NCBI GenBank assembly: GCA_964648675.1
Contig: CAZYLE010000004.1
Location: 1 to 27,023 of the forward strand
From: an uncultured Dehalococcoidales bacterium
Lineage (GTDB): Bacteria; Chloroflexota; Dehalococcoidia; E44-bin15
Direction of reading: 5' to 3'
Length of the DNA stretch: 27,023 nucleotides
Made by a program: the position numbers and the translations under genes. The notes beneath the pieces are model-generated. The model made no database searches and was not told where the DNA came from. It saw only the letters and a program-made list of their open reading frames with translations. Positions 1-27,023 of this stretch are shown in pieces; within the stretch, counting starts at the first letter, position 1; the number at the start of each line of letters is the position of its first letter.

Positions 1-130
1 GAGGCCAACCGTGCGGTTTTGCATCGGTTATCGCAATGCGTAATCGCCAAACGTCCAAGGCACTTGGGCTGCCAAAGCGAATTTTAGACACGCTATCACG
101 GGTGTTGATGAAGCATCCGTTATTTTATTC

Positions 131-667
131 TTATTGTGCACCAGAATCTTGCCATTCACTTGCAAGCATTCCATATATCACAAGGTCGACAAAGCGGTCA
201 TAAAGCCATTGTCCTTGCTGGATAACTCCTTCCTGTACAAATCCCAACCTTTCTGGAATTGCGCGACTCCTTTTGTTTTCGGCAGCACAATGTATCTCTA
301 CACGGTTTATGCCAAGCCCTGTAAATGAATGCTCTATCATAGCTCGACATGCCCTAGTCATTAGCCCACGGCCTTGAAAGCAAGCCCCGAGCCAATAGCC
401 TATGCTCGCCTTTCGATTTGGCTGGTCAATTGTGCCATAACCAATAACGCCGACCAAATTGCCGTTATACCAGATGCCAGATGCCGATTGCCCGAGAGAG
501 CTTCTTATGAACTCTTTGGAATCTTCAACAGACTTGTTGTCATCTGCCCATGTAAGCCACTCTCGTAAATACTCCCTATTGTGTTCTATCAAAGTGAACA
601 ACTCATCTGCGTCTTCTTCCACAAGCGCTCGAAGTTCCAAATCGTCGTCAATCTTGATACTAAACAT
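131..667 (-). CDS. GNAT acetyltransferase, RimJ/RimL family
   Basis: Motifs YWLG..FQGRGLMTRAC, NRVEIHCAAENKRSRAIPERLGF and D..IYGML. Start moved to ATG 667 (MFSIKIDD), which has AGGGAG upstream. Confidence 0.9.
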   Translation of the reverse strand: MFSIKIDDDLELRALVEEDADELFTLIEHNREYLREWLTWADDNKSVEDSKEFIRSSLGQSASGIWYNGNLVGVIGYGTIDQPNRKASIGYWLGACFQGRGLMTRACRAMIEHSFTGLGINRVEIHCAAENKRSRAIPERLGFVQEGVIQQGQWLYDRFVDLVIYGMLASEWQDSGAQ

Positions 668-834
668 ATTTCGTCTCCCTAAACGGCATACACACGACTT
701 CAATATAAATATGGGTCTTGTTGCCGCGGTATGCCGAGTCCACCCTTACCACCATAGACGTTTTGTGAAGCACAGGCATAAGAGTGTTTATACCCAGCCA
801 ACCTCTTAGTACATATCAAGCGTATTCAAGCCAT

Positions 835-1575
835 TTAGCTAACTAGCACCGACGCCTGTTGATCGAAAGGATTGGTTCTCATAGCAAGAGAGAAGAGGTA
901 CGGGTAGTTGTATCTAAGATGTTTCATGTACTGCAGCCACTCATGCACCAATAACACGTATGCCCTCCTTAGGTCAGTAGCGAGGTGTTTATAATCGGCC
1001 TGCGGCAACTGTGTCAAACCCTCCCTTTTTTCCAACTCCTCTGTCAAGTGGAAAACCCCTCGAAGAAGCTCGGAAAACGATTCATGTTCAAGCAAGGTCG
1101 GGTTTTCCAGCAGACGTAGCAAGAAACCTCTCTTGTTCTTGAGAAACGCCCGCAGTTCTCCCAATTCCACCCTTTGGATATCCACTTCGTAGTCGTATCT
1201 CCCAAGGCGTTTACTGATATCCAAGAACGTTTGCTCAGACCAATCGCCGGTAACAATAAGGTCCTTTCTAACTTCATCCAGCCTAGGGTCGTAGTCCGAA
1301 AAATACGCCAGGAGTGCCGTCCCAACTTCGCTGAAAAAGGCCCCTATGACCATATTCAACTTCTCCAGCCTGCTTCGCTTCTCCCTTCGACTAAGCACTC
1401 GGTGTATCACCAAGGTAACAAGAAGGACTTCTATAGGTATGAAAGCAATATCGCCCAGCATAAAGATGAAGATATGGTGGGGATCCCGGAAAACAGCGTA
1501 GTGTAAAAAATATAGCATCACAGACAACACAACCAAAGCTAGTGCCAGATTAATCAGCCAAGTAAATCGTTTCAT
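835..1575 (-). CDS. Hypothetical membrane protein: two N-terminal TM helices plus a helical cytoplasmic domain
   Basis: Hydrophobic segments WLINLALALVVLSVMLYFL and IFIFMLGDIAFIPIEVLLVTLVI, then a soluble domain. AGGAG lies 8 nt before ATG 1575. Confidence 0.7.
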   Translation of the reverse strand: MKRFTWLINLALALVVLSVMLYFLHYAVFRDPHHIFIFMLGDIAFIPIEVLLVTLVIHRVLSRREKRSRLEKLNMVIGAFFSEVGTALLAYFSDYDPRLDEVRKDLIVTGDWSEQTFLDISKRLGRYDYEVDIQRVELGELRAFLKNKRGFLLRLLENPTLLEHESFSELLRGVFHLTEELEKREGLTQLPQADYKHLATDLRRAYVLLVHEWLQYMKHLRYNYPYLFSLAMRTNPFDQQASVLVS

Positions 1576-1734
1576 CGTCATCACTCCTTATCGTGGTCTT
1601 CACATTTCCCTTGACGGAAGCAGTGGTGCTTTGCCAATCCAAATCAAAGTATCGGCTAGCAACCAAACGTTCGCCATGTTGTAAATCATCCTGTTGTGGC
1701 ACGCCACGTTCAACCTAATCCTTACTTAATGGGT

Positions 1735-2130
1735 CTACCTCACTCCCCAATAATCAATTTCCCTTCTCTGAATCTTGCGCTTTATTAAGTTACGAAGGCA
1801 TCTTCCAACAATACGCCTTGTCTGAGGAAGTAGCACCACGAAACCGACAATGTCTGTGATTATACCCGGCGTGAGCAAAAATAGACCACCAGCAAGAATC
1901 AAGGCACCTTCAAAGAGCTCGTTGGAGGGCATGATTCCTTGCTCCAAGCTACTGCGAATTCTGGAAAGAGTAGCCAACCCTTGATGCCTCGCCAGAATGG
2001 CTCCAACAATGCCCGTCACCACTACGATAAGTACGGTATACCAAACACCTATTATGGTTCCTAAATAAACGAGGATTGCCAACTCTACCAGCGGCGTAAC
2101 AACGAATAAGAGCATGAGTTTCCAAAGCAT
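1735..2130 (-). CDS. fxsA: FxsA family membrane protein
   Basis: P..ELAIL...G..IG.W.T, QG...L and GG..LLTPG..TD..G are FxsA signatures. Start moved to ATG 2130. Confidence 0.88.
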   Translation of the reverse strand: MLWKLMLLFVVTPLVELAILVYLGTIIGVWYTVLIVVVTGIVGAILARHQGLATLSRIRSSLEQGIMPSNELFEGALILAGGLFLLTPGIITDIVGFVVLLPQTRRIVGRCLRNLIKRKIQRREIDYWGVR

Positions 2131-2486
2131 CCTATCTCGGTTGTTCCTCCTCAGTCTCTTCCACCATCTCCCTCCAGGCACTACCCTAGTGTCTTCTTGC
2201 GGACCGTAGCGGGGGCATGCCCATTATCGATTCCCCCGTCACGAAAATCATTCTAACGGTTTCAATAAAAAAAATCATAGCGTTGTGCATTGACTCCCCA
2301 GGGAAACCCTAAGAAGGAACTTGCTCTTTAACGCAGAGATACCGCACTCAGTTCAAAGTGAAATAAACTCATCGATGCAACCATTAACATGATGCCAGTC
2401 GATGCAGTGGCTATTGAGTAGTGAGAGGCTATCGCCTCTAGCACAGAGCAGATGAATAGAGCCGTATTAGTGAGTCTATGGTATTT

Positions 2487-2687
2487 CTACTGTGCCCTGG
2501 TTCTTCTGCTGATAGCGGCAGCGATCGGCGCAACCACCAGCCACAGTGCTATTGTAATAACCATAGCATTGATATAGCCTATTCCCCCCAATCCTACCCA
2601 CGGAGCAACCAAGTTCCAAAATAGCATGGTCAACAGAGAGCTAAAGAAGAAGCCGAAAACAGCAGTGGGGATAGCAAAATAACCCAT
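2487..2687 (-). CDS. Small (66 aa) two-TM membrane protein, unknown function
   Basis: Strong RBS AAGGAGGT ahead of the ATG. Two hydrophobic helices and a basic C-terminal tail (RRTR). Confidence 0.75.
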   Translation of the reverse strand: MGYFAIPTAVFGFFFSSLLTMLFWNLVAPWVGLGGIGYINAMVITIALWLVVAPIAAAISRRTRAQ

Positions 2688-2839
2688 TACTTACCTCCTT
2701 ATACATCTTAATCAGGTGCCTCCCTTAAATGCGAAACGAGCCATATAGGATTCTGACTCATGAACTCCTAACTAAAGCCAGATCCCGTTCCTTTCCCTTT
2801 GCCAGCTTTGATACAAACAGCTAACAAAAGCTGAGGTTG

Positions 2840-5014
2840 TCATACGGCGCTAATATGTGCACTGCTATACTGTGCTATTAGCTCGGCGCTATGCATTACT
2901 TTGATATTGCTTTTACGCTTATCAAGGCCACCCCTGAGTTGGAGCACGCAGGGGGTACAGTTGGTAACCACTATATCGGCACCACTAGCTTCTATACTAT
3001 CTAGCTTTCGTTTCAATACTGAGTTAGATAATTCCGGGTATCTAAGCACAATATCACCGCCAAAGCCACAACAGGCATCAGACCCAGCCATCTCTACCAC
3101 CTCAAAGCCTTCACGTTCAAGCAGTTGTCTTGGTTCATTATATACACCAAGCCCCCTCTTCAAATAGCAAGGGTCATGGTAAGTGACCTTCTTATTTAAT
3201 GGAGGTCTCTTCTCTACCGAAGGAGTTAGTTCAAGAACCAGTTGCGAGAAATCGCGAATTTTACTTGACAGCGCTTTCGCTCGCTGGTTCCACTCTGGCT
3301 CAGTAGTGGTCAGGCGTGGATACTCCTGTTGTAGCATAACTGCACAGCCAGGACACACCGTAACGATATAATCAGGATTCATTTCTTCCAAAGCAGCGAT
3401 GTTCCTTTTAGCTAAGCTTAGCGCTGTTTCAGCATCGCCAGCAAACCACGCTGGAGCACCACAGCACGTTTGTCCTTGCGGATAATAAGGCTCAGCACCA
3501 CATTCCCGCAGAACCTTCATCACATCTTCACCAAGGTCGGGGTAGGCATAATCAGCCACACAGCCGGCATAGAAAGCTGCCCTAGGACTAACTCCAGCCC
3601 TGGGCGATGATAAATCCTTCAACCTGTCACGTAATGGACTATTTGACAGCGCGGGAAGGCTGATAGTCCTGGCCAGCGAATCCAATGGATAAGGAAGGTG
3701 TCTTGTCATAGAGTCTTTATCGGTGAAAGGCCGTTGCAGATAGGAACCAGCTCTTATTGCGCTATCCAATCGCTCTGGGTGTTTCAGGATGCCTCGGTAT
3801 GCCATTTTGCCTCTCCATGACAAGCCCTCTTCTGCCACAAACCTAGCCTTTAACTGGGCTATCATTTGCGGTATATCGATACAAGCTGGGCAGACTTCCT
3901 TGCAGGCCATGCATCCCATGCATAGGCTAGCTGGATCCTTTGCCTTATCCATGCCATGTAGGAAGGCAGTCAAGACAGCGCCAATCCCACCCTGATAGAT
4001 GTACCCATATGTTTGTCCAGCGACTGATTGAAAAACCGGGCAAACGTTGAGACAGGCACCGCATTTGATGCAGTATAGTGCCTCTCTGAACTCAGAGGAT
4101 TCTCTCGTTTGCCAGCGGCCATTGTCGACTAGTACGATATGCACCTCGATAGGACCTTGTGCACCGAGCGTTGTTGTCCCTGGAATAGCACTAGTAGTGC
4201 TGGGACCGGTAATATAAGAGACATAGATTGGCATTTTCATACCCATTGTGCTTCTGCTCAGTAGTCTCAGTATGGAGTCAGCATCTTCTAAACTCGAAAC
4301 CAACTTCTCATAGCCAACCAGCGCCACATGTACAGGAGGCAAAGTAGTCGCCATACAACCATTCGCTTCATTAGTCACGATGACTACAGTGCCAGTTTCA
4401 GCTATGGCGATATTGGCTCCTGAAATACCCATGTCTGCATTAATATAGAACTGCCTTAATGCGCGACGTGCTGCATTCAATAAAGCCTGAGGGTCAGGTT
4501 CCAGATGCTCACCCGTTCCTTCGGAGATAAGCTCAGCGACCTGTTCAATCGTTTTATGTATGGCTGGCCCCACCATATGCGCCGGCCTTTCCCCAGCTAG
4601 TTGTACGATCCATTCTCCAATGTCGGTTTCCTTTACCTCAACGCCAGCGTTCTCAAGATACTCCCTTAGCTCGAGCTCCTCAGTGAGCATGGATTTTGAT
4701 TTGACTATGTGTTTCACATGGCGTTCCTCTGCTAGCTTGAGTACATAGTTGTTGGCATCCTCGGCATCCCTTGCCTCATACACCACAGCGCCAGCCTCAG
4801 CAGCTTCAGTCTTAAATTGCTCCACTAACTGAGGTAGGTTGGCAATCGATTTCTCCTTCACGCGATGAATTTCTTTGCTTAAAGCATCAAAATCAATGCC
4901 CTCCAGTGCCATTTGGCGCACTATATTTAGGAGAGGTATCAATCTACCAAGAGCACTCTGCAGATTTTCATCTGTCAGCGCTTCATGTACACGCTTCGCC
5001 ATTTCCCTGCTCAT
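2840..5014 (-). CDS. lutB: LutB/LldF-LutA/LldE-type fusion: LUD domain + 2x[4Fe-4S] + two CCG domains (lactate/2-hydroxyacid dehydrogenase)
   Basis: KSKSM.TEE, ETDIGEWIVQL, HMVGPAIH, GANIAIAETG, CIKCGACLNVCP and CMGCMACKEVCP, followed by two CCG repeats (TCCGAP...CPGC; YHDPC...CCGFGG...NCTPC). Confidence 0.88.
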   Translation of the reverse strand: MSREMAKRVHEALTDENLQSALGRLIPLLNIVRQMALEGIDFDALSKEIHRVKEKSIANLPQLVEQFKTEAAEAGAVVYEARDAEDANNYVLKLAEERHVKHIVKSKSMLTEELELREYLENAGVEVKETDIGEWIVQLAGERPAHMVGPAIHKTIEQVAELISEGTGEHLEPDPQALLNAARRALRQFYINADMGISGANIAIAETGTVVIVTNEANGCMATTLPPVHVALVGYEKLVSSLEDADSILRLLSRSTMGMKMPIYVSYITGPSTTSAIPGTTTLGAQGPIEVHIVLVDNGRWQTRESSEFREALYCIKCGACLNVCPVFQSVAGQTYGYIYQGGIGAVLTAFLHGMDKAKDPASLCMGCMACKEVCPACIDIPQMIAQLKARFVAEEGLSWRGKMAYRGILKHPERLDSAIRAGSYLQRPFTDKDSMTRHLPYPLDSLARTISLPALSNSPLRDRLKDLSSPRAGVSPRAAFYAGCVADYAYPDLGEDVMKVLRECGAEPYYPQGQTCCGAPAWFAGDAETALSLAKRNIAALEEMNPDYIVTVCPGCAVMLQQEYPRLTTTEPEWNQRAKALSSKIRDFSQLVLELTPSVEKRPPLNKKVTYHDPCYLKRGLGVYNEPRQLLEREGFEVVEMAGSDACCGFGGDIVLRYPELSNSVLKRKLDSIEASGADIVVTNCTPCVLQLRGGLDKRKSNIKVMHSAELIAQYSSAHISAV

Positions 5015-5068
5015 GTCTCCGCCTCACACTACACAGCTATAGCCCCTACCTGAACTTTATGCGCCCTA

Positions 5069-5812
5069 TCATTTACTTGCAGCCTTACTTACTAGTAAAA
5101 TATGCTCTTCATCGGGACCTTGAGCCCTAGCCATCAACGCCTTTGGTATATCAGCGGTAGTGTTTCTACCGGTGATATAAGTGACATAGCTCGGCATTTT
5201 CCTATCCATCATGGTTCTGCTAAGCAGTTTAAGCCTGACAGTGGCATCTTCCATAGTTGAGACTAACTCTTCGCAGCCAACCATGGTTACATGTATACGA
5301 GGCAAAACAGCGACCAAGCGCTCATTCCCTTCGTTGCCCACAATGATTAAAGTCCCGGTTTCAGCTATGGCAATGCTAGCTTCCGAAATGCCCATATCTG
5401 CACTCAGATATAACTTTTTCAACGCCCGACGTACGGCACCTAATACAGCCCGAGGGTCAGGTTCCAGTTGCTCACCAGTCCGTTCAGAGATAAGTTCAGC
5501 GACCTGCTCAATGGTTTCATATGGGGCAGAGCCTGCCATCTGCGCCGGTCTTCCCCCAGCTAGCTGGACGATCCATTCTCCGATGTCGGTTTCCTTTACT
5601 TCGATGCCACCATTTTCAAGGTGCGCCTTTAACCCCATTTTCTCCGCCAGCACTGATTTTGACTTGACTATAAGCTTCACACTACGTTCCTGTGCCAGTT
5701 TCAACACATAATCATTGGCATCCGCGGCATCTTTGGCTTCATAGACCAGGGCGCCAGCGTTAGCAGCCCCCGTTTTAAATTGCTCCACAAGTTCTGCAGC
5801 TCCCATAGCCAT
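5069..5812 (-). CDS. Stand-alone LUD-domain protein, paralog of the adjacent LutB N-terminus
   Basis: Collinear with the LutB LUD domain (43 of the first 60 aligned residues identical by hand count), with no Fe-S motifs. Start ATG 5812 follows GAGGGG. Confidence 0.85.
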   Translation of the reverse strand: MAMGAAELVEQFKTGAANAGALVYEAKDAADANDYVLKLAQERSVKLIVKSKSVLAEKMGLKAHLENGGIEVKETDIGEWIVQLAGGRPAQMAGSAPYETIEQVAELISERTGEQLEPDPRAVLGAVRRALKKLYLSADMGISEASIAIAETGTLIIVGNEGNERLVAVLPRIHVTMVGCEELVSTMEDATVRLKLLSRTMMDRKMPSYVTYITGRNTTADIPKALMARAQGPDEEHILLVSKAASK

Positions 5813-5871
5813 TTCCAAGACCCCCTCAACAAATTACAAAATAGTACGTACCACTTTATTCCTATAGGCCA

Positions 5872-6495
5872 TCACTGCTGCCGCTCGGCAAGCTCCATGC
5901 CCCTGCTGAAGGCCGTCATATTGGCCTCAAATTCCTTGAAGAAACTCTCTTGCAACACCGGCTCCAGCGACTCCTTGTCTAGCGGGAGGACACCAGAGCC
6001 AACAAGGGCGCCAATGAGGATTACATTGGCAAAGATAGGGTTTCCCATCCTTTGTGCTTCTTCGGTAGCATTTATTACCCATGTTTTAGCTGACAGCTCC
6101 TTGATGGTTTCCATGAGCTTATCCATGTTGGGATATTCAGCATCACCGCCGGTAACATCAATGGAATATATCGGCCTAGGATTCACTATAGTCATGACAT
6201 CGGGGTTACCAAACTGTCCCAGCATTCGCAAAGTTTCTACCGGCTCCATGCCGAGGATGACGTCAGCGCATCCGTCGGAGATAAATGGGCTACACTCAGT
6301 TTCCTTCGAAATTCTCATATGGCTCATGACGGCTCCACCCCGTTGGGACGCCCCATAGGTCTCCCCAATAGTCACATAGTAGCCTTGCCTTACCAGGGCA
6401 TTACCGATGAGCAGGGAGATTCTCACATTGCCTTGCCCACCAACGCCGGTAATTATTAGGTTAAGTGGCTCCTTCATTAGGGCTTTCGTCTTCAT
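5872..6495 (-). CDS. iorB: Indolepyruvate/aryl-2-oxoacid:ferredoxin oxidoreductase beta subunit
   Basis: GVGGQG, ETYGASQRGGAVMSHMRI, D..LGMEP.E and N..AF..G. ATGA overlap with iorA; RBS AGGAGG. Confidence 0.92.
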   Translation of the reverse strand: MKTKALMKEPLNLIITGVGGQGNVRISLLIGNALVRQGYYVTIGETYGASQRGGAVMSHMRISKETECSPFISDGCADVILGMEPVETLRMLGQFGNPDVMTIVNPRPIYSIDVTGGDAEYPNMDKLMETIKELSAKTWVINATEEAQRMGNPIFANVILIGALVGSGVLPLDKESLEPVLQESFFKEFEANMTAFSRGMELAERQQ

Positions 6496-8432
6496 GTTGC
6501 CTCCTTTACGATGGCTCCTCGTGGACATATATCTGCGCACACCCCACATCCGGTACATATGACCTCGTCTATCTTAGCCTTACCAATATCCGTATCCCAT
6601 ATCAATCCAGGGCAACGAAATACCCTGGTGCATAATCTGTCACAACCACAGGCCTCTCCAATACACACATCAGGATCAACATATACTTTATATGGGTTTT
6701 CCTTTTCCCTGTGGCTTCTTACCAGCTCGCACTCGCGTCGCATTATCACCACCTTAGCCCCGCCACCGTCCGCCATCATTTCCAGCAAGGTTGCAGTAGT
6801 ATCCTCAAGATCGAAGGGGTCGCAAATGACTACATGTGTCCCCAATGCGCCGCATAAAGCTTCCATGCTAACAACCTTTGTTACCTCCCCAGTAGCGGTC
6901 ACCCCGGTTCCAGGGTGAGGTTGGAAACCAGTCATGGCAGTAGCGCTGTTATCCAAGATAACAAGGATGAAATTCGCCTGATTGTACACCCCGTTTATCA
7001 GTGCCGGTATTGCGGCATGAAAGAACGTAGAGTCGCCGCATACAGCGAGCACCGGCTGGTTGAAACCGAACTGCCCCAATTTGCCAAGGCCGTTGGCCAC
7101 TCCCACCCCCGCTCCCATGCAATGCATCGTCCGCACCTGGAAAAAGCCCGCAGGTCCCAGTGCCATTGAGTAGCAGCCGATATCACCGGTAACAATTCCG
7201 TTGCGCCCATCCAGCTTAAGTGCATTCTTGATCGCCCAGAAGGTAGCACGATGAGCGCAACCAGGGCAAAAAGTCATCATCCGTTGGGGCACATATCTTC
7301 TTGAGGCTTCCTGTGCTTTCTTAGCATATTCAACGTCCCGCGGTTGATACGACAGCCCCATTATGCTTGTTATCGCTTTAATAACCATATCTGGGTTTAG
7401 CTCTCCATAAGCATTTATATCGCCAGAACGCTTGCCATAGAAGACCGGATGTGGGCCGTCAGGCGGCAGGTTGGCAACCAGTTCCATCACGCTTCGCTCC
7501 AGGAAGGGGTCGATCTCCTCAACCACAAGTACTTTATGCGATTTGCCCAGATGTCTTTCCACAAGTTTTTCTGGTAAGGGCCAAAGAGTGCCCAGTTTCA
7601 GGATGCCCACCTTGTCCTCCAGTTTCAATGCCTTCACCGCTTCCTGGGAGTACAGCCAGCAGCTACCACAGGTTATGATGAGCAAATCTGCTTTATCCGG
7701 ACCTATGTACCAATTGAAGGGTGATGATTCAAACTTTCCCCGCGCATTTTCCAACTTCACGTGCAGCAAAGCATGCCGCAATGCGCTCGGAACCGGCATA
7801 AACCTGGTCGGCATGACGTTCCGTGCATCGTGTACCTGATCGAAATATGCCTTCTGTTCCTTTTTAAGCAATTCACCCAGCTTTACATTGCCCCTAGCAT
7901 GGGCAATGCGAGTTACACTCCGCAGCATACAGATGGTGCCTAGCTCCTCCGAAAGCTCAAAGAGCCATTTTGTCATATCCTTGGCTTCCTGGAAGTTACC
8001 TGGCTCAAGTAACGGAATGTCTAACCATTTAGCTATGGGACGCGTGTCCTGTTCATTAGAACTGGAGATAGCGGAAGGATCATCGCAGCTAACAAGAACT
8101 AATCCCCCTTTACCTATACCAGTCATTACGAGATTTGCTAGAAAATCAGAAACGACATTTACCCCATTCTGCTTCATAGAGGCGATGGCTCGGATTCCAG
8201 CAAAGGAAGCGCCAGTAGCAGCCTCCATGGCCACTTTTTCATTTACCGACCACTGGGCGTAGATGCCCATCTTCTTGGCTACAGATGCCAGACTTTCCAT
8301 GATTTCTGACGAAGGCGTCCCGGGGTAGGCAGCAGCAAATCCTACCCCCGCTTCCAGTGCGCCACGGGCAATAGCTTCGTTACCAATAAAGAGCTGACTG
8401 GTACCAGGAGCATCTATGTCAATACTTGCCAT
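6492..8432 (-). CDS. iorA: Indolepyruvate/aryl-2-oxoacid:ferredoxin oxidoreductase alpha subunit
   Basis: GNEAIARG, YPGTPSSE, NEKVA.E, FCPGC.HR, GDIGC, TPP motif GDSTFFH...DN..TAMTG.QPHP and a C-terminal ferredoxin domain. Start ATG 8432 follows GGAGGTG. Confidence 0.93.
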   Translation of the reverse strand: MASIDIDAPGTSQLFIGNEAIARGALEAGVGFAAAYPGTPSSEIMESLASVAKKMGIYAQWSVNEKVAMEAATGASFAGIRAIASMKQNGVNVVSDFLANLVMTGIGKGGLVLVSCDDPSAISSSNEQDTRPIAKWLDIPLLEPGNFQEAKDMTKWLFELSEELGTICMLRSVTRIAHARGNVKLGELLKKEQKAYFDQVHDARNVMPTRFMPVPSALRHALLHVKLENARGKFESSPFNWYIGPDKADLLIITCGSCWLYSQEAVKALKLEDKVGILKLGTLWPLPEKLVERHLGKSHKVLVVEEIDPFLERSVMELVANLPPDGPHPVFYGKRSGDINAYGELNPDMVIKAITSIMGLSYQPRDVEYAKKAQEASRRYVPQRMMTFCPGCAHRATFWAIKNALKLDGRNGIVTGDIGCYSMALGPAGFFQVRTMHCMGAGVGVANGLGKLGQFGFNQPVLAVCGDSTFFHAAIPALINGVYNQANFILVILDNSATAMTGFQPHPGTGVTATGEVTKVVSMEALCGALGTHVVICDPFDLEDTTATLLEMMADGGGAKVVIMRRECELVRSHREKENPYKVYVDPDVCIGEACGCDRLCTRVFRCPGLIWDTDIGKAKIDEVICTGCGVCADICPRGAIVKEAT

Positions 8433-8463
8433 ATTATTCACCTCCCTAATCTGCTGTCCACCA

Positions 8464-9576
8464 TTAAGCCAGGAGCTTATCAACCATGCTCTTCGATAGC
8501 CCAATATAAAATAGGTCGCTTTTATCGCCACTCATTTTAACGATTTCCTCTACTGCCCTTTTCTTCTTTAGCAGCGCCGCCTCTTTCAGATGAGCTAGAT
8601 TCTGAGGTGGCAATCGGTCAACCTCAAGTTTACCCTTGGCCTTGGCCATCTCCACAAGCTCCGCACCAACATTGGTGCGGACAATGACAGTGTTCCAGCC
8701 TTCGATTCCCTCAACCGAGCCCACCGAGATATCAGCAAGCTCCGATGTCATGTCCAGGCAGTACCTGCATGTTGACATAATATATCTCCTGATCTGGTCC
8801 AATGGAAAAGAGACAATGCCGAACCGGGTATAGGCATCGAATCTATCTGCCGGAGGGGGCGGAATGTCGAACTTGATTACCTGCGGCAAGTCTAGGTTCT
8901 CCTCAAGGAAGTGATAAAATCCATCAGGAGATAAAGCCCAGGTACAAAACAGTCCAATCACCAGCTTTACATTACCAATACTTACTCTGTTCTGTTGTGG
9001 AGCTTTCTTCATCTTGGCCAGAGCCAGTGCCTGGCAGGGCATGACAACTACTCCCACCCTCTCTTCACTATCTGTAGGAATGCCGTTTAATGCCGCTAAT
9101 ACAGGGCAAGCCATGTAATTGGAGCCAGCGCATTGAAGCACCTCTTCCATATTACGAGCCAAGAAAGCCCTTGGTGTCTTATCACCGGATGTTTTTGACA
9201 TAACTGCTCCCTCAATGAGTCCCTCTGCCAGCGCCAGGGACAAGAGTGTGGTTACCGTTCCACCATATTGGGCCCTTTCCTTTATGCGTGCATCCTTTGA
9301 CCTTGCCATCAATACTTCCTTGGCAGTGCCTATTTCATCATCGCTATATGGTTTCCCAAAAACTAGCTGGCTGAGCGCGTCCATATCGGTGTATGTCCGT
9401 GGGCAATATTGATAACATTGGCCCTCTGCCAGAGTGCAATTGTCCAGAAGCACTATTCTGCCTTTGTAGGGGACCAGGTATGGACAACCACCAGCACACG
9501 CACCACATAGGGTGCATAATCCGGCATCGATTACTTCGTTGAACAGCTCCTTCGAGCCTTTTACTCTCGTATCCAT
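8464..9576 (-). CDS. FrhB/FdhB-family (F420-reducing beta subunit) flavoprotein with N-terminal ferredoxin domain, FpoF-like architecture
   Basis: N-terminal CTLCGACAGGCP and CYQYCP, then FrhB motifs GGTVTTLL, GSNY, PCQ, IGLFC and CRYC.D..SELADISVG. Confidence 0.88.
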   Translation of the reverse strand: MDTRVKGSKELFNEVIDAGLCTLCGACAGGCPYLVPYKGRIVLLDNCTLAEGQCYQYCPRTYTDMDALSQLVFGKPYSDDEIGTAKEVLMARSKDARIKERAQYGGTVTTLLSLALAEGLIEGAVMSKTSGDKTPRAFLARNMEEVLQCAGSNYMACPVLAALNGIPTDSEERVGVVVMPCQALALAKMKKAPQQNRVSIGNVKLVIGLFCTWALSPDGFYHFLEENLDLPQVIKFDIPPPPADRFDAYTRFGIVSFPLDQIRRYIMSTCRYCLDMTSELADISVGSVEGIEGWNTVIVRTNVGAELVEMAKAKGKLEVDRLPPQNLAHLKEAALLKKKRAVEEIVKMSGDKSDLFYIGLSKSMVDKLLA

Positions 9577-9621
9577 AACCTGCTCCTTTCGATTTCCACC
9601 CCGGCTGATGTATATTACAAT

Positions 9622-10866
9622 TCACGAAAAATACTGTATTGTACCATCGGGAACCACCGCTACCCGAGCACCCTGGGGGAAGTCCTGTGTCAAAATATCC
9701 ATAACCTCCGACCAGGTCTTCACCCAGAGGGTATCAGGTATGGCCAGCCAGTCGGCAAAAGACTTCTCAATCTGTGGTGACAATACTATCATTCTTTTAA
9801 GCCAAGGTAGCTGGAAATTGACCGGGCTAAACAAGCGCCCTCTTATTGATTTGCCAAAACTGCCCAGCAGGTAATGCACTACCTGACCAGCAGGACAATC
9901 CATAATCAATACAAGGTCGCCACCCTTCTCCGCCAATAACTGTACCCCCATGAGCAGACCAACGATTGCTTCATTAGCCTTGCTGTAGTTATTGACTACT
10001 GCCACATCGATCTCCGAGGCAGCTTTAGTAGTATAGTGCGGCACGACAGATTTCAAGGCCTCATTGAACTCAGCCTGAGTTTCCCCAGCGAATGCGGCAC
10101 AAGGCTCCCCCTTGCCATTAATCATGGTATCGATTTTAAAGTCCAGCCCCACCATTCTGGCTGCCTCATTAAAGTCCCGTATCATAGGATTCTCAGTGTA
10201 TTTACCAGGCCCTACAATGTCTCCGTGTCCAGAGTATCTAGCTTCGATTTCTAGGCGGTGAAAGCCCTCGATTGAGTCCATTGAAGCTATACCAGGCAGG
10301 ATAATCTTCCCACCGCCGCCATATCCACTTTGGACATGCGGGACTATGGACCCAATGGCGATCTTAAGGTTACAGCTCATCACCTCAGCATTAACAGATA
10401 GTTCGGTGCCTTGCGACGTCCGTCCAACATATTTGCAGTTCTCATATGCGTTGTGATTGTAAACTGGGAACCTATCCAGTATTTCCCCTCCCAATTTCTT
10501 CTGGAAGTCCTCAAAGGTATGCGCGCTGTGGGAGCCGGTAGCGCAGATAAATCTGATGGCCGCATCAGGAATGCCTGCTGCCTCTAGCTCCTCGAGAACA
10601 TAGGGCACTAGCTCGGCAGCACGTGTGGGTCGGGAAAGGTCATCAAAGATTATAACCACTTCGTTCTTCCCCTGTGCCAACTCCCTGAGTGGCGGTGTGC
10701 CAATAGGCTTGCTGAAGGCAGCCCTTATCTGTTCTGACATCATGTGAGGGGCATTGTGCCCATTCATACGGCAGGGCAAAACTTCCCACGACTCGGGAAA
10801 TTCTAGCTGCCAATCTCCCCGTTCATACCACATTTGTCTGGGAACTGTCATAGTCCTGATGCCCAT
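9622..10866 (-). CDS. LarA-superfamily (nickel-pincer-type) 2-hydroxyacid racemase/epimerase-like protein
   Basis: PIGTPPL, DDLSRPT, ATGSH, NH, IVPH..SGYGGG.K.ILPG and I...H match the LarA N-terminal domain. The C-terminal domain is divergent. Confidence 0.85.
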   Translation of the reverse strand: MGIRTMTVPRQMWYERGDWQLEFPESWEVLPCRMNGHNAPHMMSEQIRAAFSKPIGTPPLRELAQGKNEVVIIFDDLSRPTRAAELVPYVLEELEAAGIPDAAIRFICATGSHSAHTFEDFQKKLGGEILDRFPVYNHNAYENCKYVGRTSQGTELSVNAEVMSCNLKIAIGSIVPHVQSGYGGGGKIILPGIASMDSIEGFHRLEIEARYSGHGDIVGPGKYTENPMIRDFNEAARMVGLDFKIDTMINGKGEPCAAFAGETQAEFNEALKSVVPHYTTKAASEIDVAVVNNYSKANEAIVGLLMGVQLLAEKGGDLVLIMDCPAGQVVHYLLGSFGKSIRGRLFSPVNFQLPWLKRMIVLSPQIEKSFADWLAIPDTLWVKTWSEVMDILTQDFPQGARVAVVPDGTIQYFS

Positions 10867-10926
10867 CTTATTTCTCCCTTTCTACGTCGGAAGAGCGTTA
10901 CCCTTATTAGCAATATATACGAAATC

Positions 10927-11715
10927 TTATTTTTTTAAGTTTGAGACCCTAGCTGTTATGGCTGCGCCTAAGGCTGTCACTATATGGGGATGTGGAGGTA
11001 CAAGTAGCCGAATATTCAACTCATGTTCTACAGCCTCGACGAGCCCGTTATTAAGGGCACCACCGCCACAGATAGCACACGGCTCTACCAACCTGACCTT
11101 CTTAGACAGTGAGAATATCTTGTCGGCTAAGGCTTTGTTGACCCCAGCGGCGATATCCTCTTTAGGGATGCCCTCAGCAACCCTGGTAATAGCCTCTGAT
11201 TCGCCAAAAACAGCGCATCCCGTGCTGAAAGTGACGGGATTTTTAGACTGAAGAGAAAGAGGGCCAAAGTCCTCCAAATCTATTCGCAACACGTTGGCAA
11301 TAAGCTCGACAAATTGGCCGCTTCCGGCGGCGCACTTTTCACTAATGGTGAAGTTGGCCACCAGCCCCTCCCCATCTATGCGTATTAATTTAACGGACTG
11401 CCCTGCCACATCGATAACTGTCCTCGCTGAGGGGAAGATGCTATTTATACCTCTGGCAGTGCAAACTATATCACTAACTCTCTGACTGGCGAAGTAGACG
11501 CTGCCAGCACCGGTGCCGGTGGCTACGGTAGCGGTAATATGATCCAGAGCTAGGTTAACCTCTGTCAGCAGCTCCTCTCTTATCCTCTCGGCTGTCGTGC
11601 GGTAATTGGCGCCGGAAAGTATCACGCAGTAAGCAGAAAGCTCGTTATCTCTAGTTATAACTCCCTTGCTATACGCCGAGCCGATGTCGATACCGATAAA
11701 CCAAGACATTTGCAT
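10927..11715 (-). CDS. BadF/BcrD-type ATPase activase, degenerate delta-like subunit
   Basis: GIDIGS...K, DVAGQSVK, EKCAAGSGQF, GCAVFGESE, GGGALN and ALGAA. Confidence 0.88.
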   Translation of the reverse strand: MQMSWFIGIDIGSAYSKGVITRDNELSAYCVILSGANYRTTAERIREELLTEVNLALDHITATVATGTGAGSVYFASQRVSDIVCTARGINSIFPSARTVIDVAGQSVKLIRIDGEGLVANFTISEKCAAGSGQFVELIANVLRIDLEDFGPLSLQSKNPVTFSTGCAVFGESEAITRVAEGIPKEDIAAGVNKALADKIFSLSKKVRLVEPCAICGGGALNNGLVEAVEHELNIRLLVPPHPHIVTALGAAITARVSNLKK

Positions 11716-11722
11716 TGCTTCC

Positions 11723-12565
11723 TCACTTGAAGAAGGTGGCCTTTTCTAAACGGCGCTGCTTTGCCGGTGCAGGCTCACCCCTGGCTATTGCCGCCAATGA
11801 GAGTTCCCTTGCCAGTATAGCAGCGCCAAGTGCGCCGGTTATAAGTGGGTCTTCAGGAACAAGAAGTTCGCAGCCCAGATAATCATTCATCGCTCTAATG
11901 ATGCCACGGTTTTTTGCCACCCCTCCAGTAAGCACCACATCAGGTTCTATTTTCAGCCTCCGTGCTAATCCGGCTACTCTGCTCGCCACAGCATCGCTAA
12001 GGCCGGCTAGGATATCTTCCAACTTTTCTCCCTCAGACAAGCGAGCTACTACCTCTTGCCGGGCGAAGATAGTGCATAAGTTGCTAATCTGGACTTTCTT
12101 GGTAGACCTTAAGGAAATATCTCCCATATCCTCTAGCTTAATATTCAGCGCCGCAGCGATGACTTCCAGGAACCTGCCTGTGCCAGCGGCACATTTATCG
12201 TTCATAACGAAGTCGACCAACTTGCCCTTATCGATCTTCATACACTTAGCATCCTGTCCGCCGATATCAATAGCTGTCCTGACACTGGGAAACAAACTGA
12301 ATACCCCCCTGGCATGACAAGTCAGTTCGGTAATCTGACGGTCGGCGAAAGGAACATTGAAACGGCCATAGCCTGTGGCTACAACGTATGAAATCTCATC
12401 AAGCTGCAAATTGGCTTGCCCCAACGCCATTTGCATAACCTCATCGGCTAACTGGCGATGTTCAGGACCAGTGGGGCCTTTGACGACTGACAGAATGTTA
12501 TCATCCACATCCATAAGCAGAATCTTAGTCATAGTGGAACCTATGTCGACCCCAGCAAAATACAA
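11723..12565 (-). CDS. BadG/BcrA/HgdC-type ATPase activase, canonical subunit
   Basis: GVDIGSTMTK, TGYGR, TELTCHARG, DIGGQDAK, MNDKCAAGTGRFLE, CTIFA..E and GGVAKN. Start is TTG 12565 or GTG 12571. Confidence 0.92.
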   Translation of the reverse strand: MYFAGVDIGSTMTKILLMDVDDNILSVVKGPTGPEHRQLADEVMQMALGQANLQLDEISYVVATGYGRFNVPFADRQITELTCHARGVFSLFPSVRTAIDIGGQDAKCMKIDKGKLVDFVMNDKCAAGTGRFLEVIAAALNIKLEDMGDISLRSTKKVQISNLCTIFARQEVVARLSEGEKLEDILAGLSDAVASRVAGLARRLKIEPDVVLTGGVAKNRGIIRAMNDYLGCELLVPEDPLITGALGAAILARELSLAAIARGEPAPAKQRRLEKATFFK

Positions 12566-12587
12566 GTGCACCTCTCAAACTGTATTT

Positions 12588-13754
12588 TTAGCTAATAGTT
12601 TCCAGGAAGGCTTCAACCCTTGTTCTTAACGGTGCCAGGGCTCCTTGCGCATAGTCGTATTCTATGTAGGTGCTGGGAATACCAATGCTGTCGAAGTAGT
12701 CTTTGAGTGAAGGAATTTCAAAAGCGAATGGGTCACAATAGCGGACGAGCAAGAATATTGCTCCATTGACTTTCCATTCTCGAGCGAAGTCTTTCAGATA
12801 ACCAAATCGGTTTCCCAAATCTTCCAGATAGTCTTTCTTAGTCTCACCAAGAACAGTCTCTCTGAATGTGCGAGCGCAGGTTATCTCCTCCAAATAGTAC
12901 TGAGCCAGTCCATCCAATGGATCATCGGTTAGCTTTACCTCAGCCCTGAAGGGTCTAATGCCCCCACAGCTCTCGTCTAACACCACATTTGCCCCGTTCT
13001 CGAATATCTGCATTATCTCGGTATCATCCAGCGTGCTGCTCCAGAGGATAAGCCGCACTGGTTTCCTTTCAGGCCCATCGGTACGGTCTTTGACCTCGCC
13101 AATAACTTGGGCTAGTAACTCATTGCCTTCGTCCACAGGCAGACTCATCAACGCCTTTACTACCTGGAGGATCTCCGTTCCCGAGATAAGAGGCGTCTCG
13201 GGCTTCGTTTGTTCGTACAGTTCTCTTACCAAGGCTCGCTGTTGATTATGAGATTGGATGGCTGCCTTGAGTCTGTCTGAGGAAAGCTCCTTTTTAGTGA
13301 AAGCCTCCAGTGTCTTCTTCAAATCGTTTAATTGCCCTTTGAAGTACTCCATAGCCTCCGGTCGAACCGTGCCAGGTATATCCATGAAATGGAAATAGGG
13401 ATAGCTTATATAAGATTCCCACAGACGAGCCGTTTTTTCTTGAGGGTCACAAGAATGAGCTACAATTATCCCGTCCAGGAAATCATCTCTGGCTTTGAGT
13501 GCGCAATCAAAGCAGCTACGAATGATAGGGCAAAACGAGGTAGGCAACGCTCTATCTGCCTCGGTGACCGGCTCCTTGATATCTCCGTATGTTCGGTACG
13601 GGATCACACCAAGCGCAGTAAGCATCTCTACAGGCACATAGACGCAGGGATAACCTATGACCTTCTTGCCTTCCGCCTTAAGCTCTTTGACTCTGCGGGA
13701 CCGGTTTCGGTAAATCTCCTTGGCTTTACTAAGCCCTTTGCTTTTATCTGCCAT
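12588..13754 (-). CDS. 2-hydroxyacyl-CoA dehydratase / class I benzoyl-CoA reductase subunit (HgdB/BcrC/BzdN-like)
   Basis: HGD-D family pattern: GYPCVYVPVEM..A.G..P, FCP, HSCD, RYCDP and TRVEAFLE. Confidence 0.88.
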   Translation of the reverse strand: MADKSKGLSKAKEIYRNRSRRVKELKAEGKKVIGYPCVYVPVEMLTALGVIPYRTYGDIKEPVTEADRALPTSFCPIIRSCFDCALKARDDFLDGIIVAHSCDPQEKTARLWESYISYPYFHFMDIPGTVRPEAMEYFKGQLNDLKKTLEAFTKKELSSDRLKAAIQSHNQQRALVRELYEQTKPETPLISGTEILQVVKALMSLPVDEGNELLAQVIGEVKDRTDGPERKPVRLILWSSTLDDTEIMQIFENGANVVLDESCGGIRPFRAEVKLTDDPLDGLAQYYLEEITCARTFRETVLGETKKDYLEDLGNRFGYLKDFAREWKVNGAIFLLVRYCDPFAFEIPSLKDYFDSIGIPSTYIEYDYAQGALAPLRTRVEAFLETIS

Positions 13755-13790
13755 TTTCTACAACTCACCAAGCTGAAATTTGCTGTTTTC

Positions 13791-15134
13791 CTACCAATCG
13801 AAACCCTCTTGCTTCCTTACTCTTCGGTAATACTCCATTGTCTCCTCGAATGGTTCCGCCCTGGCTATGGCATCTTCGGGGTCAAACAACCGAAGGTCTA
13901 CGATATCTCCTTCAATTGTTAGTGAAGGCACCTTTAGCCTTTCCATTATCAAGTTTGCCACATACGGCAAATGTGTGGAGGCGCTGCGGCAACTGATGAG
14001 GGGGTGGAGGAGCGCCCCATCGCATTTCCATTCTCTTACATACTTCAAGTATGGATATGCCAAGGCGCCGGCGGGCACATTTTGTTCCAACGCGTCTTCA
14101 TAATAGCCAATAAAAACCTGGAGACTGAATCTGGTGATTTTCTCCAGAGGGTTGCTAACCTCACTCAGGTCAAGAGGAATAGGCGGTCGGTAGCCAAAAC
14201 TCTCGACGACGAAGTTCCATCCCCTCTCGGCCAATCTATCGAAGAATCCCAAGCTATGCCACGGCGGAAGCTCGGCGAATACCAGTCGATATCTCTCCTC
14301 GTCAATGGCTCCTACATGGTTTTTCACCCTATCCCTCACCTCTTCATACATATCCCGATAGCATTGCAACGAATGCTTCAGATCGCCCATCAGAAACAGC
14401 GCTGCAGGCATTGCACTCCAGAAATCTCTGCTATGCATGGGGCAGGGTTTTGCCTTGCGCAGTTCGCTTATTTCATGCCACAGCCGGTTAACCTCTATCA
14501 TAAGGTCTACTGTCTCATCCAATTTATCCCAGTCCATTTTCCTGCCAGTGATACGTTCGACGAAGTTAATAAACTCACCGAGATGCTGAACTCCTAAATG
14601 AACCATCCGTTCATATGAGCCTTCCATGAACAGTTCCTTCACTCCAGGCATTGGCGCTTCCAATGTCCATACCGGAACATCCATATAGCGGCCTAATGAC
14701 TGGAACCACTTATACCTAGCATCACAAACAGCAGCCGAAGACATCAGGAATATGGGTTTCGGCATGCCTCCTAGAGGCGCCTCCGCAGGTATTTCGCCTT
14801 TCAGTTCTCTCATCATCTTCGAGGTATAGCCAAGAGTAGCCCGGCTATAACCACACAGGTGGGTAGGAAACCCGTCAGCATCGGCATATTCCAGGTAAGG
14901 TTGGGCAAATCCCGTAGCGGCAAGGGCAGCACCGTAATTCTCTGGATATACTACTTCCAAATCCATGGCTTTGAGTATAGGGTCACCATAATACCAGTTA
15001 AGCATAGCCCACACTGTGGGTTTGCCCGCTCTCATAGCTTCAACGCTCTTTAGGTACGTCTCATTTACCTTGGCTCGAAGCGGGTACATTGATTTCAGCC
15101 GGTTTATCGCCTTCTTCTTTTCCTCGACAGCCAT
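13791..15134 (-). CDS. 2-hydroxyacyl-CoA dehydratase / class I benzoyl-CoA reductase subunit (HgdA/BcrB/BzdO-like)
   Basis: YPENY.A, LCGY, GG.PKP, VCD...KW, SCR and EGD.VD.R. Three putative cluster cysteines. Confidence 0.88.
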   Translation of the reverse strand: MAVEEKKKAINRLKSMYPLRAKVNETYLKSVEAMRAGKPTVWAMLNWYYGDPILKAMDLEVVYPENYGAALAATGFAQPYLEYADADGFPTHLCGYSRATLGYTSKMMRELKGEIPAEAPLGGMPKPIFLMSSAAVCDARYKWFQSLGRYMDVPVWTLEAPMPGVKELFMEGSYERMVHLGVQHLGEFINFVERITGRKMDWDKLDETVDLMIEVNRLWHEISELRKAKPCPMHSRDFWSAMPAALFLMGDLKHSLQCYRDMYEEVRDRVKNHVGAIDEERYRLVFAELPPWHSLGFFDRLAERGWNFVVESFGYRPPIPLDLSEVSNPLEKITRFSLQVFIGYYEDALEQNVPAGALAYPYLKYVREWKCDGALLHPLISCRSASTHLPYVANLIMERLKVPSLTIEGDIVDLRLFDPEDAIARAEPFEETMEYYRRVRKQEGFDW

Positions 15135-15303
15135 GATTCACTCACTTCCTACAACGGCTTTGCTCGTTAACAATCGGCCTCATAAAGTGCTAGCCAACGC
15201 TAATCTGTCTGCTTGAACTGTTCATATTGTCTAAATCCCCATGTAGTAGCTAACATTATATTACACCATGAGTATCACTGAAACCATCGACTTAGAATAT
15301 AGT

Positions 15304-15354
15304 GTAGTGCGACCCTTTAGGGTCGCTTGAGGCAGGAGTAAAGCCCCGCGTTCC
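15304..15354. repeat. GTAG-type REP doublet (one perfect copy, one degenerate inverted copy)
   Basis: GTAGT-GCGACCC-TTTA-GGGTCGC at 15304-15326. The inverted degenerate partner at 15332-15354 keeps the TTTA loop. Confidence 0.65.
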
Positions 15355-15460
15355 ATAATAGACAACAGAGGTGTCGCTAGTTTTTACATGGAACAACTTG
15401 ATTGCCATGAAGCCGAAATAAAGCAAGGGCAATGATAAGTACAAACAGTTACGCTTGAGA

Positions 15461-15489
15461 TTGACGAAGGGCAAAGTGTATTATACACT
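15461..15489 (+). promoter_or_regulatory. Putative sigma70 promoter for yhhN
   Basis: TTGACG-17 nt-TACACT. Confidence 0.45.
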
Positions 15490-15620
15490 ACTCGCAGGCT
15501 ACAGATATGCGATATTTCACCCAAGGGACCGCACATGGCCAGCGTTAATCTTACAGTGTTTCATATATACTCAAGCGGCAGCCGCAACAAACCGATATCC
15601 TAATACGAGGAGGGAATGAA

Positions 15621-16301
15621 GTGACCAAAACACAGAAAGTCTATCTGCTTGTCTTTATCATATTCGCCATCGCCTACATCGGCACCGTGCCGATTCAACC
15701 CTATCCAGGAAGCTTTGTCATCAAGGCGATACCAGTGCTGACTCTCTCCGTCCTAGCGTTGACAAAGATTGCCGGGTTGAAGGGCAAATTGCTGTTTGCC
15801 GCCCTATTGCTGTCCGCCGGTGGAGACATAGCTCTGGCACTGGGCGAGGGGCAGTATTTCATTATTGGCCTGGGATTATTCCTCGTCGCCCACATTGTGT
15901 ATATTGTGGCATTCTCCAGGGACTTCAAAGCGCAGAAATCGAGGTTACTCATCGTAGTCCTTCTCGTTGCCTACGCTGTAGCCATAGCTGTCATCATGAC
16001 CCCGTCGCTCAAAGAAATGACGATACCGGTCTACGTGTATATTTTGGTTATAACGCTGATGGGCATTTTCGCCGCATTCAGAGGTTCGAAAAGCAACCTC
16101 GTTCTTTATGGAGCTCTCTCTTTTATCGTCTCTGACTCAATCCTGGCCATCAACAAGTTCATGGTTGCCGTGCCGGCATCCGACTACCTTGTCATGATTA
16201 CCTATTACCTAGCTCAATTGCTCATAGTCTATGGATTTGTGAAAGATGAGCGAGAAAGGGAAGACAACACGGAGGTAGTCAAGGATGAAGTCAAAATGTG
16301 A
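15621..16301 (+). CDS. yhhN: YhhN/TMEM86 family lysoplasmalogenase-like membrane protein
   Basis: K.IPV, S.GGD..L, F..GL..FLVAHIVYI.AF, PV.VY...I..M, GA..F..SD..LA.NKF and M.TYY.AQ.LI. GTG start follows GAGGAGG. Confidence 0.9.
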   Translation: MTKTQKVYLLVFIIFAIAYIGTVPIQPYPGSFVIKAIPVLTLSVLALTKIAGLKGKLLFAALLLSAGGDIALALGEGQYFIIGLGLFLVAHIVYIVAFSRDFKAQKSRLLIVVLLVAYAVAIAVIMTPSLKEMTIPVYVYILVITLMGIFAAFRGSKSNLVLYGALSFIVSDSILAINKFMVAVPASDYLVMITYYLAQLLIVYGFVKDEREREDNTEVVKDEVKM

Positions 16302-16449
16302 AGCTTGCCCAGGGCGCAAGCATGCGGAAAGGAAGCCAAATTCGATAATCAGCAGGATATGGCGGTGGCATACCAATTGGTGTCCCGGTTGGAAGGCATA
16401 TCAGAAGGAGTTAGCTGAGCAACTGCAAGAACCAGGTACAGAGCGGTGA
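16285..16449 (+). CDS. Small 54-aa Cys/His/Trp-rich protein, absent from the ORF track
   Basis: MKSKCEACPGRKHAERKPNSIISRIWRWHTNWCPGWKAYQKELAEQLQEPGTER. GGAGGT lies 8 nt before the ATG, the ORF overlaps the yhhN stop, and a hairpin follows. Confidence 0.7.
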   Translation: MKSKCEACPGRKHAERKPNSIISRIWRWHTNWCPGWKAYQKELAEQLQEPGTER

Positions 16450-16457
16450 GCCGCTCT
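16440..16457. terminator. Hairpin between the convergent small ORF and radical SAM gene; possible terminator
   Basis: AGAGCGG-TGAG-CCGCTCT, a 7-bp stem without a clear U-tract. Confidence 0.4.
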
Positions 16458-16577
16458 ATAAATGGAGCATCATTCTTCACTTGTGACGCCGTCTGATTGC
16501 GCCTGGCAGAGCTCGCCAAGGTCGTTTTACCGCAGGCACCATTGGGACTGTACCAAAACCGGGTTTCGCGCTCATAT

Positions 16578-18014
16578 TTACTTGTCGGCCAACCGTCTCA
16601 GAATGTCCCAGAAGGCTCCCCTGTATCCATTTTTAATGGCGTTCACCAGTACTATATTGTCATCATAGTTGTAATTCTTATCACCCGCCTCCGGGTTGTG
16701 GAGGAAGAAGCGCTCGTCATCGCCAACAAGTCGAGATAGGTATTGAAGAGCATCATCGCCCAGATGTTGGGAAAGATAGAATAGCGGAGCAGTGAATTCG
16801 TCGTTGCCCTCGATAATACCGTGTAGATTGACGTTACCCTCCAGTGGACCCTCCCGATATATCATGTCTGCCAGCTTGGTTTTGGAGTAGACCCGCACTC
16901 CCATGGCCGCCCCAATCCGGTCTGGCGAGATTTTCTTCATAGTCTCGACCGTTTCTTTCAGAGACTCCCTGGTCTCCCCAGGACCTCCCAATAACAAATC
17001 GTACATGCAGACGAGTCCCTCTTCACGGCAACTCCTGGCCGTGCTCCGCACATCTTCTACGCAGAAGTCCCTGCCCAAAGCCTGAAGCATCCGGTCGCAA
17101 CCAGAATCTACACCAAAGTTGATGCCAACACACCCCGCTCTCTTCATCAGTGAGGCCAACTCTCTGGAAAAGGGTGCCGGTGACGCATAGGTGTACCACC
17201 TAACCTTCTCTCCCAATCGCCTACTGATTATCTCGGTGCACACATCTTCGGCATGGGAATGGGGTATATTGAACTCGCTATCGCAGATGTGGAAGTAGTC
17301 TACTCCCTGGTTTAGCAGCGCCTCTATCTCATCACCTACGTTCCTGGGAGAGCGCAAGCGAACCTTCCTACCCTTGCTCAATGGGTCCACACAGTAAATG
17401 CAGCCCTTGGGACAACCACGTTTGGTCTCCAAGCAATTCATACCGCCTTCATGGAAGTAGCGTCGATTATCTATGAACGTCCTTCGCGGCGCAGGCATTT
17501 TCGCTAGGTCCAGGTAGTGGGCAGGATTACAGCGGAAACCATCCCCAATGCGATATACCAGGGCAGGGATATCACAAAAGTCGCCTTGTTTTGTCAGCTT
17601 CATTAGGAGAAGGGGCAGGGAATATTCCCCCTCACCCCATACTCCAATGTCAAGGTCACAGTAATTCAGAATAGCCTTGGGCATCACTGAGAAACCCGCT
17701 CCGCCCAGGATGATAGGAGCCGATGTGTTTGTCTTAATGCACTGGATGATGTCCCGTAGCAGGGGTAAAAAAGACCTCTTGGTGGCGAAGGAGCTATCAT
17801 CGGTGTTGCGAAAGGTTACCATGACAGCGAATACATCACGGCTGGCAAAGCATTCTTCTATGGCCCTGATGTAGTCCGGTGAGAAGCACAGGTCCAGGAT
17901 CTCTACCTCGAACTCGCTCTGCTGAAGGGCTTGAGCCAGATAGTCGAGGGCCAAAGGGGCTACCGGGGGCTGCATCAGGTTTGAGTTTACCAGAAGGACC
18001 TTCCTTTCTTTCAT
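16578..18014 (-). CDS. Cobalamin-dependent (class B) radical SAM methyltransferase, TsrM-like
   Basis: N-terminal B12 domain (PPVAPLALDYL, TFRNTD, GGAGFS.MP, GEGE), then ETKRGCPKGCIYC, DSEFN, NFGVDSG and C-terminal GYRGAFW. Start ATG 18014. Confidence 0.88.
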   Translation of the reverse strand: MKERKVLLVNSNLMQPPVAPLALDYLAQALQQSEFEVEILDLCFSPDYIRAIEECFASRDVFAVMVTFRNTDDSSFATKRSFLPLLRDIIQCIKTNTSAPIILGGAGFSVMPKAILNYCDLDIGVWGEGEYSLPLLLMKLTKQGDFCDIPALVYRIGDGFRCNPAHYLDLAKMPAPRRTFIDNRRYFHEGGMNCLETKRGCPKGCIYCVDPLSKGRKVRLRSPRNVGDEIEALLNQGVDYFHICDSEFNIPHSHAEDVCTEIISRRLGEKVRWYTYASPAPFSRELASLMKRAGCVGINFGVDSGCDRMLQALGRDFCVEDVRSTARSCREEGLVCMYDLLLGGPGETRESLKETVETMKKISPDRIGAAMGVRVYSKTKLADMIYREGPLEGNVNLHGIIEGNDEFTAPLFYLSQHLGDDALQYLSRLVGDDERFFLHNPEAGDKNYNYDDNIVLVNAIKNGYRGAFWDILRRLADK

Positions 18015-18384
18015 TTCCCTCTTTTCAAAGTCTATTGCCTTCGAGTATGAATTATTCCCTCTTGCTGTCAAGCTACATCACATCTAGTATTACTTGCTAT
18101 TATATATAGATGTCAATAGCCTTCGCCTGAATGATTTGTATTTCATAAAGCGTGAAGACCCTATAAGCATTGTCAACTGAGCATCCTTTCTTTGACGAAC
18201 AACATCGGTAGGCACTACATTGAAAAGGGAAGGCCAAGATGGAGACACCAGAGGCAAGGAACAGCTATAATAGTAGCGCCCTAGAATAAAGCATATAATC
18301 CTTAAGATACATCTGACCCCTATTTTCGTTATATTACACAGCATAAGCAGGCAAATATCGAGACACTTTTTCGTTTGAGATATT

Positions 18385-18699
18385 ATGAATTCCAGGCTTA
18401 GAGTAGGAATCGATGTCGGCGGTACATTCACCGATTTGGTAGCCTTTGATGAAGAGAGTGGTGAGTCCTTTCTCATTAAATGGCCGTCAACCCCCCGCGA
18501 CCCCAGCGAAGGAGTGATCCACGCATTCAAATATCTTAGGGAAAGAAGCGAACGAGCGATCTCCGTATTCGTTCACGCATCAATTGTTGGAAGCAACATC
18601 TTTTTAGGTCAGTTGGGTTTGAACATTTCCAAGGGAGCCCTGGTCACGACTAGTGGATTCAGAGACTTGTTGCAAATCGGCCGTCAAAGGAGAGCCTAA
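18385..18699 (+). pseudogene. Truncated hydantoinase A / 5-oxoprolinase family N-terminal fragment
   Basis: GIDVGGTFTD, K.PSTP.DPS.GV and L.TTSGFRD.L.IGRQ.R. TAA after 104 aa; family-like VYNPF continues just past the stop, then similarity ends. Confidence 0.85.
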
Positions 18700-18822
18700 G
18701 TATACAATCCTTTTTTGAATAGGGAATCACAGAACATATTTAATAGCGACATCATCTGGAGGAAAACAACTTTACATAATCTAGCGACTGCCAAATCGCC
18801 GAGCTGCTGGGTGTGAAAACAT

Positions 18823-18947
18823 CCTCCCACCCCTTGAGGGAGGGAGGTCCCTCCGCTGATCATCACCCCAGCTCTCTCCTCGCCAGTCTCCGGAGGCGAC
18901 TCGCCTTGGTGAGAGTCGAGTCTTCGACCTTCAAGGGAGAGGGGTGA
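18823..18947. repeat. Nested palindromic elements (CCCTC/GAGGG-type hairpins)
   Basis: CCTCCC...GGGAGG at 18823-18847. TCACCCC (18863) pairs with GGGGTGA (18947) and TCTCC with GGAGA, enclosing smaller hairpins. Confidence 0.55.
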
Positions 18948-18966
18948 AATTCGGTTTGATCCCCTT

Positions 18967-18997
18967 GGTGGGTTTCGCTGTGCTCCACCCACTCTAC
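18967..18997 (-). repeat. GTAG-type REP, 31-nt family
   Basis: The minus strand reads GTAGAGTGGGTGGAGCACAGCGAAACCCACC, matching the 19108 copy in length and flanks. Confidence 0.6.
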
Positions 18998-19030
18998 GCG
19001 TTCCGTGACACCTCAAGGCTGCTCAAAGAG

Positions 19031-19080
19031 GTAGTTGCCCAATTTATTGGGCAGTCGAGCCTGATAAATCAGGCAACTAC
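19031..19080. repeat. GTAG-type REP inverted doublet (REPIN-like)
   Basis: GTAGT-TGCCCAA-TTTA-TTGGGCA, then an inverted GTAGT-TGCCTGA-TTTA-TCAGGC with compensatory stem changes. Confidence 0.75.
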
Positions 19081-19107
19081 ACAAATTGAGGATGGTGTTA
19101 AATATAA

Positions 19108-19202
19108 GTAGGGCGGGTGAAATGAAATGGAACCCACCTTCCCAAAATAGATATGGCAATGGTGGGTTTCGACCTTCAGCTGAAAGGCTGCACCCACTAT
19201 AC
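19108..19202. repeat. GTAG-type REP inverted doublet, GGGTG...AACCCACC family
   Basis: GTAGGGCGGGTGAAATGAAATGGAACCCACC (19108-19138), and an inverted GTATAGTGGGTG...GAAACCCACC (19161-19202) with an internal hairpin. Confidence 0.6.
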
Positions 19203-19330
19203 TACTTTGTTTTTTATTTACCCGATATTCTTTCACTTTTCCTCTTCCTTATCCATAACGCCCATAGATAACTACAAGAGCTATGGTAAGGTAGAACCAA
19301 GAAAGTGCCCGGCCTAGCAGAATTTTCTCA

Positions 19331-20536
19331 CTATCCCTCTCGCTCAATTATAGTTGCGGCGCCTTGCCCTCCCCCAACACACGCATTTGCCAGGCCAAAC
19401 CTCCCATTCTCCCACTCCAATATACGAGCTAGTGTTCCAACCAATCTCGTCCCTGATGCCCCCAAGGGATGTCCAATCGCTACTGCGCCACCTTTAACAT
19501 TGACTTTGTCGGGGTCTATGCCCAGTTCTTTTATGCAATTGATTGTTACGATGGAGAATGCCTCGTTGATTTCCCATAGATCGATGTCCTTCACCTCCAT
19601 ACCCGCATGGCGCAAAGCCATTCTGCTTGCCGGAACTGGCCCCATCCCCATAACTGTTGGATCCACGCCAGCCCACCCCATCGATACGATTTTAGCCAGA
19701 GGCTTGAGGTTATACTCCTTCGCCTTCTTTTTCGACATCATAAGTATTGCCGTCGCACCAGCATTTAGCGGAGAGGAGTTTCCAGCGGTTATCTGTCCAT
19801 CTGGTTTGAATGCCGGCTGCAGATCGGCAAGGGCCTCCATTGACGTATCCCCTCTAATGCTCATGTCGTGATCGATAACCCTTTTTGTGCCATCCGCCTG
19901 GTCTGCTGCGATGGGCAGTATTTCCCCTTTGAAGTATCCCTCTTCAAGCGCTTTTGCCGCCAACTGATGGCTTCTGAGCGACCACTTATCCATATCCTCT
20001 CTGGTGAAGTCCGTTTGTTCGAACAGCTTTTCCGCTGTAAGCCCCATGTTGGCAGCTATCAATAAATCGTACTTCTTATACGTTTCTGACAACAATTTAG
20101 GGTTCGGTTCCACCGGCACCTGGCCTGGCTCACGACCACCACCCAGCGCTGGAATGTGGGTCATATGTTCGATTCCACACGAAATAACGATGTCAGAATA
20201 TCCCAGCATTATCTCCATAGCGCCCTGATGTATGGTGGACATCGAAGATGCACACTGCCGATCGGTCTGTTGCGCTGGAACATTGAACGGCAATCCCGCC
20301 AGAAATGTGATAAGCCTTCCACCATATAGCCACTGCTCGCGCAGGGGCATTGCCGTTCCCGTCAACACATCGTTGATTTCCTCTGGCTTTATCCCCGTTC
20401 TCTTTAGAAGTTCCTTAATCAACATCGCAGCAACTTCATCCATTCTCAAGCTGTTAAACACATCCCTCTCCGGCTCCCTTGGCCTTGACCTTGAAAAGGC
20501 AGACCTCAAATAATCAACAATTACCGCTTCTTCCAT
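19331..20536 (-). CDS. Thiolase (acetyl-CoA C-acyltransferase)
   Basis: RQCASS (catalytic Cys), TAGNSSPLNAGA, EINEAF, GHPLGASG and ACVGGGQG. Start ATG 20536 follows AGGAG. Confidence 0.95.
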   Translation of the reverse strand: MEEAVIVDYLRSAFSRSRPREPERDVFNSLRMDEVAAMLIKELLKRTGIKPEEINDVLTGTAMPLREQWLYGGRLITFLAGLPFNVPAQQTDRQCASSMSTIHQGAMEIMLGYSDIVISCGIEHMTHIPALGGGREPGQVPVEPNPKLLSETYKKYDLLIAANMGLTAEKLFEQTDFTREDMDKWSLRSHQLAAKALEEGYFKGEILPIAADQADGTKRVIDHDMSIRGDTSMEALADLQPAFKPDGQITAGNSSPLNAGATAILMMSKKKAKEYNLKPLAKIVSMGWAGVDPTVMGMGPVPASRMALRHAGMEVKDIDLWEINEAFSIVTINCIKELGIDPDKVNVKGGAVAIGHPLGASGTRLVGTLARILEWENGRFGLANACVGGGQGAATIIEREG

Positions 20537-20583
20537 TCGAATATCTCCTTTCATAATCCTGGCTTTTTAAACCAGCCACCTCA

Positions 20584-20612
20584 AATATAACACAGAATTC
20601 CCACATTGTGGA
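20584..20612 (-). promoter_or_regulatory. Putative thiolase promoter with a palindromic operator over the -35 box
   Basis: Minus strand TCCACA-17 nt-TATATT with TG at the extended -10 position. Palindrome CCACATTGTGG at 20601-20611. Confidence 0.4.
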
Positions 20613-20818
20613 GATTGCCCAGGCAAGCTCTTTTGACTGAGAGGTGATTTTAGGCTAGAATAGAACAGAGCAGGCGGCCCACAGCCACTAAATCCCAGAT
20701 GCGAGTTATGGTCGAGTCACATTTCTTGTCGTCTAAATTTAGATAGTTGGCATATTGAGAGTTACAACCTTCATCTACATATGTATCTTTGACTCTTGAA
20801 AAGGATTATAACGGGGAC

Positions 20819-20846
20819 TTGACATATGCGACATAAGTTATACAAC
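20819..20846 (+). promoter_or_regulatory. Putative sigma70 promoter for ferredoxin-AOR
   Basis: TTGACA-16 nt-TACAAC, about 24 nt before ATG 20870. Confidence 0.4.
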
Positions 20847-20869
20847 ACTTCCTCATCCGTTAATGAGGT

Positions 20870-21130
20870 ATGGATATTACTATAACAAAAGGACGCCCGA
20901 TCATAGTCGATGCAGCAAGATGCACCGGGTGCCTCATCTGTGAGCTGCGCTGCTCGCTGAGGTTCGAGAAGGCCTTCAACCCATCGAAGGCTCAAATAAG
21001 GATCCGCCGCCTTGCTGGCGCCGATAACGAGTACGAGATCTCCTTCAGCGACAGGTGTGACAATTGCGGCATTTGTGTCCGGTACTGCCCTTATGGTGCT
21101 TTGATCCAGGAGAAGAGAGGGGGAGCCTGA
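20870..21130 (+). CDS. 2x[4Fe-4S] ferredoxin-like subunit partnered with the AOR
   Basis: CTGCLICELRC and CDNCGICVRYCPYGA; GAGGT RBS; 1 nt gap to the AOR gene. Confidence 0.88.
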   Translation: MDITITKGRPIIVDAARCTGCLICELRCSLRFEKAFNPSKAQIRIRRLAGADNEYEISFSDRCDNCGICVRYCPYGALIQEKRGGA

Positions 21131-21131
21131 G

Positions 21132-23051
21132 ATGGACCTTACCGGATATGCCGGGCATATCCTTCACGTAGATCTCACCCACGGCCAGGTTAGTAAAGAG
21201 CCCCTCGATCCCGAACTGGCCAGAGAATTCATCGGGGGCTGGGGAATTACCAACAAGCTGGCCTATGACCTTATACCGCCTAACACTGACCCGCTATCTC
21301 CAGAGAACTGCATTATCATCGGCACCGGCCCTTTCTCTGGCACCATAGTCCCTGGCTCTTCAGAGCTGTTCATCACAAGTCGGTTCCCGCTAAACGGCTC
21401 CTATGCTACCGCCTGCGGTGGGGGTAACTTCGCCCTGATGCTCAAGCTATCGGGATATGACTTTGTGGTCATCAGTGGCCGAAGCCCAAAGCCGGTATAC
21501 CTCAAGATCGAGGATGATAGTGTCGAGCTGTGCGATGCCCAAGACCTGTGGGGTATGGATGTCTTCGACACGGTGGACGAACTGAGGCGGCACCATGAAC
21601 CCTGTAGCGTCATACCCATAGGGCCGGCGGGAGAGAACCTGGTGAAGATTTCGGTAACCTCCATCGATAAGGGAGGCACGCTGGGAAGTGGCGGCCTGCC
21701 CGCAGTGATGGGCTCCAAGAAGCTCAAGGCCGTAGTAGCCGTTCAGGGGACAAAGGGCATACGGGTGGCCCACCGACTAAAGCTCCAAAGGCTGGTAGAC
21801 GAGATGCTGGAGCGCATCATGAGTTATCGACTGCGCCCTACCCTGCTTGAAGGCGGCTTCTTCGGCATGACCGCCGCCTGGACGCAACTTAGGGCAAAAA
21901 TATCCGAAAATTGGAGCCAGATATCACTCATCTCCGCGCCCGATGTAAAGGATATACATTACAGGTCGAGGAAGCCTCTCGCTTGCGCCAGCTGTCCTAC
22001 CGCTGACAAGGAGCTCAACAGGCTCGAAGAAGGACCCTACGCCGGTATGGTAACCTACATGACTCACTACGGTGCTATGGGAACCTTCGGCGGCACTGAT
22101 ATGGTGGAGGAATACAGCCGCTCCATCAAGTTCCTGGATGCTGCTAATAGATATGGGATTTGCCTCTTCTCTTTCGGCATTGTTAGGGAACTGATGGCCT
22201 ACCTGTACCAAAAAGGGACTATCACCAAAGAGGATACGGGTGGCATAGAACTTGCTGATGACTTCGATACCACCATGAAGCTGATGAAAATGACGGCTTG
22301 TCGGGAAGGCTTTGGCGCTGTTCTCGCCGAAGGCATCCTGGGAGCCGCCAGCAAGATTGGTCGCCAAGCTGAGGCACTAGCTGTTCACATCAAGGGCTAC
22401 AACGTATTCGGCGACCCCCGGCTGACAGGAATGGGTACAGCCACCGTGGCCCAGATGGTGAACCCGGCACGCTGCGGTGGTTGCGCCAGCATAGCCGGGA
22501 GCCTCGGCTCTGCCTCATATAACATGGGAAGGCCTACCGAGCAGTGGGTGAAGGAGGCCAAAAAAATAGAGATCCCGAAAGACGCAATTGAGAGTATCTT
22601 CACCCCAACCTCTTTCAACGCGGGGCGACTAAACAGATATGCCGAGGACTGGTATTCCCTCTCCAATTGCCTGGGTCGGTGTCACCGGCTCTATATCAAC
22701 AGGTTCTTCGACGCTGGAACCCAGGCTCAGCTCTACACCGCCATCACCGGAGTTGAGGCCACGCCTGCTGAACTCTATGAAGTAGCAGAGAGAGCGTGGA
22801 ACCTGTTTAAGTTGCTCAATGTCAGGGCCGGATTCAGCCGCAAGGATGATAGGGCTCCCGAGGCGTGGTTCAAGCCACTAAAGGGGGAAAACATGGAATT
22901 TCCCTTGATGGATTACTACAAAACCACTGCCCTGACCAAAGACGACATTGATAGAATCCTGGATGACTACTATGATGAAAGAGGCTGGGACCTAAAAAGC
23001 GGTACTCCTACACCTGAGAAGCTGAGAGAGCTAGGCCTGCCTTTAAGCTAA
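21132..23051 (+). CDS. Aldehyde:ferredoxin oxidoreductase family protein, divergent
   Basis: GY.G.IL.VDLT, DPLSPEN, LK..GYD..VI.G.S.KPVYL, IGPAGENLV, AVMGSKKLKA and LD.YY..RGWD...G.PT.EKL.ELGL. Confidence 0.9.
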   Translation: MDLTGYAGHILHVDLTHGQVSKEPLDPELAREFIGGWGITNKLAYDLIPPNTDPLSPENCIIIGTGPFSGTIVPGSSELFITSRFPLNGSYATACGGGNFALMLKLSGYDFVVISGRSPKPVYLKIEDDSVELCDAQDLWGMDVFDTVDELRRHHEPCSVIPIGPAGENLVKISVTSIDKGGTLGSGGLPAVMGSKKLKAVVAVQGTKGIRVAHRLKLQRLVDEMLERIMSYRLRPTLLEGGFFGMTAAWTQLRAKISENWSQISLISAPDVKDIHYRSRKPLACASCPTADKELNRLEEGPYAGMVTYMTHYGAMGTFGGTDMVEEYSRSIKFLDAANRYGICLFSFGIVRELMAYLYQKGTITKEDTGGIELADDFDTTMKLMKMTACREGFGAVLAEGILGAASKIGRQAEALAVHIKGYNVFGDPRLTGMGTATVAQMVNPARCGGCASIAGSLGSASYNMGRPTEQWVKEAKKIEIPKDAIESIFTPTSFNAGRLNRYAEDWYSLSNCLGRCHRLYINRFFDAGTQAQLYTAITGVEATPAELYEVAERAWNLFKLLNVRAGFSRKDDRAPEAWFKPLKGENMEFPLMDYYKTTALTKDDIDRILDDYYDERGWDLKSGTPTPEKLRELGLPLS

Positions 23052-23059
23052 TAGCGCCG

Positions 23060-24961
23060 CTATACCTCCCGCCCCAGGCGCGCCCCGTCATGGATGGCGT
23101 CAAGTATACGCCCCGGCTTGGCGCAGTCGCCAGCAAGGTGTATCTCACCGACCTTACCCGCTAAGGCGTTGGCCAGCTGGTCATTGGGGCTAGCACCGGC
23201 GGCAAGAACTATGGTATCAGCTTCAAGCGTTTGCCGCTTCCCCTGGCTATCGATTAAGACCAGGCCATCGTCATTTATCGCCTCATATTCTTTGACATCG
23301 GTGATTAACGTGACGCCATTCTCCTTCAATCGGGCGAGGAGAGCATGACGGTTACTGGGAAACATCTTAGAAGCCATTTCATGCCCCCTCCGGACCACAG
23401 TCACCTTCTTGCCCTGCTGAGAGAGGAAATCGGCCGTCTCACAGCCTACCAGCTCTCCACCGATAACCACTACCCTTCCGCCAGTATCGACACCGCCCGA
23501 CAGGACGTCTACAGCAGTCATTACTTTGCTTGTATTCATACCTTGGATTTCAGGTATCAGGTGCACTGATCCAGTGGCGAGGATGACTGCGTCCGGCCTC
23601 TCACTCTCTACCAGCTCTATTGTGACCTCGACACCGGTCTTGACATGGACGGTGCTTTTCTCAAGCTGGTGGGCCAGGTATCGTCTCAGCAGTGTCAACT
23701 CGTGTTTATATGGGGGCACCGCCGCCGCTATGAGCTGTCCCCCCAGTTCGTGCTGCCTCTCATATAGGGTGACTTTATGGCCCCGCTGGGCGGCCACACG
23801 TGCCGCCTCCATGCCAGCGGGGCCACCGCCGGCCACCATAACCTTCTTCACCCTGGCAGCAGGTTCTATAGTCAACTCTGCTTCCCTGCCAGCGAAGGCG
23901 TTTACCGAGCACTTTAGGCCGAGACCGGCAAATCCAGTCTCAAAGCAGGCGTTGCAGCTTATGCAAGGTACGATATCTTCAGTTCTCCCTGTGGCTGCCT
24001 TTTGTGGCCAGTAAGGGTCGGCGATGAGCTGGCGACCGACAGCCACCATGTCCGCCTTTCCCTGAACCAGCACCTCCTCCGCAACCTGAGGCGTCCTGAA
24101 GCGGCCGACGGCGATCACCGGCACACTCACCACACGTTTAATAGCCTCGGCCAGGGGGACAAAGGTGCCTTCGGACTGCTCCGGTCCAGGGCTTCCGGTG
24201 AACCCCTGACCAGCCATGCCCCCAAGGGAGATGTGTAGAACATCAGTCCCGGCCTTCTCCAACTCGGTGGCGAACTGGGCGCTTTCGTCCAGTGTAATCC
24301 CTCCAGGTATGTCCTCCCAGGCTCCCAGGCGGTAGAAGATGGGGTAGTCGTCGCCCACCACCACCCGCATGGCGGAAACACACTGTGTTCCGAAACGTGT
24401 CCGTCGGGCAAGGTCTCCACCATATTCGTCGTCGCGCCGGTTGGTGGCCGGGGAGAAGAACTGGCAAGCAAGGTAACCATGAGCCCCATGAACTTCAACA
24501 AAGTCAAAACCTGCCCTCTTCACATTGGTGGCGGCCTGGGCAAACCTGGAGATTATGGTCTCGATCTCCGATATGGTGAGACTACGCTCCTCAGCGGTGT
24601 CTGAGGGTGCCACCGGCTCGCCACGCCTGTCCTGCGGAGTACCAGTTCCGGCGGGAAACATGTTGCCATGCCATAGCTGTACGCCTATCCTTGCCCCGAC
24701 CTGGTGGACGTCAACGATGAGGGGGCGCAATCCATCGACAAATGCGTCCACACTTCCCGGTCGACCCCAGGCATCGTCGGTGGCGAATAGGTCCACCGAG
24801 GTGGCGGCCACGATGATGGTGCCAACGCCTCCCCTGGCCCGCTCCAGGTAATAGGCCCTCGCTCGAGGGCTTCTCATCCCTACCCCCACCTGCATCGGCG
24901 GCATCACCATCCGGTTCTTGAACTCCACCCCTCTTATAGTTATCGGCTCCAAGAGCTTCAT
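23060..24961 (-). CDS. Old Yellow Enzyme TIM barrel + Fe-S + FAD/NAD(P) domain oxidoreductase (2,4-dienoyl-CoA reductase / enoate reductase-like)
   Basis: NRMVMPPM, HGAHGYL.CQF.SP.TNRRDDEYGG, CISCNAC..CSVN, GGGPAGMEAA, GGQL..A..PP and GGELVGCE. Confidence 0.93.
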   Translation of the reverse strand: MKLLEPITIRGVEFKNRMVMPPMQVGVGMRSPRARAYYLERARGGVGTIIVAATSVDLFATDDAWGRPGSVDAFVDGLRPLIVDVHQVGARIGVQLWHGNMFPAGTGTPQDRRGEPVAPSDTAEERSLTISEIETIISRFAQAATNVKRAGFDFVEVHGAHGYLACQFFSPATNRRDDEYGGDLARRTRFGTQCVSAMRVVVGDDYPIFYRLGAWEDIPGGITLDESAQFATELEKAGTDVLHISLGGMAGQGFTGSPGPEQSEGTFVPLAEAIKRVVSVPVIAVGRFRTPQVAEEVLVQGKADMVAVGRQLIADPYWPQKAATGRTEDIVPCISCNACFETGFAGLGLKCSVNAFAGREAELTIEPAARVKKVMVAGGGPAGMEAARVAAQRGHKVTLYERQHELGGQLIAAAVPPYKHELTLLRRYLAHQLEKSTVHVKTGVEVTIELVESERPDAVILATGSVHLIPEIQGMNTSKVMTAVDVLSGGVDTGGRVVVIGGELVGCETADFLSQQGKKVTVVRRGHEMASKMFPSNRHALLARLKENGVTLITDVKEYEAINDDGLVLIDSQGKRQTLEADTIVLAAGASPNDQLANALAGKVGEIHLAGDCAKPGRILDAIHDGARLGREV

Positions 24962-25059
24962 CGTTCTCCTCCTTGCCCATGCCTTATCGCTCCCAGTCTA
25001 TCATAGGCTGTCTCTGGCTTCAAATATGCCAATGCTAGAAAACATTAGATGACGTCGTA

Positions 25060-25188
25060 TTACGCCACGAGTGGCGTACGGGCGATGATCTCATGCTTTG
25101 CCGCGTCAGGAAGGTCATCGAAGTATGCGCAGTAGCCGGACACACATACCACCAGCTCTGGGTATTTGCCTGGATTGCGGCGGGCGTC
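25060..25188 (-). pseudogene. Relic of a glycyl radical enzyme C-terminal Gly-radical domain
   Basis: My translation of the minus strand: DARRNPGKYPELVVCVSGYCAYFDDLPDAAKHEIIARTPLVA*, matching DA...P.KY..L.VRVxGY.A.F..L......EII.RT. An in-frame stop lies a few codons upstream and there is no start codon. Confidence 0.8.
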
Positions 25189-25554
25189 ACTCTTCCCCTT
25201 TACGAATTCTCAATCAGAGATCTCAATTCATTGTGTGAAGATTAGAATGTCAACGGCGGTTTTGCAGGCGTCACCAAAGTTATTCTTGCAGGAAACTAAA
25301 TGACCTTTGCTGGGCACTTTATGACGTATAAGCGCCTCCCATCAATGCTGGCTGAATTTATAACACGGCATAGCCATGTCCCATTTGTGCTGCTTGTTTA
25401 GGAAGCAAGCCGCGTCTTGTTAGCAAGATGGCTGCGGCCGAGATTAGTTATCTCAATCAATGCTCAACTGCCTGTGATATGTTCCTGAACTTCCTGTCAC
25501 GTGTTTTGAAAACTGGGGAAAAGCGGCTCTATTTGGCTCAAGACGTGGCCTTGA

Positions 25555-25824
25555 TCATATGCAGTGTTGATGCCGCTTGGCGCCATCTTCAGTTAGTGGT
25601 TGCCAAGGTGCACCGTCGTGTTGGTATGTTGCCTTAAGCAATTTCACCATGCTGGGCCCTTTCCCTTCAACATAGCAACACTCCTTTTCGAAGTATCGAC
25701 AAACGGTGCAAGTAAGGCTGTATTTATCTACCTCGCTGATGTTGTCAAAGATGTCGCAGGTCTCGGCACTCCGTTCATACCACTCTTCGAGGAACTCCTC
25801 GAGCCCGACCCTATGGGCACGCAT
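25555..25824 (-). CDS. Possible small Cys-rich protein
   Basis: Open frame with CD...CTVC......CC, co-oriented behind the V4R-like gene. The start is uncertain (AGGAG is too close to ATG 25824; the frame stays open to 25953). Confidence 0.35.
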   Translation of the reverse strand: MRAHRVGLEEFLEEWYERSAETCDIFDNISEVDKYSLTCTVCRYFEKECCYVEGKGPSMVKLLKATYQHDGAPWQPLTEDGAKRHQHCI

Positions 25825-25915
25825 GCTCCTGGTACATTCTAGGCCGATGAATCCCGCTGGCCCATGCTCCCCTCTATGACCGCGGCAGAGGAACAACCCG
25901 AAACCTTCTCTTGTT

Positions 25916-26500
25916 CTAAGGTTGGAGTGAAAAACTGAACTCACACATGCCATCCTTGGCTGGCGTCTTGGTCATCTCGACATTTAGCTTGTCGCCGGTC
26001 TTAGCCATGGCCGCTTCAAAGAGGGCCATACACATCGATTTGCAGGGGAGGGCTAGGCCAGCCTCAGCTATCGCCTTGGCGACGCCGCAACTGGAGACTT
26101 GAAACACCAGTTCTTTAGTCGTTGCCTTAGCTATGTTCCAGCGGTCGGTCGGCCTTGACGCGAGAGTAGCCAGCTCGACGTATCGCTCGAACCGATGTGG
26201 AAAGGAGATCCCGGTCTGCTTTGCTACCTTCTCTATCATCTCGCCACCGCGATCGATGTACTTCCCATCGGCCAACTCGATAGTCAACTCCATGACCTTC
26301 CTTCCGAAGTCCCTCAGGGCCTTTTCCGCCTCCCTTTCATCCCTACCCTTAAGGCCTCCAATAAGTGCCTTGACGTCGTACTGCGCCGTCACTTCGTCAA
26401 CCAGGCCTTTATCAGCATCGAAAAGCAGTGGTTTCCCTGGTTCCTCCAGGGTCATAAGCCTGTCCTTAATCGGCCTACCGTATCTGTAATTTAGAGTCAT
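25916..26500 (-). CDS. Hypothetical protein with a C-terminal four-Cys V4R/ATC-hydrolase-like domain
   Basis: SSCG...LPCKSMC...GMCEF spacing; ATGA overlap with the upstream ferredoxin. Confidence 0.7.
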   Translation of the reverse strand: MTLNYRYGRPIKDRLMTLEEPGKPLLFDADKGLVDEVTAQYDVKALIGGLKGRDEREAEKALRDFGRKVMELTIELADGKYIDRGGEMIEKVAKQTGISFPHRFERYVELATLASRPTDRWNIAKATTKELVFQVSSCGVAKAIAEAGLALPCKSMCMALFEAAMAKTGDKLNVEMTKTPAKDGMCEFSFSLQP

Positions 26501-26751
26501 GTCACACCACCTTCGTTAAAGCTCACCTGAATGGCATCGTTGGGGCAAACCTTGACACAGTCCATGCAGCCGCTGCATTTGTTCAGGTACACCGCTCGCA
26601 CAACGAAGTACTGCGGGTCCGTCTCAATGTACTTCTTGACCCCCACACGAGTACCTAAACCGAGCACATGCGTCGGGCACACGACCACGCACTTGCGGCA
26701 GAAGTAAGCCCCACCGCACTTCTCATCGTCAACAGTTATCGTTGGCAGCAT
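26497..26751 (-). CDS. Ferredoxin-like 4Fe-4S dicluster protein
   Basis: CGGAYFCRKCVVVCP and CSGCMDCVKVCP; GAGAGG RBS. Confidence 0.85.
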   Translation of the reverse strand: MLPTITVDDEKCGGAYFCRKCVVVCPTHVLGLGTRVGVKKYIETDPQYFVVRAVYLNKCSGCMDCVKVCPNDAIQVSFNEGGVT

Positions 26752-26775
26752 CTTAGTACACCTCTCTATTAATCA

Positions 26776-27023
26776 TTACCAAACGTTCGCCAGTGCTGGC
26801 AGGCTGGCCCGCTCCACCAGGCTGATGGCCCCCTGGTCGCACTCCGTGACGCACAGCCCACACCCGAAGCAATGGAACTGGTCGATATATGCCATGTTGT
26901 TCGATGGCGAGAAGCTGAGTGCCTTGAACTGGCAGCGTGCCACACAGCGGGCACACCCGGTGCAAAGCTCAGGGTCAATCTTGGCCACATAGTGTCCCTT
27001 CCATACAGCCTTCACTCCCAGGT
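26776..27023 (-). CDS. C-terminal 2x[4Fe-4S] domain of a protein truncated by the window edge
   Basis: The frame is open to the window end (LGVKAVWKGHYVA); CTGCARCVARCQF and CFGCGLCVTEC. Confidence 0.8.
   Translation of the reverse strand, partial: LGVKAVWKGHYVAKIDPELCTGCARCVARCQFKALSFSPSNNMAYIDQFHCFGCGLCVTECDQGAISLVERASLPALANVW

Follow-up and report, generated by a model that had tools for sequence, protein, structure and literature searches.

The window, by which we mean the whole stretch of 27,023 nucleotides that was analysed, carries ten ORFs, g1 to g10, all on the minus strand between 2840 and 15134. If starts are chosen to agree with the family models, the intergenic gaps from g1 to g10 in the order of transcription are 36, 16, 7, 60, 45, 31, -4, 53 and 54 nt, the negative value being the ATGA at 6492-6495 in which g7 and g8 overlap. 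Every start from g1 to g10 has a GGAG-like ribosome-binding site upstream of it, none of the nine junctions has a minus-strand terminator-like site, and one weak site of this kind lies beyond g10, at 2833-2818. The preliminary description of this DNA had reported ten co-oriented genes, no more than 60 nt apart, and the ATGA overlap, and the ORF coordinates and start codons bear this out; its family call for every gene is also upheld by our Pfam and NCBIfam profile searches. The same array is found at 92-96% identity on the independent contigs L001, L002, L006 and L077, and is therefore no assembly artefact. We divide the genes into modules M1 (g1-g4), M2 (g5 and g9-g10) and M3 (g6-g8), and on balance think it probable that the ten genes are one operon-like array that arose by clade-specific end-to-end fusion of these three separately conserved modules.

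The first gene of M1, g1 (13791..15134, minus strand as for all those below; Pfam HGD-D 157 bits), encodes the catalytic HGD-D subunit, of alpha type, whose relatives are HadB and BzdO (NCBIfam HadB 130 bits with a cut-off of 750, BzdO 103 bits with a cut-off of 449; PDB 3O3M_A 108 bits and 8S02_A 93 bits, with residues mapped from the alignment). For the roles of the BzdO and BzdN residues we follow PMC11971306. The predicted [4Fe-4S] site of g1 consists of C94, C137 and C382, which map onto the three [4Fe-4S] cysteines of BzdO, and E65 is kept and is invariant in 51 homologues, in a YPEN motif that g1 shares with HadB. The position of BzdO Trp46 is aromatic, being W47 in g1 and Phe in 42 of the 51 homologues, while BzdO His131 is represented by R140, an Arg invariant in all 51, and there is again an invariant Arg in the g1 family at the position of BzdO Glu381.

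The second gene, g2 (12588..13754; Pfam HGD-D 270 bits), encodes the HGD-D subunit of beta type, akin to BzdN and DCCP, with double_cubane as its best NCBIfam model (203 bits, cut-off 350), a BzdN score of 152 (cut-off 454) and 153 bits to PDB 8S02_B. Its C37, C75, C102, C263, C293 and C340 correspond to BzdN Cys36, 73, 100, 263, 293 and 327, and all six [8Fe-9S] double-cubane positions are thus filled; five of the six cysteines are invariant among the g2 homologues, and the C102 position is Cys in 34/59 and Ser in 25/59. In the alignment g2 keeps C37 and C263 as do BzdN and DCCP, whereas HadC lacks both. The remaining genes, g3 (11723..12571; Pfam BcrAD_BadFG 218 bits, TIGR00241 273 bits) and g4 (10927..11715; 151 and 212 bits for the same models), encode two BcrAD/BadFG-type electron-activating ATPases with 39.5% identity to each other. 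Both are present in 48 of 52 informative loci, and g3 is missing from L005, L006 and L077, which are left with one ATPase gene.

M1 falls well under every BCR, HAD and DCCP equivalog cut-off, with scores for the BCR equivalogs of no more than a third of the cut-off (about half for BzdQ), and as judged from sequence it is a distinct orthologous group that is widespread in uncultured Dehalococcoidia, being found at 63 species-level genome loci with 60-96% identity. We suggest that it would be a member of the BCR/HAD/DCCP superfamily that uses ATP to drive a low-potential reduction, in which the two ATPases would inject electrons into the putative double-cubane [8Fe-9S] cluster of the BzdN-like g2, from which they would pass to the predicted [4Fe-4S] active site of the HadB/BzdO-like g1. 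What lies beside M1 in some other genomes hints that its substrate is perhaps an acyl-CoA; the remaining neighbours are housekeeping genes.

One alternative is that M1 would be a dehydratase of the Fld/Had/Hgd type, acting on 2-hydroxyacyl-CoA together with its activator, in a reductive branch for aryl-lactate or another 2-hydroxyacid, much as in the second scheme (FldBC-type dehydration) of the preliminary description. HadB is indeed the best match for g1 in both NCBIfam and PDB, the YPEN motif is common to the two and neither has the His131 of BzdO; the single ATPase gene of the close relatives L005, L006 and L077 is what one would see with a homodimeric activator, LarA is encoded next to a 2-hydroxyacid dehydrogenase, and a family III CoA-transferase gene is near FrhB-IorAB in L072 and L133. 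However the beta subunit is BzdN/DCCP-like and not HadC-like in its C37 and C263 and in its best model, the HadC score is only 142 bits for a cut-off of 700 and that for HadB is similarly low, the ATPase genes are within the operon and usually number two, and M1 is normally unlinked to 2-hydroxyacid genes. Nor did the scans find an AMP-binding ligase or a CoA-transferase domain, either among the ten genes or in the other scanned ORFs of the 27-kb window; the same absence had been noted for the array itself, and the dehydratase would need a transferase. We consider this alternative improbable.

M2 starts with g5 (9622..10866; Pfam Lar_N 192 bits), for a LarA-like nickel-pincer-nucleotide 2-hydroxyacid racemase with 138 bits to PDB 6D6Z. 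Its best NCBIfam models are LarAH6 (211 bits, cut-off 500), LarAH10 (191, cut-off 540) and LarA (184, cut-off 460), and on profile scores it is outside all characterised LarAH groups; the LarA catalytic residues, D76, R79, H113, H177, K187 and H203 in g5, are invariant in 120 homologues. In the LldG/LutC position stands g9 (5069..5818; Pfam LUD_dom 144 bits), whose product is a small LUD-domain subunit paralogous to the LUD domain within g10 (65.5% identity to g10 residues 62-296); homologues of g9 adjoin those of LdhH in L068-L070, L074 and others. The large subunit, g10 (2840..5014; Pfam LUD_dom, Fer4_8 and CCG x2), is of LdhH type, a LutB-LutA fusion with a LUD domain, 2x[4Fe-4S] and two CCG domains in that order; it passes the LdhH equivalog NF045670 (857 bits, cut-off 800) and is predicted to be an L-lactate or L-2-hydroxyacid dehydrogenase. 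The g5 racemase would feed both 2-hydroxyacid enantiomers to the LldG/LdhH-type dehydrogenase g9-g10, which would oxidise them to the 2-oxoacid.

M3 comprises an FrhB/FpoF-like flavo-iron-sulfur protein and IorAB. The former, g6 (8464..9576; Pfam FrhB_FdhB_N, FrhB_FdhB_C and Fer4), starts with a 2x[4Fe-4S] ferredoxin domain, after which comes a domain of F420-reductase type, and the zeta subunit of ACDS, 8RIU_B, is its best PDB match (191 bits, residues 10-353). The IorA-type 2-oxoacid oxidoreductase alpha subunit, g7 (6492..8432; Pfam POR_N, PFOR_II, TPP_enzyme_C and Fer4), for which we take the start to be ATG 8432 and not GTG 8531, carries TPP and ferredoxin domains and scores 588 bits for TIGR03336 IOR_alpha (cut-off 651). 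The IorB-type subunit, g8 (5872..6495; Pfam POR 108 bits), has its ATG overlapping the g7 stop codon, and scores 158 bits for NF005323 (cut-off 238) and 151 for TIGR03334 (cut-off 206). M3 would convert a 2-oxoacid to acyl-CoA and CO2.

The first scheme of the preliminary description was a self-contained loop in which a mandelate-type acid is converted via an arylglyoxylate to a benzoyl-CoA analogue that undergoes ATP-driven ring reduction, the IOR supplying both the thioester and reduced ferredoxin. The ten closely spaced co-oriented genes fit this scheme, as do the BCR-type ligands of M1 (the g2 double-cubane cysteines, the three cysteines and Glu65 of g1), the aromatic residue at the Trp46 position and the retention of the array in the diverged contig L103; it also requires no ligase or transferase, and none is there. 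However by profile scores the IOR looks IorAB-like and unlike phenylglyoxylate oxidoreductase, with 29 bits for PadG (cut-off 700) and 37 bits for PadE, and the Arg residues in place of His131 and Glu381 and the low BCR equivalog scores also speak against the scheme. An FrhB-type subunit accompanies the IOR in nearly every case, a sign that the electrons may not exit as ferredoxin. The 27-kb window encodes neither a dienoyl-CoA hydratase nor a dehydrogenase or ring hydrolase, and PMC11770544, a survey of the LarA superfamily, does not use the word mandelate in its main text. With the linkage data that follow, we regard such a loop as very improbable.

The three modules are mostly found apart. 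Counting as informative the species-level genomes whose M1 locus extends at least 3 kb downstream, 37 of 38 have none of g5-g10 within about 10 kb of M1, which speaks against the proposed tie between the BCR-like enzyme and the other six genes. IorAB is directly downstream of the FrhB-like gene in 51 of 52 informative metagenome contigs, and at FrhB-like loci LdhH is within the locus in 16/47, LarA directly upstream in 3/59 and g2 present in 1/35. M2 occurs without M1 either as LarA-LUD-LdhH, by itself in L068-L070, or as LUD-LdhH joined to M3, the order FrhB-IorAB-LUD-LdhH being found on at least 8 contigs of other Chloroflexota, where LarA-FrhB-IorAB is also seen. In the complete genome CP070642.1, LarA-LUD-LdhH is at 0.21 Mb and FrhB-IorAB at 1.55 Mb; most of the other loci are on MAG contigs, for which binning and assembly limit inference at the whole-genome level.

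The fused-array loci (the window, L005, L006, L077 and L103) form one clade in a neighbour-joining tree of g1+g2, and the full combination, whose conservation elsewhere the preliminary description had made a test of its proposal, is confined to this one clade of uncultured Dehalococcoidia, comprising close relatives of the window and the diverged contig L103. In L103 the array persists although identity is down to 64-86%, and YhhN and B12-radical-SAM genes flank it in the same way; L006 and L077 keep it with other flanks and without g3. This persistence could mean that M1 has been selected for co-expression with M2 and M3, and in this clade the modules may be coupled otherwise than by dearomatisation, M1 acting for example on their acyl-CoA or 2-oxo/2-hydroxyacid, or sharing a redox pool. 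The 60 nt g4-g5 gap with no terminator-like site is consistent with coupling, as is the presence in L133 of an HGD-D gene like g1 (52% identity) that stands alone, 2.5 kb upstream of LUD-LdhH-FrhB-IorAB; a carboxylate could, we infer, be bound by the invariant R140 and R383, which lie near the cluster. However the fusion has a single evolutionary origin, so its retention may be mere inheritance, and M1 is kept apart in nearly all other species, so that we think coupling possible but unlikely. As the array is a clade-specific fusion of modules mostly apart elsewhere, a self-contained aromatic-ring pathway is unsupported; of the earlier interpretation the families and the 2-hydroxyacid oxidation chain stand, and the BCR link and dearomatisation loop largely do not.

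The literature search found no paper on such a gene set, in agreement with the preliminary description, and the main points of note are the FrhB-IorAB triad, not described before, and the distinct BCR-like family. Catabolism of 2-oxo, 2-hydroxy or amino acids is indicated by the genes that adjoin FrhB-IorAB elsewhere, among them those for a Kor/Vor-type OFOR, RidA, a GlcD-like FAD oxidase and an ELFV dehydrogenase, and the sequence of racemase, Lut-type dehydrogenase and IOR decarboxylation put forward earlier fits the gene linkage in other Chloroflexota.

M2 and M3 together are most likely an oxidation route from 2-hydroxyacid to 2-oxoacid to acyl-CoA, for which the substrate could be lactate, aryl-lactate or another, and the logic is the same as that of the Desulfovibrio lactate operon. 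The FrhB-like g6 is a candidate third subunit of the IOR, and probably passes electrons to F420 or another two-electron carrier and not to free ferredoxin; some FrhB-family proteins do not use F420. By analogy with the F420-reducing zeta subunit of ACDS (PMC11493965), which g6 matches over the full architecture, both being of 370 aa, it is probably an F420-type electron outlet.

The ten genes of the array, g1 to g10, are consecutive ORFs on the minus strand at 2840-15134, and the preliminary description of them as co-oriented, with gaps of 60 nt or less and one ATGA overlap, is confirmed. In order of transcription the intergenic gaps are 36, 16, 7, 60, 45, 31, -4, 53 and 54 nt, the -4 being the ATGA overlap of g7 and g8. 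Start codons were set to agree with the family models, which gives the ATG at 8432 for g7 and that at 6495 for g8, and there is a GGAG-type ribosome-binding site 5' of all ten starts. None of the 9 junctions has a terminator-like site on the minus strand and promoter-like sites are no commoner than in shuffled sequence, and these scans leave the operon neither split nor proven. An Rfam scan of the whole window gave no riboswitch or other RNA at gathering score, and thus no nickel or cobalamin regulatory lead. The array is also present on independent contigs (L001, L002, L006 and L077) at 92-96% identity, so the observation is real and correctly described. The loci nearest to the window are from uncultured Dehalococcoidales MAGs (g2 identity 95% and 92%), and the named homologues of g2, g5 and g6 are in Chloroflexota or Dehalococcoidia MAGs.

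The family assignments made earlier for all ten genes also stand, by Pfam and NCBIfam. By both collections g1 and g2 are HGD-D proteins, g3 and g4 BcrAD/BadFG ATPases, and g7 and g8 IorA-like and IorB-like respectively. In Pfam g5 has a Lar_N domain (192 bits), g6 has FrhB_N and FrhB_C with an N-terminal 2x[4Fe-4S] ferredoxin domain, and g9 is a LUD-domain protein (LUD_dom, 144 bits). The last gene, g10, is by Pfam and NCBIfam a LUD-Fer4-CCG fusion that passes the LdhH cut-off (NF045670, 857 bits against 800). The absence of a CoA ligase or CoA transferase was likewise borne out, as no such domain, including CoA_trans and CoA_transf_3, was found in the ten genes or in any other scanned ORF of the window.

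The array brings known kinds of enzyme together in a new order, and is probably a mosaic of three modules: M1 (g1-g4), M2 (g5, g9 and g10) and M3 (g6-g8). We made two scans, one of one-genome-per-species contigs anchored on g2 and the other of metagenome contigs anchored on g6, and all window proteins were then searched by tblastn against the retrieved loci. In the g2-anchored scan M1 was found in 63 species-level loci at 60-96% identity, nearly all in Dehalococcoidia, with 3 MAGs of the 63 labelled Desulfobacterales or Desulfobacteraceae. In 37 of the 38 M1 loci whose sequence runs on for at least 3 kb past the last ATPase gene, g5-g10 are all absent from the locus; the sole exception is L006, and L005, on an incomplete contig, has LarA next. 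Across the 63 genomes there is no recurrent fifth gene beside M1, the most frequent neighbours being purF, purM and purH (by synteny only).

The g6-anchored metagenome scan gave a different picture for the other genes. IorA and IorB directly follow the FrhB-like gene in 51 of 52 informative contigs, the FrhB-like locus includes LdhH in 16 of 47, LarA is directly upstream of the FrhB-like gene in 3 of 59, and g2 is present at 1 of 35. At least 8 contigs have FrhB-IorAB-LUD-LdhH in colinear order. Three loci (L068-L070) have a three-gene LarA-LUD-LdhH unit, with a g5 homologue 71-76% identical, without FrhB/Ior and M1, and a LarA-LUD-LdhH unit lies at 0.21 Mb in CP070642.1, a complete genome of the Chloroflexota with FrhB-IorAB at 1.55 Mb. 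In L073 the order is Fer4-LarA-FrhB-IorAB, then an ELFV-type amino-acid dehydrogenase, and in L074 LUD-LdhH and FrhB are divergent. LarA, LUD-LdhH and FrhB-IorAB thus join each other in varying arrangements, and M1 is usually a free-standing four-gene operon.

A diverged contig, L103, has all ten genes with the order kept, at 64-86% identity, and both it and the window have YhhN and B12-radical-SAM genes upstream of the array. In a neighbour-joining tree of concatenated g1 and g2, L103 is sister to the group of the window, L005, L006 and L077. All of the fusion-bearing loci form one clade, with a sister clade that is unlinked, and one fusion event is the simplest reading. L005, L006 and L077 have lost g3 and differ in their upstream genes, and the M1-M2-M3 adjacency kept despite these changes is mild evidence for its maintenance. 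It is this that favours a clade-specific functional coupling of M1 to M2 and M3, which we think unlikely, M1 being found so often by itself; the mosaic of modules is the reading that we prefer.

Two further observations were made on the M1 loci. Only one ATPase gene (g4-like, 83-86% identity) lies between g2 and LarA in the nearest sister lineage, in L006 (6484-7420) and also in L005 and L077, so the BCR-like layout with two ATPases is not fixed even in close relatives. In the MAGs labelled Desulfobacteraceae or Desulfobacterales (L007, L008 and L010) M1 is 77-83% identical and the g1+g2 tree nests it among Dehalococcoidia, a position suggestive of lateral transfer or mis-binning.

With regard to the flanks, GC content is 0.54-0.61 over 21000-25000 and 0.46-0.50 over most other bins (two other 1-kb bins are at 0.53 and 0.55). 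The high-GC stretch covers two convergent genes, one of the aldehyde:ferredoxin-oxidoreductase family (21132-23051) and the other for an Fe-S flavoenzyme of FadH/OYE type (23060-24961), and may have been acquired separately. The latter gene was considered as a sign of a naphthoyl-CoA-type context and rejected, since its best models (BaiCD, bilirubin-reductase and FadH/OYE) are all far below cut-offs; it is also 8 kb from the array, on the stretch of different GC content. Between the radical-SAM and thiolase genes there are 1.26 kb (18072-19330) with no convincing gene, where a 104-aa ORF (18385-18699) looks by eye like the N-terminus of the hydantoinase/oxoprolinase family. L001 and L002 have DUF169, a Hydant_A_N fragment and other genes at this position, so the segment in the window looks like gene decay or deletion. 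A thiolase 78-79% identical to the acetyl-CoA C-acetyltransferase of the window (19331-20554) is present in four FrhB-IorAB-LUD-LdhH contigs (L081, L083, L087 and L089), about 3 kb past the end of LdhH; in the window it is on the opposite side of the array.

M1 encodes two HGD-D core subunits together with two ATPases, and 48 of 52 informative loci have the full ATPase pair. We placed g1 and g2 by HMM scores and PDB alignments, and mapped diagnostic residues through those alignments. In the BzdNO structure six Cys residues of BzdN (36, 73, 100, 263, 293 and 327) hold a double-cubane [8Fe-9S] cluster; in BzdO three Cys hold the catalytic [4Fe-4S]-OH2 cluster, Glu65 and His131 are the acid-base pair, and Trp46 and Tyr97 line the ring pocket (PMC11971306). 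Against solved structures g2 scores 153 bits with BzdN, 122 with HadC and 85 with DCCP, and g1 scores 108 with HadB and 93 with BzdO. In the alignment C37, C75, C102, C263, C293 and C340 of g2 occupy all six BzdN [8Fe-9S] positions, and in the phmmer alignment the C37 and C263 positions are Pro and Ala in HadC. Five of the six ligands are invariant among 59 homologues, and the other, C102 (13449-13451 in the window), varies, with Cys in 34 of them and Ser in 25. The g1 counterparts of the BzdO residues are C94, C137 and C382 for the cluster, E65, Tyr96 for Tyr97 and Trp47 for Trp46, and the substitutions are His131 to Arg140, Glu381 to Arg383 and Ser44 to Leu. Among 51 homologues there is no or almost no variation at E65, C94, Y96, C137, D138, R140, C382 and R383, with R140 invariant, and position 47 is always aromatic, mostly Phe.

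The equivalog models of NCBIfam all score well below their cut-offs, for Bzd (BzdO 103/449, BzdN 152/454, BzdQ 176/380) and for Bcr (BcrB 53/487, BcrC 136/421, BcrA 173/578, BcrD 112/313), and with the DCCP model NF040772 (cut-off 350) g2 scores 203 and g1 34. There are no benzoyl-CoA pathway genes near M1. The cofactor ligands suggest that M1 acts in the manner of BCR, as an ATP-driven reductase that passes electrons from cluster to cluster. By the tests applied the predicted proteins fall outside Bzd/Bcr, Had/Hgd and DCCP, and the predicted active site is a conserved, more basic (Arg-rich) type of its own, across a Dehalococcoidia-wide BCR-like family.

In the case of M3, g7 has the architecture POR_N, PFOR_II, TPP_C and 2x[4Fe-4S], with g8 as its IorB partner. 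Scores fall a little short of the cut-offs, at 588/651 for IOR_alpha and 151/206 or 158/238 for IOR_beta. Phenylglyoxylate oxidoreductase was rejected as an identity for g7 and g8, which score only 29 and 37 bits against its subunits. For g6 the best structural relative is the ACDS zeta subunit of Ca. Ethanoperedens thermophilum (8RIU_B, 191 bits over residues 10-353), which lets an enzyme that normally depends on ferredoxin reduce F420 (PMC11493965), and g6 is below cut-off for both the FpoF (119/475) and FrhB (161/331) equivalogs. Some Chloroflexi make F420 (PMC8498797). From the presence of g6 beside IorAB in 51 of 52 contigs we infer that g6 serves the IOR as a third subunit, through which electrons leave to F420 or to some other two-electron carrier. 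Our literature searches found no paper describing an FrhB-type subunit in an IOR, or the ten-gene combination.

The neighbours of FrhB-IorAB elsewhere include a Kor/Vor-type oxidoreductase, RidA, a GlcD-like FAD oxidase and an amino-acid dehydrogenase, contexts that point to catabolism of 2-oxo, 2-hydroxy or amino acids. The spacing of the FrhB-like gene directly 5' of IorA and IorB (5872-9576 in the window) is constant over the 51 of 52 contigs, in loci L072-L155. In L133 (3235-14986) a lone g1-like HGD-D gene (52% identity) is upstream of Pyr_redox_2, LUD-LdhH and FrhB-IorAB; g2, g3 and g4 are not nearby, and a family III CoA-transferase gene is just downstream. Here HGD-D may have become associated a second time, independently.

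In the case of M2, H113, H177, K187 and H203 of g5 align to conserved motifs of 2YJG and 6D6Z and are invariant in 120 homologues. We take their L. plantarum LarA equivalents to be the catalytic His108 and His174, the cofactor-binding Lys184 and the Ni-binding His200. However g5 falls short of the cut-off for each LarAH group that has a model (LarAH6 211/500, LarAH10 191/540, LarA 184/460 and another 159/462), which rules out placing it in a characterised group such as those for lactate, malate or hydrophobic 2-hydroxyacids. There are no larBCE genes in the window. By its score g10 is predicted to be the large subunit of an LdhH-type L-lactate dehydrogenase. The small LUD protein g9 (5069-5818) shares 65.5% identity with the LUD domain of g10 (residues 62-296; 4127-4831), and has the look of a duplicated LutB-type domain, not of a classical LutC. 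In L068 (14371-15872) and L074 (11164-12618) genes for a SAF-domain protein and GD_AH (altronate/galactarate-dehydratase-like) adjoin LdhH or the FrhB-like gene, which hints at sugar-acid or other hydroxyacid substrates for the modules.

The best-supported function for g5-g10 would be conversion of a D/L-2-hydroxyacid to the L-form, then to the 2-oxoacid, and then to acyl-CoA and CO2. The link of racemase, Lut-type dehydrogenase and IOR that was proposed earlier is thus supported, by gene co-occurrence. IOR-type enzymes prefer aromatic 2-oxoacids, so aryl-lactates are plausible substrates; lactate itself may also be one. Where LUD-LdhH is joined to FrhB-IorAB, as it is in the window, the FrhB flavin may merge low-potential electrons from decarboxylation of the 2-oxoacid with high-potential electrons from oxidation of the 2-hydroxyacid, in electron confurcation. 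If so this would account for the recurrent FrhB-IorAB-LUD-LdhH linkage, the thermodynamic argument being only our inference. We regard as doubtful the fuller proposal that the FrhB-like protein is a fixed third subunit making Chloroflexota IorAB reduce F420 or a hydride carrier, possibly confurcating with LUD-LdhH, and that M1 acts on a new substrate class for double-cubane ATP-driven reductases.

The preliminary description had seen in the array a candidate undescribed dearomatisation pathway, and this does not hold. It had a mandelate-type acid converted to an arylglyoxylate and then to a benzoyl-CoA analogue for ring reduction, which needs an IOR that accepts arylglyoxylates, ferredoxin as shared carrier and a benzoyl-CoA-type reductase, none of them supported. 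The IOR is IorAB-like with negligible similarity to phenylglyoxylate dehydrogenase, the fixed FrhB partner argues for an electron outlet other than ferredoxin, and M1 is without His131 and usually without the other genes. There are no dienoyl-CoA-processing genes in the window, the gene combination is found only inside one clade, and by the criterion of conservation elsewhere that the preliminary description set, the scheme is largely refuted. An aryl-lactate branch with a 2-hydroxyacyl-CoA dehydratase, offered as the other possibility, is also disfavoured, as the scanned ORFs of the window include no CoA-transferase partner for supply of 2-hydroxyacyl-CoA, and the double-cubane type of g2 conflicts with it. 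The beta subunit of a dehydratase has a reduced, [4Fe-5S]-type site (PMC11971306) that is without the extra double-cubane Cys, and these are present in g2.

Co-orientation in one genome, however tight, does not establish a pathway, and here the modules separate once relatives are compared. Marine-sediment Dehalococcoidia have often been credited with anaerobic aromatic degradation on the strength of "bcr" genes (PMC10116835, PMC5736913). Database records for Dehalococcoidia commonly label M1 genes as benzoyl-CoA reductase subunits, and several g2 homologues in the protein collection carry the source name "benzoyl-CoA reductase subunit C". The M1 family is widespread and highly conserved in Dehalococcoidia and has BCR-type clusters, but lacks a key catalytic residue and fails all BCR equivalog cut-offs, so annotation of such genes as BCR may overstate aromatic catabolism. 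We suggest that two uncharacterised variants are worth testing, the Dehalococcoidia-wide Arg-rich BCR-like family and the FrhB-IorAB triad.

Among known systems, class I BCR of the Bzd type (BzdNOPQ; PDB 8S02; PMC11971306) likewise has two HGD-D subunits and two BcrAD-type ATPases, and shares with M1 the six [8Fe-9S] Cys of g2 and, in g1, the three [4Fe-4S] Cys, Glu65, the counterpart of BzdO Tyr97 and an aromatic residue at the Trp46 position. M1 differs in the invariant Arg residues for His131 and Glu381, the Leu for Ser44 and the scores below cut-off for all Bzd and Bcr models, and in that one ATPase gene is dispensable in close relatives (g3 being absent from L005, L006 and L077). (R)-2-Hydroxyisocaproyl-CoA dehydratase HadBC with its activator HadI (PDB 3O3M) includes the best sequence match of g1, HadB, and is like M1 in its alpha/beta HGD-D heterodimer, three-Cys [4Fe-4S] site and YPEN Glu motif, and like g1 in having no His at the BzdO 131 position. 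However g2 keeps C37 and C263, absent from HadC, and has a double-cubane protein as its top model; M1 has two ATPases in the operon, whereas HadI is a separate homodimeric activator; the array is without a CoA-transferase; and the scores are 130 against 750 for HadB and 142 against 700 for HadC. DCCP/DCCP-R (PDB 6ENO, 7YYL) gives the best NCBIfam model for g2 (203 bits), with the six-Cys [8Fe-9S] pattern, and an ATP-dependent reductase partner from the same ATPase family, but DCCP is a homodimer of one protein and the M1 core consists of two paralogues, g1 and g2, about 21% identical.

For M2, g5 shares with the LarA superfamily (PMC7583248, PMC11770544) the Lar_N domain, two catalytic His, the cofactor-tethering Lys and the Ni-binding His, but its C-terminal third does not align with solved LarA structures. 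The array resembles the Desulfovibrio LldG/LdhH lactate genes in that g10 passes the LdhH cut-off and has a small LUD partner, g9, and in having a 2-hydroxyacid dehydrogenase gene beside that for a 2-oxoacid:ferredoxin-type oxidoreductase. The logic of the Desulfovibrio lactate-utilisation operon is that of LldG/LdhH L-lactate dehydrogenase with pyruvate:ferredoxin oxidoreductase (POR). In contrast the array has IorAB and an FrhB-like subunit instead of POR, a LarA-type racemase in place of a separate D-lactate dehydrogenase, and no pta, ack or permease genes, and g9 appears to be a recent paralogue of the LUD domain of g10 itself. Finally, g6 (370 aa) is equal in length to ACDS zeta/FwdI (PDB 8RIU, 8RJA; PMC11493965), shares with zeta the 2x[4Fe-4S] ferredoxin domain, the FrhB-type FAD/[4Fe-4S] domain and the C-terminal tail, and like it is encoded beside an enzyme that normally reduces ferredoxin. 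The predicted partner of g6 is a bacterial IOR-type 2-oxoacid oxidoreductase, whereas those of zeta and FwdI are archaeal CODH or Fwd. The FrhB-IorAB triad is a candidate that can be tested as a bacterial equivalent of the F420-coupled CODH/Fwd enzymes of ethane-oxidising archaea.

Follow-up and report, generated by a model that had tools for sequence, protein, structure and literature searches.

The gene at positions 8464-9576 of the 27,023-nucleotide stretch of DNA analysed here (the window) encodes an FrhB-family iron-sulfur flavoprotein, P0001, which is probably (at roughly 0.6) the dedicated third component and electron outlet of an indolepyruvate-type 2-oxoacid:acceptor oxidoreductase (IOR) that belongs to a distinct clade and is encoded as frhB-iorA-iorB, passing its electrons to an acceptor other than coenzyme F420. 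In the literature searched we found no description of an frhB-iorAB unit.

The gene, its product and the surrounding operon

The open reading frame is intact and begins with ATG. Orthologues of 370-371 aa aligned with the protein end to end at identities of up to 89%, so we regard the gene as real and its ends as correct. Both Pfam domains of the FrhB/FdhB superfamily exceeded their gathering scores, with FrhB_FdhB_N (PF04422) scoring 68.6 bits (cut-off 22) and FrhB_FdhB_C (PF04432) 121.4 bits (cut-off 23.3), and a Fer4 match at the N-terminus fell slightly below its cut-off (19.6 vs 21.1 bits). Seven cysteines (C21, C24, C27, C31, C47, C54, C58) were observed in the N-terminal domain in the pattern C-x2-C-x2-C-x3-CP ... 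C-x6-C-x3-CP and, together with the two FrhB domains, they bear out the ferredoxin-plus-FrhB architecture described in the initial annotation. Within the core, C181, C211, C270 and C273 align with Cys104, Cys134, Cys192 and Cys195 of Methanothermobacter marburgensis FrhB, the ligands of its core [4Fe-4S] cluster (PMC3591093). All 11 cluster cysteines (seven ferredoxin-like and four core) were invariant in 40 orthologues. The orthologues also keep the motifs QYGGTVT and GSNY of the putative FAD site, which correspond to the start of the conserved helix (QDGG...) and to the K/N-Y loop at which the superfamily binds FAD.

Table 1. Positions of the gene, its parts and its neighbours within the window.
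Feature	Position	Strand	Basis or remark
FrhB-family Fe-S flavoprotein P0001, 370 aa	8464..9576	(-)	ORF and translation; Pfam PF04422 and PF04432
Ferredoxin-like domain, ~residues 1-83	9328..9576	(-)	7-Cys pattern and position match zeta subunit 8RIU
FrhB core, ~residues 84-349	8530..9327	(-)	Cys aligned to M. marburgensis FrhB
C-terminal extension, residues 350-370, and stop codon	8464..8529	(-)	Zeta-subunit equivalent; predicted helix
Clade signature I238-PPPPADR-F246	8839..8865	(-)	Alignments to four F420-reducing solved proteins
W213 in GLFC-T-W	8938..8940	(-)	Invariant in 40 orthologues
frhB-iorA spacer, 31 nt, Shine-Dalgarno GGGAGGTG	8433..8463	(-)	Sequence
IorA-type alpha subunit, 646 aa, TPP domains and C-terminal Fe-S domain	6492..8432	(-)	Pfam, NCBIfam
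IorB-type beta subunit	5872..6495	(-)	Pfam POR, NCBIfam IOR_beta; matches below cut-off
LUD-domain protein	5069..5818	(-)	Downstream; context only
LdhH-like LutB-CCG fusion	2840..5014	(-)	NCBIfam quin_L_LdhH; downstream, context only
LarA-family (nickel-pincer) 2-hydroxyacid racemase homologue	9622..10866	(-)	Pfam Lar_N
BCR/HGD-like four-gene cassette	10927..15134	(-)	Pfam BcrAD_BadFG x2 and HGD-D x2

The closest PDB sequence match was 8RIU_B (E = 4e-55), which is also 370 aa long, followed by 3ZFS_C (FrhB) and 8RJA_E (FwdI). A Foldseek search with the AF2 model of P0001 (pLDDT 92) returned 8RIU_B as the best fold match (TM 0.86, rmsd 2.5 Å), and 8RJA_E had a TM of 0.80/0.84. The first of these is the zeta subunit of the F420-reducing CO dehydrogenase/ACDS of Ca. 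Ethanoperedens thermophilum, in which domain 1-83 holds two [4Fe-4S] clusters and forms the anchor to CODH, while segment 350-370 forms the homodimer interface (Lemaire, Wegener & Wagner 2024, PMC11493965). Residues 10-353 of P0001 align with 8RIU_B with the same seven-cysteine pattern, the SNY of the FAD site is also found in the zeta subunit, and the model predicts a helix at residues 362-369. Scores against the equivalog-level family models were lower than their cut-offs, including TIGR03289 (FrhB; 160.7 bits vs 331.5), NF040616 (FpoF; 119.4 vs 475), NF006808 (119.5 vs 444) and PRK09325 (190.5 vs 269).

The start of iorA (ATG at 8432) was set by alignment with the N-terminus of a related IorA (locus L050), and the iorB start and iorA stop codons overlap as ATGA (6495-6492). 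The LarA homologue lies directly upstream of frhB and the BCR/HGD-like cassette is found at the head of the operon; both are treated as context only. The LutB-CCG fusion scored 857 bits with quin_L_LdhH, above the cut-off of 800. No open reading frame anywhere in the window matched the catalytic subunit of a hydrogenase or of a formate dehydrogenase, in agreement with the initial annotation. Our promoter and terminator scan gave no signal above chance within the operon, and a weak terminator-like hairpin was observed past the last operon gene.

Linkage to a separate clade of IorA and IorB

We compared 126 related loci drawn from Dehalococcoidia, Desulfobacterota and metagenomes, and because these loci are kin their counts overstate independence. 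In 116 of them iorA was observed directly downstream of frhB on the same strand, usually with iorB next; of the remaining ten, eight were truncated where the contig stops and two were exceptions. The loci carrying this module come from Dehalococcoidia, Desulfobacteraceae, Desulfatiglandales, Thermodesulfobacteriota and Syntrophorhabdus. Any other gene family recurred in at most 8 of 43 loci, and the identities of FrhB and IorA co-varied (r = 0.90, n = 90). One linked-type iorAB paralogue (G002:C2) had no frhB beside it, and at one locus (L033) an frhB orthologue stood without iorAB. A search for fusions among proteins of 649-2000 aa yielded FrhB-RnfD-type fusions only and no FrhB-IorA fusion.

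These observations bear on several claims of the initial annotation, which had described a stand-alone FpoF/FrhB-like flavoprotein that may serve IOR and the BCR-like enzyme or accept electrons from the Lut fusion. A gene that ends 31 nt before iorA, and that keeps iorA downstream across the related loci, is not stand-alone, and the conserved frhB-iorA-iorB linkage upholds the functional tie to IOR. The likeness to FpoF and FrhB stands for the architecture but not for a free-standing protein, given its conserved place at the head of the frhB-iorA-iorB unit and the low FpoF and FrhB equivalog scores. Neighbouring genes of the LarA, Lut/LdhH and BCR-like types recurred in subsets of loci only, with LarA in 16, Lut/LdhH genes in 11-15 and BCR-like genes in 3 of the 116 module loci. 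The proposed links to the Lut fusion and to the BCR-like enzyme are thus not supported, and we rejected a flavoprotein serving either of them because those genes are missing from most module loci.

The IorA encoded in the window scored 587.9 bits with NCBIfam TIGR03336, below the equivalog cut-off of 650.9, and the IorB scored 151.4 bits with TIGR03334, below the cut-off of 205.8. Since the IOR domain sets are present, the partner is of IOR type, yet it belongs to a divergent clade. FrhB-linked IorA proteins were at least 51% identical within their clade, compared to at most 43% for unlinked IorA, and unlinked canonical iorAB genes were observed elsewhere in the same genome as a linked unit. 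The linked IorA proteins also share an altered, conserved cysteine spacing in the C-terminal Fe-S domain, which suggests, at the level of sequence, a matched interface with the FrhB-like protein.

Coenzyme F420 genes and the altered pocket

The initial annotation had suggested F420 as one candidate for the two-electron pool, and had proposed looking for the genes of its pathway. None of cofD, cofE, cofG and cofH was found in the genome that carries P0001 (89.7% complete), so this candidate is not supported. Among 44 module-bearing genomes, most of them incomplete MAGs, cofE was found in three (G060, G042 and G061) and cofD in two, both of the latter also being cofE carriers. In a subset of 38 module genomes, cofE was found in one and cofD in none. 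Neither gene was found in the closed chromosome CP070645.1, which bears the module, and both were missing from three relatives that are 97-98% complete. Salvage of F420 from methanogen-rich sediment may occur.

Residues near the F420 site also differ. P0001 carries I238-PPPPADR-F246, kept as IPPPPA(N/D)RF in the orthologues, in place of the DIG(K/E)GKF turn that lies beside the F420 site in FrhB. The lysine-rich turn 163-IGKGK is a proposed binding site for the phosphate of F420 (PMC3591093), and this positively charged segment is missing from P0001. F420-type relatives have C-x-E at the position of W213, and the F420-type signature GSVGS is GSVEG in P0001. The three changes (C-T-W, GSVEG and IPPPPA(N/D)RF) are conserved and define the clade, while the S287-V288 loop, equivalent to S209-V210 beside the deazaflavin ring, is retained. 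The motif argument carries little weight for family members like FdhB, an F420-using protein that lacks the C-x-E signature. In the module genomes with F420 genes, the protein is of this same altered type.

At E <= 1e-30 the protein matched about 300 cluster representatives (clusters at 50% identity). From the best 150 of these, 112 full-length representatives were analysed, of which 77 were of the W type, and all 77 fell on one side of one branch of a FastTree tree. Finer motif classes (B and C) did not separate as clades on this tree and were dropped, and the broader W-type grouping holds. With the cof genes not found, the lysine-rich loop replaced and two further pocket-proximal signatures changed, F420 is an unlikely acceptor for P0001 as judged from sequence.

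Proposed function, alternatives and known systems

In our proposed mechanism the ferredoxin-like domain of P0001, with two predicted clusters, is a docking and electron-bridge domain that would bind IorA at its Fe-S exit. Single electrons, set free when a 2-oxoacid is oxidatively decarboxylated with TPP, would pass through these clusters to the [4Fe-4S] cluster of the FrhB core and on to FAD, which would gather two of them for delivery to a two-electron acceptor. In the lineage of P0001 this acceptor would not be F420, and our best guess is NAD(P)+, a possible and putative acceptor, or else another hydride acceptor. The supply of the 2-oxoacid would vary by locus, coming from LarA-type racemases with Lut/LdhH or GlcD-type 2-hydroxyacid dehydrogenases, or from amino-acid dehydrogenases. 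The analysis shows the layout of domains and cofactor ligands, the fold, the conserved gene unit, the lack of F420 genes and the changed pocket signatures. Gene adjacency alone is no proof of a stable complex between P0001 and IorAB, and we infer their physical binding, the direction in which electrons flow and what accepts them. A counterpoint to a non-F420 acceptor is that every characterised close structural relative uses F420. Flavin-based bifurcation by P0001 was set aside, since the protein offers one Fe-S chain only.

More tentatively, the 2-oxoacid oxidoreductase encoded by frhB-iorAB may be of a new class, confined to anaerobic bacteria that lack F420, whose FrhB-fold flavoprotein, its pocket remodelled by W213 and the IPPPPA loop, would link oxidative decarboxylation directly to a non-F420 two-electron carrier. 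If so, the carrier would be NAD(P)+, which would make the enzyme a lipoate-free 2-oxoacid:NAD(P)+ oxidoreductase, or an unrecognised cofactor, and ferredoxin would be bypassed in organisms for which we found neither Rnf nor [FeFe] hydrogenase.

The soluble FpoF of Methanosarcina has been reported to link ferredoxin and F420, and with this precedent P0001 could be a free-standing, FpoF-like ferredoxin:acceptor oxidoreductase that is co-expressed with IorAB and re-oxidises IOR-reduced ferredoxin without binding. The lack of an IorA fusion fits this arrangement, as do a linked-type iorAB without adjacent frhB (L065) and the frhB without iorAB at L033. We nevertheless consider it unlikely, because the linkage is near-universal and specific to one IorA clade, and no FrhB-like gene neighbours the canonical iorAB, AOR and other ferredoxin enzymes encoded in these genomes. 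In the closest structures the protein is a bound subunit and not a free one, and the cysteine-spacing change in the linked IorA suggests a matched interface. An F420-reducing IOR, in which P0001 would pass electrons to F420 as the zeta subunit and FwdI do and the coenzyme would come from unrecognised genes or environmental uptake, would account for the conserved FAD-site residues and S-V loop, for the nearest solved relatives all being F420 enzymes, and for the cofE of the three carriers. We give it little weight, since the four cof genes were not found in the organism's own genome, 41 of the 44 module genomes lack cofE and 42 lack cofD (including the closed chromosome), and the charged IGKGK turn has become IPPPPA(N/D)RF. 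Genomes with F420 genes show the same altered type.

The FrhB family also includes ferredoxin-dependent reductases of organic substrates, so that the low-potential IOR electrons at FAD could instead reduce an organic pathway intermediate in an F420-independent reaction of the HCAR/BciB type. HCAR (5DQR) was a significant fold match to P0001 (TM 0.71), and the loop on the substrate side is remodelled and strongly conserved. At 19%, the identity to HCAR is far below the 31% observed for the zeta subunit, and because the flanking pathway genes vary, no common organic substrate is evident beyond the IOR reaction partners; such a role therefore appears rather improbable. The database label is the most familiar alternative: genes of this clade are annotated as 'coenzyme F420 hydrogenase subunit beta', and frhB-type genes have been counted as markers of hydrogenase and H2 production in sediment MAG studies, e.g. 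PMC10116835. As the beta subunit of an F420-reducing hydrogenase or formate dehydrogenase, however, P0001 should have a catalytic partner, and none was found in the window or adjacent to frhB in the 116 loci. The FrhB and FpoF equivalog scores are far under their cut-offs, and the true FdhB-like and Hdr-linked FrhB-like paralogues of the genome lie elsewhere, on contigs C23 and C3. The label is already refuted by the gene context and we regard it as a misannotation of a gene that is unconnected with hydrogenase, in a genome where none of the four cof genes searched was found.

Sediment Dehalococcoidia and Desulfobacterota commonly carry the unit. Its existence implies that a flavoprotein of the FrhB fold works with a partner other than F420, and a new reaction would be defined by identifying that acceptor. 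The energy yield predicted for these abundant uncultured fermenters and syntrophs, and their output of H2 and formate, depend on whether carbon from amino acids and 2-hydroxyacids gives rise to reduced ferredoxin or to a carrier of higher potential.

Among known systems, the zeta subunit and FwdI are FrhB-like subunits encoded in the operon of a ferredoxin-type enzyme and bound to it through a ferredoxin domain, acting as plug-in modules that divert its electrons to a flavin (PMC11493965). Such a subunit was first shown as recently as 2024, in two archaeal enzymes that form CO2 (PMC11493965), and with the frhB-iorAB unit the same principle would also apply in bacteria and to a 2-oxoacid oxidoreductase that depends on TPP. 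The zeta subunit has the same three-part build as P0001, with a seven-cysteine ferredoxin domain, an FrhB core with four cysteines and a FAD site, and a C-terminal extension. Both lie in the operon of a ferredoxin-type oxidoreductase, where zeta is the electron outlet. Their identity is only ~31%, however, and the partner of zeta is CODH, whereas the predicted partner of P0001 is IorAB. Zeta carries C-T-E, DIGEGKF and GSIGS where P0001 has C-T-W, IPPPPADRF and GSVEG, and the hosts of P0001 are bacteria mostly without F420 genes. FwdI (8RJA_E; E = 5e-36 to P0001) is a second FrhB-type plug-in on a ferredoxin-type enzyme, but it is archaeal, has another partner enzyme and has the pocket signatures of the F420 type (C-A-E, GSVGS).

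FrhB itself (3ZFS/4OMF/4CI0, 6QGR, 9R51), FpoF and the N-terminal half of Fsr (7NP8) resemble P0001 with TM values, taken to the target, of 0.82-0.88, sharing the core fold, the four cluster cysteines and the FAD helix motif, and FpoF and Fsr also have an N-terminal ferredoxin domain. P0001 differs from all of these in having no hydrogenase, Fpo or sulfite reductase partner and in the loss of the IGKGK turn. The canonical two-subunit IorAB has the same IorA and IorB domain sets as the partner genes of P0001. It contains no flavoprotein, whereas the linked unit has the FrhB-like one, and the linked subunits are set apart by their sub-cut-off equivalog scores, separate identity class and different IorA cysteine spacing. 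In concept the proposed unit is similar to PadEFGHI, the NADH-dependent phenylglyoxylate dehydrogenase, in which a 2-oxoacid oxidoreductase is supplemented with a flavoprotein for the reduction of NAD+. Pad-type NCBIfam matches in the window were weak, and the Pad flavoprotein is not of the FrhB fold and has no homology to P0001, but in both cases a ferredoxin-type 2-oxoacid core would be joined to a flavin subunit that reduces a two-electron coenzyme.

The frhB-like gene and its operon

The frhB-like gene lies on contig C4 of a 1.99-Mb MAG (342 contigs, 89.7% complete), and close homologues of its product carry the names Dehalococcoidia or Dehalococcoidales. The Pfam domains FrhB_FdhB_N and FrhB_FdhB_C were matched above their cut-offs, with a Fer4 match slightly under its cut-off at the N-terminus. 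This ferredoxin-like domain has seven cysteines (C-x2-C-x2-C-x3-CP ... C-x6-C-x3-CP), and four cysteines of the FrhB core align with those that ligate the [4Fe-4S] cluster in M. marburgensis FrhB (PMC3591093). The gene belongs to a ten-gene array on a single strand, ordered as a four-gene BCR/HGD-like cassette, a LarA-like racemase, the frhB-like gene, IorA and IorB (subunits of an indolepyruvate-type 2-oxoacid oxidoreductase, IOR), a LUD protein and an LdhH-like LutB-CCG fusion. The true iorA start is an ATG 31 nt past the frhB-like stop, preceded by GGGAGGTG, and iorB starts within an ATGA overlap. No intergenic terminator-like sites were found among the ten genes; a weak terminator-like hairpin was observed just past the last one. 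No hydrogenase or formate dehydrogenase gene was found in the window, so the initial annotation had correctly described an FrhB-plus-ferredoxin build with neither enzyme.

Coordinates of the frhB-like gene and of features in the window and related loci
Feature	Location	Position	Strand	Description
frhB-like gene	window	8464-9576	minus	open ORF, 370 aa
iorA start	window	8432		ATG
IorA C-terminus	window	6492-6720		nine Cys
LarA-family gene	window	9622-10866		adjoins frhB-like gene
Hairpin	window	2818-2833	minus	follows LdhH-like stop at 2840
FdhA/FdhB-like genes	C23 (L063)	4433-7469		404-aa FdhB-like protein after split FdhA-like gene
FdhA-like ORFs	C23 (L063)	4433-5494, 5509-6258		molybdopterin oxidoreductase
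Hdr-type cluster	C3 (L064)	3118-11135		HdrA-HdrA-MvhD-FrhB-HdrC-HdrB
FrhB orthologue without iorAB	L033	616-3262		390 aa, 71% identical
Second FrhB-like paralogue	L048 (CP070645.1)	6252-7307		26% identical
NuoF/HydB-like gene	L041	11373-13250		626 aa
NuoG-N-terminal-like gene	L026	13522-14244		2Fe-2S/4Fe-4S, 241 aa
Second linked-type iorAB	L065 (G002:C2:99000-116000)	5088-11669		68%/65% identical, without any frhB

Linkage to a distinct IOR clade

While the gene had been described as stand-alone, iorA was found directly downstream on the same strand in 116 of 126 loci with an orthologue (a few of them duplicated between sets). A contig end lay within 300 nt in eight others, leaving two exceptions (L033, L125). 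Both iorA and iorB directly followed the orthologue in all eight relatives' genomes (orthologues 45-82% identical) and in 38 of 39 species-representative loci, two contig-end cases having been resolved; these loci came from Dehalococcoidia, Desulfobacteraceae, Desulfatiglandales, Thermodesulfobacteriota and Syntrophorhabdus. The adjacency was also observed in metagenome loci fetched via more distant relatives (37-48% identical). The one clear exception, L033, carries its orthologue after a GlcD-type FAD oxidase; its contig is labelled Desulfobacteraceae, yet the orthologue is Dehalococcoidia-like.

Clustering of all flanking ORFs gave no further family above 8 of 43 loci. Among the 116 iorA-linked loci, LarA was observed in 16, LUD in 15, LdhH in 11 and the BCR-like genes in only three. 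Of the partners proposed earlier, IOR was thus retained, and the Lut and BCR-like links were not. Other recurring neighbours were GlcD-type FAD oxidases and Glu/Leu/Phe/Val dehydrogenases, enzymes likewise yielding 2-oxoacids. A LarA-family gene adjoins the frhB-like gene, mostly directly upstream, in ten related loci (L083, L101, L104, L116, L122, L127, L129, L132, L141, L145) and in the window, which suggests a recurrent association of a 2-hydroxyacid racemase with IOR. In the closed Dehalococcoidales chromosome CP070645.1, a second FrhB-like paralogue lies directly upstream of the three-gene frhB-iorAB module. NuoF/HydB-like genes and NuoG-N-terminal-like genes were each observed near the module in four loci.

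IorA homologues in 61 related genomes fell into two classes, FrhB-linked (at least 51% identity to the window IorA) and unlinked (at most 43%). The unlinked class includes the other iorAB of the window's own genome, a canonical one located on contig C20. The linked IorA and IorB score under the NCBIfam IOR equivalog cut-offs. In the C-terminal Fe-S domain of linked IorA, nine cysteines have an altered spacing (C-x4-C-x-C-x3-C-x5-C-x18-C-x2-C-x2-C-x3-C) that is conserved in 78 of 83 loci, and the C20 paralogue has a plainer 8-Cys pattern. FrhB and IorA divergence co-varied (r = 0.90, among loci that are kin and not independent), as expected of a co-inherited unit. Judged by sequence, the partner of FrhB is a special IOR clade. 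One linked-type iorAB without frhB was also observed (L065), flanked by a Glu/Leu/Phe/Val dehydrogenase, a D-2-hydroxyacid dehydrogenase and a class-III aminotransferase.

F420 genes, pocket signatures and the electron acceptor

The proposal of F420 as the electron pool found no support in either genes or pocket. We found no cofD, cofE, cofH or cofG in the 89.7%-complete genome carrying the window; cofD and cofE were absent from three 97-98%-complete module-carrying relatives and present in two others. In 38 further module-bearing genomes cofE occurred in one and cofD in none, and the closed chromosome CP070645.1 had neither, although this census of 44 module genomes rests mostly on incomplete MAGs, and module-bearing bacteria may salvage F420. 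Three signatures common to four solved F420-reducing relatives are changed in the frhB-like protein and its orthologues: C-x-E after the second core cysteine becomes C-T-W213, the turn at 238-246 reads IPPPPA(N/D)RF in place of DIG(K/E)GKF, and the loop past the last core cysteine pair is GSVEG rather than GS(V/I)GS. The replaced IGKGK turn is a proposed F420 phosphate binder in a positively charged cleft (PMC3591093; PMC10229431). A tree was built from 112 sequences, each representing a 50%-identity cluster; one branch (SH-like support 86) sets apart all 77 that have the tryptophan, together with a single sequence lacking it. The W/PPPP type is also the one present in the three genomes that have F420 genes. 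FdhB, an F420 user, has yet another signature, which limits what can be drawn from pocket motifs.

Our best guess for the acceptor of frhB-iorAB electrons is NAD(P)+. Neither RnfD nor an [FeFe]-hydrogenase large subunit was found in five module genomes (G000, the window's own, G002, G008, G048 and G084), the closed one included. All five contain several genes for [NiFe]-hydrogenase large subunits, and some of these genes include an in-frame TGA. For Ca. Ethanoperedens it was argued that electrons are routed to a two-electron carrier because there is no ferredoxin-dependent pump (PMC11493965); the parallel with our genomes is loose and only suggestive. The electrons may instead go to a partner protein, or to an organic substrate as in HCAR (5DQR), with which the AF2 model of the frhB-like protein (pLDDT 92) has a TM-score of 0.71.

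Other FrhB-family genes and the closest known structures

Two further FrhB-family genes occur in the same genome, which lacks F420 genes, so FrhB-fold modules serve there as general, F420-independent electron connectors. The FdhB-like protein on C23 matches 7BKB_E (E = 4e-106), an F420-type FdhB; the split of the preceding FdhA-like gene possibly reflects selenocysteine or a frameshift. The C3 cluster encodes HdrA-like proteins of 652 and 1006 aa, MvhD/FlpD at the MvhD position and a divergent 378-aa FrhB-like protein with a C-terminal Fer4_8; its gene content is that of an Hdr-type complex in which an FrhB-like input module takes the place of a hydrogenase. Elsewhere, ~720-aa proteins (P0121-P0142, one source named Bathyarchaeia) fuse FrhB_N/C and Fer4 to an RnfD/NqrB-type membrane domain (PF03116).

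No description of a frhB-iorAB unit was found in the literature searched, and one MAG study takes frhB as a hydrogenase marker (PMC10116835). The top PDB sequence match was 8RIU chain B (E = 4e-55), likewise of 370 aa, followed by FrhB (3ZFS_C), 8RJA chain E, and then more FrhB chains and Fsr. The AF2 model gave TM-scores of 0.86 against 8RIU_B and 0.80/0.84 against 8RJA_E. These chains are the CO dehydrogenase zeta subunit and FwdI of formylmethanofuran dehydrogenase from Ca. Ethanoperedens thermophilum, operon-encoded FrhB-type subunits that are anchored via an N-terminal ferredoxin domain and connect the catalytic centre to an FAD that reduces F420 (PMC11493965). We take this wiring as the mechanistic template for frhB-iorAB.

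What the first reader, a model, noticed from the sequence alone, without database searches (positions are those of the whole stretch)
10927..15134. Heterodimeric activase marks a reductase-type (BCR-like) complex, yet the catalytic subunits look intermediate
There are two single-domain activases: one canonical (DIGGQDAK, TGYGR) and one degenerate (DVAGQSVK, TGTGA). Both keep the two cluster cysteines (seen). Dehydratases use a homodimeric activator, while class I BCRs use an alpha/delta heterodimer (established). The 447-aa subunit keeps HAD-like YPEN and GD..D.R motifs. This may be an uncharacterised clade between HADs and Bzd-type BCRs with a new substrate (inference).
Basis: partly seen in the sequence, partly recalled or inferred. 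Interest (0 to 1): 0.65.

Follow-up and report, generated by a model that had tools for sequence, protein, structure and literature searches.

The report
Uncharacterised ATP-driven iron-sulfur acyl-CoA enzyme cassette
Four adjacent genes encode an uncharacterised branch of the enzyme family that holds ATP-dependent benzoyl-CoA reductases and 2-hydroxyacyl-CoA dehydratases; it mixes traits of both, is common in sediment Dehalococcoidia, and carries annotation labels of the kind used there to infer aromatic-ring degradation.

Summary
The minus strand at 10927-15134 carries four genes: alpha (447 aa), beta (388 aa), a canonical activase (Act1) and a remodelled activase (Act2).

The order alpha-beta-Act1-Act2 is kept in 55 of 64 informative loci. 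Nearly all of these come from Dehalococcoidia metagenome-assembled genomes (MAGs). The activase pair persists in relatives whose alpha is only 36-44% identical.

Beta has all six cysteines that bind the [8Fe-9S] double-cubane cluster in BzdN, and BzdN is its best match. Alpha has the three-cysteine [4Fe-4S] site plus the catalytic glutamate. By sequence and by fold it is equally distant from HadB, BzdO and MbdO. An invariant Arg replaces BzdO His131.

The family lies in a large clade known only from MAGs. That clade excludes all three solved catalytic subunits (94.5% bootstrap).

Act2 is not an orthologue of the benzoyl-CoA reductase (BCR) delta subunit. Close relatives have deleted Act1, yet the remaining genes stay under purifying selection. 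Neighbouring genes point to 2-oxo/2-hydroxy-acid and acyl-CoA fermentation, not to the benzoyl-CoA pathway.

My best reading is a ferredoxin-fed, ATP-driven enzyme with reductase-type electron-injection hardware and an unknown substrate that is not benzoyl-CoA. A dehydratase role remains a serious rival. It is a new variant of a known kind, of moderate interest.

The parts
13791..15134 (-). Alpha (447 aa): the substrate-binding catalytic subunit. It is predicted to hold a [4Fe-4S] cluster on C94, C137 and C382 with one open iron. E65 lies in YPEN, R140 in the invariant CDARYKW, and the GDIVDLR motif is at 409-415.
   Evidence: Pfam HGD-D. C94/C137/C382 align with BzdO Cys95/128/380, E65 with Glu65 and Y96 with Tyr97. 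The three cysteines are >=99% conserved in 77 sequences. The AF2 model has pLDDT 84 and matches BzdO, MbdO and HadB at TM 0.77-0.79.
12588..13754 (-). Beta (388 aa): the electron-relay subunit. It is predicted to hold an [8Fe-9S] double cubane on C37, C75, C102, C263, C293 and C340.
   Evidence: These cysteines align one-to-one with BzdN Cys36/73/100/263/293/327. Family conservation is 97/100/72 (Ser in the rest)/97/97/100%. The equivalents of BzdN Arg53 and Arg267 are kept. Profile scores are BzdN 222, HadC 170, DCCP 162 and MbdN 128 bits.
11723..12571 (-). Act1 (282 aa): a canonical ATP-dependent electron activase. It has a conserved C-terminal tail, RRLEKATFFK.
   Evidence: Pfam BcrAD_BadFG and TIGR00241 at 273 bits, above the cut-off of 125. 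It is 47% identical to HadI and MbdQ. DIGST..K, TGYGR, DIGGQDAK, GGVAKN and both cluster Cys are >=90% conserved.
10927..11715 (-). Act2 (262 aa): a diverged activase paralogue. It keeps both [4Fe-4S] ligand cysteines and the fold motifs, but its nucleotide site is systematically remodelled.
   Evidence: TIGR00241 at 212 bits. GST becomes GS(A/V). TGYGR becomes TG(S/T)GA, with R to A in 44/47. DIGGQD becomes D-V-[AG]-[GSA]-Q-S, with D to S in 46/47. Both Cys are present in 47/47. MbdP shows a milder change at the same position, DIGGQT. It is 29% identical to MbdP and 39% to Act1.
9622..10866 (-). LarA-like nickel-pincer 2-hydroxyacid racemase homologue. It sits in the same operon only in this sub-lineage.
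   Evidence: Pfam Lar_N. Best NCBIfam hits are LarAH6 at 211 bits and LarAH10 at 191 bits, both below cut-off. It is conserved downstream of the cassette in L001, L081 and L082.
8464..9576 (-). FrhB/FdhB-like iron-sulfur flavoprotein with an N-terminal Fer4 domain, in the same operon.
   Evidence: Pfam FrhB_FdhB_N, FrhB_FdhB_C and Fer4. Conserved in L081 and L082.
5872..8531 (-). IOR-type 2-oxoacid:ferredoxin oxidoreductase. The alpha ORF is 6492-8531 (the true start is probably further in) and the beta ORF is 5872-6558. It is a likely source of both reduced ferredoxin and an acyl-CoA.
   Evidence: TIGR03336 IOR_alpha at 588 bits vs a cut-off of 651, and IOR_beta models at about 150-158 bits. 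Pfam POR_N, TPP_enzyme_C, Fer4 and POR. Conserved in L081 and L082.
2840..5818 (-). LUD-domain protein (5069-5818) and LdhH-type L-lactate/2-hydroxyacid dehydrogenase (2840-5014). These are the last genes of the putative 10-gene operon.
   Evidence: NF045670 LdhH at 857 bits, above the cut-off of 800. LUD249 aligns to model positions 57-273. A terminator-like hairpin at 2833-2818 follows the stop codon.

Best explanation
The four genes encode one ATP-driven, low-potential iron-sulfur radical enzyme of the class I BCR / 2-hydroxyacyl-CoA dehydratase superfamily. It acts on an acyl-CoA thioester and belongs to a separate, uncharacterised clade.

Proposed working (cofactor sites are read from the sequence; the flow of electrons is inferred):
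1. Reduced ferredoxin is made in this operon by the IOR-type 2-oxoacid oxidoreductase. That enzyme is fed by the LarA-like racemase and the LdhH-type 2-hydroxyacid dehydrogenase.
2. The ferredoxin reduces a [4Fe-4S] cluster bridged between Act1 and Act2.
3. ATP hydrolysis, mainly or only at the intact site of Act1, drives the electron into an [8Fe-9S] double cubane in beta.
4. From beta the electron goes to the open-site [4Fe-4S] cluster in alpha. There the acyl-CoA is converted through a ketyl-type radical, with Glu65 and the invariant Arg140 beside the iron.

The hardware (BzdN-like double cubane, asymmetric two-gene activase, dedicated ferredoxin-reducing oxidoreductase) resembles BZD-type reductases more than dehydratases. 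I therefore favour a net reductive reaction with stoichiometric ATP use. The substrate would not be benzoyl-CoA and probably derives from a 2-hydroxy or 2-oxo acid.
For: Superfamily and cofactor sites:
- Pfam and NCBIfam domain hits.
- Alpha C94/C137/C382, E65 and Y96 correspond to BzdO Cys95/128/380, Glu65 and Tyr97.
- Beta carries all six BzdN double-cubane cysteines plus the Arg53 and Arg267 equivalents, and they are conserved across the family. HadC has only 4 of the 6 positions and MbdN only 3.
- Beta scores BzdN 222 bits against HadC 170.

Activase pair:
- It is conserved in 55/64 loci and in relatives at 44% and 36% alpha identity.
- Act1 motifs are intact. Act2 is remodelled in a conserved way at the same Asp that is Thr in MbdP.

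Active-site position of BzdO His131:
- It is Arg or His in this radiation and in the BzdO clade, but hydrophobic in the HadB clade.

Operon content in the window:
- There is a 2-oxoacid:ferredoxin oxidoreductase but no CoA-transferase, acyl-CoA dehydrogenase or Etf.
- The same operon is kept in L081 and L082.

Background from Fuchs et al. 2025 (PMC11971306): the [8Fe-9S] cluster of BzdN is proposed to store two or more electrons. Precedent recalled from memory, not checked here: 2-oxoglutarate:ferredoxin oxidoreductase genes accompany bcr/bzd clusters in Thauera and Azoarcus.
Against: - Alpha scores slightly better against HadB than against BzdO (130 vs 114 bits) and carries HadB-form motifs (YPEN, GD..D.R).
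- BzdO Gln274 is Leu here, as in HadB (Ile).
- Three kinds of 2-oxo/2-hydroxy-acid genes recur near cassettes: the LarA racemase here; a D-2-hydroxyacid dehydrogenase in L042-L048 and L068; and an aminotransferase directly upstream in at least six loci. Family III CoA-transferases and acyl-CoA dehydrogenases also recur. This is the classic setting of a dehydratase.
- The double cubane may be an ancestral trait that was simply retained, and MbdN shows that a reductase can lack it.
- Heterodimer formation is untested. Act1 is deleted in L001, L081 and L082, yet alpha, beta and Act2 keep dN/dS of 0.06-0.18.
- Three loci lack Act2 and five lack both activases.
- No substrate, ATP stoichiometry or cofactor content has been measured.
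Confidence: 0.45

Rival explanations
1. It is a 2-hydroxyacyl-CoA dehydratase that activates itself catalytically. One electron is injected once, with ATP, and is then recycled. The enzyme dehydrates an (R)-2-hydroxyacyl-CoA derived from an amino acid or 2-hydroxy acid to the enoyl-CoA. The double cubane and the second activase would be ancestral or accessory features without a redox-stoichiometric role.
For: - The best single-sequence and profile match of alpha is HadB, with HadB-form YPEN and GD..D.R motifs.
- The LarA-type racemase directly downstream could supply the (R)-enantiomer. LdhH and IOR could form the oxidative branch of a lactate or aryl-lactate fermentation.
- The L068 operon holds a D-2-hydroxyacid dehydrogenase, two family III CoA-transferases, alpha, beta, an acyl-CoA dehydrogenase, an SDR and an enoyl-CoA hydratase.
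- An aminotransferase lies directly upstream in at least six loci, and an acyl-CoA dehydrogenase lies nearby in 22 loci.
- In L072 the cassette is followed by MaoC, Ptb, Buk and thiolase, a fermentative layout.
- One or both activases are lost in several loci. That fits a factor needed only in catalytic amounts and suppliable in trans.
Against: - Beta keeps all six double-cubane ligands under selection, and HadC lacks two of them.
- Beta is clearly closer to BzdN than to HadC (222 vs 170 bits).
- To my knowledge every characterised dehydratase has a single activator gene, whereas the pair here is conserved across a deep radiation.
- The window operon has no CoA-transferase, acyl-CoA dehydrogenase or Etf.
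- HadB and HadC equivalog scores are far below cut-off.
- Alpha groups specifically with HadB in only 5% of bootstraps.
Confidence: 0.33
2. It is simply the Dehalococcoidia version of the BZD-type class I benzoyl-CoA reductase (BzdNOPQ) and dearomatises benzoyl-CoA. Metagenome annotations and several papers on sediment Dehalococcoidia assume this kind of function.
For: - JGI names homologues 'benzoyl-CoA reductase subunit B'.
- Sewell et al. 2017 reported bzdNOPQ-type BCR genes in marine Dehalococcoidia, and later studies infer aromatic degradation from bcr or bzdQ hits.
- The cofactor layout equals that of BzdNO.
- There are two different activases, as with BzdP and BzdQ.
Against: - All Bzd and Bcr equivalog models score at 10-45% of their cut-offs.
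- Alpha is only about 29% identical to BzdO, and the family excludes BzdO with its radiation in 94.5% of bootstraps.
- Key BzdO residues differ: His131 to Arg140 (invariant), Ser44 to Leu, Gln274 to Leu, and Glu381/Gly382/Leu383 to Arg/Ser/Ala.
- The gene order is O-N-Q-P rather than N-O-P-Q.
- No neighbouring gene I scanned was identifiable as a dienoyl-CoA hydratase, hydroxyacyl-CoA dehydrogenase or ring hydrolase of the benzoyl-CoA pathway in any of 80+ loci. The one crotonase cluster tested matched no such equivalog.
Confidence: 0.1
3. Act1 and Act2 do not form a heterodimer. Each is a homodimeric activase. Act2 would have a different job, such as serving another partner, acting as a regulator, or acting as an ATP-independent electron shuttle.
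For: - Act2 persists alone, under purifying selection, in L001, L081 and L082.
- Act1 occurs alone in L008, L009 and L076.
- Each paralogue keeps both cluster cysteines, so each could bridge a cluster as a homodimer.
Against: - The two genes are adjacent in 55/64 loci, 7 nt apart in the window, and remain adjacent in relatives at 36-44% alpha identity.
- Act2 has lost residues that are invariant in every characterised ATP-hydrolysing activase. An Act2 homodimer would probably be a poor ATPase.
- MBR, whose structure is solved as MbdONPQ, pairs an intact subunit with one altered at the same Asp.
Confidence: 0.12

Closest known systems
BZD-type class I benzoyl-CoA reductase, BzdNOPQ of Aromatoleum sp. 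CIB (PDB 8S02; Fuchs et al. 2025, PMC11971306)
   Same: The predicted cofactor layout is the same. There is a three-Cys [4Fe-4S] site with an open iron and the catalytic Glu in the O-like subunit. There are six Cys for an [8Fe-9S] double cubane in the N-like subunit, which is beta's best match at 222 bits. Two different single-domain activase genes sit next to the catalytic genes.
   Different: Identity is only about 29% (alpha) and about 30% (beta), and scores are far below the equivalog cut-offs. His131 is replaced by an invariant Arg, and Gln274, Ser44 and Glu381-Leu383 are not conserved. The gene order is O-N-Q-P. No neighbouring gene scanned could be assigned to the benzoyl-CoA pathway.
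(R)-2-hydroxyisocaproyl-CoA dehydratase HadBC with activator HadI of Clostridioides difficile (PDB 3O3M, 4EHT)
   Same: The best sequence match of alpha is HadB (130 bits), with identical YPEN and GD..D.R motif forms. Act1 is 47% identical to HadI. Some loci share the typical dehydratase neighbours: a D-2-hydroxyacid dehydrogenase, a family III CoA-transferase and an acyl-CoA dehydrogenase.
   Different: HadC lacks two of the six double-cubane cysteines that beta has. HadI is a single gene forming a homodimer, whereas here there is a canonical plus a remodelled activase. HadB has a hydrophobic residue where alpha has Arg140. The window operon has no CoA-transferase or acyl-CoA dehydrogenase.
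3-methylbenzoyl-CoA reductase MbdONPQ of Thauera chlorobenzoica (PDB 9G87, 9GAI)
   Same: It is a four-subunit enzyme with one intact activase subunit (MbdQ, 47% identical to Act1) and one altered at the GGQD aspartate (MbdP has DIGGQT; Act2 has D-V-A-G-Q-S). The segment HPLISCRSAST of alpha resembles HPVKSCRTVST of MbdO.
   Different: Act2 is only 29% identical to MbdP and does not group with it. MbdP keeps TGYGR and GST, which Act2 has lost. MbdN has only three of the six double-cubane cysteine positions. Alpha matches MbdO at only 90 bits.
Double-cubane cluster protein DCCP with its reductase DCCP-R of Carboxydothermus hydrogenoformans (PDB 6ENO, 7YYL)
   Same: Beta shares all six double-cubane cysteines, and the NCBIfam double_cubane model is its top hit at 203 bits. 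The electron donor is an ATP-dependent activase.
   Different: DCCP is a homodimer with a double cubane in each subunit and a homodimeric reductase. Here only beta has six Cys, alpha has three, and the score is below the cut-off of 350.

Membership tests
BCR-I/HAD superfamily (Pfam HGD-D catalytic subunits plus BcrAD_BadFG activase) | Two HGD-D-fold subunits and at least one BcrAD_BadFG/TIGR00241 activase, all above the curated thresholds | tested here: met
   HGD-D at 157 and 270 bits (cut-off 28). BcrAD_BadFG at 218 and 151 bits (cut-off 31.5). TIGR00241 at 273 and 212 bits (cut-off 125).
Class I benzoyl-CoA reductase, BZD type | O-subunit [4Fe-4S] on three Cys (95/128/380) with the catalytic Glu65 | tested here: met
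   C94/C137/C382 and E65 align with these residues and are >=99% conserved.
Class I benzoyl-CoA reductase, BZD type | N-subunit [8Fe-9S] on Cys36/73/100/263/293/327 | tested here: met
   C37/C75/C102/C263/C293/C340 align one-to-one. In 28% of family members Ser replaces the C102 equivalent. The actual cluster content was not measured.
Class I benzoyl-CoA reductase, BZD type | His131 acid/base and the benzoyl pocket and thioester contacts (Ser44, Trp46, Tyr97, Gln274, Leu383) | tested here: not met
   His131 is replaced by Arg140 (90% or more conserved within the invariant-flanked CDARYKW stretch), Ser44 by Leu, Gln274 by Leu289, and Glu381/Gly382/Leu383 by Arg/Ser/Ala. Only the Trp/Phe47 and Tyr96 equivalents are kept. 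Tyr298 and Leu302 could not be aligned.
Class I benzoyl-CoA reductase, BZD type | Orthology by the curated equivalog models BzdN, BzdO and BzdQ | tested here: not met
   Scores vs cut-offs are 152/454, 103/449, and 176 and 140/380. The family excludes BzdO in 94.5% of bootstraps.
Class I benzoyl-CoA reductase, BZD type | ATP-dependent two-electron reduction of benzoyl-CoA, with dch/had/oah pathway genes | not testable with these tools
   There is no assay. No neighbouring gene scanned could be assigned to the benzoyl-CoA pathway, but whole genomes were not searched.
2-hydroxyacyl-CoA dehydratase (HadBC/HgdAB type) | Alpha [4Fe-4S] on three Cys with an open iron and the YPEN glutamate | tested here: met
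   Same residues as above. The YPEN motif is identical to HadB LYPEN.
2-hydroxyacyl-CoA dehydratase (HadBC/HgdAB type) | Beta subunit with a single [4Fe-4S]/[4Fe-5S] cluster and no ligands for a distal sub-cluster | tested here: not met
   Beta has all six cysteines. HadC lacks the C37 and C263 equivalents.
2-hydroxyacyl-CoA dehydratase (HadBC/HgdAB type) | One activator gene whose product forms a homodimer | tested here: not met
   Two distinct activase genes are present in 55/64 loci and in the sister clades. The oligomeric state itself is not testable here.
2-hydroxyacyl-CoA dehydratase (HadBC/HgdAB type) | Orthology by the HadB/HadC equivalog models; clustered CoA-transferase and 2-hydroxyacid dehydrogenase | tested here: inconclusive
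   HadB scores 130 vs 750 and HadC 142 vs 700, so neither reaches the cut-off. A CoA-transferase and a D-2-hydroxyacid dehydrogenase are absent from the window but present in L022, L068, L084 and L042-L048. I could not obtain HgdAB, FldBC or LcdAB sequences for comparison.
Double-cubane cluster protein (DCCP) | Homodimer in which every subunit binds a double cubane; NF040772 equivalog | tested here: not met
   Alpha has three ligand Cys only. Beta scores 203 vs the cut-off of 350 and alpha scores 34.

The most novel reading that the evidence does not exclude
The cassette may be a new reaction type in the superfamily: an ATP-driven two-electron reductase that works on acyl-CoAs made in situ from 2-hydroxy acids.

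In the window the operon reads as a linear pathway that needs no CoA ligase or CoA-transferase:
1. 2-hydroxy acid, acted on by the LarA-type racemase.
2. Oxidation by the LdhH/LUD dehydrogenase to the 2-oxo acid.
3. Conversion by the IOR-type oxidoreductase to an acyl-CoA plus reduced ferredoxin.
4. Reduction of that acyl-CoA by alpha-beta, powered by an asymmetric Act1/Act2 pair that would spend one ATP per electron instead of two.

Candidate chemistries are two. One is dearomatisation or reduction of an aroyl- or enoyl-CoA, for example from mandelate-type 2-aryl-2-hydroxy acids by way of arylglyoxylates. The other is direct reductive dehydroxylation of a 2-hydroxyacyl-CoA to the saturated acyl-CoA.

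If this is right, much of the 'class I BCR' signal in sediment Dehalococcoidia would report a different, unknown metabolism.
Probability: 0.2. Interest if true: 0.8.

Novelty: new variant of a known kind. Interest (0 to 1): 0.55.

Why it matters
Dehalococcoidia are among the most abundant bacteria in anoxic sediments. Several metagenome studies infer aromatic-compound degradation from 'bcr/bzd' gene hits. Pipelines label this family 'benzoyl-CoA reductase subunit B' or '2-hydroxyacyl-CoA dehydratase'. Here it fails the defining tests of both. The family and its radiation comprise well over a hundred 50%-identity clusters with no cultured or characterised member. Knowing its reaction would correct carbon-cycle inferences.

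For enzymology it offers three things:
- A natural intermediate between dehydratases and BZD-type reductases.
- A second catabolic context for the rare [8Fe-9S] double cubane.
- A naturally asymmetric activase pair, which could show how ATP cost per electron is set in these 'archerase' ATPases.

Tried and rejected
- Literature. I found no paper on this clade, on two-gene activators of dehydratases, or on the MbdONPQ structure. The LarA papers do not mention dehydratases.
- Homology search. The word-indexed search with alpha returned only close, unnamed relatives. I had no sequences of HgdAB, FldBC, LcdAB, BcrBC/BadDE, BzdPQ or the tetrahydronaphthoyl-CoA reductase. The phylogeny therefore uses only PDB chains transcribed from HMMER alignments, and BzdO is partial.
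- Deep branching. The order among HadB, BzdO, MbdO and this radiation is unresolved (5-12% bootstrap). I do not claim it is 'closer to BCR' on the basis of the tree. A first bootstrap run had a distance-formula overflow and was repeated.
- Fold search. It did not discriminate between the references (TM 0.77-0.79).
- NCBIfam on recurrent neighbours. It gave no equivalog-level names.
- Neighbours that turned out irrelevant. Upstream purF/purM/purH, NAPRT and plsY are housekeeping genes. Downstream secreted proteins, a sigma factor and a subtilase are unrelated.
- Transcription. No RNA runs hold the sequence, only sediment DNA assemblies, so transcription and operon structure are untested.
- The Act1 deletion as an assembly artefact. 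Rejected, because the same remnant occurs in three independent assemblies. A 93%-identical contig in another run keeps Act1.
- Act2 as a decaying pseudogene. Rejected, because it has an intact ORF in 47/47, conserved substitutions and dN/dS of 0.16-0.19.

Full report
WHAT IS THERE. The minus strand between 10927 and 15134 carries four tightly packed ORFs with gaps of 36, 16 and 7 nt. They are alpha (447 aa, 13791-15134), beta (388 aa, 12588-13754), Act1 (282 aa, 11723-12571) and Act2 (262 aa, 10927-11715). Pfam assigns HGD-D to alpha and beta and BcrAD_BadFG to both activases. Both activases pass the TIGR00241 'acyl-CoA dehydratase activase' domain cut-off.

- Act1 has TGYGR (66-70) and DIGGQDAK (102-109).
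- Act2 has TGTGA and DVAGQSVK at the same positions.
- Both have the two cysteines (C127/C166 in Act1, C128/C167 in Act2) that align with the cluster ligands of HgdC, HadI, MbdQ and MbdP.
- Alpha has YPEN (63-66) and GDIVDLR (409-415). These are the HadB forms of the motifs; BzdO has TGEPY and GNMGDER, and MbdO has FPEIN and SDLVDPD.

IT IS A CONSERVED MODULE. A scan of one genome per species found 154 relatives of alpha. The best 80 loci are almost all Dehalococcoidia or Chloroflexota MAGs, with a few Desulfobacteraceae. Public runs holding the window sequence are sediment and marine-sediment metagenomes.

Among 64 loci with alpha followed by beta and enough downstream sequence:
- 55 have Act1 then Act2.
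- 3 have Act1 only.
- 1 has Act2 only.
- 5 have no adjacent activase.

Act1 and Act2 sequences form two separate monophyletic groups of 47 each. The same pairing of a canonical activase of about 280 aa with a remodelled one of about 260 aa recurs next to alpha homologues that are only 44% (L083) and 36% (L084) identical. The two-activase design is therefore old and widespread in this part of the superfamily.

PREDICTED COFACTORS. Fuchs et al. 2025 (PMC11971306) give the ligands in the BzdNO structure. BzdO binds a [4Fe-4S]-OH2 cluster through Cys95/128/380, with Glu65 and His131 beside the water. BzdN binds an [8Fe-9S] double cubane through Cys36/73/100/263/293/327.

For alpha, HMMER alignments place C94/C137/C382, E65 and Y96 on BzdO Cys95/128/380, Glu65 and Tyr97. 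These residues are >=99% conserved in 77 family members.

For beta, C37/C75/C102/C263/C293/C340 fall on all six BzdN ligands. Their conservation is 97/100/72/97/97/100%, and the 28% exceptions at C102 carry Ser. The equivalents of BzdN Arg53 and Arg267, which contact the distal sub-cluster, are also kept.

By the same alignments HadC has a Cys at only four of the six positions and MbdN at three. A profile of 28 beta sequences scores BzdN 222, HadC 170, DCCP 162 and MbdN 128 bits. Beta is therefore BzdN-like and is predicted to hold a double cubane. This is sequence inference; iron content was not measured.

WHERE ALPHA SITS. Alpha is equidistant from the solved catalytic subunits.
- Profile scores: HadB 130, BzdO 114, MbdO 90 and DCCP 41 bits.
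- Identities: 25, 29 (partial chain), 25 and 21%.
- Foldseek TM-scores of an AF2 model with pLDDT 84: 0.77 (HadB), 0.78 (BzdO), 0.79 (MbdO) and 0.67 (DCCP).
- No NCBIfam equivalog cut-off is approached.

An exhaustive HMMER search of 1.84 billion cluster representatives found 1271 homologues with E <= 1e-3, of which 156 have E <= 1e-30. The 150 best all score above the value obtained for HadB. Those I looked up come only from MAGs and have generic names.

In an NJ tree of 59 sequences with 200 bootstraps:
- The family is monophyletic in 96%.
- It joins its nearest clusters in 97.5%.
- A wider radiation excludes HadB, BzdO and MbdO in 94.5%.
- The deep order is unresolved: family plus BzdO excluding HadB is found in 9%, and family plus HadB excluding BzdO in 5%.

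One active-site column is informative. The position of BzdO His131 is Arg in this family (part of the CDARYKW stretch, whose flanking residues are invariant) and in most of the radiation. It is His in the BzdO clade and Val, Leu or Ile in the HadB clade. Other BzdO pocket residues are not kept: Ser44 is Leu, Gln274 is Leu (as HadB has Ile), and Glu381/Gly382/Leu383 are Arg/Ser/Ala.

Benzoyl-CoA is unlikely to be the substrate.

THE ACTIVASES. Act1 is a standard activase. It is 47% identical to both HadI and MbdQ, and all four nucleotide-site motifs and both cluster Cys are >=90% conserved.

Act2 is 38% identical to HadI, 39% to Act1 and only 29% to MbdP. It is therefore not the orthologue of the BCR delta subunit. 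Its nucleotide site is remodelled in a conserved way:
- GST becomes GS(A/V).
- TGYGR becomes TG(S/T)GA, with Arg to Ala in 44/47.
- DIGGQD becomes D-V-[A/G]-[G/S/A]-Q-S, with Asp to Ser in 46/47.
- Both cluster cysteines and the surrounding helices are invariant.

MbdP, the delta subunit in the solved MbdONPQ complex, has a milder change at the same aspartate (DIGGQT). I infer an asymmetric Act1/Act2 dimer that bridges one [4Fe-4S] cluster and has one competent ATP site. As background recalled from memory, class I BCRs use one ATP per electron (also stated in PMC11971306), whereas homodimeric activators have two sites. Such asymmetry would halve the ATP cost, which matters only if ATP is used stoichiometrically. 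This argument is inference.

A COMPLICATION. The closest relatives L001, L081 and L082 (93-95% alpha identity) carry the same deletion of Act1. A remnant of about 20 codons remains (HLYFAGVDIGSTMT...). A 93%-identical contig in another run keeps Act1.

Between the two deleted lineages dS is 0.3-0.5, yet dN/dS is 0.06 for alpha, 0.09 for beta and 0.18 for Act2. The system has therefore been maintained without a cis-encoded Act1. Either Act1 is supplied by a paralogous cassette (several MAGs have more than one) or Act2 can act alone. This weakens the idea of an obligate heterodimer.

GENOMIC CONTEXT. In the window the cassette heads a probable ten-gene operon: alpha, beta, Act1, Act2, a LarA-like 2-hydroxyacid racemase, an FrhB-like Fe-S flavoprotein, IOR-type 2-oxoacid:ferredoxin oxidoreductase alpha and beta, a LUD protein, and an LdhH-type lactate dehydrogenase (857 bits against a cut-off of 800). 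It ends at a terminator-like hairpin. This operon is conserved in L081 and L082 but in no other lineage.

Elsewhere the flanks vary:
- Housekeeping genes (purF/M/H, plsY).
- An aminotransferase plus Lrp directly upstream in at least six loci.
- Thiolase plus DUF35 upstream and MaoC downstream in at least five loci. In L072 these are followed by Ptb, Buk and thiolase.
- An acyl-CoA dehydrogenase in 22 loci.
- A divergent biotin carboxylase / carboxyltransferase / crotonase / BKACE set.
- A methylmalonyl-CoA-mutase-like pair.
- A D-2-hydroxyacid dehydrogenase in six loci.
- In L068, a long operon with a D-2-hydroxyacid dehydrogenase, an MFS transporter, two family III CoA-transferases, alpha, beta, a CoA ligase, an acyl-CoA dehydrogenase, an SDR and a crotonase.

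No neighbouring gene I scanned could be assigned to the benzoyl-CoA pathway. The context says 'acyl-CoA fermentation of organic or amino acids'. It does not settle the reaction.

WEIGHING THE READINGS. Four points favour a reductase:
- The BzdN-like double cubane is under selection.
- The asymmetric activase pair is deeply conserved.
- The residue at the His131 position is protic or cationic.
- The window operon supplies reduced ferredoxin and an acyl-CoA from a 2-oxoacid oxidoreductase, but lacks the CoA-transferase, acyl-CoA dehydrogenase and Etf that accompany known dehydratases.

Four points favour a dehydratase:
- Alpha carries HadB-form motifs and scores slightly higher against HadB.
- A racemase is present that could deliver the (R)-2-hydroxy acid.
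- Dehydratase-like partners occur in other loci.
- Activase genes are lost in several loci.

I put a reductase-type mechanism with an unknown substrate at about 0.45. I put a dehydratase at about 0.33 and a true benzoyl-CoA reductase at about 0.1. The question of whether Act1 and Act2 really pair is separate.

COMPARISON AND NOVELTY. The cassette works most like BZD-type class I BCR in hardware. It fails membership of that family on pocket residues and orthology. It fails membership of the dehydratases on the beta-cluster ligands and the activator number. It fails membership of DCCP on its heterodimeric make-up. It is a secure member of the wider BCR-I/HAD superfamily, so I class it as a new variant of a known kind.

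Its practical importance is that pipelines name it 'benzoyl-CoA reductase subunit B', and sediment Dehalococcoidia are credited with aromatic degradation on the basis of bcr/bzd gene hits.

LIMITS. There are no biochemical data and no multimer modelling. The reference set is restricted to PDB chains, one of them partial. The trees are NJ only. Neighbouring genes were called with a simple ORF picker. Whole genomes were not searched.

Noticed in passing
L001:6381-6474; L081:6485-6576; L082 (same layout); compare window 11723-12571: The closest relatives have an identical deletion of almost the whole canonical activase gene Act1. A remnant of about 20 codons remains, and Act2 and the rest of the operon are intact. 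dN/dS between the deleted lineages is 0.06-0.18. A 93%-identical contig in run X4 keeps Act1.
   Followed up: yes
window 21132-24961 (also GC profile 21000-25000): An aldehyde:ferredoxin oxidoreductase (639 aa, + strand) lies tail-to-tail (convergent) with a 633-aa OYE/FMN plus FAD/NAD(P) flavoenzyme carrying a CxxCxxC motif. This is the FadH / 2-naphthoyl-CoA-reductase ('type III aryl-CoA reductase') architecture. GC here is 0.54-0.61 against 0.46-0.50 in the rest of the window, so the segment may be horizontally acquired.
   Followed up: partly
window 5069-5818 and 2840-5014: The 249-aa LUD protein looks like a stand-alone copy of the N-terminal LUD domain of the adjacent 724-aa LdhH. It aligns to LdhH model positions 57-273. 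Both genes are conserved in L081 and L082.
   Followed up: partly
window 11723-11800 (Act1 C-terminus); L083:11124-11993; L084:9363-10199: Act1-type activases carry a conserved C-terminal tail, ...RRLE(K/E)ATFF(K). It is kept even at 36-44% alpha divergence. Act2 ends shortly after its last conserved motif and has no such tail. It may be a docking peptide.
   Followed up: no
beta homologues in about 19 of 69 loci (e.g. motif VTIHSSDPQE); window beta residue C102: In 28% of the family the third double-cubane ligand position is Ser instead of Cys, in a coherent subgroup. This could mean serine ligation or an altered cluster.
   Followed up: partly
L083:10560-11099: In the sister clade (44% alpha identity) a C_GCAxxG_C_C protein is inserted between beta and the two activases. 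The operon there starts with thiolase, DUF35 and an SDR. Beta in this locus lacks the C263-equivalent cysteine.
   Followed up: partly
window 15621-18071: Between the cassette and the next metabolic genes lie a YhhN-family membrane protein (+ strand) and a B12-binding radical SAM enzyme (497 aa, - strand). Both are also next to the cassette in L001.
   Followed up: no
window 6492-8531 and 5872-6558: The longest ORFs of IOR alpha and IOR beta overlap their upstream genes by about 70 nt. The real starts are probably internal (near MASIDIDAPG and MKTKALMKEP). L081 gene calls give 645 and 204 aa.
   Followed up: partly

Follow-up and report, generated by a model that had tools for sequence, protein, structure and literature searches.

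A TsrM-like, cobalamin-dependent radical SAM protein from an uncultured Dehalococcoidales bacterium and its relationship to TsrM and TIGR04072 proteins

To our knowledge, TsrM is so far the only cobalamin methylase with a radical SAM fold that has been shown to act without radicals. According to reviews, Glu273 of TsrM keeps SAM from reaching the unique iron, and Arg69, whose role under the corrin has been described (PMC8992657, PMC13331322), favors heterolytic Co-C cleavage (PMC8992657, PMC9204698). A further polar residue, Glu236, lies between the cobalamin and the cluster, at a position that reviews describe as hydrophobic in radical methylases and polar in TsrM only (PMC12931638). In the radical class B methylases with solved structures (TokK, CysS, MgmA/QCMT), the residues below the corrin and beside the cluster are hydrophobic, as in TokK with Trp76 and Trp215, respectively (PMC12931638, PMC13331322). 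Reviews leave open whether other enzymes share the non-radical mode of TsrM (PMC9204698, PMC12931638). A second relevant group is defined by TIGR04072, the "lipid biosynthesis B12-binding/radical SAM protein" of the ladderane-cluster type, for which a function has been proposed but not demonstrated (PMC13459092, PMC2649909).

Here, we compare with these systems a protein (the query) encoded in a stretch of 27,023 nucleotides from an uncultured Dehalococcoidales bacterium, referred to as the window. A literature search on DUF3786, TIGR04072, and TsrM homologs returned nothing useful on the query family.

The gene and its product

Positions 16578-18014 on the minus strand translate as an uninterrupted ORF of 478 aa, running from ATG 18014 to a TAA at 16578-16580. 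This frame and all of the motifs quoted for it in the first-pass annotation were recovered on translation: PPVAPLALDYL (residues 16-26), TFRNTD (residues 67-72, with Arg as residue 69), GGAGFSVMP (residues 104-112), DSEFN (residues 245-249), and RGAFW (residues 465-469). As homolog alignments open at query residues 2-5, ATG 18014 is favored as the start; an alternative TTG at 18071 would add 19 residues that are absent from every homolog. The purine-rich sequence AGAGGGAA directly precedes the ATG. When 119 close homologs were compared, the query deviated at none of the positions that are at least 95% conserved. The gene is real and intact and is predicted from its sequence to encode a cobalamin-dependent enzyme with a radical SAM fold. 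Both Pfam domains score above their cut-offs (Table 1), and by domain content the protein belongs to the cobalamin-dependent (class B) radical SAM superfamily.

Table 1. Features of the radical SAM (rSAM) gene and its flanks, in window coordinates
Feature	Position	Strand	Basis or remark
CDS, B12-binding radical SAM protein, 478 aa	16578..18014	-	Translation, Pfam domains, homolog N-termini
Cobalamin-binding Rossmann domain, residues 18-136	17607..17963	-	Pfam PF02310, 46.4 bits (cut-off 32.1)
TFRNTD loop after strand 3	17799..17816	-	Arg69 codon 17808-17810; alignment to TsrM 6wte
Base-off Gly-Gly motif GGAGFSVMP	17679-17705	-	G104, G105 invariant in family
Radical SAM core domain, residues 197-358	16941..17426	-	Pfam PF04055, 75.8 bits (cut-off 29.5)
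CX3CX2C [4Fe-4S] motif CPKGCIYC, residues 201-208	17391..17414	-	Cys201, Cys205, Cys208
Asp210, at TsrM Glu236 position	17385..17387	-	Alignment (context CxxCV-D/E-P)
DSEFN ("GGE" motif)	17268..17282	-	Glu247 (17274-17276) aligned with TsrM Glu273
C-terminal domain motifs NYNYDDN (16656-16676), RGAFW (16608-16622)	16608..16676	-	Common to TsrM
Promoter-like site TTGACA, 16 nt, CATACT	18044..18071	-	30 nt upstream of ATG; consensus match only
10-bp GC-rich hairpin, terminator-like on both strands	16437..16460	.	Between convergent rSAM gene and YhhN/49-aa unit; consensus match only

Each of the cluster cysteines C201, C205, and C208 is retained without exception in 120 close homologs and in no fewer than 123 of 124 representatives. 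All of the SAM-binding motifs for radical chemistry are intact in the query, an observation that counts against a polar reading of the enzyme.

TsrM, TIGR04072, and the residues that separate the clades

The top phmmer match to the query among PDB sequences is Kitasatospora setae TsrM (6wte/6wtf; E 1.4e-66), which is far beyond chance by this measure, and the second is AprD4 at 2.7e-17. The AlphaFold model of the query (pLDDT 94.2) matches TsrM 6wtf with a TMq of 0.93 (0.82 when normalized to TsrM, TMt), while the values against MgmA, AprD4, CysS, TokK, and OxsB lie between 0.64 and 0.70 (AprD4, 0.69). Domain order and fold are the same as in TsrM, and by alignment the SAM contacts are kept, with query D303, L341, E347, and R374 corresponding to TsrM D335, L379, E385, and R412. 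The C-terminal elements NYxDN and GA[FY]W are also found in TsrM. HMMER reports the RGAFW region as a segment of its own and scores its pairing with TsrM at a weak 3.6 bits; support for the pairing comes from the fold, which matches over the full length (TM 0.93), and from GA[FY]W being conserved clade-wide. On these comparisons, TsrM is the nearest characterized relative of the query family.

The protein is TsrM-like in the sense of relatedness and is not a TsrM ortholog. On the TsrM model TIGR04428, the query scores 283.7 bits in two separate stretches, below the curated equivalog cut-off of 500 bits, while the true TsrM ortholog P0260 reaches 844.3 bits. Identity to TsrM is ~37%, the query is ~100 aa shorter (478 versus ~575 aa), and ~140 representative clusters are nearer to the query than TsrM is. 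Gaps in the query at TsrM residues 160-203, 343-348, and 421-511 leave it without the full TsrM architecture: it lacks the insertions near 160-203 and 343-348 and the ~40 extra residues that TsrM has between 420 and 512. Lys346, a SAM contact in TsrM, sits in the 6-residue insertion at 343-348, and its absence from the query counts against polar chemistry. The two proteins also differ in setting, as the query is not surrounded by a thiopeptide cluster and, with its nearest relatives, comes from Dehalococcoidia-type genomes and not from thiostrepton-making actinomycetes.

The first-pass annotation had called the gene an orphan, a label that does not survive the detection of >3000 homologs, of which the query is one family member. 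The window and its closest relatives belong to Dehalococcoidia-type genomes, one more distant representative comes from Actinomycetota MAGs, and a genome-collection scan with the single protein as query matched two close Dehalococcoidales MAGs. As delimited by these searches, the query family is distinct, widespread, ~480 aa in length, and environmental, being found in uncultured anaerobes. Two clades are referred to here by the residue at query position 247, Glu or Val/Ile. In a neighbor-joining tree, which is distance-based, midpoint-rooted, and crude, the confirmed TsrM ortholog P0260 falls in the Glu clade together with the query. BLAST scores give the same placement, with P0260 medians of 192 bits against the Glu clade and 139 bits against the Val/Ile clade.

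The residues that set the cofactor environment of TsrM apart can be followed across both clades. The phmmer alignment pairs query Arg69 with TsrM Arg69 and query Glu247, within DSEFN, with TsrM Glu273; the earlier identification of residue 69 with the TsrM arginine thus stands, and the glutamate anticipated as a cluster ligand was located. With Asp210 of the query at the position of TsrM Glu236 after the Cys motif, all three distinguishing residues (Arg, Glu, and an acidic residue) are common to the query and TsrM by alignment. The arginine is not specific to TsrM, however, as R69-N70-x-D72 is invariant in 244 of 244 full-length relatives examined from both clades, including the TIGR04072-type clade. 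That clade is presumed to be radical, so that the invariance of Arg69 counts against a polar reading. Position 247 is Glu in 120/120 close homologs and throughout the TsrM-containing clade, and Val, Ile, Leu, or Ala in the TIGR04072-type clade. Position 210 is Asp in 120/120 close homologs and Asp or Glu in 48/50 Glu-clade representatives, and Tyr in 52/69 representatives of the Val/Ile clade. Of 98 full-length representatives, 43 carry R-[D/E]-E at residues 69-210-247 and 46 carry R-Y-[V/I/L/A]; mixed combinations are few. In these alignments, Arg69 does not discriminate between the clades because it is invariant across them, and residues 210 and 247 co-vary and do discriminate. Ordinary radical SAM enzymes commonly carry Glu at the "GGE" position too, OxsB with Glu363 being one, which counts against inferring polar chemistry from this residue (PMC8992657).

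TIGR04072 proteins resemble the query in length (~460 aa) and share its R-N-x-D loop, GG motif, CX3CX2C motif, and most conserved core positions. The query aligns to this model end to end (residues 5-472) and scores 261.6 bits, below the curated cut-off of 360 bits, while Val/Ile-clade representatives score 359-389. This end-to-end alignment, at nearly the score obtained with the TsrM model, is a further observation counting against a polar reading. A signature for this clade, derived within the present analysis rather than taken from a published definition, combines Val/Ile as the third residue of "GGE", a Tyr following the Cys motif, and GPLW near the C-terminus; the query has Glu247, Asp210, and GAFW instead. 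TIGR04072 proteins also have no NYxDN loop. The family-conserved C-terminal residues of the query are Y448, N449, Y450, N453, G466, A467, and W469, a region that in the Val/Ile clade shows gaps or other residues (GPLW). Clustering with lipid methylases, raised earlier as a possible counterindication, was not observed: the query lies outside the TIGR04072 clade, a sister group that carries Val/Ile where the query has Glu.

Other relatives are more distant. Against the BzaD model TIGR04385, the query scores 168.5 bits over residues 15-362, far under the cut-off of 450. BzaD belongs to anaerobic dimethylbenzimidazole biosynthesis; in the window, we found no bza or cob genes near the query gene, and neither a cobalamin riboswitch nor any other RNA element was detected ahead of it. 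BzaD, compared here by score and gene context, is a relative among the B12 radical SAM proteins and a predicted aromatic sp2 C-methylase "reminiscent of TsrM" (PMC12931638). TokK, CysS, and MgmA/QCMT share the N-terminal cobalamin-binding Rossmann domain, the radical SAM barrel, and the base-off cobalamin motifs, but match the query with phmmer E values of only 3e-05 to 1.6e-15, TM scores of 0.64-0.67, and 16-19% identity in Foldseek alignments. Unlike TokK-type enzymes, the query has by alignment an Arg under the corrin and an Asp beside the cluster.

Gene neighborhood

The rSAM gene is its own, stand-alone transcription unit. In the window lineage, its convergent neighbor encodes a YhhN-family membrane protein (Pfam PF07947), and the 1.3 kb upstream is non-coding or decayed. 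The region holds 7 promoter-like sites, with 3.2 expected. Hairpins like that at 16437..16460 are no more numerous than in shuffled sequence.

For clues to function, neighbors were surveyed in 8 long contigs found by exact protein look-up and in 80 metagenome loci; neighboring ORFs were clustered, and recurrent ones were annotated. No universal neighbor of the rSAM gene was found among 93 loci, and the arrangements are lineage-specific: MoaE > α/β-hydrolase > rSAM with a convergent DUF3786 gene; MeaB > ADP-forming acyl-CoA synthetase > rSAM > FAD protein; OYE > rSAM > DUF1284; and hydantoinase < rSAM > YhhN <. As only such lineage-specific arrangements occur, no substrate can be inferred from the neighbors. 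The statement that no thiopeptide or RiPP genes are present proved correct for the window, and no RiPP or thiopeptide domains were recognized among the recurrent neighbors of the 93 related loci. The proposed aromatic-catabolism neighborhood is a loose description, as the BcrAD/HGD-D genes reach no benzoyl-CoA reductase cut-off. A link to that adjacent operon was rejected, since it is a different transcription unit and is absent from most relatives. Likewise, the suggestion of a catabolic activation step finds no support in synteny, with the rSAM gene in its own unit and neighbors that differ between lineages. The stand-alone unit and the lineage-variable neighbors suggest that the gene serves the cell in a general way and is part of neither a dedicated biosynthetic cluster nor the adjacent catabolic operon.

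Candidate chemistry and its rivals

On balance, the query, an intact cobalamin enzyme of the ~480-aa family, probably performs TsrM-type polar methyl transfer via methylcobalamin, a mechanism suggested by its sequence. SAM would methylate cob(I)alamin, as in TsrM, and the resulting methylcobalamin would transfer CH3+ to a nucleophilic substrate atom, for which an sp2 carbon in an electron-rich ring is the most plausible candidate. Glu247 would keep SAM off the cluster, so that SAH would be formed and no 5'-deoxyadenosine (5'-dA).

More tentatively, it could be speculated that the ~480-aa Glu/Asp family forms a second branch of the non-radical, TsrM-type cobalamin methyltransferases, much larger than the first and outside BGCs, which in Dehalococcoidia and further uncultured anaerobes would C-methylate a nucleophilic substrate of core metabolism; Asp/Glu210 with Glu247, versus Tyr with Val/Ile, would then predict polar versus radical chemistry clade-wide. 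The query family keeps all three TsrM-distinguishing residues; in the sister clade, hydrophobic residues typical of radical enzymes have taken the place of two. The residue pair 210/247 therefore offers a concrete sequence rule and candidates outside antibiotic gene clusters. Should the rule hold, polar methylcobalamin chemistry would have a wider known reach among carbon nucleophiles, and Dehalococcoidia-type anaerobes would be expected to make a methylated metabolite or cofactor that has gone unrecognized. Should it fail, with 5'-dA being made, the TsrM residues would be insufficient to switch off radical chemistry.

That the query is instead a conventional class B radical SAM methylase, or another radical enzyme, is rather unlikely. 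Glu247 would move, SAM would bind the cluster, and 5'-dA• would abstract a hydrogen before methylcobalamin passes a methyl radical to an unactivated carbon, possibly of a lipid or other hydrophobic metabolite, the kind of target presumed for the TIGR04072 sister family. The intact CX3CX2C and SAM-binding motifs, the end-to-end TIGR04072 alignment, the large majority of conserved positions held in common with the Val/Ile clade, and the convergent YhhN-family membrane protein gene are all consistent with this, as is the common occurrence of Glu at the "GGE" position in radical enzymes (PMC8992657, PMC9692996). In Mmp10, the unique iron is bound by Tyr115 of the protein, and this ligand dissociates to allow radical chemistry (PMC9692996), so that SAM cleavage by the query would be compatible with its sequence. 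On the other side, the query falls short of the TIGR04072 cut-off, its clade-separating positions 247 and 210 follow TsrM and not TIGR04072, and its fold matches TsrM far better than any radical B12 enzyme. In addition, no ACP, FabF, or other lipid-synthesis genes adjoin the rSAM gene in the window or the 93 related loci.

It is improbable that the query is a functional TsrM ortholog that methylates C2 of free L-tryptophan, with the product used in a non-thiopeptide pathway. TsrM is the best match by both sequence and fold, and the cofactor-environment residues and C-terminal motifs are held in common, but the TIGR04428 score, identity, length, missing insertions (including that with Lys346), and nearer clusters described above, together with the absence of thiopeptide genes from the window, all argue against it. 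We also know of no 2-methyltryptophan-using pathway in these organisms. A homolog with 61% identity, P0089, is labeled "Tryptophan 2-C-methyltransferase" by one source, which states no basis, and the label is taken here as automatic. An indolepyruvate:ferredoxin oxidoreductase-like gene pair lies 8 kb from the rSAM gene, but these genes show no linkage to it in other lineages among the 93 loci. A slim chance is left for a non-methylating cobalamin radical SAM enzyme that catalyzes a rearrangement, cyclization, or dehydration, like OxsB, BchE, HpnJ, or AprD4, as enzymes that do not methylate occur here and there across the B12 radical SAM group and no clear sequence marker sets them apart (PMC12931638). 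Among PDB sequences, AprD4 ranks second, although far more distant than TsrM in both E value and TM score, and the Arg/Glu/acidic environment of the query is that of the one enzyme known to cycle between methylcobalamin and cob(I)alamin.

Family membership and predicted fold

Judged from its sequence, the predicted B12-binding radical SAM protein encoded at 16578-18014 on the minus strand belongs to a distinct, large and uncharacterised subfamily that keeps the mechanistic residues of TsrM, the tryptophan 2-C-methyltransferase of thiostrepton biosynthesis, while failing TsrM membership. The ORF runs from ATG to TAA as an uninterrupted 478-residue translation, and the motifs quoted in the first-pass annotation are all found in it where they had been placed. 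As homolog alignments begin at query residues 2-5, the ATG at 18014 is the supported start; an alternative TTG at 18071 would add 19 residues found in no homolog. The protein looks functional because it deviates at none of the positions conserved to at least 95% in its 119 closest homologs.

Within the PDB, sequence search returns Kitasatospora setae TsrM (6WTE/6WTF) as the top match (E 1.4e-66), followed by AprD4 (2.7e-17) and MgmA/QCMT (1.6e-15). Among the SAM contacts listed for TsrM (PMC9204698), D335, L379, E385 and R412 align with query D303, L341, E347 and R374, and the partners are identical or conservative. With 37 family sequences in the input alignment, AlphaFold2 gives a confident model (mean pLDDT 94.2, pTM 0.92), which Foldseek matches to TsrM (6wtf_A) with E 4.9e-43 and a TM score of 0.93 normalised to the query or 0.82 normalised to TsrM. 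Since the other B12 radical SAM structures (MgmA, AprD4, CysS, TokK and OxsB) all reach only 0.64-0.70, the likeness to TsrM is predicted to extend beyond the two cofactor domains into the C-terminal domain.

Curated NCBIfam models nevertheless set the protein apart. On TIGR04428 (tryptophan 2-C-methyltransferase) it scores 283.7 bits in two stretches against a cut-off of 500, whereas a genuine 578-residue TsrM ortholog recovered by exhaustive search (P0260), 37% identical to the query over aligned columns, scores 844; identity with TsrM is thus ruled out. Membership of TIGR04072, the lipid biosynthesis family of the ladderane-cluster type, is likewise ruled out (261.6 bits end to end, cut-off 360), and the BzaD model TIGR04385 gives 168.5 bits against 450. 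Relative to TsrM, the query is shorter by some 100 residues and has no counterpart of the six-residue insertion that holds Lys346.

The protein had been called an orphan, a description that does not fit its abundance: a word-indexed search yields at least 3047 proteins at E <= 1e-10. The best 120 of these are 57-89% identical to the query, and the few named among them all come from Dehalococcoidia/Chloroflexota MAGs; the nearest genome matches, "uncultured Dehalococcoidales" MAGs at 89-90%, make this order the very probable origin of the window. Among 50%-identity cluster representatives, searched exhaustively, 1021 reach E <= 1e-30, and TsrM ranks about 140th of them (226 bits); other close representatives, where named, are uncultured Actinomycetota and similar MAGs. 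In the literature that we searched, no TsrM-like enzyme is described from outside a thiopeptide cluster.

Clade-separating residues and predicted chemistry

The arginine under the corrin and the glutamate cluster ligand proposed in the first-pass annotation both align with their TsrM counterparts, Arg69 with query Arg69 and D271-S-E273 with query D245-S-E247. The arginine is, however, no mark of TsrM: the R69-N70-x-D72 loop is invariant in all 244 full-length relatives aligned (120 close homologs and 124 diverse representatives), so that Arg69 characterises the super-clade as a whole. Position 247 is Glu in every close homolog and in 50 representatives, TsrM included, and Val, Ile, Leu or Ala in 69 representatives; members sampled from this Val/Ile group reach 359-389 bits with the TIGR04072 model, around its cut-off. 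A 2026 review describes a third peculiarity of TsrM, the polar Glu236 between corrin and cluster, at a site that is aromatic in radical methylases (PMC12931638). Its counterpart, query Asp210, is Asp in 120/120 close homologs, Asp or Glu in 48 of the 50 Glu-clade representatives, and Tyr in 52 of the 69 Val/Ile-clade representatives. Of 98 full-length representatives, 43 have R-[D/E]-E and 46 have R-Y-[V/I/L/A] at positions 69-210-247, and mixed cases are few. As far as we can tell, the co-varying pair, Asp/Glu210-Glu247 versus Tyr-Val/Ile, may serve as a new, testable predictor.

In a neighbour-joining tree the two groups are cleanly resolved from each other, with TsrM on a long branch inside the Glu group; the query lies there too, apart from the TIGR04072-type clade, so that the clustering with lipid methylases that would have spoken against the first reading is not seen. 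Independently of the tree, TsrM BLAST gives a median of 192 bits against the Glu group versus 139 against the Val/Ile group. In the C-terminal domain, the motifs NYxDN and GA[FY]W are common to the Glu group and TsrM; the Val/Ile group has gaps and GPLW at these positions.

Residue 65 (window 17808-17822), the first position of the Gly-x-Thr-x-Arg cobalamin-binding motif downstream of the His loop, is Met in the query and Val in the two proteins closest to it; TsrM and nearly all other family members have Ala or Gly.

In TsrM, SAM methylates cob(I)alamin and acts as base, Arg69 closes off the lower axial position and promotes heterolytic release of CH3+ by methylcobalamin, and Glu273 on the unique iron precludes reductive SAM cleavage (PMC8992657, PMC9204698, PMC13331322). 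TsrM is the only member known to act without radicals, and reviews leave the others open (PMC9204698, PMC12931638). The query and its family keep the counterparts of Arg69 and Glu273, carry an acidic residue where TsrM has Glu236 and, as predicted, share the overall TsrM fold. We infer, as the somewhat favoured reading, a two-step polar methyl transfer of the TsrM type onto a nucleophilic substrate, which would release SAH and not 5'-dA. Caution comes from the intact SAM-binding motifs of the query, from ordinary radical SAM enzymes, in which Glu is common at the corresponding place of the motif (PMC8992657), and from Mmp10, in which the Tyr115 iron ligand departs and allows radical chemistry (PMC9692996).

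It is conceivable, though rather unlikely, that the enzyme is a conventional radical class B methylase, possibly lipid-directed, as the end-to-end TIGR04072 alignment would allow; residues 210 and 247 and the order of the fold matches argue against it. A true tryptophan C2-methyltransferase is improbable: the protein stays below the equivalog cut-off, has a shorter architecture and lacks the gene context of TsrM. Non-methylating B12 radical SAM enzymes have no clear sequence markers by which to be recognised, but such a function is very improbable here, AprD4 being far more distant than TsrM. For the polar methyl transfer that we favour, the acidic pI of 5.7 argues weakly against RNA as substrate, and the variable gene context argues against a dedicated secondary-metabolite pathway.

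Genomic setting of the gene

Positions of features in the window and in the radical SAM protein
Feature	Position	Strand	Remark
LUD proteins	2840-5818	-	
Indolepyruvate:ferredoxin oxidoreductase (IOR)-like α/β pair	5872-8531	-	
FrhB-like gene	8464-9576	-	Follows LarA-like homolog
Two HGD-D and two BcrAD/BadFG genes, then LarA-like (NPN-dependent 2-hydroxyacid racemase) homolog	9622-15134	-	Operon
YhhN-family membrane protein gene	15621-16301	+	Downstream of and convergent with radical SAM gene
49-aa Cys-rich ORF	16285-16431	+	Conserved; convergent with radical SAM gene; overlaps YhhN stop
Promoter-like site	18044-18071		Upstream of radical SAM gene
Hydantoinase/oxoprolinase A remnant, first ~113 codons	18385-18723		Pfam Hydant_A_N; upstream of radical SAM gene
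AOR	21132-23051	+	
OYE/FadH-type Fe-S flavoenzyme	23060-24961	-	
PPVAPLALDYL	residues 16-26		
B12-binding domain	residues 18-136		Pfam, above gathering score
TFRNTD	residues 67-72		Residue 69 = Arg
GGAGFSVMP	residues 104-112		
Radical_SAM domain	residues 197-358		Pfam, above gathering score
CPKGCIYC (CX3CX2C)	residues 201-208		
DSEFN	residues 245-249		
RGAFW	residues 465-469		

The radical SAM gene stands alone in the window, separated by a hairpin from the convergent YhhN/49-aa unit, and the 1.3 kb upstream of it hold no credible gene. The hydantoinase A remnant there is 72% identical to the intact gene in the related locus L008, and compared with the Dehalococcoidales MAG locus L002 about 4.2 kb is missing (the rest of HydA, HydB and a 239-aa gene); with no credible ORF at 18724-19330, the interval 18385-19330 has the look of a deletion scar. 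Rfam gives no match in the window, riboswitches included. The Cys-rich ORF matches no Pfam family and may encode a small metal-binding protein co-transcribed with YhhN; it is kept in L008 (65% identical), where the radical SAM protein is 69-70% identical.

Across 93 related loci no neighbour is universal and arrangements are lineage-specific. As the first-pass annotation had said, RiPP or thiopeptide genes are absent from the window; among the genes that recur as neighbours in the related loci, none could be recognised as such. The window's own lineage shows hydantoinase < rSAM > YhhN <, another OYE > rSAM > DUF1284. A third has moaE > α/β-hydrolase > rSAM, in which stop and start codons overlap, and a convergent DUF3786 gene, a domain on which our literature search gave nothing and for which we know of no function. 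This moaE/α/β-hydrolase/DUF3786 set occurs in L003, L004/L005, L012 and L016 and, by called genes, in L010 and L011; L006 has the hydrolase arrangement without moaE. In several Dehalococcoidia relatives the upstream hydrolase (Peptidase_S9/S15-like) overlaps moaE and is translationally coupled to the radical SAM gene; in each hydrolase locus the gene is at 8001 or 6001 (upstream in L016).

A further lineage has MeaB > ADP-forming acyl-CoA synthetase > rSAM > FAD protein (PF21688). It comprises L015, L019, L022, L029, L032 and L035, most with the PF21688 FAD-dependent protein downstream. L013 differs in that the gene comes after an entire operon for a B12-dependent acyl-CoA mutase (mutase, B12-binding subunit, MeaB, PrpD-like protein, two CoA-transferases). 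The repeated closeness of two cobalamin enzymes could be coincidence.

The neighbouring minus-strand block

The minus-strand block at about 2.8-15.1 kb comprises the HGD-D, BcrAD/BadFG, LarA-like, FrhB-like, IOR-like and LUD/CCG genes. None of its BcrAD/HGD-D proteins reaches a benzoyl-CoA reductase equivalog cut-off, so aromatic catabolism is only one possible reading. These proteins are best assigned to "acyl-CoA dehydratase activase" and, at a score under the model's cut-off, to "double-cubane reductase"; the block may represent a 2-hydroxyacyl-CoA dehydratase or a reductase system of the double-cubane type and not a ring reductase. The IOR-like α subunit scores 588 bits against a cut-off of 651; the pair is adjoined by a LUD/4Fe-4S/CCG fusion protein and by a LUD-domain protein of the lactate-utilisation type, and together with the LarA homolog these suggest 2-oxo/2-hydroxy-acid metabolism. 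The proposed tie between the radical SAM gene and aromatic catabolism does not hold family-wide: most relatives lack the BcrAD/HGD-D operon. The close relative L001 is without one of the two ATPase genes of the HGD-D/BcrAD block.

Further along the window lie a thiolase, the AOR and the flavoenzyme, whose best matches (BaiCD, bilirubin reductase and mycofactocin-type OYE models) are all below their cut-offs. The region 21000-25000, spanning the AOR and the flavoenzyme, has a GC content of 0.53-0.61 versus 0.46-0.50 elsewhere and may have been horizontally acquired.
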